In this document: positions 1 to 64,000 of the stretch, in pieces | Numbering within the stretch: the first letter of the stretch is position 1 | How the letters are laid out: every line of letters starts with the position of its first letter | Virus record (IMG/VR): IMGVR_UViG_3300042868_009047 | From: a virus | Taxonomy: Duplodnaviria; Caudoviricetes | DNA: 64,000 nt | Direction: 5' to 3' (one strand) | Made by a program: the position numbers and the translations under genes | The notes under the pieces: generated by a model | Told to the model about the DNA's origin: nothing | The model's database searches: none | What the model saw: the letters and a program-made list of their open reading frames with translations, nothing else

Positions 1-1023
1 TTACACCAAGATGTTATAGCTAAATTTATTAGCGATGGTTATAAACCACACTCTACATGGTATGAAAATATGTGTAGAGATATGAACTTTAATAAACGTA
101 TGATCAACCAAGAGTTGGAGTGTGCATTTATTGGTTCTGGTGATAACGTTATTGAGGGTGAAATTATTAGAAAACAAGAACAAGAAAATGTCATCGAACC
201 GATTGTTAAAGATAAGGCTTGGGACAGTAATTTATGGATATGGAAATTACCTGAAAAAGGTCATAGATATATTTTAGCTTTGGATGTATCTCGTGGTGAT
301 TCCGAAGATGCTACTGGTATGTGCATTATTGATTATGATACGTTTGAACAAGTTTTGGAATACCATGGTAAAGTTCAACCAGATATCGCAGCTTTAATAG
401 TTGACCAATACGGTAGGATGTATGATGCATTATCAACTTTTGATATCACAGGTGGTATGGGTATTGCATCAACCCAAAAACTTAAAGATTTAAATTATCC
501 TAAAAAATTATTACATTACGATAAAGAAGGTGATAATAATAGTATGTATTTTATACCAGATGAAAACTCTATCCCAGGTATAAATTTTGCATCAAAAAAC
601 AGAAGAAGTCAAATTGTAGCTGCTTTAGAAGAGGCTGTTGCTAGAGGTGGTTTTAAAATCAGAAGTGAAAGATTGACAGCTGAGTTAAAAAAATTCGTTT
701 ATAAAAACGGTAAGCCAGACCATATGAAAGGTTCACACGATGACCTTATTATGGCTCTTGGTATGTGTCTATTTGTAGCTAATACGTCATTTAAAAGATT
801 ACAAGAATCAGATAATATGACCAGAGCTATGTTAGATAGTTGGAAGATAACAACTAATAACGTAAAAACGGAAGCAGACTATTTATTAAAAGACGTAACT
901 AGCTCACCAAATCCAGATAAATCATATTACAATTCTGATGAATTTACGACAAATAATAATATGATGAATACAAGGGAATTTGGCTGGTTATTTGGCGTAA
1001 CTAAACCTAAACCTAATAATTAA
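1..1023 (+). CDS. terL: Terminase large subunit, C-terminal nuclease domain (5' partial; frame open from base 1)
   Basis: RNase H-like motifs YILALDVSRGDSEDA and HMKGSHDDLIMAL; lies just upstream of portal. Confidence 0.85.
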   Translation, partial: LHQDVIAKFISDGYKPHSTWYENMCRDMNFNKRMINQELECAFIGSGDNVIEGEIIRKQEQENVIEPIVKDKAWDSNLWIWKLPEKGHRYILALDVSRGDSEDATGMCIIDYDTFEQVLEYHGKVQPDIAALIVDQYGRMYDALSTFDITGGMGIASTQKLKDLNYPKKLLHYDKEGDNNSMYFIPDENSIPGINFASKNRRSQIVAALEEAVARGGFKIRSERLTAELKKFVYKNGKPDHMKGSHDDLIMALGMCLFVANTSFKRLQESDNMTRAMLDSWKITTNNVKTEADYLLKDVTSSPNPDKSYYNSDEFTTNNNMMNTREFGWLFGVTKPKPNN

Positions 1024-1038
1024 AAACAACTAAACAAA

Positions 1039-1278
1039 ATGGCAAACATAATTAGACAAGCTAGAAGCAGTGGATTCGGGTCAACATCAATCGTTAGAGG
1101 AAGTGAACCAAAAAATTTCGATAAAAAAGACGGTATAGCATTACAAAGAAATGTTGATGCTATTAAATGTTCAATAGAATCTGATGGTACAACAACATAC
1201 GTGCAAAAAAAAGAATGGGATCAAGATGTAGAAAACTACAAATTTCCACCATTTGTAGAATGTGAATACGTAAATTAA
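1039..1278 (+). CDS. Hypothetical protein, 79 aa
   Basis: Clean ORF with A-rich start context between terminase and portal. Confidence 0.6.
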   Translation: MANIIRQARSSGFGSTSIVRGSEPKNFDKKDGIALQRNVDAIKCSIESDGTTTYVQKKEWDQDVENYKFPPFVECEYVN

Positions 1279-1284
1279 AAATAT

Positions 1285-3138
1285 ATGGCAGATAATAGAT
1301 TAACAATATTTCAAAGATTAAATAAGGTTCTCGGTAATGAAGTCGATGGCCCAAAATACGTAATTGACCCTAGTTCATTCAATGGGTTAAGTGGTAATGA
1401 TTTGGAACAAAAAAAGTTAGAGGCACAACAAACTCTATACCTACAAAATCAATGGAAAAAAATTGATAATGAACTTTATCAAAAAGCTGTTTACTATGAA
1501 CCAACAAGAATTGCATCATATTACGATTATGAGGCCATGGAATATACACCAGAAATTTCTGTTGCGTTGGATATTTTTGCTGAAGAAGCTACAACAGCAA
1601 ATGAAAGCGGTAAAGTTTTAACAATTTATTCTGATAGTACCAGAATCAAAAAAGAATTAACAGATTTGTTTGAGAATGTGTTAGATATTAACGCTAACCT
1701 AACATCTTGGGCTAGAAACGTATGTAAATACGGTGATAATTTTGTTTACAATAAAATCGTACCTAATCAGGGTATTGTTGGTGTAACTCAATTACCAAAT
1801 ATTGAGATGACAAGATCTGAACCAGGATTTTCAAAAATCACTAGTTTAGGTGATCAACAAAAAGAAAAGAATATTAAATTTTTCTGGAAAGATAAAAATG
1901 TTGAGTTTAATTCATTTGAAATTTCCCACTTTAGATTACTTGGTGATGATAGAAGATTACCTTATGGTACATCAATGCTTGAAAAAGTAAGAAGAATTTG
2001 GAAACAATTATTATTATCTGAAGATGCGATGTTAGTTTATCGTGTTACCAGAGCACCAGAAAGACGTGTTTACAAAGTATTTGTTGGTAACATGGATGAT
2101 AAAGACGTTGACGCTTATGTTGACAAGATTGCCAATAACTTCAAAAGAGTTAATATGGTTGATAATAATAATGGTCAGCAAGACACACGTTATAACGCAT
2201 TAGCTGTCGATCAGGATTATTTTATACCTGTTAGGGACCCAAGCCTTGCGATGCCAATTGAAACGCTTCCTGGGGCTCAAAACTTATCAGAAATAGCTGA
2301 CATTGAGTATATCCAAAAGAAAATGCTTGCTGCCCTTAGAGTACCCAAAGCTTTTATTGGTTTTGAGGAAACTACTGGTGATGGTAAAAACTTGGCAATC
2401 CTTGACGTACGTTTTGCAAGAGCTGTACATAGAGTACAAAAAGCCCTTATCCAAGAATTAAATAAAATGGCTATCATTCATTTGTATACTAAAGGGTTTA
2501 CGGATGATTTAGAAAACTTTACGTTAACATTAACAAGCCCATCTACTCAAGCCGAAATGCTTAAAATCCAAAACTGGAAAGAAAAAGTTACATTATATCG
2601 TGACGCTGTTTCTGACGCTGGTAACGGATTCTCAGCCATGTCAATGACTTACGCTAAGAAAGAAATCTTAAATATGAGTGATGATGAGATTAAACTCGAC
2701 ATACAAAGACAAGCTGTTGAAAAAGCTGGTGGTGAAGAGCTTAAATCATTGGGTGAAACCATTAAACAAACTGGTATATTTAGAGATATCTATAAAATAT
2801 ACAAAATTGACCCTAATAACATGACACTTGGTGGTGCTGGTGGAGATATGAGTGGTGCTGGTGCTGGTGGTAGCATGGGTGGTGATATGGGTGGTGGTGC
2901 TGAAACTGCTGGTGGAACTGATTTTACAACCCCGTTAGAAGTTCCAGGAGCTGAGAGCGGTGCTGAAATACCAGGCCCTGAAACAGCAGCTGCGGCCCCA
3001 GAAGTGGGTTCTGAGTTACCAGGTACCGAAGAAGAGCCTTTAGCTGAGATAACAAAAAGAAAATTAGATGCTAAAAATAGACTAATCAATGAGTCACTTA
3101 AAAAAACAATTGATGAAATTGACGATTTATTAGTATAA
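1285..3138 (+). CDS. Portal protein, T4 gp20-like, with Gly/Ala/Pro/Glu-rich C-terminal tail
   Basis: Motifs PYGTSMLEKVRRIWKQL, EDAMLVYRVTRAPERRVY, DYFIPVR, IETLPGAQNL, DIEYIQKKMLAALRVPK. Confidence 0.9.
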   Translation: MADNRLTIFQRLNKVLGNEVDGPKYVIDPSSFNGLSGNDLEQKKLEAQQTLYLQNQWKKIDNELYQKAVYYEPTRIASYYDYEAMEYTPEISVALDIFAEEATTANESGKVLTIYSDSTRIKKELTDLFENVLDINANLTSWARNVCKYGDNFVYNKIVPNQGIVGVTQLPNIEMTRSEPGFSKITSLGDQQKEKNIKFFWKDKNVEFNSFEISHFRLLGDDRRLPYGTSMLEKVRRIWKQLLLSEDAMLVYRVTRAPERRVYKVFVGNMDDKDVDAYVDKIANNFKRVNMVDNNNGQQDTRYNALAVDQDYFIPVRDPSLAMPIETLPGAQNLSEIADIEYIQKKMLAALRVPKAFIGFEETTGDGKNLAILDVRFARAVHRVQKALIQELNKMAIIHLYTKGFTDDLENFTLTLTSPSTQAEMLKIQNWKEKVTLYRDAVSDAGNGFSAMSMTYAKKEILNMSDDEIKLDIQRQAVEKAGGEELKSLGETIKQTGIFRDIYKIYKIDPNNMTLGGAGGDMSGAGAGGSMGGDMGGGAETAGGTDFTTPLEVPGAESGAEIPGPETAAAAPEVGSELPGTEEEPLAEITKRKLDAKNRLINESLKKTIDEIDDLLV

Positions 3139-3177
3139 TTAAAAAATAACCGATATTTATATAAAAATATTAAACAG

Positions 3178-3891
3178 ATGTTTGGACAATTAAAAGAAAG
3201 TATTCTTTCAGATTTAGAAAAAACCTACCAAGAAAAAGGTGAAAAAGATTTTAAAAAGTCTTTTTCCAAGTATGTTAAGGTGTTAAAAGAAAATAATGTA
3301 TTAAGAGAATTTAATGAGGTTTACAACTTATTAAATACAATGAGATTTGAAAACGAGGATATTGCAAAAGAATTCGTTGAGGAATCAATTACACATTTAA
3401 AATCTTTTGATTTAACAAAAATTGACGCATTAAAAACTTTAACCGAAAACATTGTTATTGTTAATAATGTTATTAGTGAAAGTATCGACCAACTTGTTTT
3501 TAACAAAAAATTATCATTGGTTGATAAAGTTAAACATAAAACAAATTTAGTTAAAAATTTAACAAGAGTTGATGAAAATATTGTTTCAATAAAAGAATCA
3601 ATAGATAAAATTAACGAAAGTTTGGCTGATAAAATATCAAAATTAAACGAGGAACAAGTTAAGGTTTTGAATTTATTCGCTGAAAATGATGAATCTATTA
3701 TTAATAACTATTACACAACATTAATCGAAAGCACTCAGAATATGGTTGAAAAAACTATAAATAAAGCTGATGATATTATTGTTGTTAAAAAATTATTAGA
3801 AGTTAGATCAAAGTTAAATGAGATGAAAAATCAAAAACCATCTTTAGATGTTATTGATACTGTTCTTGATTTAAAGAAAAGTTTCGAATAA
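3178..3891 (+). CDS. Hypothetical helical/coiled-coil protein in head module
   Basis: 237-aa ORF, K/E/L/I/N-rich, preceded by TATTTAT and followed by a terminator. Confidence 0.7.
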   Translation: MFGQLKESILSDLEKTYQEKGEKDFKKSFSKYVKVLKENNVLREFNEVYNLLNTMRFENEDIAKEFVEESITHLKSFDLTKIDALKTLTENIVIVNNVISESIDQLVFNKKLSLVDKVKHKTNLVKNLTRVDENIVSIKESIDKINESLADKISKLNEEQVKVLNLFAENDESIINNYYTTLIESTQNMVEKTINKADDIIVVKKLLEVRSKLNEMKNQKPSLDVIDTVLDLKKSFE

Positions 3892-3914
3892 ACACACATT
3901 CTACAATAAAAAGT

Positions 3915-3945
3915 AAAGCCAGGGTAGCGAATCCTGGCTTTTTTT
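3915..3945. terminator. Intrinsic terminator, probably bidirectional
   Basis: AAAGCCAGG-loop-CCTGGCTTTTTTT between convergent genes. Confidence 0.8.
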
Positions 3946-3992
3946 GTTCCATAACTGGAACGGTCCTAAAACACCGCTTATAGCGGAATATC

Positions 3993-4304
3993 TTATTTGG
4001 TTTCCTCAACCATAGTGTCAGCTTCAGTTGACGAAGCTTCAGCATTTGATTTAGCTATTGACACTTTATGACCCGTATAGTTTTTATAACCAATTAAAGC
4101 GGCTCCAATCATGGTAAAAGCTACCGCTTGATTAATTACGTCCATACTTTTGTCAATAAAAATTCTATCAACCACCCCTAATAGGAATGATAAACAGCCT
4201 ACCATAACAATGATAAAGCCTGATGTTGATGTTACAGATGTTTTTCCGTCTGGGTTCGATGTCATTTCACCGAAAGACCATTTTTTGATGTCTCCTATAT
4301 TCAT
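3993..4304 (-). CDS. Small two-TM membrane protein (holin-like candidate)
   Basis: Two hydrophobic segments (GFIIVMVGCLSFLLGVV; AVAFTMIGAALIGY) and a charged C-terminus; function unproven. Confidence 0.5.
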   Translation of the reverse strand: MNIGDIKKWSFGEMTSNPDGKTSVTSTSGFIIVMVGCLSFLLGVVDRIFIDKSMDVINQAVAFTMIGAALIGYKNYTGHKVSIAKSNAEASSTEADTMVEETK

Positions 4305-4409
4305 AATATGTGTGTTTGATTATAAATACCTTAAATTTGCTTTAATGACCTTTTTTTCTTATTATTATAACAATAAATAATAAAATATATTAAAATATGA
4401 AAAAACAAA

Positions 4410-4859
4410 ATGCAGTGCAAATTTGGGAAAGAAAAGAAACTCTTTACAGACGAGAGATTTCGAGTTAAATACGGTACAATTGATGCCGTTAAGTTAAACG
4501 CCATTTATTTAAATTTTGAGTCATGGGTGCAACCCAAGGAAATAGATAATTACGACTCATACATTAGATTAATGCGGAAACAAATTATTGTTAAAATAAA
4601 AGATAATATGGATATAACAACATTTAACGAAAATTTTATTGTTGACCTTGATTTAAGAGCTTCAGGTATGTCATCAGATAAAAAAAGTTTTATGTTTATT
4701 GAGTTAACGGTATACCCCAAAGAGAAATTAAAATTTAATTCCACTTTAATGTTTAAAAAAATGCAAGAATTGTCTAATCTTATAGTCGAATCCTTAGAAC
4801 AGAATAAGCTAAATTACTTTTCAAAAAAATCAAATGCTAGATCAAGAAGACTTATATGA
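4410..4859 (+). CDS. Hypothetical protein, 149 aa
   Basis: Clean ORF overlapping the start of the AAA gene. Confidence 0.65.
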   Translation: MQCKFGKEKKLFTDERFRVKYGTIDAVKLNAIYLNFESWVQPKEIDNYDSYIRLMRKQIIVKIKDNMDITTFNENFIVDLDLRASGMSSDKKSFMFIELTVYPKEKLKFNSTLMFKKMQELSNLIVESLEQNKLNYFSKKSNARSRRLI

Positions 4860-5757
4860 GATGTCCGCAGAAGAAGGACAAGAAATGATTAAAGAACACT
4901 TCGATAAAATTTACCCATCAATCGAATCGTGGTATACAATAAACAACACTGATTTCTTTTTTAACTTTAAAACGGTTGCTACCGTTGAATCTGGCTTATA
5001 TAGTATGATATATAACGATGGTAACGGTTTTGGTGTTTCAAAATTAAACTATAAAAGTGATGAATTTTTTCACCTACCATCACTACCACATAATGAAATT
5101 ATCGATGACCTAATCAAATTCTGGGATAATGTAGATAGGTTTAAAAAATATAACCTAACCCCAAAAAGAGGTATAATTCTACACGGTGAACCAGGTTGTG
5201 GTAAAACATCTTTGATTTATCTTTTGGTTGATAAATTAAAAGAATATAATGGTTTATCAATCTATTTTGATAACCCGTTTAATTGGGTTGAATTAGCCAA
5301 GCTGGTTAGAAAGGTTGAAAAAACAAGACCTTTACTTTGTATTATTGAGGATATTGATCTTGTTATTGATAAATTCGGTGAAGAAGTGTTCTTAAACTTC
5401 TTAGATGGTCTAAATTCAATTGATAATGTTGTTTATGTGGCAACGACAAATAATCTGGAAAAAATCCCAGCTAGGATTAAAGACAGACCATCCAGATTTG
5501 ACAAGAAATATAAAATAGAAAAACCAACAGCGGAAGACAGGAAAATTTATTTTACTGGGATATTAGATGAAGAGGATAAAAAACTATATGACATTGATAA
5601 ATTGGTTAAAGATACTAATGGTTATACCATGGCCCATCTTAAAGAATCGTTTATCTCATTATATATTCTTAAAAACCCATATGATGAAACCATTAAGCGA
5701 TTAAAAAACAAAAAAATTGCTGACGAACGAATCGGATTTGATATTTCTGGGGATTAA
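4834..5757 (+). CDS. AAA+ ATPase (single domain)
   Basis: Walker A GEPGCGKT, Walker B IIEDID, SRH ATTNNLEKIPARIKDRPSRFD. Confidence 0.85.
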   Translation: MLDQEDLYEMSAEEGQEMIKEHFDKIYPSIESWYTINNTDFFFNFKTVATVESGLYSMIYNDGNGFGVSKLNYKSDEFFHLPSLPHNEIIDDLIKFWDNVDRFKKYNLTPKRGIILHGEPGCGKTSLIYLLVDKLKEYNGLSIYFDNPFNWVELAKLVRKVEKTRPLLCIIEDIDLVIDKFGEEVFLNFLDGLNSIDNVVYVATTNNLEKIPARIKDRPSRFDKKYKIEKPTAEDRKIYFTGILDEEDKKLYDIDKLVKDTNGYTMAHLKESFISLYILKNPYDETIKRLKNKKIADERIGFDISGD

Positions 5758-5807
5758 GGCGACACTTAACTTGTTTTCATTATATTTATGTAATATAATC
5801 TATTAAA

Positions 5808-6521
5808 ATGGGTATAAAAATATTAAAAGAAAACGAAGAAGGTTTTGGTATCTTAATTGAAGGTGATGCTGGTTCAGTATCTGAGATATTACAAGGACAA
5901 ATTATAAATGAGGAAATAAGCAAAGGTCCTATTGATTTATCTGGTCCTATATACTATTATGCCACATTACAAAAATATGGTGTTGAAAACAGAAATGGTA
6001 GAGTATACCCAGAAGATATCTTAAGAAGAGAAGTTGAAAACTATAGAGAAGTTATTGCTCGTAACTCTAGTTTCCATGAATTGGATCACCCACAAGAATC
6101 AGTTATATCACTTAAAGGTGGTTCACCTCACAGAATAGTAGATATGTTCTGGAAAGATAACGTTCTTATAGGTAAATTGGAGATATTAGTATCTGAAGGT
6201 TTTAGAAGAGGTGGGATCATATCTTGTAACGGTGATTTAGTTGCTCATTACTTAAGTTATGGTATGACATTGGGTATCTCATCAAGAGGTGTTGGTAGTC
6301 TTAAAAAGATTAACGGTAAAAATGTTGTACAAGGTGACTTTGAATTAATATGTTGGGATATTGTCTCATCACCATCGACACCTGGTTCTTACTTATATAA
6401 AGACCCACAAGATTTTAGAAAATATGATGAGGTTTTAGCTGAACCAAAGGAAATTGAGGAGAGTGCAGCGCCTGAAGAGGATAATTTTTTAGCCAATCTT
6501 AACAAATTTTTAAAGTTTTAA
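5808..6521 (+). CDS. Prohead core protease, T4 gp21-like
   Basis: NRNGRVYP, HELDHP, LGISSRGVGSL, DIVSSPSTPGSY motifs. Confidence 0.9.
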   Translation: MGIKILKENEEGFGILIEGDAGSVSEILQGQIINEEISKGPIDLSGPIYYYATLQKYGVENRNGRVYPEDILRREVENYREVIARNSSFHELDHPQESVISLKGGSPHRIVDMFWKDNVLIGKLEILVSEGFRRGGIISCNGDLVAHYLSYGMTLGISSRGVGSLKKINGKNVVQGDFELICWDIVSSPSTPGSYLYKDPQDFRKYDEVLAEPKEIEESAAPEEDNFLANLNKFLKF

Positions 6522-6575
6522 GTTGTCTTTTCAAAAAATTTTTATTACTATTATAACAATTAAAAAATATTTTTT

Positions 6576-6815
6576 ATGAAAACTTACTATTGGTACACAG
6601 TTACAATTCAATTTGTCGTTGAAGACGAGCAAACAGGGAAAATTAAAAAGATTAAAGAAAATTACCTAACCAAAGCAATCTCTGTTACTGACGCAGAAGC
6701 CTCTGTAATCAAGGATCTTGAGGGTACAATGGGTGATTTTAGAATCTTAAAAATTGATGAATCTAAAATTGTTAGAGTCATTCTTCCACAAGGAGTTGAT
6801 ATCAACGCTGAATAA
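6576..6815 (+). CDS. DUF4494-like small protein
   Basis: GKIKKIKENYLTKAISVTDAEA resembles the Bacteroidota DUF4494 pattern; recognised by eye. Confidence 0.65.
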   Translation: MKTYYWYTVTIQFVVEDEQTGKIKKIKENYLTKAISVTDAEASVIKDLEGTMGDFRILKIDESKIVRVILPQGVDINAE

Positions 6816-6837
6816 AAACTAAGAAAAAAACACTTTA

Positions 6838-6866
6838 AAAACCATCCATATCGGGTGGTTTTTTTT
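6838..6866 (+). terminator. Intrinsic terminator
   Basis: AAAACCATCC-ATATC-GGGTGGTTTTTTTT. Confidence 0.75.
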
Positions 6867-6988
6867 GTTTAACCCCAATGTAATATGAGATAATAAGAAT
6901 ATTTTTTTATTTTTTTTGTTCTTTTGATGTTTTCATAGTATTTATTACTAAGATAATATATCATAATAATTTTATAATAAATTAAAAC

Positions 6989-8278
6989 ATGAGCAAGACA
7001 AATATTTTAGCAGAAACTCTAGCTGAAATTCAAGAACTAAGAGAAGCCGTTTCTAAAAACGCTAATCATGCTTTGAAAAGCACTCTTAAAGAAGAATTAG
7101 AAGAAATTGTCAAAAACAACCTAGAGGAAGTTAATGACGAAGAGTTAACAGATGACATGCCTGGTGATGAACTACCAGGTGATCAAACAGCAAATAATGA
7201 TGACGGTATGGGTAACATGCCTACTGAACCAGAAGAAGGTGAAGAGGTTGTTGACTTAACTGGCGAATCAGATAAGGATGTTATTACACATTTCAACCTT
7301 ATGGATCCTGCTGATGAGATCGAAATCGTACAAACCCCAGAAGGTGGTGTACAAATCAACATTACAGCCTCTAAAGGTGAAGACAAAGAATCTGAAGAAG
7401 GTTCTGAGGAAACACCAGTAGCTACTGATATTGATGAGTACAACGATAAACCAATGGAAGGTATGGTCGATGAAATGATTGACTTAGAAGAAGAGCCAGT
7501 GTATGAGATTGAAATCTCAGAAGAGGATCTTAACGAAGTTGCCAAGGAAGCTACAGCGCACATGACTACTAAAGGTGGATCAGTTCCAACAGGTGAAAAG
7601 AAACTTGAGGAACCATCTAAAGAAAGTGGTATGATTAAAAATGCAGCTACCAAACACATGACTACTAAAGGTGGATCAGTTCCAACAGGTGAAAAGAAAC
7701 TTGAGGAACCATCTAAAGAAAGTGGTATGATTAAAAATGCAGCTACGAAAGATATCAACGAAAGTACACAAAATAAGGCTGGAAACAAAAACAAAGAAAA
7801 AGAGTTACATGAAAGCTTGGTAGTTATGAGAAAAAAATACCAAGAAACAGTGGCTGAAAATAATAAAAAGACTCAAGAGTTAGATAGCTTTAAAACTTTA
7901 GCGGAAGAATTTAAAGGTTCTGAAACTGAATATAAATCAGCTATTAAAAATCTTAAGTCTCAGTTACAAGAAGTTGCCTTGTTTTCATCAAACTTAACTT
8001 ATGCAATCAAATTGATTACTGAAAACTCTACAACTAAGGATGAAAAATTAAATATCCTTAAGAGATTCGATTCAGCTAAAAACTTAAACGAATCAAGAGA
8101 AATCTTTAACAGTTTGCAAGATCAGTTAGTTTCTGTTAAATCAGCAACAAAACAAGTGATTGAAGACAAAATTATGGAAACTCCAAAAGCTAGTGGTTCT
8201 TCAAAATTAAATGAATCAACTGCTTATCAGAATCCACAATTATCTAGAATGTTGGATATCATCGGAAAAATTAAATAA
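6989..8278 (+). CDS. Prohead scaffold/core protein (acidic N-half, coiled-coil C-half)
   Basis: Position between protease and capsid; very acidic; many (L/I)xE sites. Confidence 0.75.
   Translation: MSKTNILAETLAEIQELREAVSKNANHALKSTLKEELEEIVKNNLEEVNDEELTDDMPGDELPGDQTANNDDGMGNMPTEPEEGEEVVDLTGESDKDVITHFNLMDPADEIEIVQTPEGGVQINITASKGEDKESEEGSEETPVATDIDEYNDKPMEGMVDEMIDLEEEPVYEIEISEEDLNEVAKEATAHMTTKGGSVPTGEKKLEEPSKESGMIKNAATKHMTTKGGSVPTGEKKLEEPSKESGMIKNAATKDINESTQNKAGNKNKEKELHESLVVMRKKYQETVAENNKKTQELDSFKTLAEEFKGSETEYKSAIKNLKSQLQEVALFSSNLTYAIKLITENSTTKDEKLNILKRFDSAKNLNESREIFNSLQDQLVSVKSATKQVIEDKIMETPKASGSSKLNESTAYQNPQLSRMLDIIGKIK
7559..7746 (+). repeat. Tandem in-frame duplication, period 96 nt (32 aa), inside scaffold
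   Basis: 7559-7650 and 7655-7746 are identical over 92 nt (HMTTKGGSVPTGEKKLEEPSKESGMIKNAAT). Confidence 0.95.
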
Positions 8279-8310
8279 TAAAATTAAAAACAAACTAAAA
8301 AAATACTAAA

Positions 8311-9891
8311 ATGGGAGCATTATTAGAATCAGGAAAAGTTGGTAACGTTGGCTTAAATCATTTAAAAGCTGTACGTACTGACGTAATTAACAGATGGGAC
8401 AGCTTAGGACTATTAGAAGGTCTTGCTGGTCACAGAAAAGAGAATATCGCACAATTATTTGAAAACCAAGCATCACACATGCTTAATGAATCAGTTGCTT
8501 TAGGTAACGAAGGTTCTTTCGAAACTGTGGTATTCCCAATCGTGAGAAGAGTATTCTCAAAATTATTAGCTAACGAAATCGTTTCGGTTCAAGCATTAAA
8601 CTTACCTATTGGTAAATTATTCTACTTCATTCCGAAGTTAGAAAACTCAGCATTTAACTCTGCTAACGCTGGTATTAACCCAGCTGGTACATCAGTAAGT
8701 GCTAACCTTTATGACTCTTTCTACGGAGAGAACGGTCTTTATGACAACTCTAAAGGTGCTGCGACTACTTTAACTGGCGTTAAAACTGTAGCAAATTTGT
8801 ATCAATTCGATTCAGCTTCTGCTAGTGGTTATGCTACATTAGCTGGTACTTCAGTTCCAGTAAGTACAACTTCAATCATTGAGGTTGATTTCGCTGCAAG
8901 TATCACTAACTGGGATAACGCTGAAGAAGTTATGTCAACATTAAACGTTACATCTGTAACTAATGATGCTGACTTTGATTTCTATTTACCAGCTCAAAAA
9001 TATGGTAAATCAATCATGAACTCAAGTGGTGTTATCTACATCGCAGTTGTTAACAACAGTGCATCAGTAGCATTACCTTTGACTGGTTTAACTGTAACAG
9101 CTAAAGAATACGAATCTTTAGAGTACAATGACACAATGGGTGAAGTAAGCTTCGAACTTCAATCAGTAACAGTTTCTGTTATCGAAAGAAAGTTAAGAGC
9201 TCAGTGGTCTCCAGAATTAGCTCAAGACGTATCAGCGTTCCATAACATTGATGCAGAAGCTGAATTAACAGCTTTATTGTCTGAGCAAGTTGCTGCTGAG
9301 ATTGACCGTGAGATTTTACGTGACTTACGTAGAGGTGCTGCATGGAGAATGACTTGGGATTACTCTGGTTCAAGAGTTAACACAGGTGGTTTGAATGCTA
9401 CAAACGGTTTCTACACTCAAAAAGATTGGAACCAAACTTTGATCACTGCGATCAACCAAGTTTCTGCACAAATCCACAAAGCTACTTTAAGAGGTGGTGC
9501 TAACTGGATCGTAGTTTCTGCTGAGGTTTCAGCTATCTTGGACGACTTAGAATACTTCCACGTATCTAACGCTGCTCCAGAGCAAGACAAATATAACATG
9601 GGTATTGAAAGAATCGGTTCATTGGGTGGAAGATACCAAGTTTACCGTGATCCTTACTTCCCAGCTGACACAATCTTGATGGGTCACAAAGGTACATCTT
9701 TGTTGGATACAGGTTACATCTACGCACCATACGTGCCAATGCAATTAACTCCTACAATGTACAACCCATTCACCTTTGCACCAGTTAAAGGTATCATGAC
9801 TCGTTACGCTAAGAAAATGGTTAACAACCGTTTCTATGGTGTAATCAAATGTCAAAATATCGTTAGCTTCGGTATCACAGGTTTAAGATAA
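8311..9891 (+). CDS. Major capsid protein, T4 gp23-like
   Basis: VSVQALNLPIGKLFY, RKLRAQWSPELAQD, AEIDREI, GYIYAPYVP, GIMTRYA motifs. Confidence 0.95.
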   Translation: MGALLESGKVGNVGLNHLKAVRTDVINRWDSLGLLEGLAGHRKENIAQLFENQASHMLNESVALGNEGSFETVVFPIVRRVFSKLLANEIVSVQALNLPIGKLFYFIPKLENSAFNSANAGINPAGTSVSANLYDSFYGENGLYDNSKGAATTLTGVKTVANLYQFDSASASGYATLAGTSVPVSTTSIIEVDFAASITNWDNAEEVMSTLNVTSVTNDADFDFYLPAQKYGKSIMNSSGVIYIAVVNNSASVALPLTGLTVTAKEYESLEYNDTMGEVSFELQSVTVSVIERKLRAQWSPELAQDVSAFHNIDAEAELTALLSEQVAAEIDREILRDLRRGAAWRMTWDYSGSRVNTGGLNATNGFYTQKDWNQTLITAINQVSAQIHKATLRGGANWIVVSAEVSAILDDLEYFHVSNAAPEQDKYNMGIERIGSLGGRYQVYRDPYFPADTILMGHKGTSLLDTGYIYAPYVPMQLTPTMYNPFTFAPVKGIMTRYAKKMVNNRFYGVIKCQNIVSFGITGLR

Positions 9892-9915
9892 TCTTAAAGG
9901 TTTACATTAAAATAC

Positions 9916-9944
9916 AAAAGGGTGGATTTTTTCCACCCTTTTTT
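9916..9944 (+). terminator. Intrinsic terminator after capsid gene
   Basis: AAAAGGGTGGA-loop-TCCACCCTTTTTT. Confidence 0.85.
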
Positions 9945-9997
9945 GTTTATATTTGTTTCTATTATTACTATATTTGTATGGTTAATTAGAAATATTT

Positions 9998-12751
9998 ATG
10001 AAAAAATTATTATACATCGCCCCACACCTTTCCACAGGCGGTTTACCACAGTACTTAACTAAAAAAATTGAATTACTTAGAGATTCGTTTGACATATATG
10101 TTGTTGAATGGTCTAACCACACTGGTGGCGTGTTGGTTGTACAAAGAGATAAAATAACTTCAATGGTTGCGCCAGATAAATTCTTTACTCTGGAAGAAAA
10201 TAAAATGCAACTGATTGATATTATTAACCAGGTGTCTCCAGACATTATACACTTGGAAGAAATCCCTGAATATTTCATGGATTTTGACGTTGCAAAAGAA
10301 ATTTACAAAAAAGATCGTAATTATGTTATCGTAGAAACTTCTCACGATTCATCATATGATGCGACACAAAAGAAATTTTACCCAGACAAATTTATGTTTG
10401 TATCTGATTGGCAAATTAAATTATTTGAATCAATTGATATCCCAAAAGTTTTGGTTGAATATCCTATTGAATATAAACAAAGACCAAATAGAGAAAATGC
10501 GTTAAGAGATCTTAATTTAGATCCTAATAAAAAACACGTATTACACGTTGGTTTGTTCACGCCAAGAAAAAATCAAAAAGAATTTTTTGAATATGCTAAG
10601 TCTTTACCTGATTATGTTTTTCACTCTGTCGGAAATCAAGCTGGTAACTTTGCTCATTACTGGGAACCTTTAATGGTTGATAAACCAAGTAATGTTGTTT
10701 GGCACGGTGAAAGAAAAGATGTTGATAGGTTCTATCAAGCAATGGATCTATTCTTATTCACGTCCAGAGGTACTGATAATGATAAAGAAACTATGCCATT
10801 GGTTATTCGTGAGGCAATTTCCTGGAACTTACCAATTTTAATTTACAACCTTGGTGTTTATTTGAATTACTTTGATAAATTTGATAACGTAAAGTATTTA
10901 GATTTCTCTGATTTTAATAAAAACTGTTCCTTAATTACCGAAGTTCTTGAAAACGGTATAGAGTTTCAACCAAAAACAAAAGAAATTAACAGGGAAAAAG
11001 AAGCTATTATAATTTCTACATACCCAACAACAAAAAGCGTATTTGATACAACAGTTGAATGTATTTTAGCTGCTAAAAAAACTGGTAGAAAAGTTATTTT
11101 AACCTCACATTTACCAATTTCCCCAGATTTACAGAGTTTAGTTGACTATTGTATATATGACAAAAATAATATTCTAACCAAACACACATTCTACTCACAG
11201 AGTAGATACAGCGAAGCTGATTTCTTTGCGTTTGTTAATCTAAGAGGTGAAGGTAATGATATTTATCATGGTCCAACTTGTTACACAAACTATTATAACG
11301 GTGCCGCATTAGCAAATGAGTTAGGTATGGAAAAAGTTTATTTCCTTAACTATGATTACGTGCTTAAAAATGATTCGTATTTAGATAACATTTCAAATGT
11401 ATTGGATACAAAATCTGCTTATTTTGGTGATATGCCAAATAATCCAGAAGGTCATTCTGTTACAACGTTTTTTATGGGTATTAAACCATCATTTTATTTA
11501 GATACCGTTGAACCAATTTTTGATGTCCATGGTTACGAGAATTTGAGAACCAAATGGGGTTCGTTCAGTAATGGGTATGAGAATATGATGTATTTTGCTT
11601 TTAAAGATAAAATGAATCAGATTGAATTAGTTGGTGAAGAGCAATTTAAAACTGAGGTAGCAACTAATTTCCACCATAGAGATTATTCTAGAGTGGAGTA
11701 CTTTACAGTATTACCGACAAATATACCAAATTCATTTGCTGTTTACTTCCAAGTATCAAATTCAGTTGATAGTAGAATTGTTAATATCACTATTAATAAA
11801 AATGGATCTTTACTTAAAGAAGAGCAAATTACGGTAACAGGTAGAGGTGCTTGGTATAATATGGTTGGTTATAATTTAGATGAAAATGCTGAATATACGG
11901 TTGACTATCAATCATTTGATAAAGATACACAGCAGTTTATTGAGAGTAAATTTATAAAGATTGATAATAATTATATCACAAATGTTTTACCGAATAACGG
12001 TAATTTTGATTATAAAGGTGATCACAATAGTGTTAATTTATTAACTAACAACGATAGTTCAAAACCTAAAATTAGAATTGTGCATTTAGTTACTGAACCA
12101 TCAAGTAACCCCAAAGAGTTACGATCAGCGTTTTCTTTAAAAGATTTTGCTAATACTTTTGATAACGTTGAGTACTATCAAAAAGTTAATTTAATCTATA
12201 AGGATTTACCACCAGCTGATAATTGCAATAGACCACAGGATGTCGCATCTGAACCAGGATACTTCAAGCTGTCCCCAGGGCACTATGGTTGTTTCTTAGC
12301 GCATAAAAATGGTATTACTTTACCAGACAACAACCAATATGATTTTATCTTAGTATTTGAGGGTGATGTTATCATTGACGCACCTTATCAAGAATTATAC
12401 GATAATCTAATCAGATGGTCACAATTGGCTAAAGAAGAAAACGTGGATATGGTTGGTTTTGGTAACTACTGTGCCGAAAGATATAGTGGTGAACGCGAAG
12501 ATTTAATGCTTAATTTAAGTATTTTTGCGCCAGCACAATCCTACTTGATTAATAGAGAAAAATTACCTACTTTTGTGGAAAGATTTGAAACTTGTAAATG
12601 GGATGCATTTGATTTGTGGATGACCAAGGTTGCTAAATTACATGGTGCTATGGCTAACAAGATCTATACTAAACATTTACCAGGTTATTCTATCGTAGAT
12701 AGAAAAGATAAAAATAAAGATAACGACTACGCAGCAATTTTTACTAATTAA
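9998..12751 (+). CDS. Multidomain glycosyltransferase (N-terminal GT-B/GT4-like, central GT-A-like, C-terminal GT25-like)
   Basis: PHLSTGGLPQY, VGLFTPRKNQ, ETMPLVIREAISW (GT4); central FLNYDY; GHYGCFLAH and LVFEGDV (GT25-like). Confidence 0.8.
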   Translation: MKKLLYIAPHLSTGGLPQYLTKKIELLRDSFDIYVVEWSNHTGGVLVVQRDKITSMVAPDKFFTLEENKMQLIDIINQVSPDIIHLEEIPEYFMDFDVAKEIYKKDRNYVIVETSHDSSYDATQKKFYPDKFMFVSDWQIKLFESIDIPKVLVEYPIEYKQRPNRENALRDLNLDPNKKHVLHVGLFTPRKNQKEFFEYAKSLPDYVFHSVGNQAGNFAHYWEPLMVDKPSNVVWHGERKDVDRFYQAMDLFLFTSRGTDNDKETMPLVIREAISWNLPILIYNLGVYLNYFDKFDNVKYLDFSDFNKNCSLITEVLENGIEFQPKTKEINREKEAIIISTYPTTKSVFDTTVECILAAKKTGRKVILTSHLPISPDLQSLVDYCIYDKNNILTKHTFYSQSRYSEADFFAFVNLRGEGNDIYHGPTCYTNYYNGAALANELGMEKVYFLNYDYVLKNDSYLDNISNVLDTKSAYFGDMPNNPEGHSVTTFFMGIKPSFYLDTVEPIFDVHGYENLRTKWGSFSNGYENMMYFAFKDKMNQIELVGEEQFKTEVATNFHHRDYSRVEYFTVLPTNIPNSFAVYFQVSNSVDSRIVNITINKNGSLLKEEQITVTGRGAWYNMVGYNLDENAEYTVDYQSFDKDTQQFIESKFIKIDNNYITNVLPNNGNFDYKGDHNSVNLLTNNDSSKPKIRIVHLVTEPSSNPKELRSAFSLKDFANTFDNVEYYQKVNLIYKDLPPADNCNRPQDVASEPGYFKLSPGHYGCFLAHKNGITLPDNNQYDFILVFEGDVIIDAPYQELYDNLIRWSQLAKEENVDMVGFGNYCAERYSGEREDLMLNLSIFAPAQSYLINREKLPTFVERFETCKWDAFDLWMTKVAKLHGAMANKIYTKHLPGYSIVDRKDKNKDNDYAAIFTN

Positions 12752-13344
12752 TGTATTTACACGGCCACAAATTAAACACAAAACACCCAGATTTCGATAT
12801 CGAATGGTATAAATGTGTTTTCAAAGAGATTTGGTTAGATCACGAATACTCAAGATATGGTGTTGAAATTGAAAAAGGTGATGTGGTTGTCGATTGCGGG
12901 GCGAATGTTGGTTTTTTTACCAATTACGCCTTAAACCACAGAAAAGCAAAACACGTTTATTCATTTGAATGTGAGGAAACATTTGTTGAGTGTTTAAAAG
13001 AAAACACAAATGAAAATGTTACCATAACACAAGCGTTTGTTTCAGATAGGGATGAAGTTGGTCATTATAACATAGAAAAAATGTTACATGATTTTGGTTT
13101 AACACACATTGATTTTATTAAAGTGGATATTGAATGGTGGGAATACCCATTATTAATTAACATGTCTAATGAGACGATGAAGAGAGCAAACAAATGGGTA
13201 ATAGAATTACACAGCATTTACGAAAATTATGATAAAATAATGGACATAATTGAAAAATTCACATTAAATGGGTTTGATATCAATTATGAGCAAGTGCATA
13301 AAGAAACAAACCTAGCATTATTATACGTAAAAAAAAGAATATGA
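12751..13344 (+). CDS. FkbM-family SAM methyltransferase
   Basis: VVDCGANVGFF, VYSFE, IDFIKVDIE motifs. Confidence 0.85.
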   Translation: MYLHGHKLNTKHPDFDIEWYKCVFKEIWLDHEYSRYGVEIEKGDVVVDCGANVGFFTNYALNHRKAKHVYSFECEETFVECLKENTNENVTITQAFVSDRDEVGHYNIEKMLHDFGLTHIDFIKVDIEWWEYPLLINMSNETMKRANKWVIELHSIYENYDKIMDIIEKFTLNGFDINYEQVHKETNLALLYVKKRI

Positions 13345-14291
13345 AAATTTGCCAAGTACATCCAGGATGCGGAATCCCAGTTCCACCACCTAATTGGGGC
13401 GCTGTAGAAAAAATAGTATGGGAGTTTACCCAGAATTTAAGATTATTAGGACATGAGGTTGATATTAAATACGCCAATGAGATTAAACCAGGTGAATATG
13501 ATGTTGTTCACGTACACATGGCCAATTTATGTCATTTTTTACACGATAGGGGTATACCATACATTTATCAATTACATGATCACCATGCGTACTACTACGG
13601 TAAAGGTTCTTACGTGTTTAACCAAAATAACAGAGCTATTCTCGAATCACAGGTTTCTTTGATGCCTGGTAAATTCTTGGTACCTTATTTTGAAACAGAA
13701 AAAGCTGTTTATTTTTCACATGGTGTTAATACAGATTTTTATCACCCATCAGATGTTAGGCCAAAAGAACATAAATTATTATGTTTAGCAAATAATGGTT
13801 TAGCTGGTATGGATGGTTATGATAGAAAAGGTTTTGGTTTTGCAATCCAAGCCGCAATGTCGAGAAATCTACCAATCACAATTGCTGGACCAAGAAATAA
13901 CCAGAATTTCTTTAATGAAAACCCATGGGTTAATGGTTACACAAAATTATCAATCGAATGGGAGCCAAATCAAGATGAATTAGTTGATTTGTATCATAGA
14001 CACACAATCTTCATGCATCCTTCTGAATTAGAAGCTGGGCACCCTAATTTAACGATATTAGAGGCCGCTGCATGTGGTTTACCCATTAACGGGGCCATTG
14101 AGATTGAAACTGATTTTAACGGTATGTGGAGAGCACCTAGAAAGGTTACAGACATTGTACGTGGTTTGGACGACATCATCACCAACTACGATACATATCG
14201 TGAAAGAGCTATTCAACATGCCGAGTCCTTATCATGGTATAACAGATCAAAAGAATTATTAGAGGTTTACAAACAATACACACAGCGATGA
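13341..14291 (+). CDS. Glycosyltransferase, GT4-like
   Basis: PPPNWGAVEKIVW and EAGHPNLTILEAAACGLP (EX7E). Confidence 0.85.
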   Translation: MKICQVHPGCGIPVPPPNWGAVEKIVWEFTQNLRLLGHEVDIKYANEIKPGEYDVVHVHMANLCHFLHDRGIPYIYQLHDHHAYYYGKGSYVFNQNNRAILESQVSLMPGKFLVPYFETEKAVYFSHGVNTDFYHPSDVRPKEHKLLCLANNGLAGMDGYDRKGFGFAIQAAMSRNLPITIAGPRNNQNFFNENPWVNGYTKLSIEWEPNQDELVDLYHRHTIFMHPSELEAGHPNLTILEAAACGLPINGAIEIETDFNGMWRAPRKVTDIVRGLDDIITNYDTYRERAIQHAESLSWYNRSKELLEVYKQYTQR

Positions 14292-15913
14292 GAATATTAG
14301 GGCTTTCAGCTGGATCACATTCTTGTGGTATAAGTTTAATAGAAGATGGTAAAATAATTTTTTCTTTAGAAGAAGAAAGGTGTACAAGGGTAAAAGTTTA
14401 CAAAGATTTTTACGGTAATTATTTTAGGTACCCAAAACAATCAATTATTGAGGCTATTAATAAATTTAATTTAGACCTAAATTCAGTTGATTACATAACA
14501 AGTTACTATCCTAAACATGAGGTTAAAATATTTTGGAAAAGTATGAATCTAGGTGTATTCCCAGAACAAAAATTTATATTTATTGACCACCATGATTCAC
14601 ATGCAGCCACTGCTTATTATATGAGCGGTTTTGATGAGGACACACTTGTTGTTACTATGGATGCTAGCGGTGGACAATATAGCGCAAAATATTTTATTGG
14701 TACCAATGGTAGTTTAGATTATATTGACGGTTTAGATTTAACAAAAAAATCTTTTGGCCATTATTACGCAATGTTAACAGAATTTTTAGGTTTTAGACGA
14801 CTTAAAGATGAAGGTAAAGTTGTTGGTATGGCAGCTCATGGTAGACATGACACTGTTTCATACCAAGCTTTTAATGAATGTATTAAAATTGAGGGTATAC
14901 ACACAGACAAGGATCAATCAGATGTATTATTTGGTCAACTGTACCTTGATTTTTATACCAAGTACTATAAAACATTAGGTTCTAGGGTATTTTTTGGTAC
15001 AAAAGCTGACTTAGCTTACACAGGACAACTTGTCTTTGAAGAAAAAATATTACAGGTGTTTAACAACTTACATAACATGTATCCTAATGTTAAAAAAGTT
15101 GCTGTAGCTGGTGGTGTTTTTGCTAATGTAAAATTAAATAAACGTATTAATGAACTATACTGGGTTGATGAAATGTTTGTGGCACCCCCAATGGGTGACG
15201 AAGGTTGTCCACTTGGTTGTGTTTTATTAGTGCATAAAATGTTTACACCAGACTTTAAACCATTTAGATTGGACAACATGTTTATGGGTACCTCATATAC
15301 AGATGTTGAGGTTGGTGAACATTATTGGGACCAAAATAAATTCTCAAGAGAAATATTTACACCAGAATTAACCGCAAAATATTTAGCAGAAGGTAAAATT
15401 ATGGGTGTTTTTAACGGTAGATATGAACACGGTCCAAGAGCTTTGGGTAATCGTAGTATCATTGGTGAGGTAACTAATCCAGATACTTACGATAAGCTCA
15501 ATAATAAACTCCAAAGAAACGATTTCATGCCATTTGCACCAGCTGTTATGGAAGAACATGCTGATACGATCTTTAATGTCACTAAATCAAGATATACAGC
15601 TGAATTTATGACCATGTTGTATGATACAAGACCTGAATGGGCTGACAGAATACCAACAGTTGTTCACCCCAAGGATAAAACAGCTAGAATACAAATAGTA
15701 ACTAAAACAAGCAACCCAACATTTTATAAAATATTGGATGAATACAATAAAATAACTGGCGTACCCGTTCTTTTAAATACATCATTTAATGTGCATGAAG
15801 AACCGATTGTATGTCACCCGAACGAAGCGTTTAACCATTTAGAAAACGATGTCGTTGACTTAATAATAATAAACAATTTTATCTATAAAAAATATGAAGG
15901 AAATATTAACTAA
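14288..15913 (+). CDS. Carbamoyltransferase, NodU/CmcH/TobZ family
   Basis: HHDSHAA, AGGVFANVKLN, EHGPRALGNRSI, FMPFAPAV, PVLLNTSFNVHEEPIV. Confidence 0.9.
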   Translation: MRILGLSAGSHSCGISLIEDGKIIFSLEEERCTRVKVYKDFYGNYFRYPKQSIIEAINKFNLDLNSVDYITSYYPKHEVKIFWKSMNLGVFPEQKFIFIDHHDSHAATAYYMSGFDEDTLVVTMDASGGQYSAKYFIGTNGSLDYIDGLDLTKKSFGHYYAMLTEFLGFRRLKDEGKVVGMAAHGRHDTVSYQAFNECIKIEGIHTDKDQSDVLFGQLYLDFYTKYYKTLGSRVFFGTKADLAYTGQLVFEEKILQVFNNLHNMYPNVKKVAVAGGVFANVKLNKRINELYWVDEMFVAPPMGDEGCPLGCVLLVHKMFTPDFKPFRLDNMFMGTSYTDVEVGEHYWDQNKFSREIFTPELTAKYLAEGKIMGVFNGRYEHGPRALGNRSIIGEVTNPDTYDKLNNKLQRNDFMPFAPAVMEEHADTIFNVTKSRYTAEFMTMLYDTRPEWADRIPTVVHPKDKTARIQIVTKTSNPTFYKILDEYNKITGVPVLLNTSFNVHEEPIVCHPNEAFNHLENDVVDLIIINNFIYKKYEGNIN

Positions 15914-17165
15914 CGAATACAATAATACGGAAATCTTAAGAAAAGATTTTAAAGAACCATCTAACTCATTTATCATACATTTTGTGAATGGTGCTTTGTG
16001 TGAGATTAAAGGACCAATATCTAAAAAATACAAGGTTGTTTTTTCTGATAATAAAACTGGACACGTACATCACGTATCTGAGATTACAAATAACATGTGG
16101 ACTAAAAGTGCTATCGAATATTTCATCGAATGGAATATTAAGGTGTATGAATTAGAAACTGATGAGTTGGTTTTTGAACACACATACGACTGTAAGGACA
16201 AAAGAGTTTATATCCACTTAGATAGCTCCGCTGTTGGTGATACAATGGCTTGGTTCCCTTATGTGGATGAGTTTAGAAAGAAACACGGTTGTAAAGTATT
16301 GTGTTCAACATTCCATAATGAATGGTTTGAAAAGATGTACTCAGAAATTGAATTTGTTAAACCTGGTACGCCTGTGATTGATTTGTACGCTATGTATAAA
16401 ATCGGTTGGTTCTATGATGACAAAGAAGTTGTTAAATCTAAAATCCCAATCGACTTTAAACAACACCCGTTACAAGAAAGTAGTTCATGTATTTTGGGTC
16501 TTGATTACGAAGAAGTTAAACCAAAGGTATTTGTACCTGATGAACCTAGTAGGATTGACGGTAAATACGTAATTATTGCACCTCACGCATCTGCGCACGC
16601 TAAGTATTGGAATCATCCAGGTGGGTGGCAAGGTGTTATCGATCATTTAAATGATAATGGTTATAAGGTTGTTATGATTACATCAGAAAAATTAGGTGAT
16701 GCTTGGCATGACTCCAAACTTGGTGGTACATTAAAGAACGTTATCGATAAAACTGGTGGTCACATTGATCTTGTTGACCGAATGATTGATATTAAACATG
16801 CGTCAGCTTTTATTGGCCTTGGTAGTGGGTTAAGTTGGTTATCTTGGGCTATTGGAACACCTACGGTTCTTATTTCAGGGTTTAGTTATCCTTTATCAGA
16901 GTTTGCTGATTGCGAAAGAATTTTTAATCCAGATGTTTGTAACGGATGTTTTAACAGACATTGGTTAAATCCAGGGGATTGGGAATGGTGCCCAGATCAT
17001 AAAGACACACCAAGACATTTTGAATGTTCTAAAACTATTAAAACTCAAACAGTTATAGACGCTGTTGATAGACTTTTAAGTAAAAAAGAAGAGATTATTC
17101 AAGAAGTTACTGAAGAGGTCTTAGAAAAAAAAGAGAAAAAAAGTTTTTTTGGTAAGTTTTTTTAG
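15894..17165 (+). CDS. Autotransporter O-heptosyltransferase-like protein (Aah/TibC, BAHT family)
   Basis: GDTMAWFPYVDEF, FIGLGSGLSWL, and Fe-binding Cys pattern CNGCFN..WEWCP..RHFECSK as in TibC. Confidence 0.8.
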   Translation: MKEILTNEYNNTEILRKDFKEPSNSFIIHFVNGALCEIKGPISKKYKVVFSDNKTGHVHHVSEITNNMWTKSAIEYFIEWNIKVYELETDELVFEHTYDCKDKRVYIHLDSSAVGDTMAWFPYVDEFRKKHGCKVLCSTFHNEWFEKMYSEIEFVKPGTPVIDLYAMYKIGWFYDDKEVVKSKIPIDFKQHPLQESSSCILGLDYEEVKPKVFVPDEPSRIDGKYVIIAPHASAHAKYWNHPGGWQGVIDHLNDNGYKVVMITSEKLGDAWHDSKLGGTLKNVIDKTGGHIDLVDRMIDIKHASAFIGLGSGLSWLSWAIGTPTVLISGFSYPLSEFADCERIFNPDVCNGCFNRHWLNPGDWEWCPDHKDTPRHFECSKTIKTQTVIDAVDRLLSKKEEIIQEVTEEVLEKKEKKSFFGKFF

Positions 17166-17201
17166 GTATATTTGTTGCTATAATGTAAGATAGCAACAAC
17201 T

Positions 17202-17771
17202 ATGTTTTATAAATATGATGAAAAACAACTCAGATTTGTTAAGAACAAACTGGGTATAAGAATAGCATTGGGAACCACCATTTTATTGATGGTTGGTTCC
17301 TTTTTTCTTGGCAGGTATTTCCAATCAGATGCGTTGGATAATATTGAAAATGAGGTTAAAATAGTTAACCTTCAAAAAGAAAAAGATAAATTTTCAAAAG
17401 AAAGATTTATTAGTGAATTAAAAAACAAAAAGGTTAAATTCCCTTACATCGTAATGGCCCAGGCTATTATGGAAAGTGGTTTGGGTAAAAGCAATTTATT
17501 TAAAGAAAACCATAATTTGTTTGGGATGCGTTTGGCTAGAAGTAGGATGACAACTGCCGCAGAATCAAAAAATAATTTTGCTTATTATAATAAGTGGCAA
17601 GATTGTGTGTTGGATATGGCTTATTTCCAAGCTTCTTATTTAAACGGAATTAACACCGAAGAAAAATACCTACTATATTTAGGTGCTAATTATGCAGAAT
17701 CACCAACTTACATAACAAAATTAAAAAGTGTTATAAACAATCAAAATCTAAAATCGTATTTTAATGAGTAA
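17202..17771 (+). CDS. Glucosaminidase (GH73-like peptidoglycan hydrolase) with N-terminal TM segment
   Basis: IVMAQAIMESGLGKS, HNLFGM, NYAESPTY; hydrophobic IALGTTILLMVGSFFLG. Confidence 0.8.
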   Translation: MFYKYDEKQLRFVKNKLGIRIALGTTILLMVGSFFLGRYFQSDALDNIENEVKIVNLQKEKDKFSKERFISELKNKKVKFPYIVMAQAIMESGLGKSNLFKENHNLFGMRLARSRMTTAAESKNNFAYYNKWQDCVLDMAYFQASYLNGINTEEKYLLYLGANYAESPTYITKLKSVINNQNLKSYFNE

Positions 17772-18597
17772 AGAAAAATTAAAAGATATACTCTCCACCC
17801 CAACTTATTGTGGGCAAGAACAATATCTTATAGCGAAAATAACAAGATATCTTAGTGAAAGTAATTTAGATTATGTTGTTGATGAACATGGCAATATCTA
17901 TGTAACAAAGGGTGTTGCTGATCACTACCCTTGTATTGTTGCCCATACAGATTCAGTCCATAGGATTGTTGAAATGGATATTCTTGAACGTGAGGATGAT
18001 GAGGATATTTTATACGCTGTTGAAAAGGGTACAAATAAAAGAACTGGGTGTGGCGGGGATAATAAGGCTGGTGTATACGTTTGCTTGGAATTACTTGAAC
18101 GTGTTGAGATTCTTAAAGCCGCTTTTTTTGTTTCAGAAGAATATGGTTGCTTTGGTTCAATACTTTCAGATGAGACATTCTTTGAAAACGTTGGATACAC
18201 ACTTCAATTTGATGCACCAGAAAATGATTGGGTAACCCATTATTGTAATGGTGTTAAACTATTTGATGAGGAAGGTGATTTTTATAAAACAATCCAACCA
18301 ATACTAGAAGATTACATGGGTGATTATTCTTTGGGTAGACACCCGTACACAGACGTAAGCGTTTTAGGAGCTTTTCATGACTTTTCTTGTATCAACTATT
18401 CAGTTGGTTATTACAACATGCATTCAAACATGGAGTATGTCAGCGTTGGTTTTACACAACAAGCCAAAAATATCGCTTTAGAGATCATTTCATCCCTGGG
18501 TAATATAAAGTATCCGTTTATAGATGAAACCGTCAGAATCGACAAAGAAAAGGCCAGAGAGAGGGCTTTAAAATCACTTAATGGTTTAAGAAAATAA
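17764..18597 (+). CDS. M20/M28-clan metallopeptidase
   Basis: VAHTDSVH, GGDNKAG, FFVSEEYGCFGS, GYYNMH. Confidence 0.8.
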   Translation: MSKEKLKDILSTPTYCGQEQYLIAKITRYLSESNLDYVVDEHGNIYVTKGVADHYPCIVAHTDSVHRIVEMDILEREDDEDILYAVEKGTNKRTGCGGDNKAGVYVCLELLERVEILKAAFFVSEEYGCFGSILSDETFFENVGYTLQFDAPENDWVTHYCNGVKLFDEEGDFYKTIQPILEDYMGDYSLGRHPYTDVSVLGAFHDFSCINYSVGYYNMHSNMEYVSVGFTQQAKNIALEIISSLGNIKYPFIDETVRIDKEKARERALKSLNGLRK

Positions 18598-18628
18598 AAA
18601 AAGGGGTTTTAAACCCCTTTCTTATTTA
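18597..18628. terminator. Bidirectional terminator between convergent units
   Basis: AAAGGGGTTT-T-AAACCCCTTT flanked by A/T tracts. Confidence 0.75.
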
Positions 18629-21600
18629 TTATTTTTTTAAATCTTGGATTTCTTTGTCAAGATCTTTTATTGCTTCAATAAGTAGACCAACCAAGTTTGA
18701 GTAAGCTACCCCTAAGTATCCGTCAGATTCTCTTGTTGATATAACCTCTGGGATAACTTTTTGAACTTCTTGTGCAATAACACCCATTTTCAATGATTTG
18801 TCCTCAACGTCATTTCTCGTATAGTTAACACCTCTCATACTTCTAACTTTATTCAAAGCATCGCTAATTGTAACAACATTATCCTTAACTCTTTCATCTG
18901 AGAATGCAATAACATCAGCAGAAGCGTAGATAGTACCACTAACATCCAATGTATATGATGGTGAGGCATTGTTAATACCAAGTCTGTTACTAGTTGTATC
19001 AACTTTCAAGAAGCTTACACTTTGTACTTGTGTTGCACTTGTTGTTCTAACCAAGTAGTCAGGTTGGTTTGTGAATGAACCACCACTGATACCAGATGTA
19101 CCATTAATAGATTGACCACTTGTTCCAGCAACACCTGTAGTACCATTTGTACCGTTAGCGCCTGATAAACCACCTGCACCGTTGTTACCATTGTTACCAG
19201 CTGCACCATTTGTACCGTTAGAACCATTTACACCTGATAAACCACCTGCACCGTTGTTACCGTTGTTACCAGCTGCACCATTTGTACCGTTAGAACCATT
19301 TACACCTGATAAACCACCTGCACCGTTGTTACCATTGTTACCAGCAACACCTGAAGTACCGTTTGCACCGTTGTTACCGTTGTTACCAGCTGCACCATTT
19401 GTACCATTTGAGCCGTTAACACCCGAAACACCACTATTACCATTACCACCGTTAAGACCATTAGCACCACCAGTACCTGTAGAACCATTAGTTCCACTTA
19501 CACCTGAGACACCACCAAGACCAACACCACCATTGTTACCGTTAGTACCGTTTGAACCATTTGAACCTGATAGACCTGATAAACCAGAGTTACCATTGTT
19601 ACCGTTGTTACCTGAAGTTCCGTTAGTACCAGTTGAACCTGAAGAACCAGAAAGTTGACTTATACCTGAAGGAACAGGTAAACCGTTTGTACCACCAGTG
19701 CCCGATGAACCTGAAGAACCACTCACCGCTGAATTACCATTACCACCAGCATTACCATTATTACCAGTTGTACCATTTGTACCTGTTGATCCTGATAGGC
19801 CTGAATTACCACTGTTACCATTAGCACCGTTGTTACCATTTGTACCAGCAGTTCCGTTAGAACCTGAAATACCACTTAAACCACTTACACCATTTCCACC
19901 ACTAGCACCTGATGTACCAGCTGTTCCGTTAGAACCTGATAGACCAGAATTACCTGAGTTACCGTTAGCACCATTATTACCGTTTGTACCATTTGTACCA
20001 GTCGATCCTGAAGAACCGCTCAATCTTGATAAACCAATAGCACCAGCATTACCTGTAGTACCGCTTGTACCTGTAGATCCAGAAGAACCAGATAAACCAC
20101 TTACACCATTTCCAGCACTAGCACCTGATGTACCAGCTGTTCCGTTAGAACCTGAAATACCACTTAAACCACTTACACCATTAGCACCATTGTTACCGTT
20201 AGTACCGTTTGATCCATTGGTCCCACTTAATCCAGAGTTACCTGAGTTACCGCTGTTACCATTGTTACCTGAAGTTCCGTTAGTACCAGTTGAACCTGAA
20301 GAACCACTCAATCTTGATAAACCAATAGTACCAGCATTACCTGAAGTACCATTTGTACCTGAAGATCCTGAAGAACCAGAAAGTTGACTTATACCTGAAG
20401 GAACAGGTAAACCGTTTGTACCACCAGTGCCCGATGAACCTGAAGAACCACTCACCGCTGAATTACCATTACCACCAGCATTACCTGTAGTACCTGTAGA
20501 ACCTGTTGACCCTGAAGTACCTGATAGGCCTGAATTACCGTTTCCACCAGCATTACCATTTGTACCATTTGAACCATTTGAACCTGATAAACCTGATAAA
20601 CCACTAACACCATTTCCACCACTAGCACCTGATGTACCAGCTGTTCCGTTAGAACCCGATAAACCAGATAAACCACTTACACCATTAGCACCATTGTTAC
20701 CATTTGTACCTGTAGATCCATTTGTTCCACTTAATCCAGAGTTACCGCTGTTACCGTTGTTACCTGTAGTTCCGTTAGTACCAGTTGATCCTGAAGATCC
20801 ACTATTAGCTGAAGCACCGATGTTACCAGCATTACCATTTGTACCGTTTGTACCTGTTGATCCTGAAGAACCAGAAAGTTGACTTATACCTGAAGGAACA
20901 GGTAAACCGTTTGTACCAGCAGTACCAGTCGAACCAGAGGTACCACTCACCGCTGAGTTACCATTAGCACCAGCATTACCTGTAGTACCATTTGTACCTG
21001 TTGATCCTGAAGAACCACTATTAGCACTTGCACCAATGTTACCAGCATTACCTGAAGTACCATTAGAACCTGAAGTTGCTGAAGAACCACTTAATCGTGA
21101 TGAACCTGAAGCACCCGCAGTACCTGAAGAACCAGAAGAACCAGAAGTTCCTGAAGAACCACCCAAACCACTATTACCAGCAGTTCCTGAAGAACCACTT
21201 GTTCCTGAAAGAGCGCTAATACCATTTAATCCAGCCACACCACCTGTACCGTTAGAACCAGTAGAACCAGATGAACCACTTAAAGCCGAAGCTCCGATGT
21301 TACCCGCATTACCCGATGTACCGTTAGAACCTGTTGAACCAGCAGAACCGCTTAAACCAGATGTTCCGCTAAATCCTGATTGACCTCTAAACCCTGTTGT
21401 TCCTGTTGTTCCTTCCGTACCTGAAGAACCTGAAGAACCAGCTAATCCTGAAGTCGCTGAAGAACCAGAAGTTCCAGAAGAACCTGACAATCCACTTAAA
21501 CCACTCGTACCATTTGTACCAGTTGATCCTGAAGACGCTGAACTACCAGAGTTAGCTGATAAACCATTACCACCGATTATACCTGTAGTACCATTTGTAC

Positions 21601-24600
21601 CAGTTGATCCTGAAGATCCACTATTAGCTGAAGCACCGATGTTACCAGCATTACCATTTGTACCGTTTGTACCAGTTGATCCTGAAGAACCTGATAGAGT
21701 ACTTATACCAGAACCAACAGCTAAACCATTTGTACCAGCAGTACCAGTTGATCCTGAAGAACCTGAAGATGCTGAAGAACCACTTAATTGTGATAAACCT
21801 GAGTTACCAGCAGTTCCGTTTGTACCAGTTGAACCTGAAGAACCAGAAGTTCCTGAAGAACCTGAGTTATTACTAGCACCATTGTTACCAACCGTACCAA
21901 TTGTACCTGAAGTTGCTGAAGTACCTGAAGTACCCGCAAAACCTGCTATTCTAGAAATACCGTCAGTACCAGCAGTACCAGTACTACCTGAACTACCTGA
22001 AGTACCACTTGATCTACTCAATGAAGACGCACCATCAGTACCATTTGTTCCAGAAGAACCAGAAGTTCCTGAAGAACCTGACGATCTACTTAAACCTGAT
22101 GTACCATTTGTACCAGTTGATCCTGAAGACGCTGAACTACCAGAGTTAGCTGATAAACCATTACCACCGATTATACCTGTAGTACCATTTGTACCAGTCG
22201 ATCCTGAAGACCCGCTTAATGCACTAGCACCTATATTTCCAGCATTACCTGAAGTACCATTAGAACCAGATGTGCCTGATGAACCTGAGTTATTACTCGC
22301 ACCATTATTACCCGCTGTACCAGTTGAACCTGAAGAACCAGCGGTTCCCGAACTTCTACTTAAACCAGACTGACCATCTGTACCATTTGTTCCTGAAGAA
22401 CCAGAAGATCCAGAAGAACCTGACAATCTTGATAAACCAGCGGTACCAGCGGTACCTGTAGAACCGCTAGATGCTGAAGAACCACTTAATTGTGATAAAC
22501 CTGAGTTACCAGCAGTTCCGTTTGTACCAGTTGACCCTGAACTACCAGATGTTCCTGAAGATCTACTTAAACTAGATTGACCATCGGTACCATTTGTTCC
22601 AGAAGAACCGCTTGTTCCAGAAGAACCAGAAGACCTACTTAAACCAGCAGTACCATTTGTTCCTGAAGAACCACTTGAACCGCTTGACGCACTTGATCCA
22701 CTATTTGAACTTAAACCTGATGTACCATTCGTACCAGTTGAACCTGAAGAACCTGAAGTTCCTGAGCTTCTACTTAAAGCAGACTGACCATCCGTACCAT
22801 TTGTTCCAGAAGAACCTGAAGTTCCTGAAGAACCTGAAGATCTACTTAAACCTGAAGTACCATTTGTTCCTGAAGAACCAGAAGAACCTGAAGAAGCAGA
22901 AGACCCAGACAATTGTGACAAACCTGAGTTACCTGCTGTACCATTTGTACCAGTTGAACCTGAAGTTGCAGAGCTACCTGAAGTTGAACTTAAACCACTA
23001 TTACCAGCATTACCTGATGTTCCATTTGTACCTGTAGAACCACTTGAACCTGAAGTTCCAGCTGAACCAGAACTTCTACTTAAACCTGATTGACCGTCTG
23101 TACCAGAAGTACCAGAGGTTCCAGCTGTTGCTGAAGATCCGCTTAATCTTGATAAACCTGATGTACCAACCGTACCATTTGTTCCTGAAGACCCCGAAGA
23201 TGCGCTAGAACCACTTAACTGAGATAAACCTGAGTTACCAGCGGTTCCGTTTGTACCAGTAGAACCTGAAGTAGCAGAGCTACCAGAAGATGCTGAAGCA
23301 CCTGATAAACCAGATGTACCGTTAGTACCAGTTGATCCTGAAGAACCAGCAGTTCCTGATGACCCAGAACTTCTACTTAATCCAGAAAGACCATCTGTAC
23401 CTGACGTACCTGTTGATCCAGAACTACCTGAAGTTCCAGAAGTATCACTTAATGCTGATTGGCCATCAGTTCCAGATGTACCTGAAGTTCCAGCTGTTGC
23501 TGAAGACCCACTTAATCTACTCGAACCGTTTGTACCAGCAGTACCAGTTGTTCCCGATGAACCTGAAGAAGCAGATGAACCACTTAATTGAGACAATCCA
23601 GAATTACCAGCTGTTCCGTTTGTTCCCGTAGAACCAGAGGTTGCTGATGAACCTGAAGATGCTGACGCACCCGATACACCCGCAGTACCGTCAGTACCTT
23701 TAGAACCACTTGAACCAGATGTTCCTGAAGTTCCTGATGTAACAGATATACCACTATTTGCGGCAACACCTGATGTACCAACTGTACCCGAAGTAGCTGA
23801 GCTACCAGAAGTTCCAGCTGAACCACTATTATTACTTGAACCAACTGTACCATTTGTACCCGTAGAACCTGAAGAACCACTTGTGCCTGAACTTCTACTT
23901 AAAGCAGATGCTCCGTCAGTACCTGAACTACCTGTTGATCCTGAACTACCTGAAGTTCCTGAAGTATCACTTAATGCTGACTGACCATCTGTACCAGAAG
24001 TACCAGATGTACCAGATGTTGCTGAAGACCCAGACAATCTGCCTAACCCAGATGTACCAATTGTACCCGAAGTAGCTGAGCTACCAGAAGTCGCTGAAGA
24101 ACCAGAGTTAGCTGAAGCACCGTTTGTACCAACTGTTCCAGTTGATCCTGAACTACCTGAAGTACCACTTGATCTACTTAGTGATGATTGGCCATCAGTA
24201 CCATTTGTTCCAGAAGAACCAGATGTTCCAGAAGAACCTGACGATCTACTTAAACCTGAAGTACCATTTGTTCCTGAAGAACCAGAAGATGCGCTTGAAC
24301 CACTTAACTGAGATAAACCCGAGTTACCAGCTGTTCCGTTTGAGCCAGATGTACCTGATGTAGCCGAACTACCAGCTGATCCTGAAGAACCACTTAATTG
24401 TGATAAACCGTTTGTACCCGCAGTACCTGAAGTAGCAGAAGAACCTGATGTAGCTGAGCTACCACTATTCGCTGAAGCACCATTTGTACCGTTCGTACCA
24501 GTACTACCAGAAGAACCAGATGTTCCTGAAGACCTACTCAATGAAGACGCACCATCCGTACCATTTGTTCCAGAAGAACCAGAAGTTCCTGAAGAACCTG

Positions 24601-27600
24601 ACGATCTACTTAAACCGCTTGTTCCGTTTGTTCCTGAAGAACCTGAAGATGCTGAAGACCCAGACAATTGTGACAAACCTGAGTTACCAGCTGTACCACT
24701 TGAACCAGAAGTTCCTGAAGTTGCTGAAGATCCCGAAGAACCACTTAACGCTGAAGAACCAACTGTACCTGCTGAACCTGAAGTTGCTGATGTACCAGAA
24801 GTTCCTGAAGAACCACTATTTGCACTAGCACCATTTGTACCAGTGGTACCAGTTGATCCTGAACTACCACTTGTACCTGAACTTCTACTTAAAGCAGAAG
24901 CACCATCTGTACCATTTGTTCCTGAAGACCCAGAAGTTCCAGAAGAACCCGAAGATCTACTCAAACCAGAAGTACCGTTAGTACCACTTGATCCTGAAGT
25001 TGCCGAAGAACCACTTAATTGTGATAAACCTGAAGCACCCGCAGTACCGTTTGTACCTGTAGATCCGCTTGATCCTGATGTTCCAGCTGAACCAGAACTT
25101 CTACTTAAACCTGATTGACCATCAGTTCCTGAAGTACCAGTCGATCCTGAAGAACCAGATGTACCTGAAGTATCACTTAATGCTGATTGGCCATCAGTAC
25201 CTGAGGTACCCGATGTACCAGCTGTTGCTGAAGAACCTGACAATCTTGATGAACCGTTTGTACCAGCGGTACCAGTTGTTCCTGAAGAACCACTTGATGC
25301 GCTTGACCCACTTAATTGTGACAATCCCGATAAACCAGCAGTACCATTTGTACCCGTAGAACCTGAAGACGCTGAAGTACCGCTCGATCCACTATTTGCG
25401 GATTGACCACTTGTACCAGCGCTACCTGAAGATGCTGATGAACCTGATGAACCTGATGTTCCTGAAGTTGCACTTGATCCAGCACTACCTGAAGATCCGC
25501 TTAACTGAGACAATCCTGATGTACCAACCGTTCCTGATGTTGCTGAAGAGCCTGATGTAGCTGAGCTACCTGAGTTAGCTGAAGCACCTGAAGTTCCGTT
25601 AGAACCTGTAGATCCTGAAGAACCAGATGTTCCGCTTGATCTACTTAATGATGATTGGCCATCAGTTCCTGAAGTACCAGTTGAACCTGATGAACCAGAA
25701 GTTCCTGAAGTATCACTTAACGCTGATTGACCGTCCGTACCTGAAGTACCTGACGTTCCAGCTGTTGCTGAAGACCCACTTAATCTACCCAATCCTGAGG
25801 TACCATTTGTACCTGAAGTTGCGGAAGATCCTGAAGTTGCGGAAGAACCACTATTTGCTGAAGCACCTGAAGTTCCGTTAGAACCAGTCGATCCAGAAGA
25901 ACCCGATGTTGCTGAAGAACCAGCAGAACCACTTAACGCTGAAGAACCTGCTGTTCCTGAAGTCCCAGAAGAACCTGCGCTACCAGCTGAACCACTTAAC
26001 GCTGAAGAACCAACTGTACCAGACGTACCAGAAGATGCTGATGAACCTGAAGTTCCAGCAGAACCTGAAAGTTGACTTAAACCTGAAGTACCGATTGTAC
26101 CTGAAGTAGCTGAGCTACCTGAAGTAGCTGAAGAACCGCTATTTGCGCTAGCACCGTTAGTACCGTTTGTACCTGTACTACCTGAACTACCTGATGTACC
26201 AGAACTTCTACTTAATGAAGACTGACCATCTGTACCATTTGTACCTGAAGAACCCGAAGTTCCTGAAGAACCTGAAGATCTACTCAAACCTGAAGTACCA
26301 TTTGTTCCTGAAGAACCGCTAGATGCTGAAGAACCGCTTAATTGAGATAATCCTGAGTTACCAGCTGTTCCATTTGAACCGCTTGTACCAGAAGTCGCTG
26401 AAGAACCAGCAGATCCACTTGAACCACTTAATGAACTTAAACCAGATGTACCCGCAGTACCACTTGTAGCAGAGCTACCAGCTGTTGCTGAAGAACCTGA
26501 ATTAGCAGATGCTCCGTTTGTACCGTTTGTACCCGTAGAACCACTTGAACCAGATGTACCAGAACTTCTACTTAACGCTGATGCACCATCCGTACCCGCT
26601 GATCCTGAAGAACCAGAAGAACCTGATGTACCACTTGTTGCTGAAGTACCCGCTGAGCCTGAGCTACCACTTAATTGTGATACTCCAGATGTTCCAGCTG
26701 TTCCTGATGTTGCGGAACTACCAGCTGTTGCTGAAGAACCACTATTTGAACTTAATCCTGACGTACCGTTTGTTCCAGTTGATCCTGAAGAACCAGCAGT
26801 TCCTGATGAACCTGAAGATCTACTCAAACCAGATTGTCCGTCAGTTCCTGAAGTTCCCGTAGAACCTGATGATCCAGAAGTTCCTGATGTATCACTTAAA
26901 GCTGACTGACCATCTGTACCAGATGTACCAGAGGTTCCAGCTGTTGCTGAAGATCCGCTTAATCTACCCAATCCTGAGGTACCCGCAGTACCACTTGTAG
27001 CTGAACTACCAGAAGTTGCTGAAGAACCTGAATTTGCACTTGCACCTGAAGTACCAGTAGAACCTGTTGAACCACTTGATGCAGATGTTCCTGAAGAACC
27101 ACTATTTGAAGATAAACCAGATGTACCGTTTGTACCAGTTGATCCTGAAGAACCACTAGAACCTGACGTACCGCTTGATTTACTTAATGCTGAAGCTCCA
27201 TCAGTACCAGATGTACCACTTGAACCTGAAGAACCAGATGTACCACTTGTTGCAGATGTTCCAGCAGAACCAGAAGAACCTGATAATTGAGACAATCCAG
27301 ATGTACCAACTGTACCTGAAGTGGCAGATGAACCAGAGGTTGCTGATGAACCGCTATTTGCTGAAGCGCCATTTGTACCGTTTGATCCAGTTGAACCACT
27401 TGAACCAGATGTTCCTGAAGATCTACTTAACGATGATTGACCATCAGTTCCTGAAGTTCCTGTTGATCCTGAAGAACCACTTGTTCCAGAAGTATCGCTT
27501 AAAGCTGATTGGCCATCTGTACCTGAAGTACCTGATGTACCAGCCGTTGCTGAAGAACCTGATAATCTACCTAAACCTGAAGTACCGTTTGTACCTGAAG

Positions 27601-30600
27601 TTGCGGAAGAACCAGATGTAGCTGAACTACCAGAGTTTGCCGATAAACCGCTTGTACCAGCTGATCCTGAAGAACCACTTGTTCCCGCTGTTGCTGAAGA
27701 ACCAGCTGAACCACTAGAACCACTTAACGCTGAAGAACCAACTGTACCTGCCGAACCTGAAGTTGCTGATGTACCGCTTGTTGCAGAAGAGCCACTATTT
27801 GAAGATAAACCAGATGTACCGTTTGTACCTGTTGATCCTGAACTTCCACTTGTACCTGAACTTCTACTTAAAGCAGATGCTCCGTCAGTACCAGCTGATC
27901 CTGAAGAACCACTTGATCCTGATGTACCTGAAGTCGCAGATGTACCAGCAGATCCAGAAGAACCTGAAAGTTGACTTAATCCTGATGTACCAATTGTACC
28001 ACTTGTTGCCGAACTACCAGAAGTTGCAGATGATCCAGAATTAGCACTTAATCCTGATGTTCCAGCTGAACCAGTACTTCCTGAAGAAGCTGATGTACCC
28101 GCTGAACCAGAAGATGCGCTTAAACCACTAGAACCTGATGTTCCTGAAGTCGCAGAAGAACCTGCGCTACCAGCAGAACCGCTTAATGCTGAACTACCTG
28201 AAGTACCAGTTGTACCGCTTGTTGCAGAACTACCAGCTGTTGCTGAAGAACCACTATTCGAACTCAACCCTGAAGTACCGTTTGTACCAGTTGAACCACT
28301 TGAACCAGAAGAACCTGAAGTTCCTGAAGATTTACTTAATGCTGATTGACCATCAGTTCCTGAAGTTCCAGTTGAACCACTTGATCCAGATGTACCAGAT
28401 GTATCACTTGTAGCAGAAACACCATCTGTACCTGAAGTACCTGATGTACCAGCTGTTGCTGAAGAACCGCTTAGTCTTGACAAACCTGAAGTACCGATTG
28501 TACCTGATGTAGCTGAAGAACCTGAAGTTGCTGATGAACCACTATTTGCGCTAACACCTGATGTACCAGCAGTACCTGTAGATCCAGAAGAACCTGAAGT
28601 TGCTGAACTACCACTTAATGCGCTAGCCCCTGAAGTTCCAGCCGAACCACTTGAACCTGAAGTTGCTGATGTTCCAGCTGAACCAGAACTTGCTGATAGA
28701 CCTGAAGACCCTGCGGTTCCTGAAGTTGCTGATGTACCAGCCGAACCTGAACTACCGCTTAATGCTGAGCTACCTGATGTACCAGTTGTACCACTTGTAG
28801 CTGAACTACCGCTTGTTGCAGATGATCCGCTATTAGCCGATAAACCTGAAGTACCATTTGTACCAGTTGATCCTGAAGATCCACTTGATCCAGATGTACC
28901 TGAAGATCTACTTAAACCTGATTGACCATCAGTTCCTGATGTACCTGTAGAACCACTTGATCCAGAAGTTCCTGAAGTATCACTTAACGCTGATTGACCG
29001 TCCGTACCTGAAGTACCTGATGTACCAGCTGTTGCTGAAGACCCACTTAATCTACCCAATCCTGAAGTACCATTTGTACCTGAAGTCGCTGATGAACCAC
29101 TTGTTGCTGAGCTACCAGAGTTTGCACTAGCACCTGAAGTACCAGCAGAACCTGTTGATCCTGAAGAACCAGAAGTCGCAGAAGAACCTGCGCTACCACT
29201 TAACGCTGAACTACCAGAAGTACCTGTTGTTCCAGAAGTAGCAGATGAACCTGCGCTCCCCGAAGATGCGCTCAATCCTGAGCTACCAGCTGTTCCTGAA
29301 GTAGCAGAGCTACCTGAAGTTGCCGAAGATCCGCTTAATTGAGATAAACCATTTGTACCAGCAGTACCAGTTGTACCAGAAGATGCTGATGTACCGCTTG
29401 AACCACTATTTGCAGCTAAACCTGAGGTACCATTTGTACCAGAAGTTGCTGATGAACCAGAAGAAGCTGAAGTTCCTGAAGAAGCAGATGCTCCTGAAGA
29501 TCCATTAGAACCTGATGAACCTGCGGTTCCTGAAGTTGCCGATGAACCAGAAGATGAACTTAATCCTGAAGACCCTGCGGTTCCAGAAGTTGCTGAAGTA
29601 CCCGCTGAACCACTCAATGCAGAACTACCAGATGTACCTGTTGTACCTGAAGTTGCTGATGAACCAGAAGTTGCTGAAGAACCCGAGTTAGCGCTTAGGC
29701 CTGACGTACCATTTGTACCAGTTGATCCTGAAGATCCGCTAGAACCAGATGTACCACTTGATTTACTCAATGCAGAAGCACCATCAGTTCCTGAAGTACC
29801 AGTCGATCCTGAAGAACCAGATGTACCTGAAGTATCACTTAAAGCAGATTGACCATCAGTACCTGAGGTACCCGATGTACCAGCTGTTGCTGAAGAACCA
29901 GACAATCTTGATAAACCTGAAGTACCATTTGTACCTGAAGTAGCAGAAGAACCAGACGATGCCGAAGTTCCTGAGGAAGCTGAAGCTCCTGAAGAACCAG
30001 CTGATCCAGCTGAACCTGATGTTCCAGCTGTTGCTGAAGAACCACTTGAAGCACTTAAACCTGAAGATCCAGCTGTTCCTGAGGTAGCCGAACTACCTGA
30101 AGTTGCTGAAGATCCGCTTAATGCACTTAAACCACTCGTACCATTTGTACCTGAAGTAGCTGAACTACCAGACGATGCTGATGTTCCTGAAGATGCCGAA
30201 GCTCCTGAAGAACCTGATGATCCCGTAGAACCTGCGGTTCCTGATGTTGCTGAACTACCAGAACTTGCACTCAACCCTGATGAACCTGCGGTTCCAGAAG
30301 TTGCTGAAGATCCTGATGTTGCTGAACTACCACTATTTGAAGATAATCCTGATGTACCGTTTGTACCTGATGTAGCTGAGCTACCTGATGTACCTGATGA
30401 ACCAGAACTATTACTATTTCCACTCGAACCTGCGGTCCCTGAAGAAGCTGAACTTCCTGAAGAACCTGATGTACCGCTAGTCGCAGATGATCCACTTGTA
30501 GCAGATGATCCCGAATTAGCAGCCAATCCTGAGGTACCATTTGTACCTGAAGTTGCTGATGAACCAGATGATGCCGAAGTTCCTGAAGAAGCTGAAGCAC

Positions 30601-33600
30601 CTGAAGAACCATTAGAACCAGTTGAACCTGATGTACCGCTTGACGCTGATGTACCTGAAGAAGCGCTTAAACCTGAACTTCCAGCTGTTCCTGACGTAGC
30701 AGAGCTACCTGAAGTTGCTGAAGAACCACTATTTGAACTCAATCCCGAAGTACCGTTTGTTCCACTTGTAGCAGAAGAACCAGAACTTGCAGATGTACCT
30801 GAAGAAGCTGAAGCGCCTGAAAAACCAGCTGATCCACTTGTACCTGAAGTACCTGAAGAAGCTGAACTTCCAGATGATGCACTTAAACCAGAACTTCCAG
30901 CCGTTCCTGAGGTAGCGGAGCTACCTGAAGTTGCTGAAGAACCCGAGTTAGCGGCCAACCCTGATGTACCATTTGTACCTGAAGTAGCTGAACTACCAGA
31001 CGATGCTGATGTTCCTGAAGAAGCTGACGCACCACTTGACCCAGCTGAACCTGAAGATCCTGAGGTCGCAGAAGTTCCTGAAGAACCAGCTGAACCCGAA
31101 CTACCTGAATTAGCAGCTAAACCTGAAGTACCATTTGTACCTGAAGTAGCTGAACTACCAGACGATGCTGATGTTCCTGAAGAAGCGGAAGCCCCTGATG
31201 AACCAACAGAACCTGTTGAACCTGAAGTTCCACTTGTTGCTGAAGACCCAGCAGAAGAACTTAAACCTGAAGATCCAGCCGTACCACTTGTAGCAGAGCT
31301 ACCTGAAGTTGCTGATGAACCACTATTACCTGATAAACCACCAGTACCATTTGTTCCTGAAGAACCAGAAGATCCTGATGTAGCTGAAATAGCTGAAATA
31401 CCATCAGCACCATCAACCCCACTTGAACCTGAAGTTCCTGATGAACCAGATGTTTTACTTGAACCAGCTAAACCACTTGTACCTGTTGTACCCGAAGTTG
31501 CTGATGAACCACTTGTTGCTGAAGACCCTGAATTAGCTGATAAACCACTTGTACCAGCTGTTCCTGAAGTTGCAGATGAACCAGATGATGCTGATGTTCC
31601 TGAAGATGCTGATGCCCCTGATGAACCTGATGTACCAGCTGTTCCACTTGTAGCTGAAGAACCTGATGTTGCAGATGTACCTGAAGAAGCTGAAGCTCCA
31701 CTTGAACCTGCCGAACCACTAGTTGCAGATGTACCTGAAGAAGCTGAACTTCCAGATGATGCACTTAAACCAGAACTTCCAGCCGTTCCTGACGTTGCAG
31801 ACGAACCAGAAGAAGCCGAAGAACCCGAATTAGCAGCTAAACCTGAGGTACCGTTTGTACCTGAAGTTGCTGATGATCCTGATGTAGCTGAACTACCGCT
31901 TAAAGCAGAAGCCCCACTTGTACCTGATGAACCTGAACTACCTGATGTAGCTGAAGTACCTGAAGTTGCTGATGAACCACTATTTGCACTCAAACCTGAG
32001 GTACCGTTTGTACCTGAAGTCGCTGACGAACCCGATGATGCACTTAAGCCTGAAGAACCAACCGTACCACTTGTTGCAGAGCTGCCTGAAGAAGCTGACG
32101 CTCCTGATGAACCATTAGAACCTGAAGTAGCAGAGCTGCCTGAAGTTGCTGATGATCCTGAGTTTGCTGATAAACCAGAAGTACCATTTGTACCTGTAGA
32201 ACCAGCTGTTCCTGAAGAACCTGAAAATTGACTTAAACCTGACGCACCAGCAGTACCATTTGTACCAGTTGATCCTGAAGAACCGCTTGATCCAGATGTT
32301 CCTGAAGTTGATGATAAATTACTATCCCCACCAATACCTGATGTTCCAGTTGAACCCGAACTACCTGAGGTCCCTGATGTTGATGATAAATTACTTTCAC
32401 CATCTATACCTGAAGTACCATTTGATCCACTTGACCCTGATGTACCTGAAGAAGAACTATCACCACTTATACCTGAGGTTCCATTGGAGCCGTCAGCTCC
32501 TGAAGAACCGTTTGTTCCAGTTGAACCTGATTCACCTGACAATCCAGATGTACCATAAGACCCATCATTTCCTGAAGATCCATCAGACCCAGTTGACCCA
32601 GACGTACCTGATTGACCAGATGTGCCATAAGACCCATCATTTCCTGAAGATCCATCAGACCCAGTTGATCCTGATTCACCTGACAATCCAGATGTACCAA
32701 AAGAACCATCAACACCTGATAAACCCGATGTACCGTCTGATCCAGAGACACCTGAAACACCGTTAACACCATTTAAACCTGAAGAACCATCACTACCATT
32801 TGAACCTGACTCCCCACTTCGACCATTTGAACCAAAGGAACCATAAACTCCTGAAGAACCATCTGTTCCATTACTACCAGATTCACCTGAAACACCTGAA
32901 GTCCCATTGGAACCATTATTTCCTGAAGATCCATCGGATCCTGTAGAACCACTTTCACCACTTAAACCTGAAGTTCCAAAACTACCATCATTTCCTGAAG
33001 AACCGTCAGTACCTGTACTACCAGATTCCCCTGATTGACCAGATGTTCCGAAAGAACCATCTAAACCACTCGATCCGTCTGTTCCAGTTGACCCAGATTC
33101 ACCACTTATACCTGAGGTTCCGTTGGAACCATTATTACCACTACTACCATCTGTACCTGTTGAACCAGATTCACCAGATTGACCTGAAGTTCCAAAGGAA
33201 CCATCGTTTCCTGAAGATCCATAAGTACCATTTGATCCAGATTCACCACTTATACCTGAGGTTCCGTTGGAACCTGAAACACCTGATGTACCATCAACAC
33301 CATCAACACCATCAACACCATTTGTACCACTTGATCCTGATTCTCCGCTTATACCTGAAGTTCCGTTGGAACCATTATTACCACTAATACCATCTGTACC
33401 AGTTGATCCGCTTTCACCAGATTGACCACTTGTACCAAAACTACCATCGTTTCCTGAAGATCCATCGGATCCAGTTGAACCAGACGTACCAGATTGACCT
33501 GAAGTTCCAAAACTACCGTCAGCTCCTGAAGAACCATCTGAACCTGTTGAACCAGACGTACCAGATTGACCTGAAGTTCCAAAACTACCGTCAGCTCCTG

Positions 33601-34876
33601 AAGAACCATCTGAACCTGTTGATCCAGACTCACCTGACAACCCTGAAGTTCCAAAACTACCATCAACACCTGATAAACCCGATGTACCATCTGATCCAGA
33701 GATACCAGAACTACCATCAACACCATTTAAACCAGAAGTACCAGTTGAACCGCTTTCACCTGAAACGCCACTTGTACCAAAAGAACCATCGTTTCCTGAA
33801 GATCCATCGGATCCAGTTGAACCGCTTTCACCTGATTGACCTGAAGTTCCAAACGATCCGTCATTTCCTGAACTACCGTCAGATCCTGTACTACCTGACT
33901 CTCCACTTACACCTGAAGTTCCATTGGAGCCATTATTACCACTACTACCATCTGAACCAGTTGAACCAGATTCACCTGATAAACCAGATGTTCCGAAAGA
34001 ACCATCAGCACCCGATAAACCGTCTGTGCCAGTGCTACCACTTTCACCGCTTATACCTGATGTACCAAAAGATCCATCATTTCCTGAAGACCCATCGGAT
34101 CCTGTAGACCCGCTTTCTCCACTTATACCTGAAGTTCCGTTGGAACCAGAAACACCACTTATACCTGAAGTTCCGAAGGAACCATCAACACCACTTATAC
34201 CTGATGTACCATCAACACCATCAACACCATCAACACCATTTGTACCTGAAGTACCAGAAACCCCTGATGTACCATAAGATCCGTCATTTCCTGATGAACC
34301 ATCACTACCTGTACTACCACTTTCTCCACTTACACCTGAAGTTCCGAAGGAACCATCAGCACCACTTTCGCCTGAAGTTCCTGTGGATCCAGATTCCCCT
34401 GAAACCCCTGAAGTTCCAAAAGAACCATCATTTCCTGAAGAACCATCAGAACCTGAAGAACCTGATGTTCCTGACTCACCTGAAGTACCGTAAGAACCAC
34501 CTAAACCTGAATAACCTGAAGTACCAGCGGTACCAGATGTACCTGCTAATAAAGGTGAATAAGAATATTCACCAGTAACTGAATTAAACGACACGAAATA
34601 GTTTGGTGAACTATTTTGGGTCATACCAGTAACAAATAATTGATTTAATGTATAAATACCCTTAAGATCTTGGGTATTTTCCCACTGAAGCGTGGAGTTA
34701 TTCCAAACTAGAATATCCCCTTCATTGGGGCCAGCGCCAGCTATTACAACGTCTGATAGATCATCTATACCTAGATTTTCTATAACGTCCTTTATATTTT
34801 GGAAGTTAGCGTCTAATTCCGCGTAGGATAGCGCCCTTCCTAGATCATCCCTAAGATAAATTGTTACTGTTGCCAT
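18629..34876 (-). CDS. Giant (5415 aa) Gly/Ser/Thr G-X-X repeat fibre with C-terminal peptidase S74 intramolecular chaperone
   Basis: N-terminal GRALSYAELDANF fibre-type motif; about 5100 aa triplet repeat; C-terminal AFSDERVK..GVIAQEV..LLIEAIKDL. Confidence 0.9.
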   Translation of the reverse strand: MATVTIYLRDDLGRALSYAELDANFQNIKDVIENLGIDDLSDVVIAGAGPNEGDILVWNNSTLQWENTQDLKGIYTLNQLFVTGMTQNSSPNYFVSFNSVTGEYSYSPLLAGTSGTAGTSGYSGLGGSYGTSGESGTSGSSGSDGSSGNDGSFGTSGVSGESGSTGTSGESGADGSFGTSGVSGESGSTGSDGSSGNDGSYGTSGVSGTSGTNGVDGVDGVDGTSGISGVDGSFGTSGISGVSGSNGTSGISGESGSTGSDGSSGNDGSFGTSGISGESGSTGTDGLSGADGSFGTSGLSGESGSTGSDGSSGNNGSNGTSGVSGESGSTGSDGSSGNDGSFGTSGQSGESGSTGSDGSSGNDGSFGTSGVSGESGSTGTSGLNGVDGSSGISGSDGTSGLSGVDGSFGTSGLSGESGSTGSDGSSGADGSFGTSGQSGTSGSTGSDGSSGADGSFGTSGQSGTSGSTGSDGSSGNDGSFGTSGQSGESGSTGTDGISGNNGSNGTSGISGESGSSGTNGVDGVDGVDGTSGVSGSNGTSGISGESGSNGTYGSSGNDGSFGTSGQSGESGSTGTDGSSGNNGSNGTSGISGESGSTGTDGSSGLDGSFGTSGQSGESGSTGTDGSSGNDGSFGTSGLSGESGSTGSDGSSGNNGSNGTSGVSGESGSNGTDGSSGVYGSFGSNGRSGESGSNGSDGSSGLNGVNGVSGVSGSDGTSGLSGVDGSFGTSGLSGESGSTGSDGSSGNDGSYGTSGQSGTSGSTGSDGSSGNDGSYGTSGLSGESGSTGTNGSSGADGSNGTSGISGDSSSSGTSGSSGSNGTSGIDGESNLSSTSGTSGSSGSTGTSGIGGDSNLSSTSGTSGSSGSSGSTGTNGTAGASGLSQFSGSSGTAGSTGTNGTSGLSANSGSSATSGSSATSGSNGSSGASASSGSSATSGTVGSSGLSASSGSSATSGTNGTSGLSANSGSSATSGTSATSGSSGSSGTSGASALSGSSATSGSSATSGTNGTSGLAANSGSSASSGSSATSGTAGSSGLSASSGSSASSGTSATSGSAGSSGASASSGTSATSGSSATSGTAGTSGSSGASASSGTSASSGSSATSGTAGTSGLSANSGSSATSGSSATSGTTGTSGLAGSSKTSGSSGTSGSSGVDGADGISAISATSGSSGSSGTNGTGGLSGNSGSSATSGSSATSGTAGSSGLSSSAGSSATSGTSGSTGSVGSSGASASSGTSASSGSSATSGTNGTSGLAANSGSSGSAGSSGTSATSGSSGSAGSSGASASSGTSASSGSSATSGTNGTSGLAANSGSSATSGSSATSGTAGSSGLSASSGSSASSGTSGTSGSAGFSGASASSGTSASSGSSATSGTNGTSGLSSNSGSSATSGSSATSGTAGSSGLSASSGTSASSGTSGSTGSNGSSGASASSGTSASSGSSATSGTNGTSGLAANSGSSATSGSSATSGTSGSSGSSASSGTAGSSGNSNSSGSSGTSGSSATSGTNGTSGLSSNSGSSATSGSSATSGTAGSSGLSASSGSSATSGTAGSTGSSGSSGASASSGTSASSGSSATSGTNGTSGLSALSGSSATSGSSATSGTAGSSGLSASSGSSATAGTSGSAGSAGSSGASASSGTSASSGSSATSGTNGTSGLSRLSGSSATAGTSGTSGTDGQSALSDTSGTSGSSGSTGTSGTDGASALSKSSGTSGSSGSSGSTGTNGTSGLSANSGSSATSGSSATSGTTGTSGSSALSGSAGTSATSGTAGSSGLSSSSGSSATSGTAGSSGSNGSSGASASSGTSASSGSSATSGTNGTSGLAANSGSSGTSASSGTTGTAGTNGLSQLSGSSATSGSSATSGTAGSSGLSASSGSAGSSATSGTTGTSGSSALSGSAGSSATSGSSGSTGSAGTSGASANSGSSATSGSSATSGTNGTSGLGRLSGSSATAGTSGTSGTDGQSALSDTSGTSGSSGSTGTSGTDGQSGLSRSSGTSGSSGSSGSTGTNGTSGLSANSGSSATSGSSATSGTTGTSGSSALSGSSGSAGTSATSGTAGSSGLSASSGSAGTSATSGSSGSAGTSGASALSGSSATSGSSGSTGTAGTSGVSANSGSSATSGSSATSGTIGTSGLSRLSGSSATAGTSGTSGTDGVSATSDTSGTSGSSGSTGTSGTDGQSALSKSSGTSGSSGSSGSTGTNGTSGLSSNSGSSATAGSSATSGTTGTSGSSALSGSAGSAGSSATSGTSGSSGLSASSGSAGTSASSGSTGSAGTSGLSANSGSSATSGSSATSGTIGTSGLSQLSGSSGSAGTSATSGTSGSSGSSGSAGTDGASALSRSSGTSGSSGSTGTNGTSGLSSNSGSSATSGTSATSGSAGTVGSSALSGSSGSAGSSATAGTSGSSGSAGTSGLSANSGSSATSGSSATSGTNGTSGLGRLSGSSATAGTSGTSGTDGQSALSDTSGTSGSSGSTGTSGTDGQSSLSRSSGTSGSSGSTGSNGTNGASANSGSSATSGSSATSGTVGTSGLSQLSGSSGSAGTSATSGTSGSSGSSGTSGTDGASALSKSSGTSGSSGSSGSTGTNGTSGLSSNSGSSGTSASSGSTGSTGTSGASANSGSSATSGSSATSGTAGTSGLGRLSGSSATAGTSGTSGTDGQSALSDTSGTSGSSGSTGTSGTDGQSGLSRSSGSSGTAGSSGSTGTNGTSGLSSNSGSSATAGSSATSGTAGTSGVSQLSGSSGSAGTSATSGTSGSSGSSGSAGTDGASALSRSSGTSGSSGSTGTNGTNGASANSGSSATAGSSATSGTAGTSGLSSLSGSSGSAGSSATSGTSGSNGTAGNSGLSQLSGSSASSGSSGTNGTSGLSRSSGSSGTSGSSGTNGTDGQSSLSRSSGTSGSSGSTGTNGTNGASANSGSSATSGSSATSGTIGTSGLSQLSGSAGTSGSSASSGTSGTVGSSALSGSAGSAGSSGTSGTAGSSALSGSAGSSATSGSSGSTGSNGTSGASANSGSSATSGSSATSGTNGTSGLGRLSGSSATAGTSGTSGTDGQSALSDTSGTSGSSGSTGTSGTDGQSSLSRSSGTSGSSGSTGSNGTSGASANSGSSATSGSSATSGTVGTSGLSQLSGSSGSAGSSATSGTSGSSGSSASSGSAGTSGQSANSGSSGTSASSGSTGTNGTAGLSGLSQLSGSSASSGSSGTTGTAGTNGSSRLSGSSATAGTSGTSGTDGQSALSDTSGTSGSSGSTGTSGTDGQSGLSRSSGSAGTSGSSGSTGTNGTAGASGLSQLSGSSATSGSSGTNGTSGLSRSSGSSGTSGSSGTNGTDGASALSRSSGTSGSSGSTGTTGTNGASANSGSSGTSGTSATSGSAGTVGSSALSGSSGSSATSGTSGSSGTAGNSGLSQLSGSSASSGSSGTNGTSGLSRSSGSSGTSGSSGTNGTDGASSLSRSSGTSGSSGSTGTNGTNGASANSGSSATSGSSATSGTAGTNGLSQLSGSSGSAGSSATSGTSGSNGTAGNSGLSQLSGSSASSGSSGTNGTSGLSRSSGSSGTSGSSGTNGTDGQSSLSRSSGTSGSSGSTGTVGTNGASANSGSSATSGSSATSGTIGTSGLGRLSGSSATSGTSGTSGTDGQSALSDTSGTSGSSGSTGSSGTDGASALSRSSGTSGSSGSTGTNGTVGSSNNSGSAGTSGSSATSGTVGTSGVAANSGISVTSGTSGTSGSSGSKGTDGTAGVSGASASSGSSATSGSTGTNGTAGNSGLSQLSGSSASSGSSGTTGTAGTNGSSRLSGSSATAGTSGTSGTDGQSALSDTSGTSGSSGSTGTSGTDGLSGLSRSSGSSGTAGSSGSTGTNGTSGLSGASASSGSSATSGSTGTNGTAGNSGLSQLSGSSASSGSSGTNGTVGTSGLSRLSGSSATAGTSGTSGTDGQSGLSRSSGSAGTSGSSGSTGTNGTSGNAGNSGLSSTSGSSATSGSTGTNGTAGNSGLSQLSGSSASSGSSGSSGTNGTSGLSRSSGSSGTSGSSGTNGTDGQSALSRSSGTSGSSGSTGTNGTSGLSSNSGSSASSGSSGSSGTNGTAGLSRSSGSSGTSGSSGTNGTDGQSSLSRSSGTSGSSGSTGTNGTAGNSGLSQLSGSSASSGSTGTAGTAGLSRLSGSSGSSGSSGTNGTDGQSGLSRSSGTAGSSGSTGTAGNNGASNNSGSSGTSGSNGTSGNAGNIGASALSGSSGSTGTNGTTGIIGGNGLSANSGSSASSGSTGTNGTSGLSRSSGSSGTSGSSGTNGTDGASSLSRSSGTSGSSGSTGTAGTDGISRIAGFAGTSGTSATSGTIGTVGNNGASNNSGSSGTSGSSGSTGTNGTAGNSGLSQLSGSSASSGSSGSTGTAGTNGLAVGSGISTLSGSSGSTGTNGTNGNAGNIGASANSGSSGSTGTNGTTGIIGGNGLSANSGSSASSGSTGTNGTSGLSGLSGSSGTSGSSATSGLAGSSGSSGTEGTTGTTGFRGQSGFSGTSGLSGSAGSTGSNGTSGNAGNIGASALSGSSGSTGSNGTGGVAGLNGISALSGTSGSSGTAGNSGLGGSSGTSGSSGSSGTAGASGSSRLSGSSATSGSNGTSGNAGNIGASANSGSSGSTGTNGTTGNAGANGNSAVSGTSGSTGTAGTNGLPVPSGISQLSGSSGSTGTNGTNGNAGNIGASANSGSSGSTGTNGTTGNNGNSGNSGLSGTNGSTGTNGNNGANGVSGLSGLSGSNGTAGTSGASGGNGVSGLSGLSGSNGSNGTNGNAGGNGNSGLSGTSGSTGSTGTTGNAGGNGNSAVSGSSGSSGTGGTNGLPVPSGISQLSGSSGSSGTNGTSGNAGTIGLSRLSGSSGSTGTNGTSGNNGNSGNSGNSGLSGTNGSNGTNGNNGANGVSGLSGISGSNGTAGTSGASAGNGVSGLSGSSGSTGTSGTTGNAGAIGLSRLSGSSGSTGTNGTNGNNGANGNSGNSGLSGSNGTAGTSGASGGNGVSGLSGISGSNGTAGTNGNNGANGNSGNSGLSGSTGTNGTTGNNGNAGGNGNSAVSGSSGSSGTGGTNGLPVPSGISQLSGSSGSTGTNGTSGNNGNNGNSGLSGLSGSNGSNGTNGNNGGVGLGGVSGVSGTNGSTGTGGANGLNGGNGNSGVSGVNGSNGTNGAAGNNGNNGANGTSGVAGNNGNNGAGGLSGVNGSNGTNGAAGNNGNNGAGGLSGVNGSNGTNGAAGNNGNNGAGGLSGANGTNGTTGVAGTSGQSINGTSGISGGSFTNQPDYLVRTTSATQVQSVSFLKVDTTSNRLGINNASPSYTLDVSGTIYASADVIAFSDERVKDNVVTISDALNKVRSMRGVNYTRNDVEDKSLKMGVIAQEVQKVIPEVISTRESDGYLGVAYSNLVGLLIEAIKDLDKEIQDLKK
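19080..34545 (-). repeat. In-frame 9-nt-period low-complexity coding repeat with higher-order blocks
   Basis: GTS/GSS/GST/ATS/GTN triplets; recurring block GTDGQSALSDTSGTSGSSGSTGTSGTD with varied synonymous codons; boundaries approximate. Confidence 0.9.
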
Positions 34877-34966
34877 TTATATATACGTTAGTTTAAACAT
34901 ACTAACATATAAATAGTACTAAAACTCAATAAGGCAACAGTAACAAGCTTTTTTTTATTATTTTTT

Positions 34967-37432
34967 TTACTCGGTAATACTCACGTTTATTTTTTCAGCC
35001 TTAGTATTATAGGTTATAACTATTTTACCAGATTTAGGCATTTGTTTACGTAACATTTCATCAGAAATCGGATCTTCAATATATTTTTGTATGGTTCTTT
35101 GGATCTCTCTTGCACCATATAATTTATTAAAACCTTTTTCTAAAATAAAATCTTTAGTTTTTTTATCAATTTTAACAGTAAAGCCAATTTCTTTTAAATG
35201 ATTCTCAAAATCTTTTAATTGTAAATCAATGATTTTAATCACATCATCTTGTGTTAAGTAATTAAAATAGACAATCTCATCCAAACGATTAATAAATTCT
35301 GGTTTAAAAGTTTTCTTAAGATTTTTTTCAATAATACTTTTTGAATTAGTATTAGACTCAGTTTCAGAATCGCTAAAACCTATCTTTGTACCAAAATCTT
35401 GAACTTCTTTTAAACCAATATTTGATGTCATTATAATAATGGTATTTTTAAAGTTAATTTTTCTACCATTAGCATCAGTTAAGAAACCTTCATCCAATAA
35501 TTGTAGCATCACATTAAAAATATCTGGGTGAGCCTTTTCAATTTCATCGAATAAAACCAAGGAGTATGGTTTATTCTTAACCTTTTCGGTTAATTGACCA
35601 CCTTCGTTATACCCAACATAACCTGGGGGTGCTCCAATTAATTTACTAATGTTAAATTTTTCGGAATATTCTGACATATCAACACGAATAATCGCATCCT
35701 TTGAACCAAAAACTTTTTCAGCTAAACATTTCGCTAACTCTGTTTTACCAACTCCAGTTGGTCCGATAAATAAAAATGAGCCGATTGGTTTAGATTGTTT
35801 CCTAATACCAGTTCTGTTTCTTTTAATTGAAGAAACAACTTTATCAATTGCATCCGACTGACCAATAACACAATTAGCTAACTCACTATCCATTGATAAT
35901 AACTTTGATATTTCATTCTCAGACACTTTACTAACAGGTATACCTGTCATCATTGACACTACTTCTGAAATCATATCATCTGTCACAATATTTCTTTTAT
36001 CGTTAATCGATAATTTCCAACTTGAATTTTCTTTATCCAATTCAGTGAGAATCTTTTTTTCCTGATCACGAAGTTGAGCCGCTTGTTCAAAGTTCTGTGT
36101 TTTAACAACCTGTTGTTTTTGATCTTTAATTTCTTTTAGCTTGGCTTCAAGATCTTTGATTTTTTGTGGTGCTTTAACAGCAACCTGTGTTCTAGACCCA
36201 GCTTCATCCATAATATCGATGGCTTTATCAGGGAACTCTCTATTTGTAATGTAACGGTCAGCTAATGTAATAATTTCATCAATAGCCTCTTCAGTATAAG
36301 TTACTTTATGAAAATCCTCATATTTTTCCTTAATATTCATAAGGATTTCTTTTGTCTCACCCAATTGTGGTGGGTTAACCATAACTTTTTGGAACCTACG
36401 ATCTAAAGCACCATCTTTTTCAATATGTTCACGATACTCATCAAGAGTAGTAGCACCAATACATTGTAGTTCTCCACGAGCCAACGCTGGTTTAAAAACA
36501 TTTGCGGCATCCAAAGAACCAGATGAGTTACCAGCACCAACAATTGTATGCAGTTCATCGATAAATAAAATTACATTAGGATTATCTTTAGCCTCATCAA
36601 CAATAGCCTTAATCCTTTCTTCAAATTGACCACGATATTTTGTGCCAGCAACAAGTGAAGTCATATCTAATGTTACGACACGTTTGTTCATTAATGGTCT
36701 TGGGCAATCACCATTAGCAATTTTAATCGCTAAGCTTTCAGCAATTGCAGTTTTACCAACACCTGGATCACCAATAAGGATTGGGTTATTTTTCTTTCTT
36801 CTTGTTAAGATTTGACAAACTCTTTCAACTTCTGATGCACGCCCAATAACAGGATCTAACTTACCTTCTTGTGCTAATACCGTTAAATCACGACCAAAGT
36901 TATCCAATGTCGGTGTTTTTGACTTAATGTTTTTATTAGCCTCATTTAATGGTTTTCTATCTCTAGGTAATTCATCATCATTAGAAAACACACTTGCTTG
37001 TGGGGTTGATAACTGTTTAATTTTTTTAGCGATAAATGTTTTTGTTAAACCATATTCTTTAAAAAGTTTAACAATAGCATTTTCTTTCTCCATTGAAATA
37101 AGAAAGAAAAGTTCAACTGTAATGTAATCAGTCGGTTTTTTCCTTAAAATACATTCTTTTATTATTTCCTGTAATTCTGGTTCAAAAGGTAATATACCAT
37201 CTTGTTTACCACTAGATGAGTCCGATAACCTTTTATTGATATCATTTAAATCATTAACCATGACATCGAAATCCAATACCTTGTTTTTAACAACTTCATA
37301 TATCATATTTTCGGTAGTAAGTATACCGAAAATAACATGCTGTAACCTAAGCATTGAATCATCATACTTAACCGCTACGGATTGGCCTCTAGTAAAGGCG
37401 CTTCTTAATTCGTTTGTCATTCTTTCTTTCAT
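34967..37432 (-). CDS. clpC: ClpC-type AAA+ unfoldase (likely start MKERM at 37432)
   Basis: Clp-N domain, [11 protein letters not shown]-like middle ([13 protein letters not shown]), GPTGVGKT, ClpP-docking IGF loop (TKIGFSD). Confidence 0.9.
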
Positions 37433-37454
37433 GTCTGAATATATATATTTCACG

Positions 37455-37502
37455 CAAAGATAGGAATAATCTTGACATAACCAAACTTTTTTCTTACTTT
37501 TG
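37455..37502. promoter_or_regulatory. Overlapping divergent Bacteroidota sigma-70-type promoters
   Basis: Plus: TTG 37472-74, 20 nt, TACTTTTG 37495-502. Minus: TTTG 37485-82, 19 nt, TATCTTTG 37462-55. Confidence 0.75.
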
Positions 37503-37517
37503 TTAAAAATAAATATT

Positions 37518-37766
37518 ATGGAAAAAACAACAATCTATTTTAAAGACGGTAATTTTATAGAATATTCTAATTATGACGGGAATAATGCTGTCTCTATGAT
37601 TAGTGGAGACCATTTAATCGTAACAACAAAATCAACAGAAGAGACTGAAAATGGGCCATTTATCATTAATAATACCGTAATCTATAACCTAGATACGGTA
37701 AAAAACTTTGTAAAAATAACACCAACAAAAAAATTTAATATCGAAGAAAATGTCAGTAACAAGTAA
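37518..37766 (+). CDS. Hypothetical protein (likely start MEKTT at 37518)
   Basis: ORF downstream of the promoter above. Confidence 0.6.
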   Translation: MEKTTIYFKDGNFIEYSNYDGNNAVSMISGDHLIVTTKSTEETENGPFIINNTVIYNLDTVKNFVKITPTKKFNIEENVSNK

Positions 37767-37992
37767 ACAGTATTTGGGTGAGAACGTAGTAGTTTCGTAT
37801 GAAAGCTCAAACATTAAAGAAGGTAAGTACAACACCAACACTAAAAAACTACAGGTAACATTTAATAATGGTGCAATATATGAATACGATGATGTACCCC
37901 ATGAAACTTTTGCTGCTATGAATTTAGCGGAAAGTCAGGGTAAATACTTCAACACAAATATCGCAAAATCATTCACTTATAGAAAACTTTAA
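37750..37992 (+). CDS. KTSC domain protein
   Basis: SSNIKEGKYN..LQVTFNNGAIYEYDDVP..AESQGKYFN. Confidence 0.85.
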   Translation: MSVTSKQYLGENVVVSYESSNIKEGKYNTNTKKLQVTFNNGAIYEYDDVPHETFAAMNLAESQGKYFNTNIAKSFTYRKL

Positions 37993-37995
37993 TAT

Positions 37996-38460
37996 ATGTA
38001 CGTTGATATACGCCACGAATCAAGAGCTAACATAACTTTCCATAATATGGCAAAGGTTTCCATACGTGGTAACCAGAATTATTTAGTTAAATGGTACTAT
38101 AACAACGAGTTTTTCGGTGAAATGCCTTTAAACGGTGGAACATGGGGAGCTTATCCGATGAATGAGATAGGTCATTGGAGAGTAGAATTTTGGCAAGAAA
38201 ATAAGTTAATCTATACCTATACCAATATTCTGGAAAAAAATAATATCCTTATATTATTCGATAATGATGGTAATGACTTTGGTAAATTTGCTAGAAAAGT
38301 TAAAGAATATTCCGATGATATATCGAATAAGTTTGGCTGTAACGCCTTTGTCTTCTTTAAAAATTCAGAATTATGTGATTTTACCGATCATAAGGGTATA
38401 CCATTAAGATTAAATGATGATATTAACAGCTTTAAAATTATTTATAACAAAACATTATAA
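37996..38460 (+). CDS. Hypothetical protein resembling the N-terminal domain of the 15894 heptosyltransferase
   Basis: By-eye alignment ITFHNMAKVSIRG..GTW..HWRVEFW..ILILFD versus IHFVNGALCEIKG..NMW..EWNIKVY..VYIHLD. Confidence 0.55.
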   Translation: MYVDIRHESRANITFHNMAKVSIRGNQNYLVKWYYNNEFFGEMPLNGGTWGAYPMNEIGHWRVEFWQENKLIYTYTNILEKNNILILFDNDGNDFGKFARKVKEYSDDISNKFGCNAFVFFKNSELCDFTDHKGIPLRLNDDINSFKIIYNKTL

Positions 38461-39125
38461 TGGATAATTTAATTAAAATATACGAAAACGCTATCCCCAG
38501 AGAAGTTTGTGATTTTATTATAAACGAATTTGAAACATCTAAAAACCAAACTGAAGGTATTAGTGGTGCTGGTGTCAATAAACTCGTTAAATCCTCAACA
38601 GATTTGATGATTCATTTGAATTTAGATAACCCAAACTGGGTTTATATCTATGACTATTTAAGAGAAAATTTATTAGGTAATTTGGTCGATTATATCGAAC
38701 AAAACACTTTTATGACAATTACAGGTGGATTTGCGTCAAAAGCTTCTGCTGTAAGAACAGCTCAATCTTGTTATATGGCTGGTAATAACGGTCAACCACA
38801 TATGCAAATGCAAAGATACATTGATGATCAAGGTTACTATGCTTGGCATCATGAAAATGAAGGTGGTACAACCGCTAAAAGAGAATTGTTTTTCATTTAT
38901 TATTTAAATGATGTTGATAACGGTGGTGAGACAGAATTCAAGTTTAACCCAAAAAAGGTAAAACCAGAAGCTGGTAAATTAGTTATAGCCCCAGCTTTAT
39001 GGACACACAAGCATCGTGGTAACCCACCACAAAATGGGCAATACAAATATATTATCACGGGTTGGATCGAAAAAAAGGATGAACACTATATTTCTGAGGA
39101 ATTTGAGGAAGATTACCTAATTTAA
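38460..39125 (+). CDS. 2OG-Fe(II) oxygenase
   Basis: WHHE, YYLNDVDNGGETEF, THKHRGNPP, KYIITGW. Confidence 0.85.
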   Translation: MDNLIKIYENAIPREVCDFIINEFETSKNQTEGISGAGVNKLVKSSTDLMIHLNLDNPNWVYIYDYLRENLLGNLVDYIEQNTFMTITGGFASKASAVRTAQSCYMAGNNGQPHMQMQRYIDDQGYYAWHHENEGGTTAKRELFFIYYLNDVDNGGETEFKFNPKKVKPEAGKLVIAPALWTHKHRGNPPQNGQYKYIITGWIEKKDEHYISEEFEEDYLI

Positions 39126-39150
39126 CTGAAAATAGAGATATTTATCTCAT

Positions 39151-39894
39151 ATGGACAATATTTTAAAAAGTTTTACTATCCAACCTAGTTTATATTCGGA
39201 TATTTGGGAAAACCCATCATCTGATAATTTTAATGAGATAAAACTTAAAAAAGAAATTAGAGAACGTTTAATTGCGATAGGAAAAGATTTTATTGAAAGT
39301 CTTAGTATTGATAGTTTTGCTATCGAGGATATTTTGTTTGTTGGTAGTTTAGCTAATTATAACTGGTCAGAATATTCTGATATTGATTTACATATTGTTA
39401 TAGACAAAAAAGCTGTTAATGATGATAATATTTTAGTTGATGAATTTTTTACAGCTAAAAAAGAGTTATACAATTTAAAACATGATATAAAAATCAAAGG
39501 TTTTGACGTTGAATTATATGTACAAGATGTTGAAGAAGTTTTAGATGCAGCTGATGGTATATATAGCATACTCTATAGTAAATGGAGAAAAGAACCAAGC
39601 AAAGAAAAACCAGAAATAAATAAAAAAGATATTGTTAAAAAAGTAAGAGAGTTTGATAAAAAATTAACGGATATTGCTAATGAAAAGGATGCGGATGCCA
39701 AAATTTTAAAACTAAAAAAACTAAAAGAAAAAATCAGAGCTTACAGAAAAAGCGGTTTAAATGCAACTGGCGAGTTTAGTACTGAGAATTTAGTTTTTAA
39801 ATATTTAAGAAGATCTGGGTATATGGATAGATTAGCTGATATGGGTATTGATGTCAAAGATGAATTTTTATCCCTAGAAAATATAGGGTATTGA
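39151..39894 (+). CDS. Pol-beta-superfamily nucleotidyltransferase
   Basis: GSLANYNWSEYSDIDLH (GS..DxD) plus VELYVQ. Confidence 0.75.
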   Translation: MDNILKSFTIQPSLYSDIWENPSSDNFNEIKLKKEIRERLIAIGKDFIESLSIDSFAIEDILFVGSLANYNWSEYSDIDLHIVIDKKAVNDDNILVDEFFTAKKELYNLKHDIKIKGFDVELYVQDVEEVLDAADGIYSILYSKWRKEPSKEKPEINKKDIVKKVREFDKKLTDIANEKDADAKILKLKKLKEKIRAYRKSGLNATGEFSTENLVFKYLRRSGYMDRLADMGIDVKDEFLSLENIGY

Positions 39895-39952
39895 TATTTT
39901 ACTTTTTTTGCTTATATTTATAAGAAGAATAATTATTTTAAATAACTAAGAT

Positions 39953-40324
39953 ATGAAACCAATAGGTTCTGAAAAAATAGAAAACGTAGACGATAAATTA
40001 GCTAGGATCTTAGAGATCGCTGGTATTAAAAAAGAATTGGTGAATGAAAGCACACCAACTCTTGGTCACTTGTCTAGTGTATTGCACGAAGCTTTAGCGT
40101 CTAACGGTACTGAATATGGTATCGTACAAGAAGAAAAACACGTTTACATTAAATCTAAAAATGAAAACGGTGGATATGATTATTTAACGGGTGTTCAAAA
40201 TATCCACGAACATTCTTACAAATCATATGCGGATGCTTTAAAGCATTTAAACATGATGTTTAGAGAAATTAACGAATCTGTTGATTTTAAAGAAAACATT
40301 GATGTTTTAAAAAAAAAAGTATAA
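39953..40324 (+). CDS. Hypothetical protein ending LKKKV* at an A10 run (possible -1 frameshift into next ORF)
   Basis: ORF track; A10 at 40309-40318. Confidence 0.7.
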   Translation: MKPIGSEKIENVDDKLARILEIAGIKKELVNESTPTLGHLSSVLHEALASNGTEYGIVQEEKHVYIKSKNENGGYDYLTGVQNIHEHSYKSYADALKHLNMMFREINESVDFKENIDVLKKKV

Positions 40325-40380
40325 CCGAGCGTTATATCCTAAAACTTAAAAACACTGGTTCCGCACCAGCAGCTGATACA

Positions 40381-40878
40381 ATGGCTGATATGGGTGTGGA
40401 TACAACAACTGCGCCAGCAGAAGAACCAGCTGATTTAGCCACAGATTTTTCAAGCGAAACACCCACCGATGCGGGCGTTGACACAACAGCTGATCCAGGA
40501 ATGGACGCAACAGCTATGCCAGCAGAAGACCCAGCACAAGAAACAGGTGTTGAAAACGTTGATGAACCCATCTTAAAAACGGTTCAAAAACTTACTGGTA
40601 AGTTAACCCAAAAAATGAGAGATGGTGCCCAGGAATTAGAGTCAAAAGATTATAAATACGTTGTTAATTCAATTTTATCCGCAATCGATATGACGAAGAT
40701 AACAGAAGAGGATATGAACGACATGTTAAATAAACTCCAAAACAAAGATTCCGAAGATACAACAGAAGCTGAACCAGGTGCCGAAGAAATGGCTCCAGAA
40801 GAACAACCAGTTCAAGAACAACCAAGACGATTTAAAAAATCAGTTATAGACGAATTCCTAAGTACTTTAGGTAGATAA
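40381..40878 (+). CDS. Acidic hypothetical protein; frame open upstream to the A10 run
   Basis: Frame continues SITERYILKLKNTGSAPAADT before the annotated Met. Confidence 0.7.
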   Translation: MADMGVDTTTAPAEEPADLATDFSSETPTDAGVDTTADPGMDATAMPAEDPAQETGVENVDEPILKTVQKLTGKLTQKMRDGAQELESKDYKYVVNSILSAIDMTKITEEDMNDMLNKLQNKDSEDTTEAEPGAEEMAPEEQPVQEQPRRFKKSVIDEFLSTLGR

Positions 40879-40881
40879 ATA

Positions 40882-40909
40882 AAATCCCCGAAAGGGGATT
40901 TGTTTTTTT
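40882..40909 (+). terminator. Intrinsic terminator
   Basis: AAATCCCC-GAAA-GGGGATTT then T tract. Confidence 0.8.
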
Positions 40910-40945
40910 AAAATATTTTTACTATTATTGTACAATAAGTATAAA

Positions 40946-41515
40946 ATGATAGTAGGTATTTTAGGAAAAAAACGTTCGGGTAAAGATACAACAGGCGATT
41001 ACCTTGTTGCTAATAAAAATTTTGTAAAATATAGTTTTGCTAACCCAATTAAACGTGGGGCTATGGAGTTGTTCGGTTTTACCGAAGAACAAGTTTTTGG
41101 TGATGCTAAGGATGAAATTGACCCAACCTGGGGAATTACACCAAGATTAGTTTTACAAATAATGGGTACTGAGGTGTTTCAATACGATATGCCAAAGTAT
41201 ATACCAGAATTACAAGCATTTGGTCGTGGTTTCTGGGTTAAACGTTTTGAGCAATGGTATGAACAAAACAGACATTTAGATGTTGTTATTTGCGATGTAA
41301 GATTTCAGCACGAAGTTGATTCTATATTAAAAATGGGTGGTGCTATTTGGTCTGTAAATCGTCCAAATTTAACTGGTGGTGATGAGCATGCGTCTGAAAA
41401 AGAAATGGATTTAATTACTGGCATAACATCTGAGATAATAAACGATCGTACCTTACATGATTTGTACGATAAGATTGATAATCAATTAAATGATTTACGA
41501 AAATCCGTTAGCTGA
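40946..41515 (+). CDS. Deoxynucleoside monophosphate kinase, T4 gp1-like
   Basis: GKKRSGKDT, SFANPIK, PRLVLQIMGTE, DVRFQHE, HASE. Confidence 0.85.
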   Translation: MIVGILGKKRSGKDTTGDYLVANKNFVKYSFANPIKRGAMELFGFTEEQVFGDAKDEIDPTWGITPRLVLQIMGTEVFQYDMPKYIPELQAFGRGFWVKRFEQWYEQNRHLDVVICDVRFQHEVDSILKMGGAIWSVNRPNLTGGDEHASEKEMDLITGITSEIINDRTLHDLYDKIDNQLNDLRKSVS

Positions 41516-41876
41516 GATACTATCAGTACATAAGTTTAAAGTTAATAGGGCTACGGCTGAAATGTTATGTTACACTTTTAACAAAGAAGTTAAATGTGAA
41601 AGAAAAATTAATATACAATTATTTAGTAGATTTGCTAAATACAATCCGTTATACATCTTCAGTTATGGTGGGGTATTAAATTATGAAATAAAAGACCAAC
41701 CCATAGCATTACAGGGTGTCGAAATTGTTGTTCCACCTGGAAAAGAGGAAGAGTTTATGGATGAAAATTCTAATTTTATATTCTATGGTGGATCAAACTC
41801 TGGTATAGAATGGTTAGATATGGATGATACTAATAATTTTACTGGTGTATATGGTAGTTGTAGAGTTAACTTTTAG
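41490..41876 (+). CDS. Hypothetical protein, 128 aa
   Basis: ORF overlapping the end of the kinase gene. Confidence 0.6.
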   Translation: MIYENPLAEILSVHKFKVNRATAEMLCYTFNKEVKCERKINIQLFSRFAKYNPLYIFSYGGVLNYEIKDQPIALQGVEIVVPPGKEEEFMDENSNFIFYGGSNSGIEWLDMDDTNNFTGVYGSCRVNF

Positions 41877-42144
41877 TTATCTTTAACTTAAGATTACCAG
41901 TACCTTTTATAACTCTATGCCAATCATGTCTTGCTATTTTTAGTGAGACATTTTCTTTTAAGGGTATTGGCAATTGGTTATCGTATTGAAATTTCCAATC
42001 AGTTGTATTTAAAACTTCAACAACACGATCCTCGTTATCCCTATGCCACATAAGTTCAATTGGATCGATATTCTCGTCAAATTCCCTTACGACATAGTTA
42101 TCACCAATCTCAATGTCTTTATATGGTTTACCAGAATCCACCAA
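41866..42144 (-). CDS. Small cupin-like protein
   Basis: WHRD and WHRVIKG His pair. Confidence 0.55.
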   Translation of the reverse strand: MVDSGKPYKDIEIGDNYVVREFDENIDPIELMWHRDNEDRVVEVLNTTDWKFQYDNQLPIPLKENVSLKIARHDWHRVIKGTGNLKLKITKS

Positions 42145-43075
42145 ATTTAGATTTTAGACCAAGCAAACTAGCATATCTAGGTAATCTACATGACCAATAA
42201 GATGCTTTTGTTCTATCCTTCTTATTAGCGCAATCATGTCTGGCAGCGAATGATTTACGAGCCGCTGGGTTATTTAATTTAACAGATAAACCAGTTGTAT
42301 CACCAAAAGAAACTTTTTTAATACCACCACCTGGCTTTCTAACATAAACGTAGAATTTTTTAGAACCACCTCTTTTTGGTTTACCTATTTCAACATCTTT
42401 ACCTTGGTATTTAGCTTCAGCGATAAGCTCATCTTCAGCCATATTCTCGGTAAACGGTAAATCCAATGGGACCATTTGATTCTCGTATAAACCAAATCTA
42501 CCTAAATCTGTGTTTTCAAATAATTTTGTATCTAACGCTGATAACTTAATGATTTTTTTCTCCCAAAGTTCTCTAGCTTCTTTGATGACCATAGCATGTT
42601 TTTCACTACCAGGTCTGTATTCATTTTCTAATAAAGGTATACTGTTACTAAGGTGATACTTTACGTCTTCAGAAATCATATCTTTTAAAACCCAAGTATC
42701 AAAATTTTCCATTAATTTTTTTTCAATGGATAACTCAAAACACTCTTCGCAAACGACATTTGATTCAGAAACTAATGCTTCAAAGTCCTTATTTTCATAC
42801 ATATCATTAATAACCTCAAAAACAAAAGAAAGATCTTTATATTCTGGGTTTACAACAACATGGTAACAATCATCAGATTTTTCCGTCATTGGTTTACCAA
42901 AATGTTCCTTATCTTTTGATATATAAAAAGTTGGGTTCTCAGCTTCTTCATGAATCGAAAACAATTCTGAAATCACATCAAGATCCAAACCTTCATCTTT
43001 AGTTGATGATACAGCTTTATTGTTCAAAATTTTGGCCACTTGGCCTTCTGTCATCTTGTATATTTTTTTACTCAT
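42128..43075 (-). CDS. Hypothetical protein with basic C-terminal module (KKVSFGD..RKSFAARHDC..YWSC)
   Basis: 315-aa ORF: acidic body, LIAEAKY junction, basic Cys/His tail. Confidence 0.7.
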   Translation of the reverse strand: MSKKIYKMTEGQVAKILNNKAVSSTKDEGLDLDVISELFSIHEEAENPTFYISKDKEHFGKPMTEKSDDCYHVVVNPEYKDLSFVFEVINDMYENKDFEALVSESNVVCEECFELSIEKKLMENFDTWVLKDMISEDVKYHLSNSIPLLENEYRPGSEKHAMVIKEARELWEKKIIKLSALDTKLFENTDLGRFGLYENQMVPLDLPFTENMAEDELIAEAKYQGKDVEIGKPKRGGSKKFYVYVRKPGGGIKKVSFGDTTGLSVKLNNPAARKSFAARHDCANKKDRTKASYWSCRLPRYASLLGLKSKFGGFW

Positions 43076-43104
43076 TACTATGATATTATAATATAAATAC
43101 CCAG

Positions 43105-43659
43105 TTAAATGAATAAATTCTTAAAGTCGTACACATTATTTGGTATAGGTCTTAAACGGTCAAAACCGTAAAACGCACTCATATTTGATTGCTCTCTTAT
43201 TGTTTGGTTATTAACCAGCATTTTTGAGTGGAAACTGTCAATTATTCTTGGTGTGGCGTATCCGCATACAATAAATTCGGTGTCACTAATTTTACAAACA
43301 AAAACAGCTTTTTTATACATTGGCCTATAAAAAATTGGAAACTCATTGTAATTGAATATAATAACATCAACCCACTTTTCAAATGAAGTTCTTAATTGCT
43401 GCAACGGTTCAACATTAACGTTATTATAATCCATGATTGGATGTTTTATACGTTTTGAAATGGCTGTTATTGCGCATACTAACGTGAACATATCTTTGTA
43501 TTTCTCATTATTTTTATTTAATTTTGTTGTATTATGTTTGTGTTTAACAACAGCCCTAATATAAGAAACACAGTTATGGATATCCTTTTCATCCAACTTA
43601 ATTTTACTAAATTTTTTGATGTGCGTATCAAACGCACCTTTAAATGTTATAATACTCAT
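43105..43659 (-). CDS. Hypothetical protein (likely start MSIIT at 43659)
   Basis: Start placed downstream of the minus-strand promoter. Confidence 0.6.
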   Translation of the reverse strand: MSIITFKGAFDTHIKKFSKIKLDEKDIHNCVSYIRAVVKHKHNTTKLNKNNEKYKDMFTLVCAITAISKRIKHPIMDYNNVNVEPLQQLRTSFEKWVDVIIFNYNEFPIFYRPMYKKAVFVCKISDTEFIVCGYATPRIIDSFHSKMLVNNQTIREQSNMSAFYGFDRLRPIPNNVYDFKNLFI

Positions 43660-43664
43660 GTTTA

Positions 43665-43712
43665 CAAAAGTAAAAAAAAATTTGTTTATAACCAAATAAA
43701 TTACTAATTTTG
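43665..43712. promoter_or_regulatory. Overlapping divergent Bacteroidota sigma-70-type promoters
   Basis: Plus: TTTG 43681-84, 20 nt, TAATTTTG 43705-12. Minus: TTTG 43696-93, 20 nt, TACTTTTG 43672-65. Confidence 0.75.
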
Positions 43713-43717
43713 TAAAC

Positions 43718-45115
43718 ATGAAAGGATACACTAAAGAACAACTTGAGTTTATTGAGTTTAGCGGACCAGAATCCGTAATATTATCAGCAACAGCTGGGAG
43801 CGGGAAAACTCACTCAACAGTAGGTAGATTAAATCACCTATTAGAAAGCGGTGTTGACCCAAGTAGAATAATTTTCTTTTCTTTTACGAATGATGCTGTA
43901 AATGAATTAAGAAGTCGTATTGATAACGAAGTAAAGATTACAACCATACATAGCTTTACAAGTAGTACATTAGGTAAATTAGGTAAGTTTAAACCAATTG
44001 TAACCTTTTATGATTTTGTAAGCTGGTATCGTGATAAAAAGAAGCCATCGTTTAAAGACCCAAGAAAAATAAGGGAAGAATATTATGCAACTATTGAAAG
44101 ATTTTATGAAGAGGGTGCTGGTATATCCTCAACATTTTCATCCTATAAACTACAATTCTATGACGGTATCAAAGCGCCTAAACCAAATTTTTATGATCAT
44201 TACGTTGCGTTTTTAAAAGAAACTAATAGCCGTGATTTCTCTGATATGTTAATTGATACCGAAAAATTAACTAGAGACCCTAAGCATAAGGAGTTTTTTA
44301 ATGGTATGTATGATTACATCTTTATTGATGAGTACCAAGATACATCAACACTTCAAATGAAAATCTTATCCGCAATTAACGCAAAACAATATTACCTTAT
44401 CGGTGATAAAAACCAATCAATCTACGGTTTTTCTGGGGCAAATTGTGAAAAAATTGAGTCGTTACTAAAACAAAAGAAAACTGTTGTTGAGTTAACCTTA
44501 ACAAAGAATTTTAGGTCACATAAAAAAATTGTTGAGAATGCAAACAAATTTAGCTCTTTAATAGCGATACCCGAATCAAAAGATGATGGTTTTGTTGATG
44601 AAAAATTCATAACAAAAAAGAGATTGTTTGAGATGTTACAAGATGGGAAACCGTTAACTGTGCTTGTTAGGACAAATAATATTATTAAAGAGATTGAAAA
44701 ACAAGCCATGAAGAAAAAGATACCAATGCGTTATTTCAATTACATAACAAAGACGGATCTTGATAACATTAAGAAATCTAACATAACCGATAGTCTCAAA
44801 AAGAAGTTAAATGACGTATTACCTTATTTTTTAAACAACCAAGACTTCGCTGATTTTATTGAATCAAATAGTGACTCCGATGTTTTTGTAACCTCAATAC
44901 ATAAAAGTAAAGGTCGTGAATTCCCAAGATGCGTTGTTATTAACTCAGCTGATCCAGACATGTTAATTAAACATGGTAGTTTAACACATAGTTTAACCGA
45001 ATATTCGTTTATAACAGATGATGGGGATATTGATGAAGAGGGTAGAAATATACATTATGTTGCGGTAACCAGACCAAAAGAAGAACTCTATTTCATGATT
45101 TACGATGATTTATAA
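43718..45115 (+). CDS. UvrD/Rep-like SF1 helicase (compact)
   Basis: ATAGSGKT, DEYQD, GDKNQSIYGF, SIHKSKGREF, YVAVTRPK. Confidence 0.9.
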   Translation: MKGYTKEQLEFIEFSGPESVILSATAGSGKTHSTVGRLNHLLESGVDPSRIIFFSFTNDAVNELRSRIDNEVKITTIHSFTSSTLGKLGKFKPIVTFYDFVSWYRDKKKPSFKDPRKIREEYYATIERFYEEGAGISSTFSSYKLQFYDGIKAPKPNFYDHYVAFLKETNSRDFSDMLIDTEKLTRDPKHKEFFNGMYDYIFIDEYQDTSTLQMKILSAINAKQYYLIGDKNQSIYGFSGANCEKIESLLKQKKTVVELTLTKNFRSHKKIVENANKFSSLIAIPESKDDGFVDEKFITKKRLFEMLQDGKPLTVLVRTNNIIKEIEKQAMKKKIPMRYFNYITKTDLDNIKKSNITDSLKKKLNDVLPYFLNNQDFADFIESNSDSDVFVTSIHKSKGREFPRCVVINSADPDMLIKHGSLTHSLTEYSFITDDGDIDEEGRNIHYVAVTRPKEELYFMIYDDL

Positions 45116-45120
45116 AATAT

Positions 45121-45150
45121 AAAAGCCACCAATTACGGTGGCTTTTTTTT
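45121..45150. terminator. Intrinsic terminator, probably bidirectional
   Basis: AAAAGCCACC-AATTAC-GGTGGCTTTTTTTT. Confidence 0.85.
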
Positions 45151-45259
45151 ATAGAGAGTGTTTAAATTTTTGACTTTACTGTGCCATATGTATTGGTTCA
45201 AGAATAATCACAATTAACTCATAATTATTTCCCTACCTGATTTGAATTTATTTCTAAAG

Positions 45260-45421
45260 TTATCTTTTACCTTGACCTCTATTTTGTTTTTTATAATGTT
45301 TGCTATTTTTGCTTTTACTACTTTTATTTTTAGAGTGAACACCCTTTCTGTTTTTTTTGATTTTACCTCTGAACTCCTTAACACTTGCTGAAGAAGTTTT
45401 CTTTTTACCTGATGCTGCCAT
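45260..45421 (-). CDS. Very basic 53-aa protein (not in ORF track)
   Basis: Translated by hand: MAASGKKKTSSASVKEFRGKIKKNRKGVHSKNKSSKSKNSKHYKKQNRGQGKR; TATTTAT upstream. Confidence 0.65.
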   Translation of the reverse strand: MAASGKKKTSSASVKEFRGKIKKNRKGVHSKNKSSKSKNSKHYKKQNRGQGKR

Positions 45422-45509
45422 TTTAATTAGTTTTTAGTATTTTCAATAAATATCTTGATAAAAACAAAAATTAACCTACTATTCTAAATATTTATTAATA
45501 AACAAACAT

Positions 45510-45668
45510 ATGATTATTTTTTACAATAGATTCGACAAAACCAGAGAGGCGATTGGTAAGACCAATAATCATGCTTCGAGATTAGAAGCTGCAAAATTTT
45601 TTGCTGAAATTAAAAAAATGAGTCTTAAGGATTTTTTGAAAGTATTTACTGTTAGTATAATAAAATAA
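45510..45668 (+). CDS. Small hypothetical protein, 52 aa (not in ORF track)
   Basis: MIIFYNRFDKTREAIGK..LKVFTVSIIK; TATTTAT upstream. Confidence 0.55.
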   Translation: MIIFYNRFDKTREAIGKTNNHASRLEAAKFFAEIKKMSLKDFLKVFTVSIIK

Positions 45669-45687
45669 AAAAATCAAAAAAAGAATT

Positions 45688-46515
45688 ATGTTATTAAAAG
45701 TAGGTTCAAAAGGAGATGATGTAAAAAAACTCCAAGCGAAATTAGGTACAAGCCCAGACGGAAGTTTTGGCCCTGGTACAGAAAAATTAGTCAAAGAATG
45801 GCAAACTAAAAACGGGTTAACAGCTGACGGTATTGTTGGTGATGGAACTTGGGCAAAAATGGGTTTGAACGAAGGTTCAGTACCAGCTGCTGCACCTGTA
45901 GCTATTCCAGCATCTAGCTTTAAGTTAGAGGCATTAAAAGGTCACGTTCCTGATGCGGTTATTGCTCAGATCCCTGACACAGCAGCTAAATTTGGTATTA
46001 CAAACACTTTAAGATTAGCCCATTTCTTAGCGCAATGCGGTCACGAATCAGGTGGTTTTAAAGCTGTAAAAGAAAATTTAAATTATAGTGCTGATGGTCT
46101 TAAAAAAATATTCCCAAAATATTTTCCTGGTAATATAAGTGAGTCTTATTCACGCCAACCAGAAAAGATTGCTAATCGTGTTTATTCATCTCGTATGGGT
46201 AATGGTGATGAGGCATCTGGTGAAGGTTTCAAATTTTGTGGTAGAGGTTATATCCAATTAACTGGTAAATCAAACTATACAGCGTTTGATAAAATGGTTG
46301 AGGAAAACATCTTACAAAACCCAGAGTTAGTGGCAACTAAATATCCTTTAGCTTCAGCAGCATTCTTTTTTAACTCAAATAACCTATGGTCTATTTGTGA
46401 TAAAGGCGCTGACACAGCAACCGTTACAGCTGTAACGAAGAGAGTTAATGGTGGTACAATAGGTCTTGACGATCGTATTAAACACTTTAATGAATTCTAT
46501 AACTTATTGAAATAA
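45688..46515 (+). CDS. Endolysin: peptidoglycan-binding domain plus GH19 catalytic domain
   Basis: GSKGDDVKKLQ..DGIVGDGTW; HFLAQCGHESGGF, GRGYIQLTG, TKRVNGG. Confidence 0.9.
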   Translation: MLLKVGSKGDDVKKLQAKLGTSPDGSFGPGTEKLVKEWQTKNGLTADGIVGDGTWAKMGLNEGSVPAAAPVAIPASSFKLEALKGHVPDAVIAQIPDTAAKFGITNTLRLAHFLAQCGHESGGFKAVKENLNYSADGLKKIFPKYFPGNISESYSRQPEKIANRVYSSRMGNGDEASGEGFKFCGRGYIQLTGKSNYTAFDKMVEENILQNPELVATKYPLASAAFFFNSNNLWSICDKGADTATVTAVTKRVNGGTIGLDDRIKHFNEFYNLLK

Positions 46516-46521
46516 CTTATC

Positions 46522-46725
46522 ATGGCTTTACCTTGCCCAAATTGTCATACTCCTCTAGGCATTAGTTTAGACTTTATTATTAAAAATCCTTTATCGGTAT
46601 GTCCGACATGTCAAACCGTGTTTAATTTTGCGGTAAATGACGAAATTATCAAAACTTTTAGGGAAACTTTAAATGAAATAGAGGATATAAAAAAACAATA
46701 TAAGGGTATGGTTAAATTCGGGTAA
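46522..46725 (+). CDS. Small zinc-ribbon protein
   Basis: CPNC and CPTC pairs. Confidence 0.65.
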   Translation: MALPCPNCHTPLGISLDFIIKNPLSVCPTCQTVFNFAVNDEIIKTFRETLNEIEDIKKQYKGMVKFG

Positions 46726-46768
46726 TTATCTATAAACAAAAAAATAAAAACAAAAAAAAAACAAAATT

Positions 46769-47368
46769 ATGGCAGCAGACATTTCCGCTCAATTTACAGG
46801 TCTTCCTATTGAAGATCTGATCGTGTCACCTATCGTTGGTATGGCGAAGGGACAAGCAAAATTAAACGATGTAACATGGAAGTACATCAACGAAGTTGCA
46901 TTCCAAACAGATAAAGACGGTAATACAACAGCTCGTTCTTTAGACGTTCAAATGCAAAGAGTTATGACCGATCCTACAGATGGAACTCAATCAGTTAAAA
47001 CTTTATATTCTAAAGTTGCGATGTTACCTTTGGTTCCACTTCCAGCGTTAGCTATCACATCAGCTGATATCGCTTTTACTATGGAAGTTAAAACATCTGA
47101 GGTAGACAAAACATCAGAAGATAAAAGCGGTAGCTTTAGTGCTAGTGCAACTGGTGGATTCTGGGGTATGAAATATTCAGTTAATATGTCTGGTAGTGTT
47201 GCAACTCACAAAGAGAACACAAGAAGTACAGATAATTCAGCTAAATATGAAGTAAAAGTACACGCAGAACAATTGCCACCAACAGAAGGTATGTTGAAAT
47301 TATCGGATTACCTAACACAAATGTTAGAACCGACTACAATCGCACCATCTGTTAACGCAAACGCTTAA
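46769..47368 (+). CDS. DUF2589-family protein
   Basis: FTGLPIEDLIVSPI..AQ, PLVPLPALAI..FTMEV; recognised by eye. Confidence 0.7.
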   Translation: MAADISAQFTGLPIEDLIVSPIVGMAKGQAKLNDVTWKYINEVAFQTDKDGNTTARSLDVQMQRVMTDPTDGTQSVKTLYSKVAMLPLVPLPALAITSADIAFTMEVKTSEVDKTSEDKSGSFSASATGGFWGMKYSVNMSGSVATHKENTRSTDNSAKYEVKVHAEQLPPTEGMLKLSDYLTQMLEPTTIAPSVNANA

Positions 47369-47378
47369 TACCAATAAC

Positions 47379-47409
47379 TTGACTTTATGAAAAAATTTTA
47401 CTACTTTTG
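47379..47409 (+). promoter_or_regulatory. Bacteroidota sigma-70-type promoter
   Basis: TTG 47379-81, 20 nt, TACTTTTG 47402-09. Confidence 0.7.
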
Positions 47410-47427
47410 TATAAAATTACAACATAT

Positions 47428-47910
47428 ATGTCAAGATTAAATATTGAGGAGTTAGTAGGTGGGCTTTTAGAGGCCGCAATGGTTTCTCAGGGTATAAGTG
47501 AAAGACAGCATATTAATGCTCTCAGAAACTACTTTAATGAAGATGGTACACCCAAACTTCAAACCTTTGTAATAGGGGATAAAACTTTGGATGTACCGCT
47601 TTATATTTTAGCTGATCACTCGTCTATTGGTTTAGATGAATTAGATATTGAATTTGAAGCTAGACTTATTTTTGGGGATGGTAAGGGTGAGGTATCTGAT
47701 CTTAAAAAATCTTTACTAGGTCTTTTTAAAAAGAAGGGGTATCAACACAATATTAAAGGTATTGAAGTTGATTCTGGTAAAAATACCGATAGATCTGGTA
47801 TGGCTAAAATAAAAGTAAAATTTAAAGCGGATGAGAAACCTGAAGCTGTTAGTAGATTAGTAGATTCCTATATCCAAAAAATGACAGGAACTGGCACTAA
47901 AAAAAATTAA
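47428..47910 (+). CDS. Second DUF2589-like protein (likely start MSRLN at 47428)
   Basis: LNIEELVGGL, VPLYILADHSSIGLDELDIEFE, KIKVKFKADEKPEAVSRL. Confidence 0.6.
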   Translation: MSRLNIEELVGGLLEAAMVSQGISERQHINALRNYFNEDGTPKLQTFVIGDKTLDVPLYILADHSSIGLDELDIEFEARLIFGDGKGEVSDLKKSLLGLFKKKGYQHNIKGIEVDSGKNTDRSGMAKIKVKFKADEKPEAVSRLVDSYIQKMTGTGTKKN

Positions 47911-47948
47911 TAAAATAAAATAAACAAAAAACTAAAAAAACAATTAAA

Positions 47949-48203
47949 ATGGCATTTGTAAAAAATTTAAACGGAAAAGCTGTAGTATGTGAGTATGAAG
48001 ATGGTGCACAATTAGTACCAGAAACTGGTTATATTGCTGCTATCGTTCAAAATGACGGGATTCAGTTCTATGGCGCTAGTGATGACGCTGGTATTATCGC
48101 TATTGGATCAACAGCTAACGGAAGCGCAGTTGAGACATTGGCTGAGGCTAAAACGGCTATCGCTACTTTAGGTACACTATTCTTAGATGGTACAGCTATC
48201 TAA
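47949..48203 (+). CDS. Hypothetical protein, 84 aa
   Basis: Clean ORF followed by a terminator. Confidence 0.6.
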   Translation: MAFVKNLNGKAVVCEYEDGAQLVPETGYIAAIVQNDGIQFYGASDDAGIIAIGSTANGSAVETLAEAKTAIATLGTLFLDGTAI

Positions 48204-48222
48204 TTAAAAACTAAAAAAAAAT

Positions 48223-48252
48223 AAAAGGCTTGGTTTTTACCAGGCCTTTTTT
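48223..48252 (+). terminator. Intrinsic terminator
   Basis: AAAAGGCTTGG-loop-CCAGGCCTTTTTT. Confidence 0.75.
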
Positions 48253-48263
48253 ATTATTGTATT

Positions 48264-48464
48264 ATGGGTTTTAATAAAAGATATGTTGATAGTGGTAAAA
48301 TTTTAATATATAAAGATAGGTTGGAAGACCTCTTTACTAATAAAATAGATGCGTTTATATTTAGTGATAATTTCTCAAAAGAAATATTTGATTTATATGA
48401 AGAAAAAGAATTTGATTTAATTAGGAATCGAATACTTGAATATGAGGCTAAATCTTTGATCTAA
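48264..48464 (+). CDS. Hypothetical protein, 66 aa
   Basis: ORF starting MGFNKRY; overlaps the convergent gene end. Confidence 0.5.
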   Translation: MGFNKRYVDSGKILIYKDRLEDLFTNKIDAFIFSDNFSKEIFDLYEEKEFDLIRNRILEYEAKSLI

Positions 48465-49154
48465 AGGTTGTATATTTTTATTTAATTCAGAACTAATTGT
48501 TGATAAATAACCCTCGTAAACAAAGCCAATTGATGTTGTTTTAGCTATGGATTTGGTTATTGATAAATTATAATTACCAACAGTATTTCTCGCCCATATT
48601 AAATCATTAGTTGACGCAACAGCTGGTTGTATTAAAACATTATTTTCAATAGTAATATCTTTAACTTTATATTTTAAACTGTGTCTGTAAGAAGCTCTCT
48701 TACTACCGAACCAAAGTTTTGATATCTCTGATCTATCATACACATAAGCGAGTGATACACTACCGCCCAATTTATTTGTCTTAAAAGATTTTTTAACACC
48801 TATACCACCTGAAACACTTAAATCTAAATTTTTAACCAGCGAATGCTCTACTGTTGAGAATAAAATAGCGCTGTAATTATTTTTAATCTCTTTCCAGGAA
48901 AATATGTTTAACCTAGCGTCTTCAGATTGTTTAATAAACTCATTATTTTTTTGACCATAAAATAAAAAATAATACGGGTTTAAACTAACACCAATATCCT
49001 TTTTTTTATTATTAAGTTCATAACTCATTTTAGACGTTATCTGAACGTTTTTATTGTTTCCTGTAAGTAATACCCCACCTAAGTCAAAACTCTTTATTTG
49101 GGCCTCTAAATGGCCAAAAACGCATATTAATAGTGCTGTTATAAAATATTTCAT
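48417..49154 (-). CDS. Outer-membrane beta-barrel protein (DUF481-like)
   Basis: Signal peptide, alternating amphipathic strands, terminal FSLIFKYSI. Confidence 0.65.
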   Translation of the reverse strand: MKYFITALLICVFGHLEAQIKSFDLGGVLLTGNNKNVQITSKMSYELNNKKKDIGVSLNPYYFLFYGQKNNEFIKQSEDARLNIFSWKEIKNNYSAILFSTVEHSLVKNLDLSVSGGIGVKKSFKTNKLGGSVSLAYVYDRSEISKLWFGSKRASYRHSLKYKVKDITIENNVLIQPAVASTNDLIWARNTVGNYNLSITKSIAKTTSIGFVYEGYLSTISSELNKNIQPLDQRFSLIFKYSIPN

Positions 49155-49155
49155 A

Positions 49156-49644
49156 TTATAATTTACTTATCGCATCAATTATAGCCTTTTTCATCGCAAT
49201 ACCTATTGATGATTTACTAAAAGGAACTTTCCCTTCTTTTAATTCAATAAAGGCGTAACTAGCGGTTGTAGCTGACTCACCAATACCATCGACAATTGTG
49301 TCACCAAAATGAACTTTTAGTAATATTTGTGTCGTTTCCGTTGCCGCACCAATACCAGCAATTCTAAAAGTGGTTGATGGTGTACCAACTCTAATGATTT
49401 CAACCATAACTGGTATGGTGTTTTTTTCACATAACGAATACTTTTCGGATAAGACTTCTTCAGTGATTTGTTTAACACCAAATAAGATATTTCTATCTTT
49501 AAATTCTTTTATTTTCATTGTGCTGTAAACTGAATCTACACTAACACAAATTTGAGGGAACACTGAGATCGGTTCACTGGTTTGAGAAAATGCTGAATTT
49601 GATACTGTGAGTATAAAAATTAGCGTAAAAATAAACTGTTTCAT
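49156..49644 (-). CDS. Exported protein, unknown function
   Basis: Signal peptide MKQFIFTLIFILTVSNSAFSQ. Confidence 0.65.
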   Translation of the reverse strand: MKQFIFTLIFILTVSNSAFSQTSEPISVFPQICVSVDSVYSTMKIKEFKDRNILFGVKQITEEVLSEKYSLCEKNTIPVMVEIIRVGTPSTTFRIAGIGAATETTQILLKVHFGDTIVDGIGESATTASYAFIELKEGKVPFSKSSIGIAMKKAIIDAISKL

Positions 49645-49650
49645 AATTTT

Positions 49651-51933
49651 TTATTGTTTGTAACCTGTTCTTATTATATAAATATTTGTTGCTCCGTTTA
49701 ACACTAAAGCGTCAAATGTTAATGATTGCGCCCCTGAATAAGTTGGGACTAAATTTGTATTTGATATGTTAATTACCGACCATTGAGCTGAGGTAAATAA
49801 CCTGTACGTTGGTATTGTAAATAACCAACTGTTTAAATTAATTTTATAGTAGATTAAATAAACATCTGTTATTGTTAAAATATTATTATTATTAACATCC
49901 ATCCTATAGTAATCTTTAGCGTTAAAAGATTGTGTTAAAACTTTTTGGTTAAAAAAGTTAATATCTGTTATTGTTGGACTTGATAACGGTGCATTGTCAA
50001 TTGTTAATCTATAATCATTTAAACTTGAACTGGCTGTCGTTGTTATTGTATATTTACCAGTTGCATCGGTTGTATATGAACTATATAAACTATAGGTTGA
50101 AGAAGTTTTTTGTTTATAAAATAGTTTTACAGTGACGTTTGATACACCTACATTCTCAGCGTTATAAACATAACCTGAGTAAGTAAATGGACCCACTATT
50201 ATCATACCAGAAGCTGAGTAAGCGTATCCACACGAACCACTCTGTAACTGTGCTCTAAATAATGTACCATCCGTCTGATTAGTGTAATTATAAGTTGCCG
50301 CTGTATTAACTATATCGGTCCAAGTAACCCCACTGTTTGTTGACCTTTGCCATTTCACAACCGTACCAGTGTAACCACTTAGTGTTAAAGTCCCAGAGTT
50401 TGTTGACGTTGCATGCGTTGCTGATGAAACCGAACCACCTGTTGGTGGCGTACCTGTTGTAACAGTAATTAATTTACTTGTTGAATAAACAGCACTACCG
50501 CAGTTTGGTGTTTGCACCTCAACACGATAATAATAACTACCTGATGATGATATTGTTTCAGTTAAAGATGTTGTTGTATTTGTTACATCAGTCCAGTTTA
50601 TATTATTTGTAGATCGTTGCCATTTATTAACACTACCTTGTTGGCCAGATAAAGTTAATTCAGCGACCCCACCAGAACATATTGTATTGTTTGCCGCAAA
50701 CACAGACCCAGAAAGAGTTGGTTTTACGGATAAAAATATACTCGATGATGCTAATGAGTTACAACTAACAGGGCTCGTTGAATTTACAATTGCACGGTAA
50801 TAAGTTGTTTTTGTTATATTTGAGATTGTTATACTTGATGATGTACTTGTAATTGTCGTACCAGCAGTAAAAAAGTTATCAAATGAAGACTCCCATCTAA
50901 CAACACTACCAGTCATATTGTTAAGTGTCAATGTTGTACTATTTGAACCAGAACAAACATTTATATTACCACCACTGATTGTGCCAGAAGAACCATTACT
51001 AATCGTAAGATCCCTTGTAAAAATGGTTATGCTTGATGTTAAATCACCTGGCATGTCCCCGTATTCACAAATATAGCCACCTAATGTACTGTTAGCTAAA
51101 TCATTCCATTGCCCATTATTTGATGAATAGAATTGTCCAAACGCTTCTGAGGTACCGTTAGGTTCACCACCAGCCCATTTATGATACATACCTGATACTA
51201 AGGTTGTGCTTGGTGTATTCCCATTTGAAAAGTTTTGGCCTTTTTCAGGACCAGTTACCCAATGCCATTTACCTTCAGATGCAGCTTGGTTAGCGTAAAC
51301 AGTTGAACCCTTTGCGGTGTTGATATAACCGTAGTCATCTGAAGCTCCAAACCAAGCATCACTCGACATTAATTTCCAGATAAAGTTGTTCTCCGCTTCA
51401 GATAATATTGTCGCCAAATAACCAGCCCTACCAAAATAAGATTTAGCTGTTGATACATTATATGCGTTTGTCCAGCTCGTACTACCCGCAACATATTCAT
51501 AAAAATGTGATGTTAATGGGTTATAATAAACTGTACCAGCAACAAAAGTAACCCTTCTAAGATTTGCGTAACAAGTTGTTGTTGTTGATTTAAAAGTTAC
51601 CGTTCTTAAGAGAGTCTGCCAGTTAGCCGCTGTTGTTGTACCGTTAAAACTTAAAACACCTGTTGTTGAGTTCCAACTTGCCGTTACACCGCTCGGTAAA
51701 GTCCCTGTGTAAGTTAGGACATCCCCAGTGATATATGTTTGTGATATTTGAACCCTAAAACCTGTTATATTACCATTTGCAGTTATTGTTAAATTAGGGT
51801 CAACAACAGTAGCTGTATTATAAGTTGCGGATAAACTTGATGAGGTACCGCCTAATGTAACAGATGTTGCCTGTGCGTTTAGTTTTACCGCACTTAAGAC
51901 AATCACCAAGAACACAAAAAACTTTTTCATCAT
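49651..51933 (-). CDS. Exported adhesin: C-type lectin, Ig-like repeats, prealbumin-like domain, dockerin-like motif
   Basis: Signal peptide; GYLATILSEAEN..WAGGEPN..WND..YICEYG; three GxVxxWxxS repeats; MDVNNNNILTITDV. Confidence 0.75.
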   Translation of the reverse strand: MMKKFFVFLVIVLSAVKLNAQATSVTLGGTSSSLSATYNTATVVDPNLTITANGNITGFRVQISQTYITGDVLTYTGTLPSGVTASWNSTTGVLSFNGTTTAANWQTLLRTVTFKSTTTTCYANLRRVTFVAGTVYYNPLTSHFYEYVAGSTSWTNAYNVSTAKSYFGRAGYLATILSEAENNFIWKLMSSDAWFGASDDYGYINTAKGSTVYANQAASEGKWHWVTGPEKGQNFSNGNTPSTTLVSGMYHKWAGGEPNGTSEAFGQFYSSNNGQWNDLANSTLGGYICEYGDMPGDLTSSITIFTRDLTISNGSSGTISGGNINVCSGSNSTTLTLNNMTGSVVRWESSFDNFFTAGTTITSTSSSITISNITKTTYYRAIVNSTSPVSCNSLASSSIFLSVKPTLSGSVFAANNTICSGGVAELTLSGQQGSVNKWQRSTNNINWTDVTNTTTSLTETISSSGSYYYRVEVQTPNCGSAVYSTSKLITVTTGTPPTGGSVSSATHATSTNSGTLTLSGYTGTVVKWQRSTNSGVTWTDIVNTAATYNYTNQTDGTLFRAQLQSGSCGYAYSASGMIIVGPFTYSGYVYNAENVGVSNVTVKLFYKQKTSSTYSLYSSYTTDATGKYTITTTASSSLNDYRLTIDNAPLSSPTITDINFFNQKVLTQSFNAKDYYRMDVNNNNILTITDVYLIYYKINLNSWLFTIPTYRLFTSAQWSVINISNTNLVPTYSGAQSLTFDALVLNGATNIYIIRTGYKQ

Positions 51934-53525
51934 AATGCCAATCTTGTACCAATCATTACCGTATAGTTTAATACGTTATCACCAATAGAATAAGCACCAC
52001 CAAAATTAAAATTTAATTTAAATGTTTTTGTAACACCCAAGTTCATACCAACAATTGGTAAAATAACAAATGGTGATTTTAACACCGCATCATCATAATA
52101 CCTAACAAACGGTGCATAAACAAATAAAGCCATTGTTTTAATATCAATACGTTTACCCACTTTAAAATCTCTATTACCACCCACAATTGCAGCGGAACCA
52201 TAATAGGATTCTTTATATATTTGTCCAGCTGAGGCTGTAAGCATATAAACAGCTTTAAATTTTTTAATACTTCTCATCTGCCCAAAAGCAATAGTGTTAT
52301 ACATAGACCCACTACCAGTAAAACCAATTGTAACCGTATTAGAAAGTAACGTAATAGCCTTACGATTTATCCAGGCATAATAACCAGTGATATTACCACC
52401 TTGTATTGAAGATGTGTAATCAACCATAACGCCATGTGATCTTAGACCATCATATCTTACTGATGAGTAACCCGCATTAACTTTTGAACCTTTACTAACC
52501 TCACCTTCATTAAATTGAAAACCAACTAAATCACTACTCATGAGTATAGATGGTCTACCACCGTTTTTACTTGTAGCTGAGCCTTTGCTATTGCTACTAC
52601 TACCACTTTTTACTGCATTAGTTGTCCCACCTACAGCATCCGATTTTTTATCCGAACCACCATCTGTTTGATTTGGTGTAGAACCATTACCAGTCCCGCC
52701 ACCAGAACCTGAGCCGCTTGTGGTGGTACCACCTGAGCCACCAGAACCGTTGTTAGTGGTTCCACCTGACGCACCAGACCCACCAGGATTGTTGTTGGTT
52801 GCACCACTTGACTCTCCAGTTTTTTCACCTGATCCAGTGGTTCCACCTGAAGCGCCTGATCCAGTTGTTCCACCTGACGCACTTGATCCACCAGCCTGTT
52901 CGCCTGATCCACTTGACCCAGTTGATCCACCTGAAGCACCTGATCCAGTGGTTCCACCTGATCCACTCGACCCATTCGAACCATTATTATTTTCAGTATT
53001 ATTAGAACTACCATTACTTCCGCTACCAGAACCACCAGAAGTTGTTGATCCACTAGAATTGTCCCCATTTTTATTTTCTTTTTTATTGTCAGAAGGTTTG
53101 GAATCACCTTTACCACCACCAACATTATTTACAGACCCAGCAGCCGCCATTATATTACCCGTACCACTAGATGCCATATCACTAATAGCTGATAAAGCCC
53201 CAAATATACTAATAACATTTAAAGCAGTGCTTTGTGTTTGTGATACAGTAACAGCTGTTCCTATACTACCGCATGGCGAAGCGTTCTTATATTGATTAAA
53301 AACACCAGCGGCCCAGTTATCGAACGCACCGTTATTAAAATCATTAGCTGTAAACGTATTTACTTGACCGTAGTACGTTACAGCTATTTGATTTTGCCCG
53401 TAAGGAATTGATAAATTGTAAACCTTGCCATTGCAAGGATCGGTGTAAGAATAGTTAAATGTCTGCGCAGTTGTTATATTGCACAGCAAAGATAAAAAAA
53501 TAACTATAAGGAATTTTATTCTCAC
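51930..53525 (-). CDS. Exported protein with Gly/Ser-rich linker and C-terminal beta-barrel-like region
   Basis: Signal peptide; GGTTGSGAS repeats; amphipathic C-terminal strands ending GTRLAL. Confidence 0.65.
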   Translation of the reverse strand: MRIKFLIVIFLSLLCNITTAQTFNYSYTDPCNGKVYNLSIPYGQNQIAVTYYGQVNTFTANDFNNGAFDNWAAGVFNQYKNASPCGSIGTAVTVSQTQSTALNVISIFGALSAISDMASSGTGNIMAAAGSVNNVGGGKGDSKPSDNKKENKNGDNSSGSTTSGGSGSGSNGSSNNTENNNGSNGSSGSGGTTGSGASGGSTGSSGSGEQAGGSSASGGTTGSGASGGTTGSGEKTGESSGATNNNPGGSGASGGTTNNGSGGSGGTTTSGSGSGGGTGNGSTPNQTDGGSDKKSDAVGGTTNAVKSGSSSNSKGSATSKNGGRPSILMSSDLVGFQFNEGEVSKGSKVNAGYSSVRYDGLRSHGVMVDYTSSIQGGNITGYYAWINRKAITLLSNTVTIGFTGSGSMYNTIAFGQMRSIKKFKAVYMLTASAGQIYKESYYGSAAIVGGNRDFKVGKRIDIKTMALFVYAPFVRYYDDAVLKSPFVILPIVGMNLGVTKTFKLNFNFGGAYSIGDNVLNYTVMIGTRLAL

Positions 53526-53531
53526 GCACCT

Positions 53532-54251
53532 TTAATTCTTGAATAAACCTTTTTTAATTAATTTTACAACAAGTCTAGATGACGCAGTTTCTAACGCCTT
53601 TTTAGTTGATGTTCCTATTGTTGATTGATTAAATTTGATTTCATCCACATCATCTAGAATTGTTGACATTTTTACTGTTTTTGCTTCACCTAAACCAGAA
53701 CCAACAATAACTTCACCAGTTTCAGCGTCAACAAATTTAACTTGCATACCTAATCTGGTTGTTTGTGTTGCAGTAGCTTTACCACTAACCTTAACAACTT
53801 CATCCTCAGATACACTAAAATCATAAACCTCAATGTAAACAAAGTATTTAGCTAATTTAATTTTACCTCTACCATCAACTTTGTTTTCTGTAAAACCTTT
53901 ATCAGATGCTTTAAATTGATTAACCATTCTTTCTTTAATCTCTAATTTATCTTCAGTGAAGACAAACCTATTAGTCATTTCAAGAAATTCGATTACAATA
54001 TTAGTTACACCCAAACCAACCCTTTTATCTTTTAATTCAGGGTACATTTCATAAAGTTCTTCGGTAAACCCAATTTTTAATAATTGGATAGGATATTTGA
54101 TTGTGTCGGTATAGTTTGAAACAACATCAATTGATTGAGTCTGTTCAAAACTAGCTTTATATTCTTCGGTTTTAACACTACCAATATTCTGTGCCTGAGT
54201 TTTACAAGCACAGAATAATATTGGTAATATAATGAATAATAATTTTTTCAT
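53532..54251 (-). CDS. CsgG/FlgT-like exported protein or lipoprotein (likely start MKKLL at 54251)
   Basis: Signal with LFCAC; EMTNRFVFTED, VYIEVYDFSV, LGMQVKFVDAETGEVIVGSG. Confidence 0.65.
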   Translation of the reverse strand: MKKLLFIILPILFCACKTQAQNIGSVKTEEYKASFEQTQSIDVVSNYTDTIKYPIQLLKIGFTEELYEMYPELKDKRVGLGVTNIVIEFLEMTNRFVFTEDKLEIKERMVNQFKASDKGFTENKVDGRGKIKLAKYFVYIEVYDFSVSEDEVVKVSGKATATQTTRLGMQVKFVDAETGEVIVGSGLGEAKTVKMSTILDDVDEIKFNQSTIGTSTKKALETASSRLVVKLIKKGLFKN

Positions 54252-54252
54252 A

Positions 54253-54651
54253 TTAAACTTCTGTTGTATTCGATAAAGATACACCGTCTTCTTCGTCAAC
54301 TTTTTGGATTAACATTTTGTCCCTATCTTCTGAGTTGAACCAGTAGTCAACAACCTTATTTAAATTACCAACAAAGGCACCTAATAAAATTAATAACATT
54401 TCTTTCCAATCCTCACCAATAGATGCACCTAAAAATACAGCTGCGTTGATACCAACAATGATTAATGTGAACAATCCTAATACAATTGCTGTTATTCTCC
54501 ATCTATTAGCTTGCATTTGTTGCAACATGTAATAGAATCTATTTTTATCTTCTACCTGCACAGGGGCTGGTGTACTAACCATATTTTTTAAAGTTTCTTT
54601 AAGTTTCATATCTTCTTCGTTTGTTTTATTTATTTTCTTTTTCATTACCAA
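54253..54651 (-). CDS. Two-TM membrane protein
   Basis: ITAIVLGLFTLIIVGINAAVFLG and MLLILLGAFVGNLNKVVDYWF. Confidence 0.6.
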   Translation of the reverse strand: MVMKKKINKTNEEDMKLKETLKNMVSTPAPVQVEDKNRFYYMLQQMQANRWRITAIVLGLFTLIIVGINAAVFLGASIGEDWKEMLLILLGAFVGNLNKVVDYWFNSEDRDKMLIQKVDEEDGVSLSNTTEV

Positions 54652-54974
54652 GGACTATCTTCAGTTTCTGATTTTTTAGCTGGTTTTTCTTCTTTAACTG
54701 GTGCAGCTTTTTCAACCACAGTTGTTTTTTCTTTAATGATTGTGTTAGTACCACCACCAGCATTATTTTTAGAAGAGTTATCGACACTTATGTTGATTGC
54801 TGGCGCTGGAGCCGCTTGTTCTGTCTTTGTTTCTTCTTTATCACCACCACCAAATAAAGTTGTGGTAAAGTAAGTACCACCAGCCATAACAGCTGTTGAA
54901 ATGATACCAATTATTGTTTTCTTTAAACCTGACCATGTTCCGTCTGATTCAGGTACGTTTGTTTCTTCTGACAT
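54645..54974 (-). CDS. Single-TM membrane protein
   Basis: TIIGIISTAVMAGGTYF followed by a low-complexity tail. Confidence 0.6.
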   Translation of the reverse strand: MSEETNVPESDGTWSGLKKTIIGIISTAVMAGGTYFTTTLFGGGDKEETKTEQAAPAPAINISVDNSSKNNAGGGTNTIIKEKTTVVEKAAPVKEEKPAKKSETEDSPW

Positions 54975-54986
54975 TTTTTTTAAATT

Positions 54987-56885
54987 TTAATTTAGTTTTA
55001 TTGTTTTATTTGTTTTGGTTTGAGATCCTGTTTGTAAAACACCGTAATATGTACCAGGTGTAACGTTAGTTAAGTCAACTGGATAAAGGTACTTACCTTC
55101 ATACATTTTACCACTAAAAACCGTGTATACTAATTTTCCGTTTACATCATAAAAACCAACGGTTATCTCACCATCTTCAGGTACGCTAAAACTCACAAGA
55201 GCCAAACCTTCTGTTGGGTTAGGGCATACCATTATTTCACAATCTTTTGTTAATACACCACCACCATTTATTCTGAATATTTTAACAACACCATTTGTTG
55301 GTGTTATTCTTAAATCGGTTGCGTTTGCATCACCAGCATATTTTCTAATAACATATAAAGGACTATTGTTCCAGCTTGTTTGTGGTGATAGTGCTGTGAA
55401 TTGTAAAGTTAAAATATTATCACCATCATTAGCTAAATATTTATTATTACTCATATCAGCACCAGCCCATTCAATAACACCGTTGTTAGGGTTTAAGAAT
55501 GACATCCAGTTCATAAATTTTTCTTCAGTTTTAATACCCTTGAACTCCAATAAAGTTTTGTCATAAGCTAAAGCTAATTGAGCTGAACCAACTTGATTAC
55601 CATAAGTTAAAACTTTCATTGGTACGTTTACTAAACTACCTTCAGTGATTTCGATTTTTGGTAAATTAATTTCGATTGTTGATGTAGGGAAATCATACTC
55701 AACAGTTTCGTCAATAATATATTTAGGAGTTTTGCTTGGGTTTAAAATTTCAATAGGGATTGTACGAGCCATGTTGAATCCAGTACCGTTAGCATCACCA
55801 CCACCTAATACATAATACGTTACTGAGTCTGGTTGACCAGCAATGATATCAAATGTTAGGTTAGTTACACCAGCAATTGATGAGGTATAGTTAGTTGAAG
55901 AACCGTTGATGGTTCCATATTGTGAAACTGTGAAGAATCTTACATCTTGTACAGAGTTTGGCCATACAGAGAATCTACCCGCTAAACGACCATAGATAGC
56001 TGATACGTCAGCGATTGTAATACTATTTGATCCGTTAACGTCTGAAGCGTAATAATCAAACCCAGTTGGTGTCATTTCGCCAAGAATATATTTGTTAACT
56101 CTTTGTGCATCAGCAACAGATACCGTGTTACCAACACCCATTGTATCACCCTTAACATATAAATGAGCATCCCAATAAGTTGTATCCAAGATTTCATCAA
56201 AAGCGAAATAACCAGTAAGATCTGTTGTGTCAAGCTTTACTTGAGTCCAAGCACCACTTGATGTCTTAGGTCTTTTCTCAAGAGCAACTGTAATGTTCTT
56301 AGAACCAGAACCTGTTACGTTTGTGAATCTACCGTGGTATTTCAATCTATTCATCTTAAATTCACCACCATAACTGTGTAAAGATAACGTTGTATCCATA
56401 CCAGCAATTGTTGAGGCATAAGATGGAAATGTCAAAGTACCAGTTACCTTTAAACTATCAATACTTGTCAAAGCTTGGAAGGCTGTTGAGTTTTGATGGA
56501 AGAACTTTATTTGGAACGCAGTACCAGTAGAATATGTAAATGCGGTGTTTGTACCTGTGTAAGCCAATGTAACAGTAATATTACCGTTAACAGAATCGGC
56601 AACATATTGCATGTACTGATCAGTAGAACTGTACTGTAAAGTTACAATTGGTTTTGCACCACCAAAAGCTACTTTGTCGTAAAATACACGAAACTGTAAA
56701 CCAGCGATTTTAGTCGTTGTTGTGTTGTCATAATAAAGGTTAGCTAAAGTGTAACCTTGAGATTGCGGACCAACATTGTAAGAAGAGTCAACGATAACCC
56801 AATTACCATTTGATGGTGCGGTTGTTTGTGCATAACCAATTACGGTTACAAACGCCAGCACTAGCGTTAAAAAGAAATTTTTCAT
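54987..56885 (-). CDS. T9SS cargo: two cohesin-like domains, dockerin-like motif, type A C-terminal sorting domain
   Basis: Signal peptide; IAGLQFRVFYD and SAQLALAYD; SDVNGSNSITIADV; VCPNPT..YDVNGKLV..PGTYYGVL..KTIK. Confidence 0.75.
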   Translation of the reverse strand: MKNFFLTLVLAFVTVIGYAQTTAPSNGNWVIVDSSYNVGPQSQGYTLANLYYDNTTTTKIAGLQFRVFYDKVAFGGAKPIVTLQYSSTDQYMQYVADSVNGNITVTLAYTGTNTAFTYSTGTAFQIKFFHQNSTAFQALTSIDSLKVTGTLTFPSYASTIAGMDTTLSLHSYGGEFKMNRLKYHGRFTNVTGSGSKNITVALEKRPKTSSGAWTQVKLDTTDLTGYFAFDEILDTTYWDAHLYVKGDTMGVGNTVSVADAQRVNKYILGEMTPTGFDYYASDVNGSNSITIADVSAIYGRLAGRFSVWPNSVQDVRFFTVSQYGTINGSSTNYTSSIAGVTNLTFDIIAGQPDSVTYYVLGGGDANGTGFNMARTIPIEILNPSKTPKYIIDETVEYDFPTSTIEINLPKIEITEGSLVNVPMKVLTYGNQVGSAQLALAYDKTLLEFKGIKTEEKFMNWMSFLNPNNGVIEWAGADMSNNKYLANDGDNILTLQFTALSPQTSWNNSPLYVIRKYAGDANATDLRITPTNGVVKIFRINGGGVLTKDCEIMVCPNPTEGLALVSFSVPEDGEITVGFYDVNGKLVYTVFSGKMYEGKYLYPVDLTNVTPGTYYGVLQTGSQTKTNKTIKLN

Positions 56886-57014
56886 GTTTAGTTGTTTTGA
56901 TTACTTATAAATATAAAAAAAACTTAAAAAAACCATTTACTTTGAAAAAAAAAGTGTTAAACATGAAATAACTTTTGCAATAAATACGGATATTTATTGA
57001 TTAAAAAATAGGGT

Positions 57015-57260
57015 ATGAATAAAATTGCACTTGAATACTTAAAAGAATTACAACAACAGTTAATAATATTAGCTGATGAACAACAAAATAAATTAGGAGA
57101 AATCAATAATGAGAACTTTAAAGATGATGTATCTGAAAACATTTTTGGCAGAATAGATGATGTCCTTTATGAGATTGAAACTATAATAACCGATATCGAA
57201 GAAGGTTATTATATTAATGAAAAAAGTGAGTTTGATGATGACCAGGATGATGATTTTTAA
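57015..57260 (+). CDS. Small very acidic protein
   Basis: 81 aa, D/E-rich, ends DDDQDDDF. Confidence 0.6.
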   Translation: MNKIALEYLKELQQQLIILADEQQNKLGEINNENFKDDVSENIFGRIDDVLYEIETIITDIEEGYYINEKSEFDDDQDDDF

Positions 57261-57277
57261 AAAAAATTAAAAAAAAC

Positions 57278-57308
57278 TTGTTTATTAAAGGAACTTTGCT
57301 TACTTTTG
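57278..57308 (+). promoter_or_regulatory. Bacteroidota sigma-70-type promoter of the tRNA-array leader
   Basis: TTG 57278-80, 20 nt, TACTTTTG 57301-08. Confidence 0.75.
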
Positions 57309-57332
57309 TACTAATTATAACAATAACGTAAA

Positions 57333-57431
57333 ATGAAAAATATGAACCTACATATCGCAGTGATTAAACCGATGGCAATTTGCCAGTGGTATCGTCATGC
57401 CGTGCCAGGTTCAGACCAAGTATTTTCATAA
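57333..57431 (+). CDS. Putative attenuator leader peptide, 32 aa, MKNMNLHIAVIKPMAICQWYRHAVPGSDQVFS (not in ORF track)
   Basis: A-rich start context 24 nt after the -7 box; codons 6-25 match the downstream tRNA set. Confidence 0.75.
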   Translation: MKNMNLHIAVIKPMAICQWYRHAVPGSDQVFS

Positions 57432-57465
57432 TGTTATAGAATAAAACTAAAACTAGAAAACACAA

Positions 57466-57498
57466 AGCCCTGGACCTACAAGTTCAGGGTTTTTTTTT
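57466..57498 (+). terminator. Conditional intrinsic terminator (attenuator 3:4 helix) before first tRNA
   Basis: AGCCCTGGAC-CTACAA-GTTCAGGGTT with T9 tract at 57490-98. Confidence 0.85.
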
Positions 57499-57501
57499 GC
57501 A

Positions 57502-57511
57502 GTTCTTTGAC
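57502..57511 (+). promoter_or_regulatory. boxA-like antitermination site
   Basis: GTTCTTTGAC between terminator and first tRNA; resembles rrn boxA. Confidence 0.55.
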
Positions 57512-57528
57512 GTATTGGTAATTTATTT

Positions 57529-57604
57529 CAGGATATGGGGGAGTCAGGTCGTCCCTACCTGCCTTGGACGCAGGGGATCGCTGGTTCGAATCCAGCTATC
57601 CTGA
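57529..57604 (+). tRNA. trnP: tRNA-Pro(TGG)
   Basis: CAGGATA/TATCCTG acceptor; CCTGC-CTTGGAC-GCAGG; GCTGG-TTCGAAT-CCAGC. Confidence 0.9.
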
Positions 57605-57610
57605 CAAAAT

Positions 57611-57685
57611 GTCTTCGTAGCTCAGTTGGTTTAGAGCACCTCACTTTTAATGAGGGAGTCATGAGTTCGAATCTCATCGGGGACA
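57611..57685 (+). tRNA. trnK: tRNA-Lys(TTT)
   Basis: GTCTTCG/CGGGGAC; CCTCA-CTTTTAA-TGAGG. Confidence 0.92.
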
Positions 57686-57690
57686 CAAAT

Positions 57691-57760
57691 GTATAAGTTG
57701 ATCGTGGTGGTCGGTTGGTCTGCAACACCAACGGTGTTGGTTCGATTCCAACCTTATACT
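57691..57760 (+). tRNA. trnC: tRNA-Cys(GCA), short D-loop
   Basis: GTATAAG/CTTATAC, U73; TTGGT-CTGCAAC-ACCAA. Confidence 0.8.
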
Positions 57761-57769
57761 CAAATACAC

Positions 57770-57842
57770 ACGTCTGTAGCTCAGTTGGTAGAGCACTGGT
57801 CTCCAAAACCAGGTGTCGTTGGTTCGAATCCAGCCAGGCGTG
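57770..57842 (+). tRNA. trnW: tRNA-Trp(CCA)
   Basis: ACGTCTG/CAGGCGT, G73; CTGGT-CTCCAAA-ACCAG. Confidence 0.92.
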
Positions 57843-57848
57843 CTAAAT

Positions 57849-57928
57849 GCCCTTGTAGGCGAATGGTATAGCCGCTGGTCTTAGAAACCAGAGCGAAAGC
57901 ATTGCAAGTTCGAGTCTTGCCAGGGGTA
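57849..57928 (+). tRNA. trnL: tRNA-Leu(TAG)
   Basis: CTGGT-CTTAGAA-ACCAG; long variable arm. Confidence 0.9.
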
Positions 57929-57933
57929 CACAT

Positions 57934-58006
57934 GCACCTTTAGCTCAGTTGGTAGAGCGCTGCCCTTACATGGCAGATGTCATAGGTTCGAGTCCTATAG
58001 GGTGTA
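57934..58006 (+). tRNA. trnV: tRNA-Val(TAC)
   Basis: CTGCC-CTTACAT-GGCAG; ATAGG-TTCGAGT-CCTAT. Confidence 0.92.
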
Positions 58007-58010
58007 CAAA

Positions 58011-64000: not shown

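What the first reader, a model, noticed from the sequence alone, without database searches (positions are those of the whole stretch)
57343..57498. Four-strand 1:2 / 2:3 / 3:4 switch embedded in the leader
Seen: strand 1 TGAACCT (57343-49, codons 4-6) is the perfect complement of strand 2 AGGTTCA (57407-13, codons 25-27). Strand 2 extended (AGGTTCAG, 57407-14) also pairs 8 bp, one G:U, with strand 3 CTGGACCT (57470-77), which overlaps the terminator 5' arm. Strand 3 otherwise pairs with strand 4 GTTCAGGGTT (57482-91) ahead of T9. Strands 1 and 3, and 2 and 4, are near copies. An inner hairpin ACCG-A-TGGCA-ATT-TGCCA-G-TGGT (57368-90) sits within the 1:2 loop. Established: this is the trp/his attenuator topology. 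Inference: a ribosome stalled on sensor codons disrupts 1:2 and frees strand 2 to capture strand 3 before strand 4 is made (readthrough); unimpeded or absent translation favours 3:4 (termination).
Basis: partly seen in the sequence, partly recalled or inferred. Interest (0 to 1): 0.85.

Follow-up and report, generated by a model that had tools for sequence, protein, structure and literature searches.

The report
RNA switch gating phage tRNA genes
A lake-water phage of Bacteroidota puts a 32-codon test gene, folded into a terminator/antiterminator RNA switch, in front of its 13 tRNA genes, so it probably makes those tRNAs only when ribosomes read their codons slowly; I found no published account of this control for tRNA genes.

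Summary

- **Fold:** 57315-57500 folds far better than shuffles (z = -5.3). It forms a long hairpin enclosing the whole ORF (it contains 1:2) plus the terminator.
- **With a ribosome:** removing the RNA a stalled ribosome would cover makes strand 2 close a -13 kcal/mol structure on strand 3. This holds for A-site codons 2-22 and not for later codons.
- **Chance:** in the window alone the arrangement is only modestly unusual (p about 0.015). The comparative evidence carries the case.
- **Conservation and covariation:** the strands are invariant in 12 close relatives. More distant leaders show compensatory changes in 2:3 at two pairs, and a sister family shows one more.
- **Other families:** at least five other leader families in front of phage tRNA arrays have the same layout with unrelated sequences.
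- **Codon match:** each leader peptide is built from the codons its own array reads (17 cognate codons in a row here, P < 5e-5).
- **No second promoter:** a host rRNA-type boxA starts 3 nt after T9, so array transcripts must cross the terminator.

I read it as a leader-peptide attenuator sensing tRNA supply. This is supported by computation but not shown by experiment. This scan has noted the same class on other DNA, including a close relative. I found no publication.

The parts
57277..57308 (+). Bacteroidota-type promoter: CTTG at 57277-57280 (-33 element) and TACTTTTG at 57301-57308 (TAnnTTTG, -7 box). The expected start is near 57313.
   Evidence: Read. The block ACTTTGCTTAnTTTTGTACTA is conserved in all 12 relatives. 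It is the only + strand TAnnTTTG between 56323 and 59400. The motif alone is not enriched in the window, and the start site is inferred.
57333..57431 (+). Leader ORF of 32 codons, MKNMNLHIAVIKPMAICQWYRHAVPGSDQVFS. Codons 6-22 are all strictly cognate to the 13 tRNAs of the array.
   Evidence: Monte Carlo: a run of 17 cognate codons against a null mean of 2.25, and 13 of 13 tRNAs hit against a null mean of 5.3. Both were reached by 0 of 20000 samples.
57323..57437 (+). Long hairpin enclosing the ORF. It acts as the anti-antiterminator, contains 1:2 and the inner hairpin, and pairs AUGAAAA (57333-57339) with UUUUCAU (57423-57429).
   Evidence: Its helices are 83-100% paired in 12 relatives, with two double-sided changes in helix 4.
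57343..57349 (+). Strand 1, TGAACCT
   Evidence: It is invariant in 12 relatives. The GAAC core is kept in L109 and L119.
57368..57390 (+). Inner hairpin inside the 1:2 loop
   Evidence: It is 100% paired in 12 relatives, and its only changes are to wobble pairs (helix 5).
57407..57414 (+). Strand 2, AGGTTCAG. It pairs with strand 1 or with strand 3.
   Evidence: It covaries with strand 3.
57420..57463 (+). Spacer helices that form only in the antiterminated fold: GU/AC, UUUUC (57423-57427) with GAAAA (57456-57460), GUU/AAC and UAG/CUA.
   Evidence: They are 94-100% paired in 12 relatives (helices 2 and 3).
57464..57498 (+). Intrinsic terminator: stem 57464-57475 with 57482-57493, loop CTACAA, T9 at 57490-57498. 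It holds strand 3 (57470-57477) and strand 4 (57482-57491).
   Evidence: -16.4 kcal/mol. A G:U becomes G:C in L066, and the arm sequences change together in the L109 and L119 leaders.
57502..57522 (+). boxA-like element GTTCTTTGACGTATTGGTAAT, 3 nt after T9 and 6 nt before tRNA-Pro
   Evidence: It stands in front of tRNA genes in most of the distinct viral stretches read (31 stretches matched). In Bacteroidales genomes it stands 27 to about 65 nt upstream of 23S rRNA.
57529..59249 (+). Regulated array of 13 tRNA genes (Pro Lys Cys Trp Leu Val Tyr Ala Gln Met His Arg Ile), with a 167-codon ORF inside it

Best explanation
This is a ribosome-mediated transcription attenuator in front of a phage tRNA array.

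Transcription starts at the promoter near 57301 (inferred). The nascent leader is translated.

- **No ribosome, or a ribosome that reaches the stop codon at 57429-57431.** The two halves of the leader zip into the long hairpin 57323-57437, which holds strand 2 in 1:2. Strand 3 stays free and pairs with strand 4. The 12-bp/T9 terminator then stops the polymerase 30 nt before tRNA-Pro.
- **A ribosome waiting for a scarce aminoacyl-tRNA at any of codons about 2-22.** It covers or separates the 5' half of the hairpin. Strand 2 is then free when strand 3 emerges. It closes a -13 kcal/mol structure (2:3 plus three short spacer helices) that occupies the inner 5-6 bases of the terminator 5' arm and the first two of its loop before strand 4 is made. 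The polymerase reads through, transcribes the boxA-like element and continues through the 13 tRNA genes.

Codons 6-22 are exactly the codons those 13 tRNAs read. The circuit therefore reports the supply of these tRNAs and feeds back on their own synthesis.

Shown here: the sequence features, the alternative folds, conservation, covariation, and the match between leader and array.

Inferred: the start site, translation of the ORF, coupling between ribosome and polymerase, and the direction and size of the effect.
For: Structure
- The fold has z = -5.3 and contains 1:2, the inner hairpin and the terminator.
- 57395-57477 alone folds with 2:3 as the closing helix, at -13.0 kcal/mol.
- The ribosome scan gives P = 0.86 for the paired 5' arm at A-site codons 2-22, and 0.15-0.41 afterwards.
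- In the cotranscriptional series, 1:2 forms first and persists.

Chance
- Both alternative pairings together occur in 1.45% of shuffles.

Conservation and covariation
- The strands are invariant in 12 relatives, while codons 9-11, 16 and 21-25 vary.
- 2:3 is 92.9% paired in 10 sequences. Three pairs have double-sided changes, and 1 of 500 shuffles reaches the covariation score.
- In L110 against L120, a synonymous TCT to TCC change in strand 2 matches an A to G change in the terminator 5' arm.

Other families
- The same layout appears with unrelated sequences in L036/L037, L050, L052/L039, L110/L120 and L113.
- In L052, 2:3 is a perfect 12-bp helix.
- The best partner of the 5' arm always lies in the last quarter of the ORF.
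- The loss of antiterminator competence coincides with the end of the array-matching codons in the families where I compared the two: the window, L036, L050 and L109.

Sensor logic
- The window has 17 cognate codons in a row and hits 13 of 13 tRNAs.
- L044's array lacks tRNA-Ala and has Ser(GCU). Its leader has no Ala and has gained an AGT codon.
- L036 has a run of 10 array amino acids. L050 hits 8 of 9 tRNAs. Each result was reached by 0 of 20000 samples.
- L109/L115, with a different array (adds Asn, Phe, Ser; lacks Leu, Ala), have a leader built from that set.

Route of transcription
- boxA starts 3 nt after T9.
- No other + strand TAnnTTTG lies between 56323 and 59400.
- L001/L002 have lost the tRNAs and also lack the promoter and leader ORF, yet keep the terminator and boxA.
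Against: - No direct evidence of translation, termination or readthrough exists. The metatranscriptome data are assembled contigs and cannot show RNA ends.
- 2:3 (-10) is weaker than 3:4 (-16). At equilibrium the terminated fold wins by 13 kcal/mol, so the model depends on kinetics and on transcription-translation coupling. To my knowledge that coupling has not been demonstrated in Bacteroidota.
- The terminator 5' arm finds some partner in most shuffles. Shuffles give a mean P of 0.6, and only 5% reach the observed 0.86.
- The eighth 2:3 pair is not conserved.
- For stalls at codons 12-22, strand 1 is exposed behind the ribosome. I assumed it cannot pair across the ribosome.
- L037 and L039 carry a promoter-like TAnnTTTG between terminator and boxA, so in those phages the terminator cannot be the only gate.
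- L119 and L112 keep a Trp codon in the leader, but no tRNA-Trp was found in their arrays.
- GCC at codon 23 is not strictly cognate, and neither is CTT in some relatives.
- The cross-family swap of ORFs and terminator arms was not discriminating.
Confidence: 0.7

Rival explanations
1. The promoter, ORF and terminator form an independent small gene. It makes a small protein, or a stable structured small RNA of about 185 nt, and its terminator is constitutive. The tRNA array is expressed by leakage through it or from another start. The alternative pairing is incidental.
For: - The long hairpin plus terminator looks like a stable small RNA.
- The N-terminus MKN..LHI is conserved across families.
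- L037 and L039 have a promoter-like site after the terminator.
- L001/L002 use the same terminator simply to end the upstream 81-codon gene.
- In the window alone the switch is only modestly beyond chance.
Against: - It does not explain why each leader is built from its own array's codons, nor why the leader changes when the array changes.
- It does not explain why strand 2 covaries with the terminator arm through synonymous changes.
- boxA follows T9 by 3 nt with no promoter in between.
- The peptide is poorly conserved: 11 of 32 residues differ between the window and L044. What is conserved coincides with the helices.
Confidence: 0.12
2. The leader is a conditional terminator, but the switch is set by something other than a stalled ribosome. 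Candidates are a phage or host antitermination factor, a direct tRNA-RNA contact of the T-box kind, or temperature or processing of the long hairpin by RNase III.
For: - The boxA-like element shows that the array uses host antitermination machinery.
- The long perfect-ended hairpin could be an RNase III substrate.
- Ribosome-polymerase coupling is unproven in this phylum, to my knowledge.
Against: - No T-box or other riboswitch family matches, even at E up to 1.
- boxA lies downstream of the terminator, so it cannot help the polymerase pass it.
- An intact ORF with an ATG, ending 23-35 nt before the terminator stem, is kept in every family examined despite unrelated sequences.
- Codon content tracks the array in the reading frame.
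Confidence: 0.1
3. The pairings are chance complementarity around an ordinary terminator and have no function.
For: Each single pairing is unremarkable on its own: 8% and 12% of shuffles do as well.
Against: - The fold has z = -5.3.
- The strands are invariant in 12 relatives, including third codon positions.
- There are compensatory changes.
- The design recurs in unrelated leaders.
Confidence: 0.03

Closest known systems
Leader-peptide transcription attenuators of enterobacterial amino-acid operons (trpL, hisL, and the multivalent ilvGMEDA leader of 32 residues with Ile, Leu and Val codons); described from my own knowledge of the textbook systems
   Same: Promoter-proximal short ORF, regulatory codons, an intrinsic terminator before the regulated genes, and a strand that can pair with either an upstream strand or the terminator 5' arm. 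Ribosome position decides between the two. As in ilv, several amino acids are sensed at once.
   Different: - The regulated genes are tRNA genes, not biosynthetic enzymes. The signal that the product can correct is tRNA supply, not amino-acid supply.
- Thirteen different codon types are each sampled once to three times, instead of runs of one codon.
- Both strand 1 and strand 2 lie inside the ORF and the stop codon follows strand 2. In trpL the stop lies between strands 1 and 2.
- The whole ORF, including its start codon, is enclosed in one hairpin.
- It occurs in a phage of a phylum that does not use Shine-Dalgarno initiation (from my own knowledge).
pheST (pheM leader) attenuation in E. coli, and T-box riboswitches of Firmicutes; from my own knowledge
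   Same: These control translation-apparatus genes (aminoacyl-tRNA synthetases) by conditional termination in response to the state of a tRNA.
   Different: - pheM senses one tRNA and controls a synthetase.
- T-box RNAs bind uncharged tRNA directly without translation. No T-box match exists here.
- Neither controls tRNA genes.
rrn antitermination through boxA (NusB/NusE loading on rRNA leader and spacer RNA); from my own knowledge
   Same: The element at 57502-57522 is the sequence found 27 to about 65 nt upstream of 23S rRNA in Bacteroidales genomes. It resembles the boxA core (G/T)CTCTTTAACA.
   Different: Here it sits in a phage, in front of tRNA genes, immediately downstream of an attenuator. 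That the host element is a functional boxA in Bacteroidota is inferred from position and resemblance only.
Earlier notes of this scan on other genomes (e1-5373743, e1-4040834, e1-5326844, e1-3450868 and others): codon-matched leader attenuators in front of phage tRNA arrays
   Same: The same class. e1-5373743 describes a 32-codon leader with 13 amino acids and 14 tRNAs, which matches the L003-type relatives I analysed.
   Different: These are unchecked AI notes, not publications. This report adds the 2:3 covariation, the ribosome-position scan across families, and the boxA placement.

Membership tests
Ribosome-mediated (leader-peptide) transcription attenuator | Short ORF directly behind a promoter and ahead of the regulated genes | tested here: met
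   ORF 57333-57431 lies 25 nt after the TAnnTTTG box and is kept in 12 relatives. Translation itself is not shown.
Ribosome-mediated (leader-peptide) transcription attenuator | Regulatory codons enriched in the leader and matched to the regulated function | tested here: met
   17 consecutive codons are cognate to the array, and 13 of 13 tRNAs are hit (0 of 20000 samples do as well). The same holds in L044, L036 and L050 and by reading in L109, L110 and L113.
Ribosome-mediated (leader-peptide) transcription attenuator | Intrinsic terminator between the leader ORF and the regulated genes | tested here: met
   12-bp stem plus T9 at 57464-57498, 30 nt before tRNA-Pro.
Ribosome-mediated (leader-peptide) transcription attenuator | Antiterminator helix mutually exclusive with the terminator, supported by covariation | tested here: met
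   2:3 has 7 conserved pairs, closes a -13 kcal/mol fold, and shows double-sided changes at two clean pairs. One more compensatory pair appears in L110/L120.
Ribosome-mediated (leader-peptide) transcription attenuator | Anti-antiterminator (1:2) that a translating ribosome disrupts | tested here: met
   1:2 lies within the long hairpin 57323-57437 and both of its strands are in the ORF. Covariation is weak: the helix is invariant in close relatives, and only the GAAC/GUUC core is kept in distant ones.
Ribosome-mediated (leader-peptide) transcription attenuator | Readthrough rises when the cognate charged tRNA is scarce | not testable with these tools
   This needs an experiment. The RNA data available are contigs only.
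Ribosome-mediated (leader-peptide) transcription attenuator | Regulated genes are amino-acid biosynthesis or synthetase genes (true of all described members, from my own knowledge) | tested here: not met
   The regulated genes are 13 tRNA genes. This is the point of novelty.
Rfam leader families (Thr_leader RF00506 and others) | Score at or above the family's gathering threshold | tested here: not met
   Thr_leader scores 22.6 bits against 55 and ohsC 27.3 against 50. Both matches cover only the terminator region.
T-box riboswitch | Match to the T-box covariance model (specifier loop, T-box sequence) | tested here: not met
   No match at E up to 1 in 56500-60000.

The most novel reading that the evidence does not exclude
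The leader is a thirteen-channel gauge of tRNA supply. It lets the phage detect depletion of host tRNAs, for example by host anticodon nucleases or by its own shut-off of the host. The phage answers by switching on replacement tRNAs, with negative feedback once they accumulate. Together with the other leader families found here and in earlier scan notes, this would be a widespread, undescribed way of regulating tRNA genes in large phages of several bacterial phyla.
Probability: 0.4. Interest if true: 0.9.

Novelty: new variant of a known kind. Interest (0 to 1): 0.8.

Why it matters
As far as I know and could find, tRNA genes are thought to be controlled at promoters (growth rate, stringent response). 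Why phages carry tRNA arrays is still debated, with codon usage and escape from tRNA-targeting defences both proposed.

A leader-peptide attenuator that reads exactly the codons served by the array would show that the phage measures decoding speed and adjusts its tRNA output. That gives a direct experimental handle on when phage tRNAs are needed.

It would also extend classical attenuation to a new class of regulated genes and to a new phylum. The switch is small and modular: promoter, 32 codons, terminator. It can be tested with reporter fusions.

Tried and rejected
- **Rfam at E up to 1.** Only sub-threshold hits on the terminator. No known family.
- **Phage GenBank search by DNA.** Only tRNA matches.
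- **Whole genome.** None is held for this window.
- **Pfam on neighbours.** Nothing bearing on the leader. A T9SS sorting domain in 54987-56885 points to a Bacteroidota host.
- **Covariation in the 12 close relatives.** Uninformative for strands 1-4 because they never vary. My hand-edited terminator register was off by one, so helix 6 of that call is meaningless.
- **Further pattern scans.** They gave no member of the immediate family more divergent than L044. L059/L076 share MKNMNLHI but have no tRNAs nearby, so I dropped them.
- **Cross-family swap of ORFs and terminator arms.** The GC-rich arms pair well with several foreign ORFs, so the test does not discriminate.
- **Shuffle control of 5'-arm pairing.** Only modest significance per family: 1% to 28% of shuffles reach the observed value.
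- **Metatranscriptomes.** Contigs from one study of RNA libraries cover 57019-57524. One contig laid in adjoining pieces runs from 57020 across the terminator and through the array to 59223. These are contigs of a 92-96% relative and the libraries may hold DNA, so they show neither transcript ends nor readthrough.
- **TAnnTTTG.** Not enriched in the window (100 matches against 91 expected). The promoter call rests on position and conservation.
- **Opposite-strand ORF 57364-57465.** I considered it and dropped it. It has a TTG start and I saw nothing that supports it.

Full report
**1. What is there**

The window is AT-rich, and no whole genome is held for it. Its DNA occurs in lake and freshwater metagenomes. 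A neighbouring gene carries a T9SS sorting domain, and the promoters are of the TAnnTTTG type. I therefore read it as a large phage of a Bacteroidota host.

The order of features around the finding is as follows.
- An 81-codon gene at 57015-57260.
- CTTG (57277-57280) and TACTTTTG (57301-57308).
- A 32-codon ORF at 57333-57431.
- A 12-bp/T9 terminator at 57464-57498.
- The motif GTTCTTTGACGTATTGGTAAT at 57502-57522.
- Thirteen tRNA genes at 57529-59249.

**2. The observation**

Duplex energies are -7.9 (1:2), -10.0 (2:3) and -16.1 kcal/mol (3:4).

The minimum-free-energy fold of 57315-57500 is -49.7 kcal/mol, against -30.5 +/- 3.6 for shuffles (z = -5.3). It consists of one long hairpin, 57323-57437, and the terminator. 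The hairpin contains 1:2 and the inner hairpin. It also pairs the start codon region with the last codons of the ORF.

Chance alone gives both alternative partners of strand 2 at the observed strength in 1.45% of 2000 shuffles. That is suggestive but not decisive.

**3. Does it behave as a switch?**

*Without a ribosome.* A series of growing transcripts shows 1:2 forming once the polymerase is near 57424. It persists until the terminator forms at the T tract.

*With a ribosome.* I removed the RNA up to 13 nt past the A-site codon and ended the RNA before strand 4. The rest then folds with 2:3 as the closing helix around three short spacer helices, at -13.0 to -13.5 kcal/mol.

The terminator 5' arm is then paired with probability 0.86 for A-site codons 2-22. 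The probability is 0.15-0.41 from codon 23 to the stop. The productive window therefore ends where strand 2 enters the ribosome.

A ribosome at the stop codon covers roughly 57414-57443. This masks the 5' strands of the spacer helices and leaves strand 2 at its trailing edge, where it can only re-pair with strand 1.

*Caveats.*
- At equilibrium the terminated fold is 13 kcal/mol better than the best fold with 2:3 forced. As in trp, the model is kinetic.
- Shuffled upstream RNA also pairs with the arm fairly often. The mean P is 0.6, and 5% of shuffles reach 0.86.

**4. Relatives**

*How they were found.* The upstream 81-codon protein and DNA patterns retrieved 12 distinct versions of the leader from viral and metagenome contigs.

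*Close relatives.* Strands 1-4, the inner hairpin and the non-coding blocks ATGTTATAG and ACTAAAACT are invariant. Codons 9-11, 16 and 21-25 vary.
- The variable codons form helix 4 of the long hairpin and show two double-sided changes.
- The eighth 2:3 pair is broken in half of the sequences.

*More distant leaders.* A probe from the conserved unknown RNA between tRNA-Val and tRNA-Tyr brought in phages with differently composed arrays. Their leaders, L109, L115, L118 and L119, share the terminator type.

In a 10-sequence alignment the seven 2:3 pairs are 92.9% paired.
- 57408:57476 changes G:C to A:U in three sequences.
- 57413:57471 changes A:U to G:C in one sequence.
- Only 1 of 500 shuffles reaches the observed covariation score.
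- Slid controls are 9-47% paired.

*Sister family L110/L120.* A synonymous TCT to TCC change in strand 2 matches an A to G change in the terminator 5' arm.

For 1:2 the evidence is weaker. It is invariant in close relatives, and only the GAAC/GUUC core, with different flanks, is kept in distant ones.

**5. The same design with other sequences**

These leaders all stand in front of tRNA arrays.
- L036/L038/L049 and L037: MKNLHI...
- L050: MKRNNLHI...
- L052 and L039: 42-45 codons.
- L110/L120.
- L113.

Each has an ORF ending 23-35 nt before a terminator stem. Each also has a segment in the last quarter of the ORF that is complementary to the terminator 5' arm. In L052 this is a perfect 12-bp helix, GGUCUUUUUGAA with UUCAAAAGGACC.

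In each family the ribosome scan gives the same step. Where I compared the two, in the window, L036, L050 and L109, the step falls where the array-matching codons end.

**6. Why a stalled ribosome is the likely input**

*The window.* Codons 6-22 are all strictly cognate to the 13 anticodons of the array. They include CTA for Leu(UAG) and CGT for Arg(ACG). The null mean for such a run is 2.25, and 0 of 20000 samples reach 17. All 13 tRNAs are represented.

*The match follows the array.*
- L044's array lacks tRNA-Ala and has an extra Ser(GCU). Its leader has no Ala and has gained an AGT codon.
- The L036 core LLGADLEAGD matches an array of Leu, Met, Gly, Ala, Glu and Asp.
- L050 hits 8 of 9 tRNAs.
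- The L109/L115 leader NKHMNVVIWKQQFSNCSYP matches an array of Pro, Ile, Lys, Cys, Trp, Asn, Tyr, Gln, Met, Val, Phe, His, Ser (and Arg).

*Exceptions.*
- L119/L112 keep a Trp codon without a detected tRNA-Trp.
- A few codons, such as GCC here, are not strictly cognate.

**7. Must array transcripts cross the terminator?**

The motif at 57502-57522 recurs in 31 viral stretches and stands just in front of tRNA genes in most of the distinct ones read. In Bacteroidales genomes it sits 27 to about 65 nt upstream of 23S rRNA, in the 16S-23S spacer. It is therefore most likely the host's rrn boxA.

It begins 3 nt after T9. No other + strand TAnnTTTG exists between 56323 and 59400. In this phage, a polymerase that transcribes boxA and the array must have passed the terminator.

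L001/L002 have lost all tRNAs. They also lack the promoter and leader ORF but keep the terminator and boxA. This ties the ORF to the tRNAs rather than to the terminator.

L037 and L039 have a second promoter-like site after the terminator. In those phages attenuation would be only one of two inputs.

**8. Comparison with known systems**

The logic is that of trp/his/ilv attenuation. Membership holds for every structural criterion I could test. Three things differ.
- The regulated genes are tRNAs.
- The sensor is a one-of-each inventory of 13 codon types.
- Both strands of the anti-antiterminator lie inside the ORF.

No Rfam leader or T-box model matches.

Three full-text searches found no account of leader-peptide attenuation of tRNA genes. 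This covers only the open-access library searched.

This scan has noted the class before on other DNA, including a close relative of this leader. Those notes are unchecked leads. I re-derived the evidence here.

**9. Verdict**

No experiment or RNA end data supports it yet.

I class it as a new variant of a known kind of regulation, and it is of high interest.

Noticed in passing
window 57502-57522; L092, L093, L096, L107: GTTCTTTGACNTATTGGTAAT is shared by many phage tRNA arrays and by the 16S-23S spacer of Bacteroidales rRNA operons, 27 to about 65 nt before 23S. It is probably the Bacteroidota rrn boxA, borrowed by phages for their tRNA arrays.
   Followed up: partly
window 58008-58147: A stretch of about 140 nt between tRNA-Val and tRNA-Tyr has no ORF, no tRNA call and no Rfam match. 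A 40-nt core (58035-58076) is identical in diverged relatives, and the 19-mer at 58040-58058 occurs in 28 viral stretches, always inside tRNA arrays. It is an unknown conserved RNA.
   Followed up: partly
L005-L009 at 5598-5672; L031 at 8890-8962: Relatives carry a tRNA with anticodon CTA (amber suppressor type) and an extra tRNA-Cys upstream of the leader cassette, outside the attenuator. The window has none. This may indicate TAG recoding in part of this phage group.
   Followed up: no
L001 and L002, around 4235-4340: Two relatives have no tRNA genes, promoter or leader ORF. They keep a weakened terminator and the boxA motif between the 81-codon gene and the homologue of the 167-codon ORF.
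   Followed up: partly
window 58197-58700: A 167-codon ORF with a signal-peptide-like start (MRKLIIIIMVLSTTIC...) sits inside the tRNA array and overlaps tRNA-Tyr at its listed TTG start. It has no Pfam match. It is kept at the same place in L003-L009, and directly after boxA in L001/L002.
   Followed up: no
L037 (minus strand, about 12560-12620) and L039 3660-3745: In two other leader families a second TAnnTTTG-type promoter lies between the leader terminator and boxA. This suggests dual control: a constitutive input plus an attenuated one.
   Followed up: no
L119 and L112, gap between tRNA-Cys and tRNA-Asn: The array lacks the tRNA-Trp present in L109/L115/L118 and has about 700 nt there instead, while the leader still has a TGG codon. 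This is either a recent loss or insertion, or an undetected tRNA.
   Followed up: no
window 18629-34876 (minus strand): A single ORF of 5415 codons.
   Followed up: no
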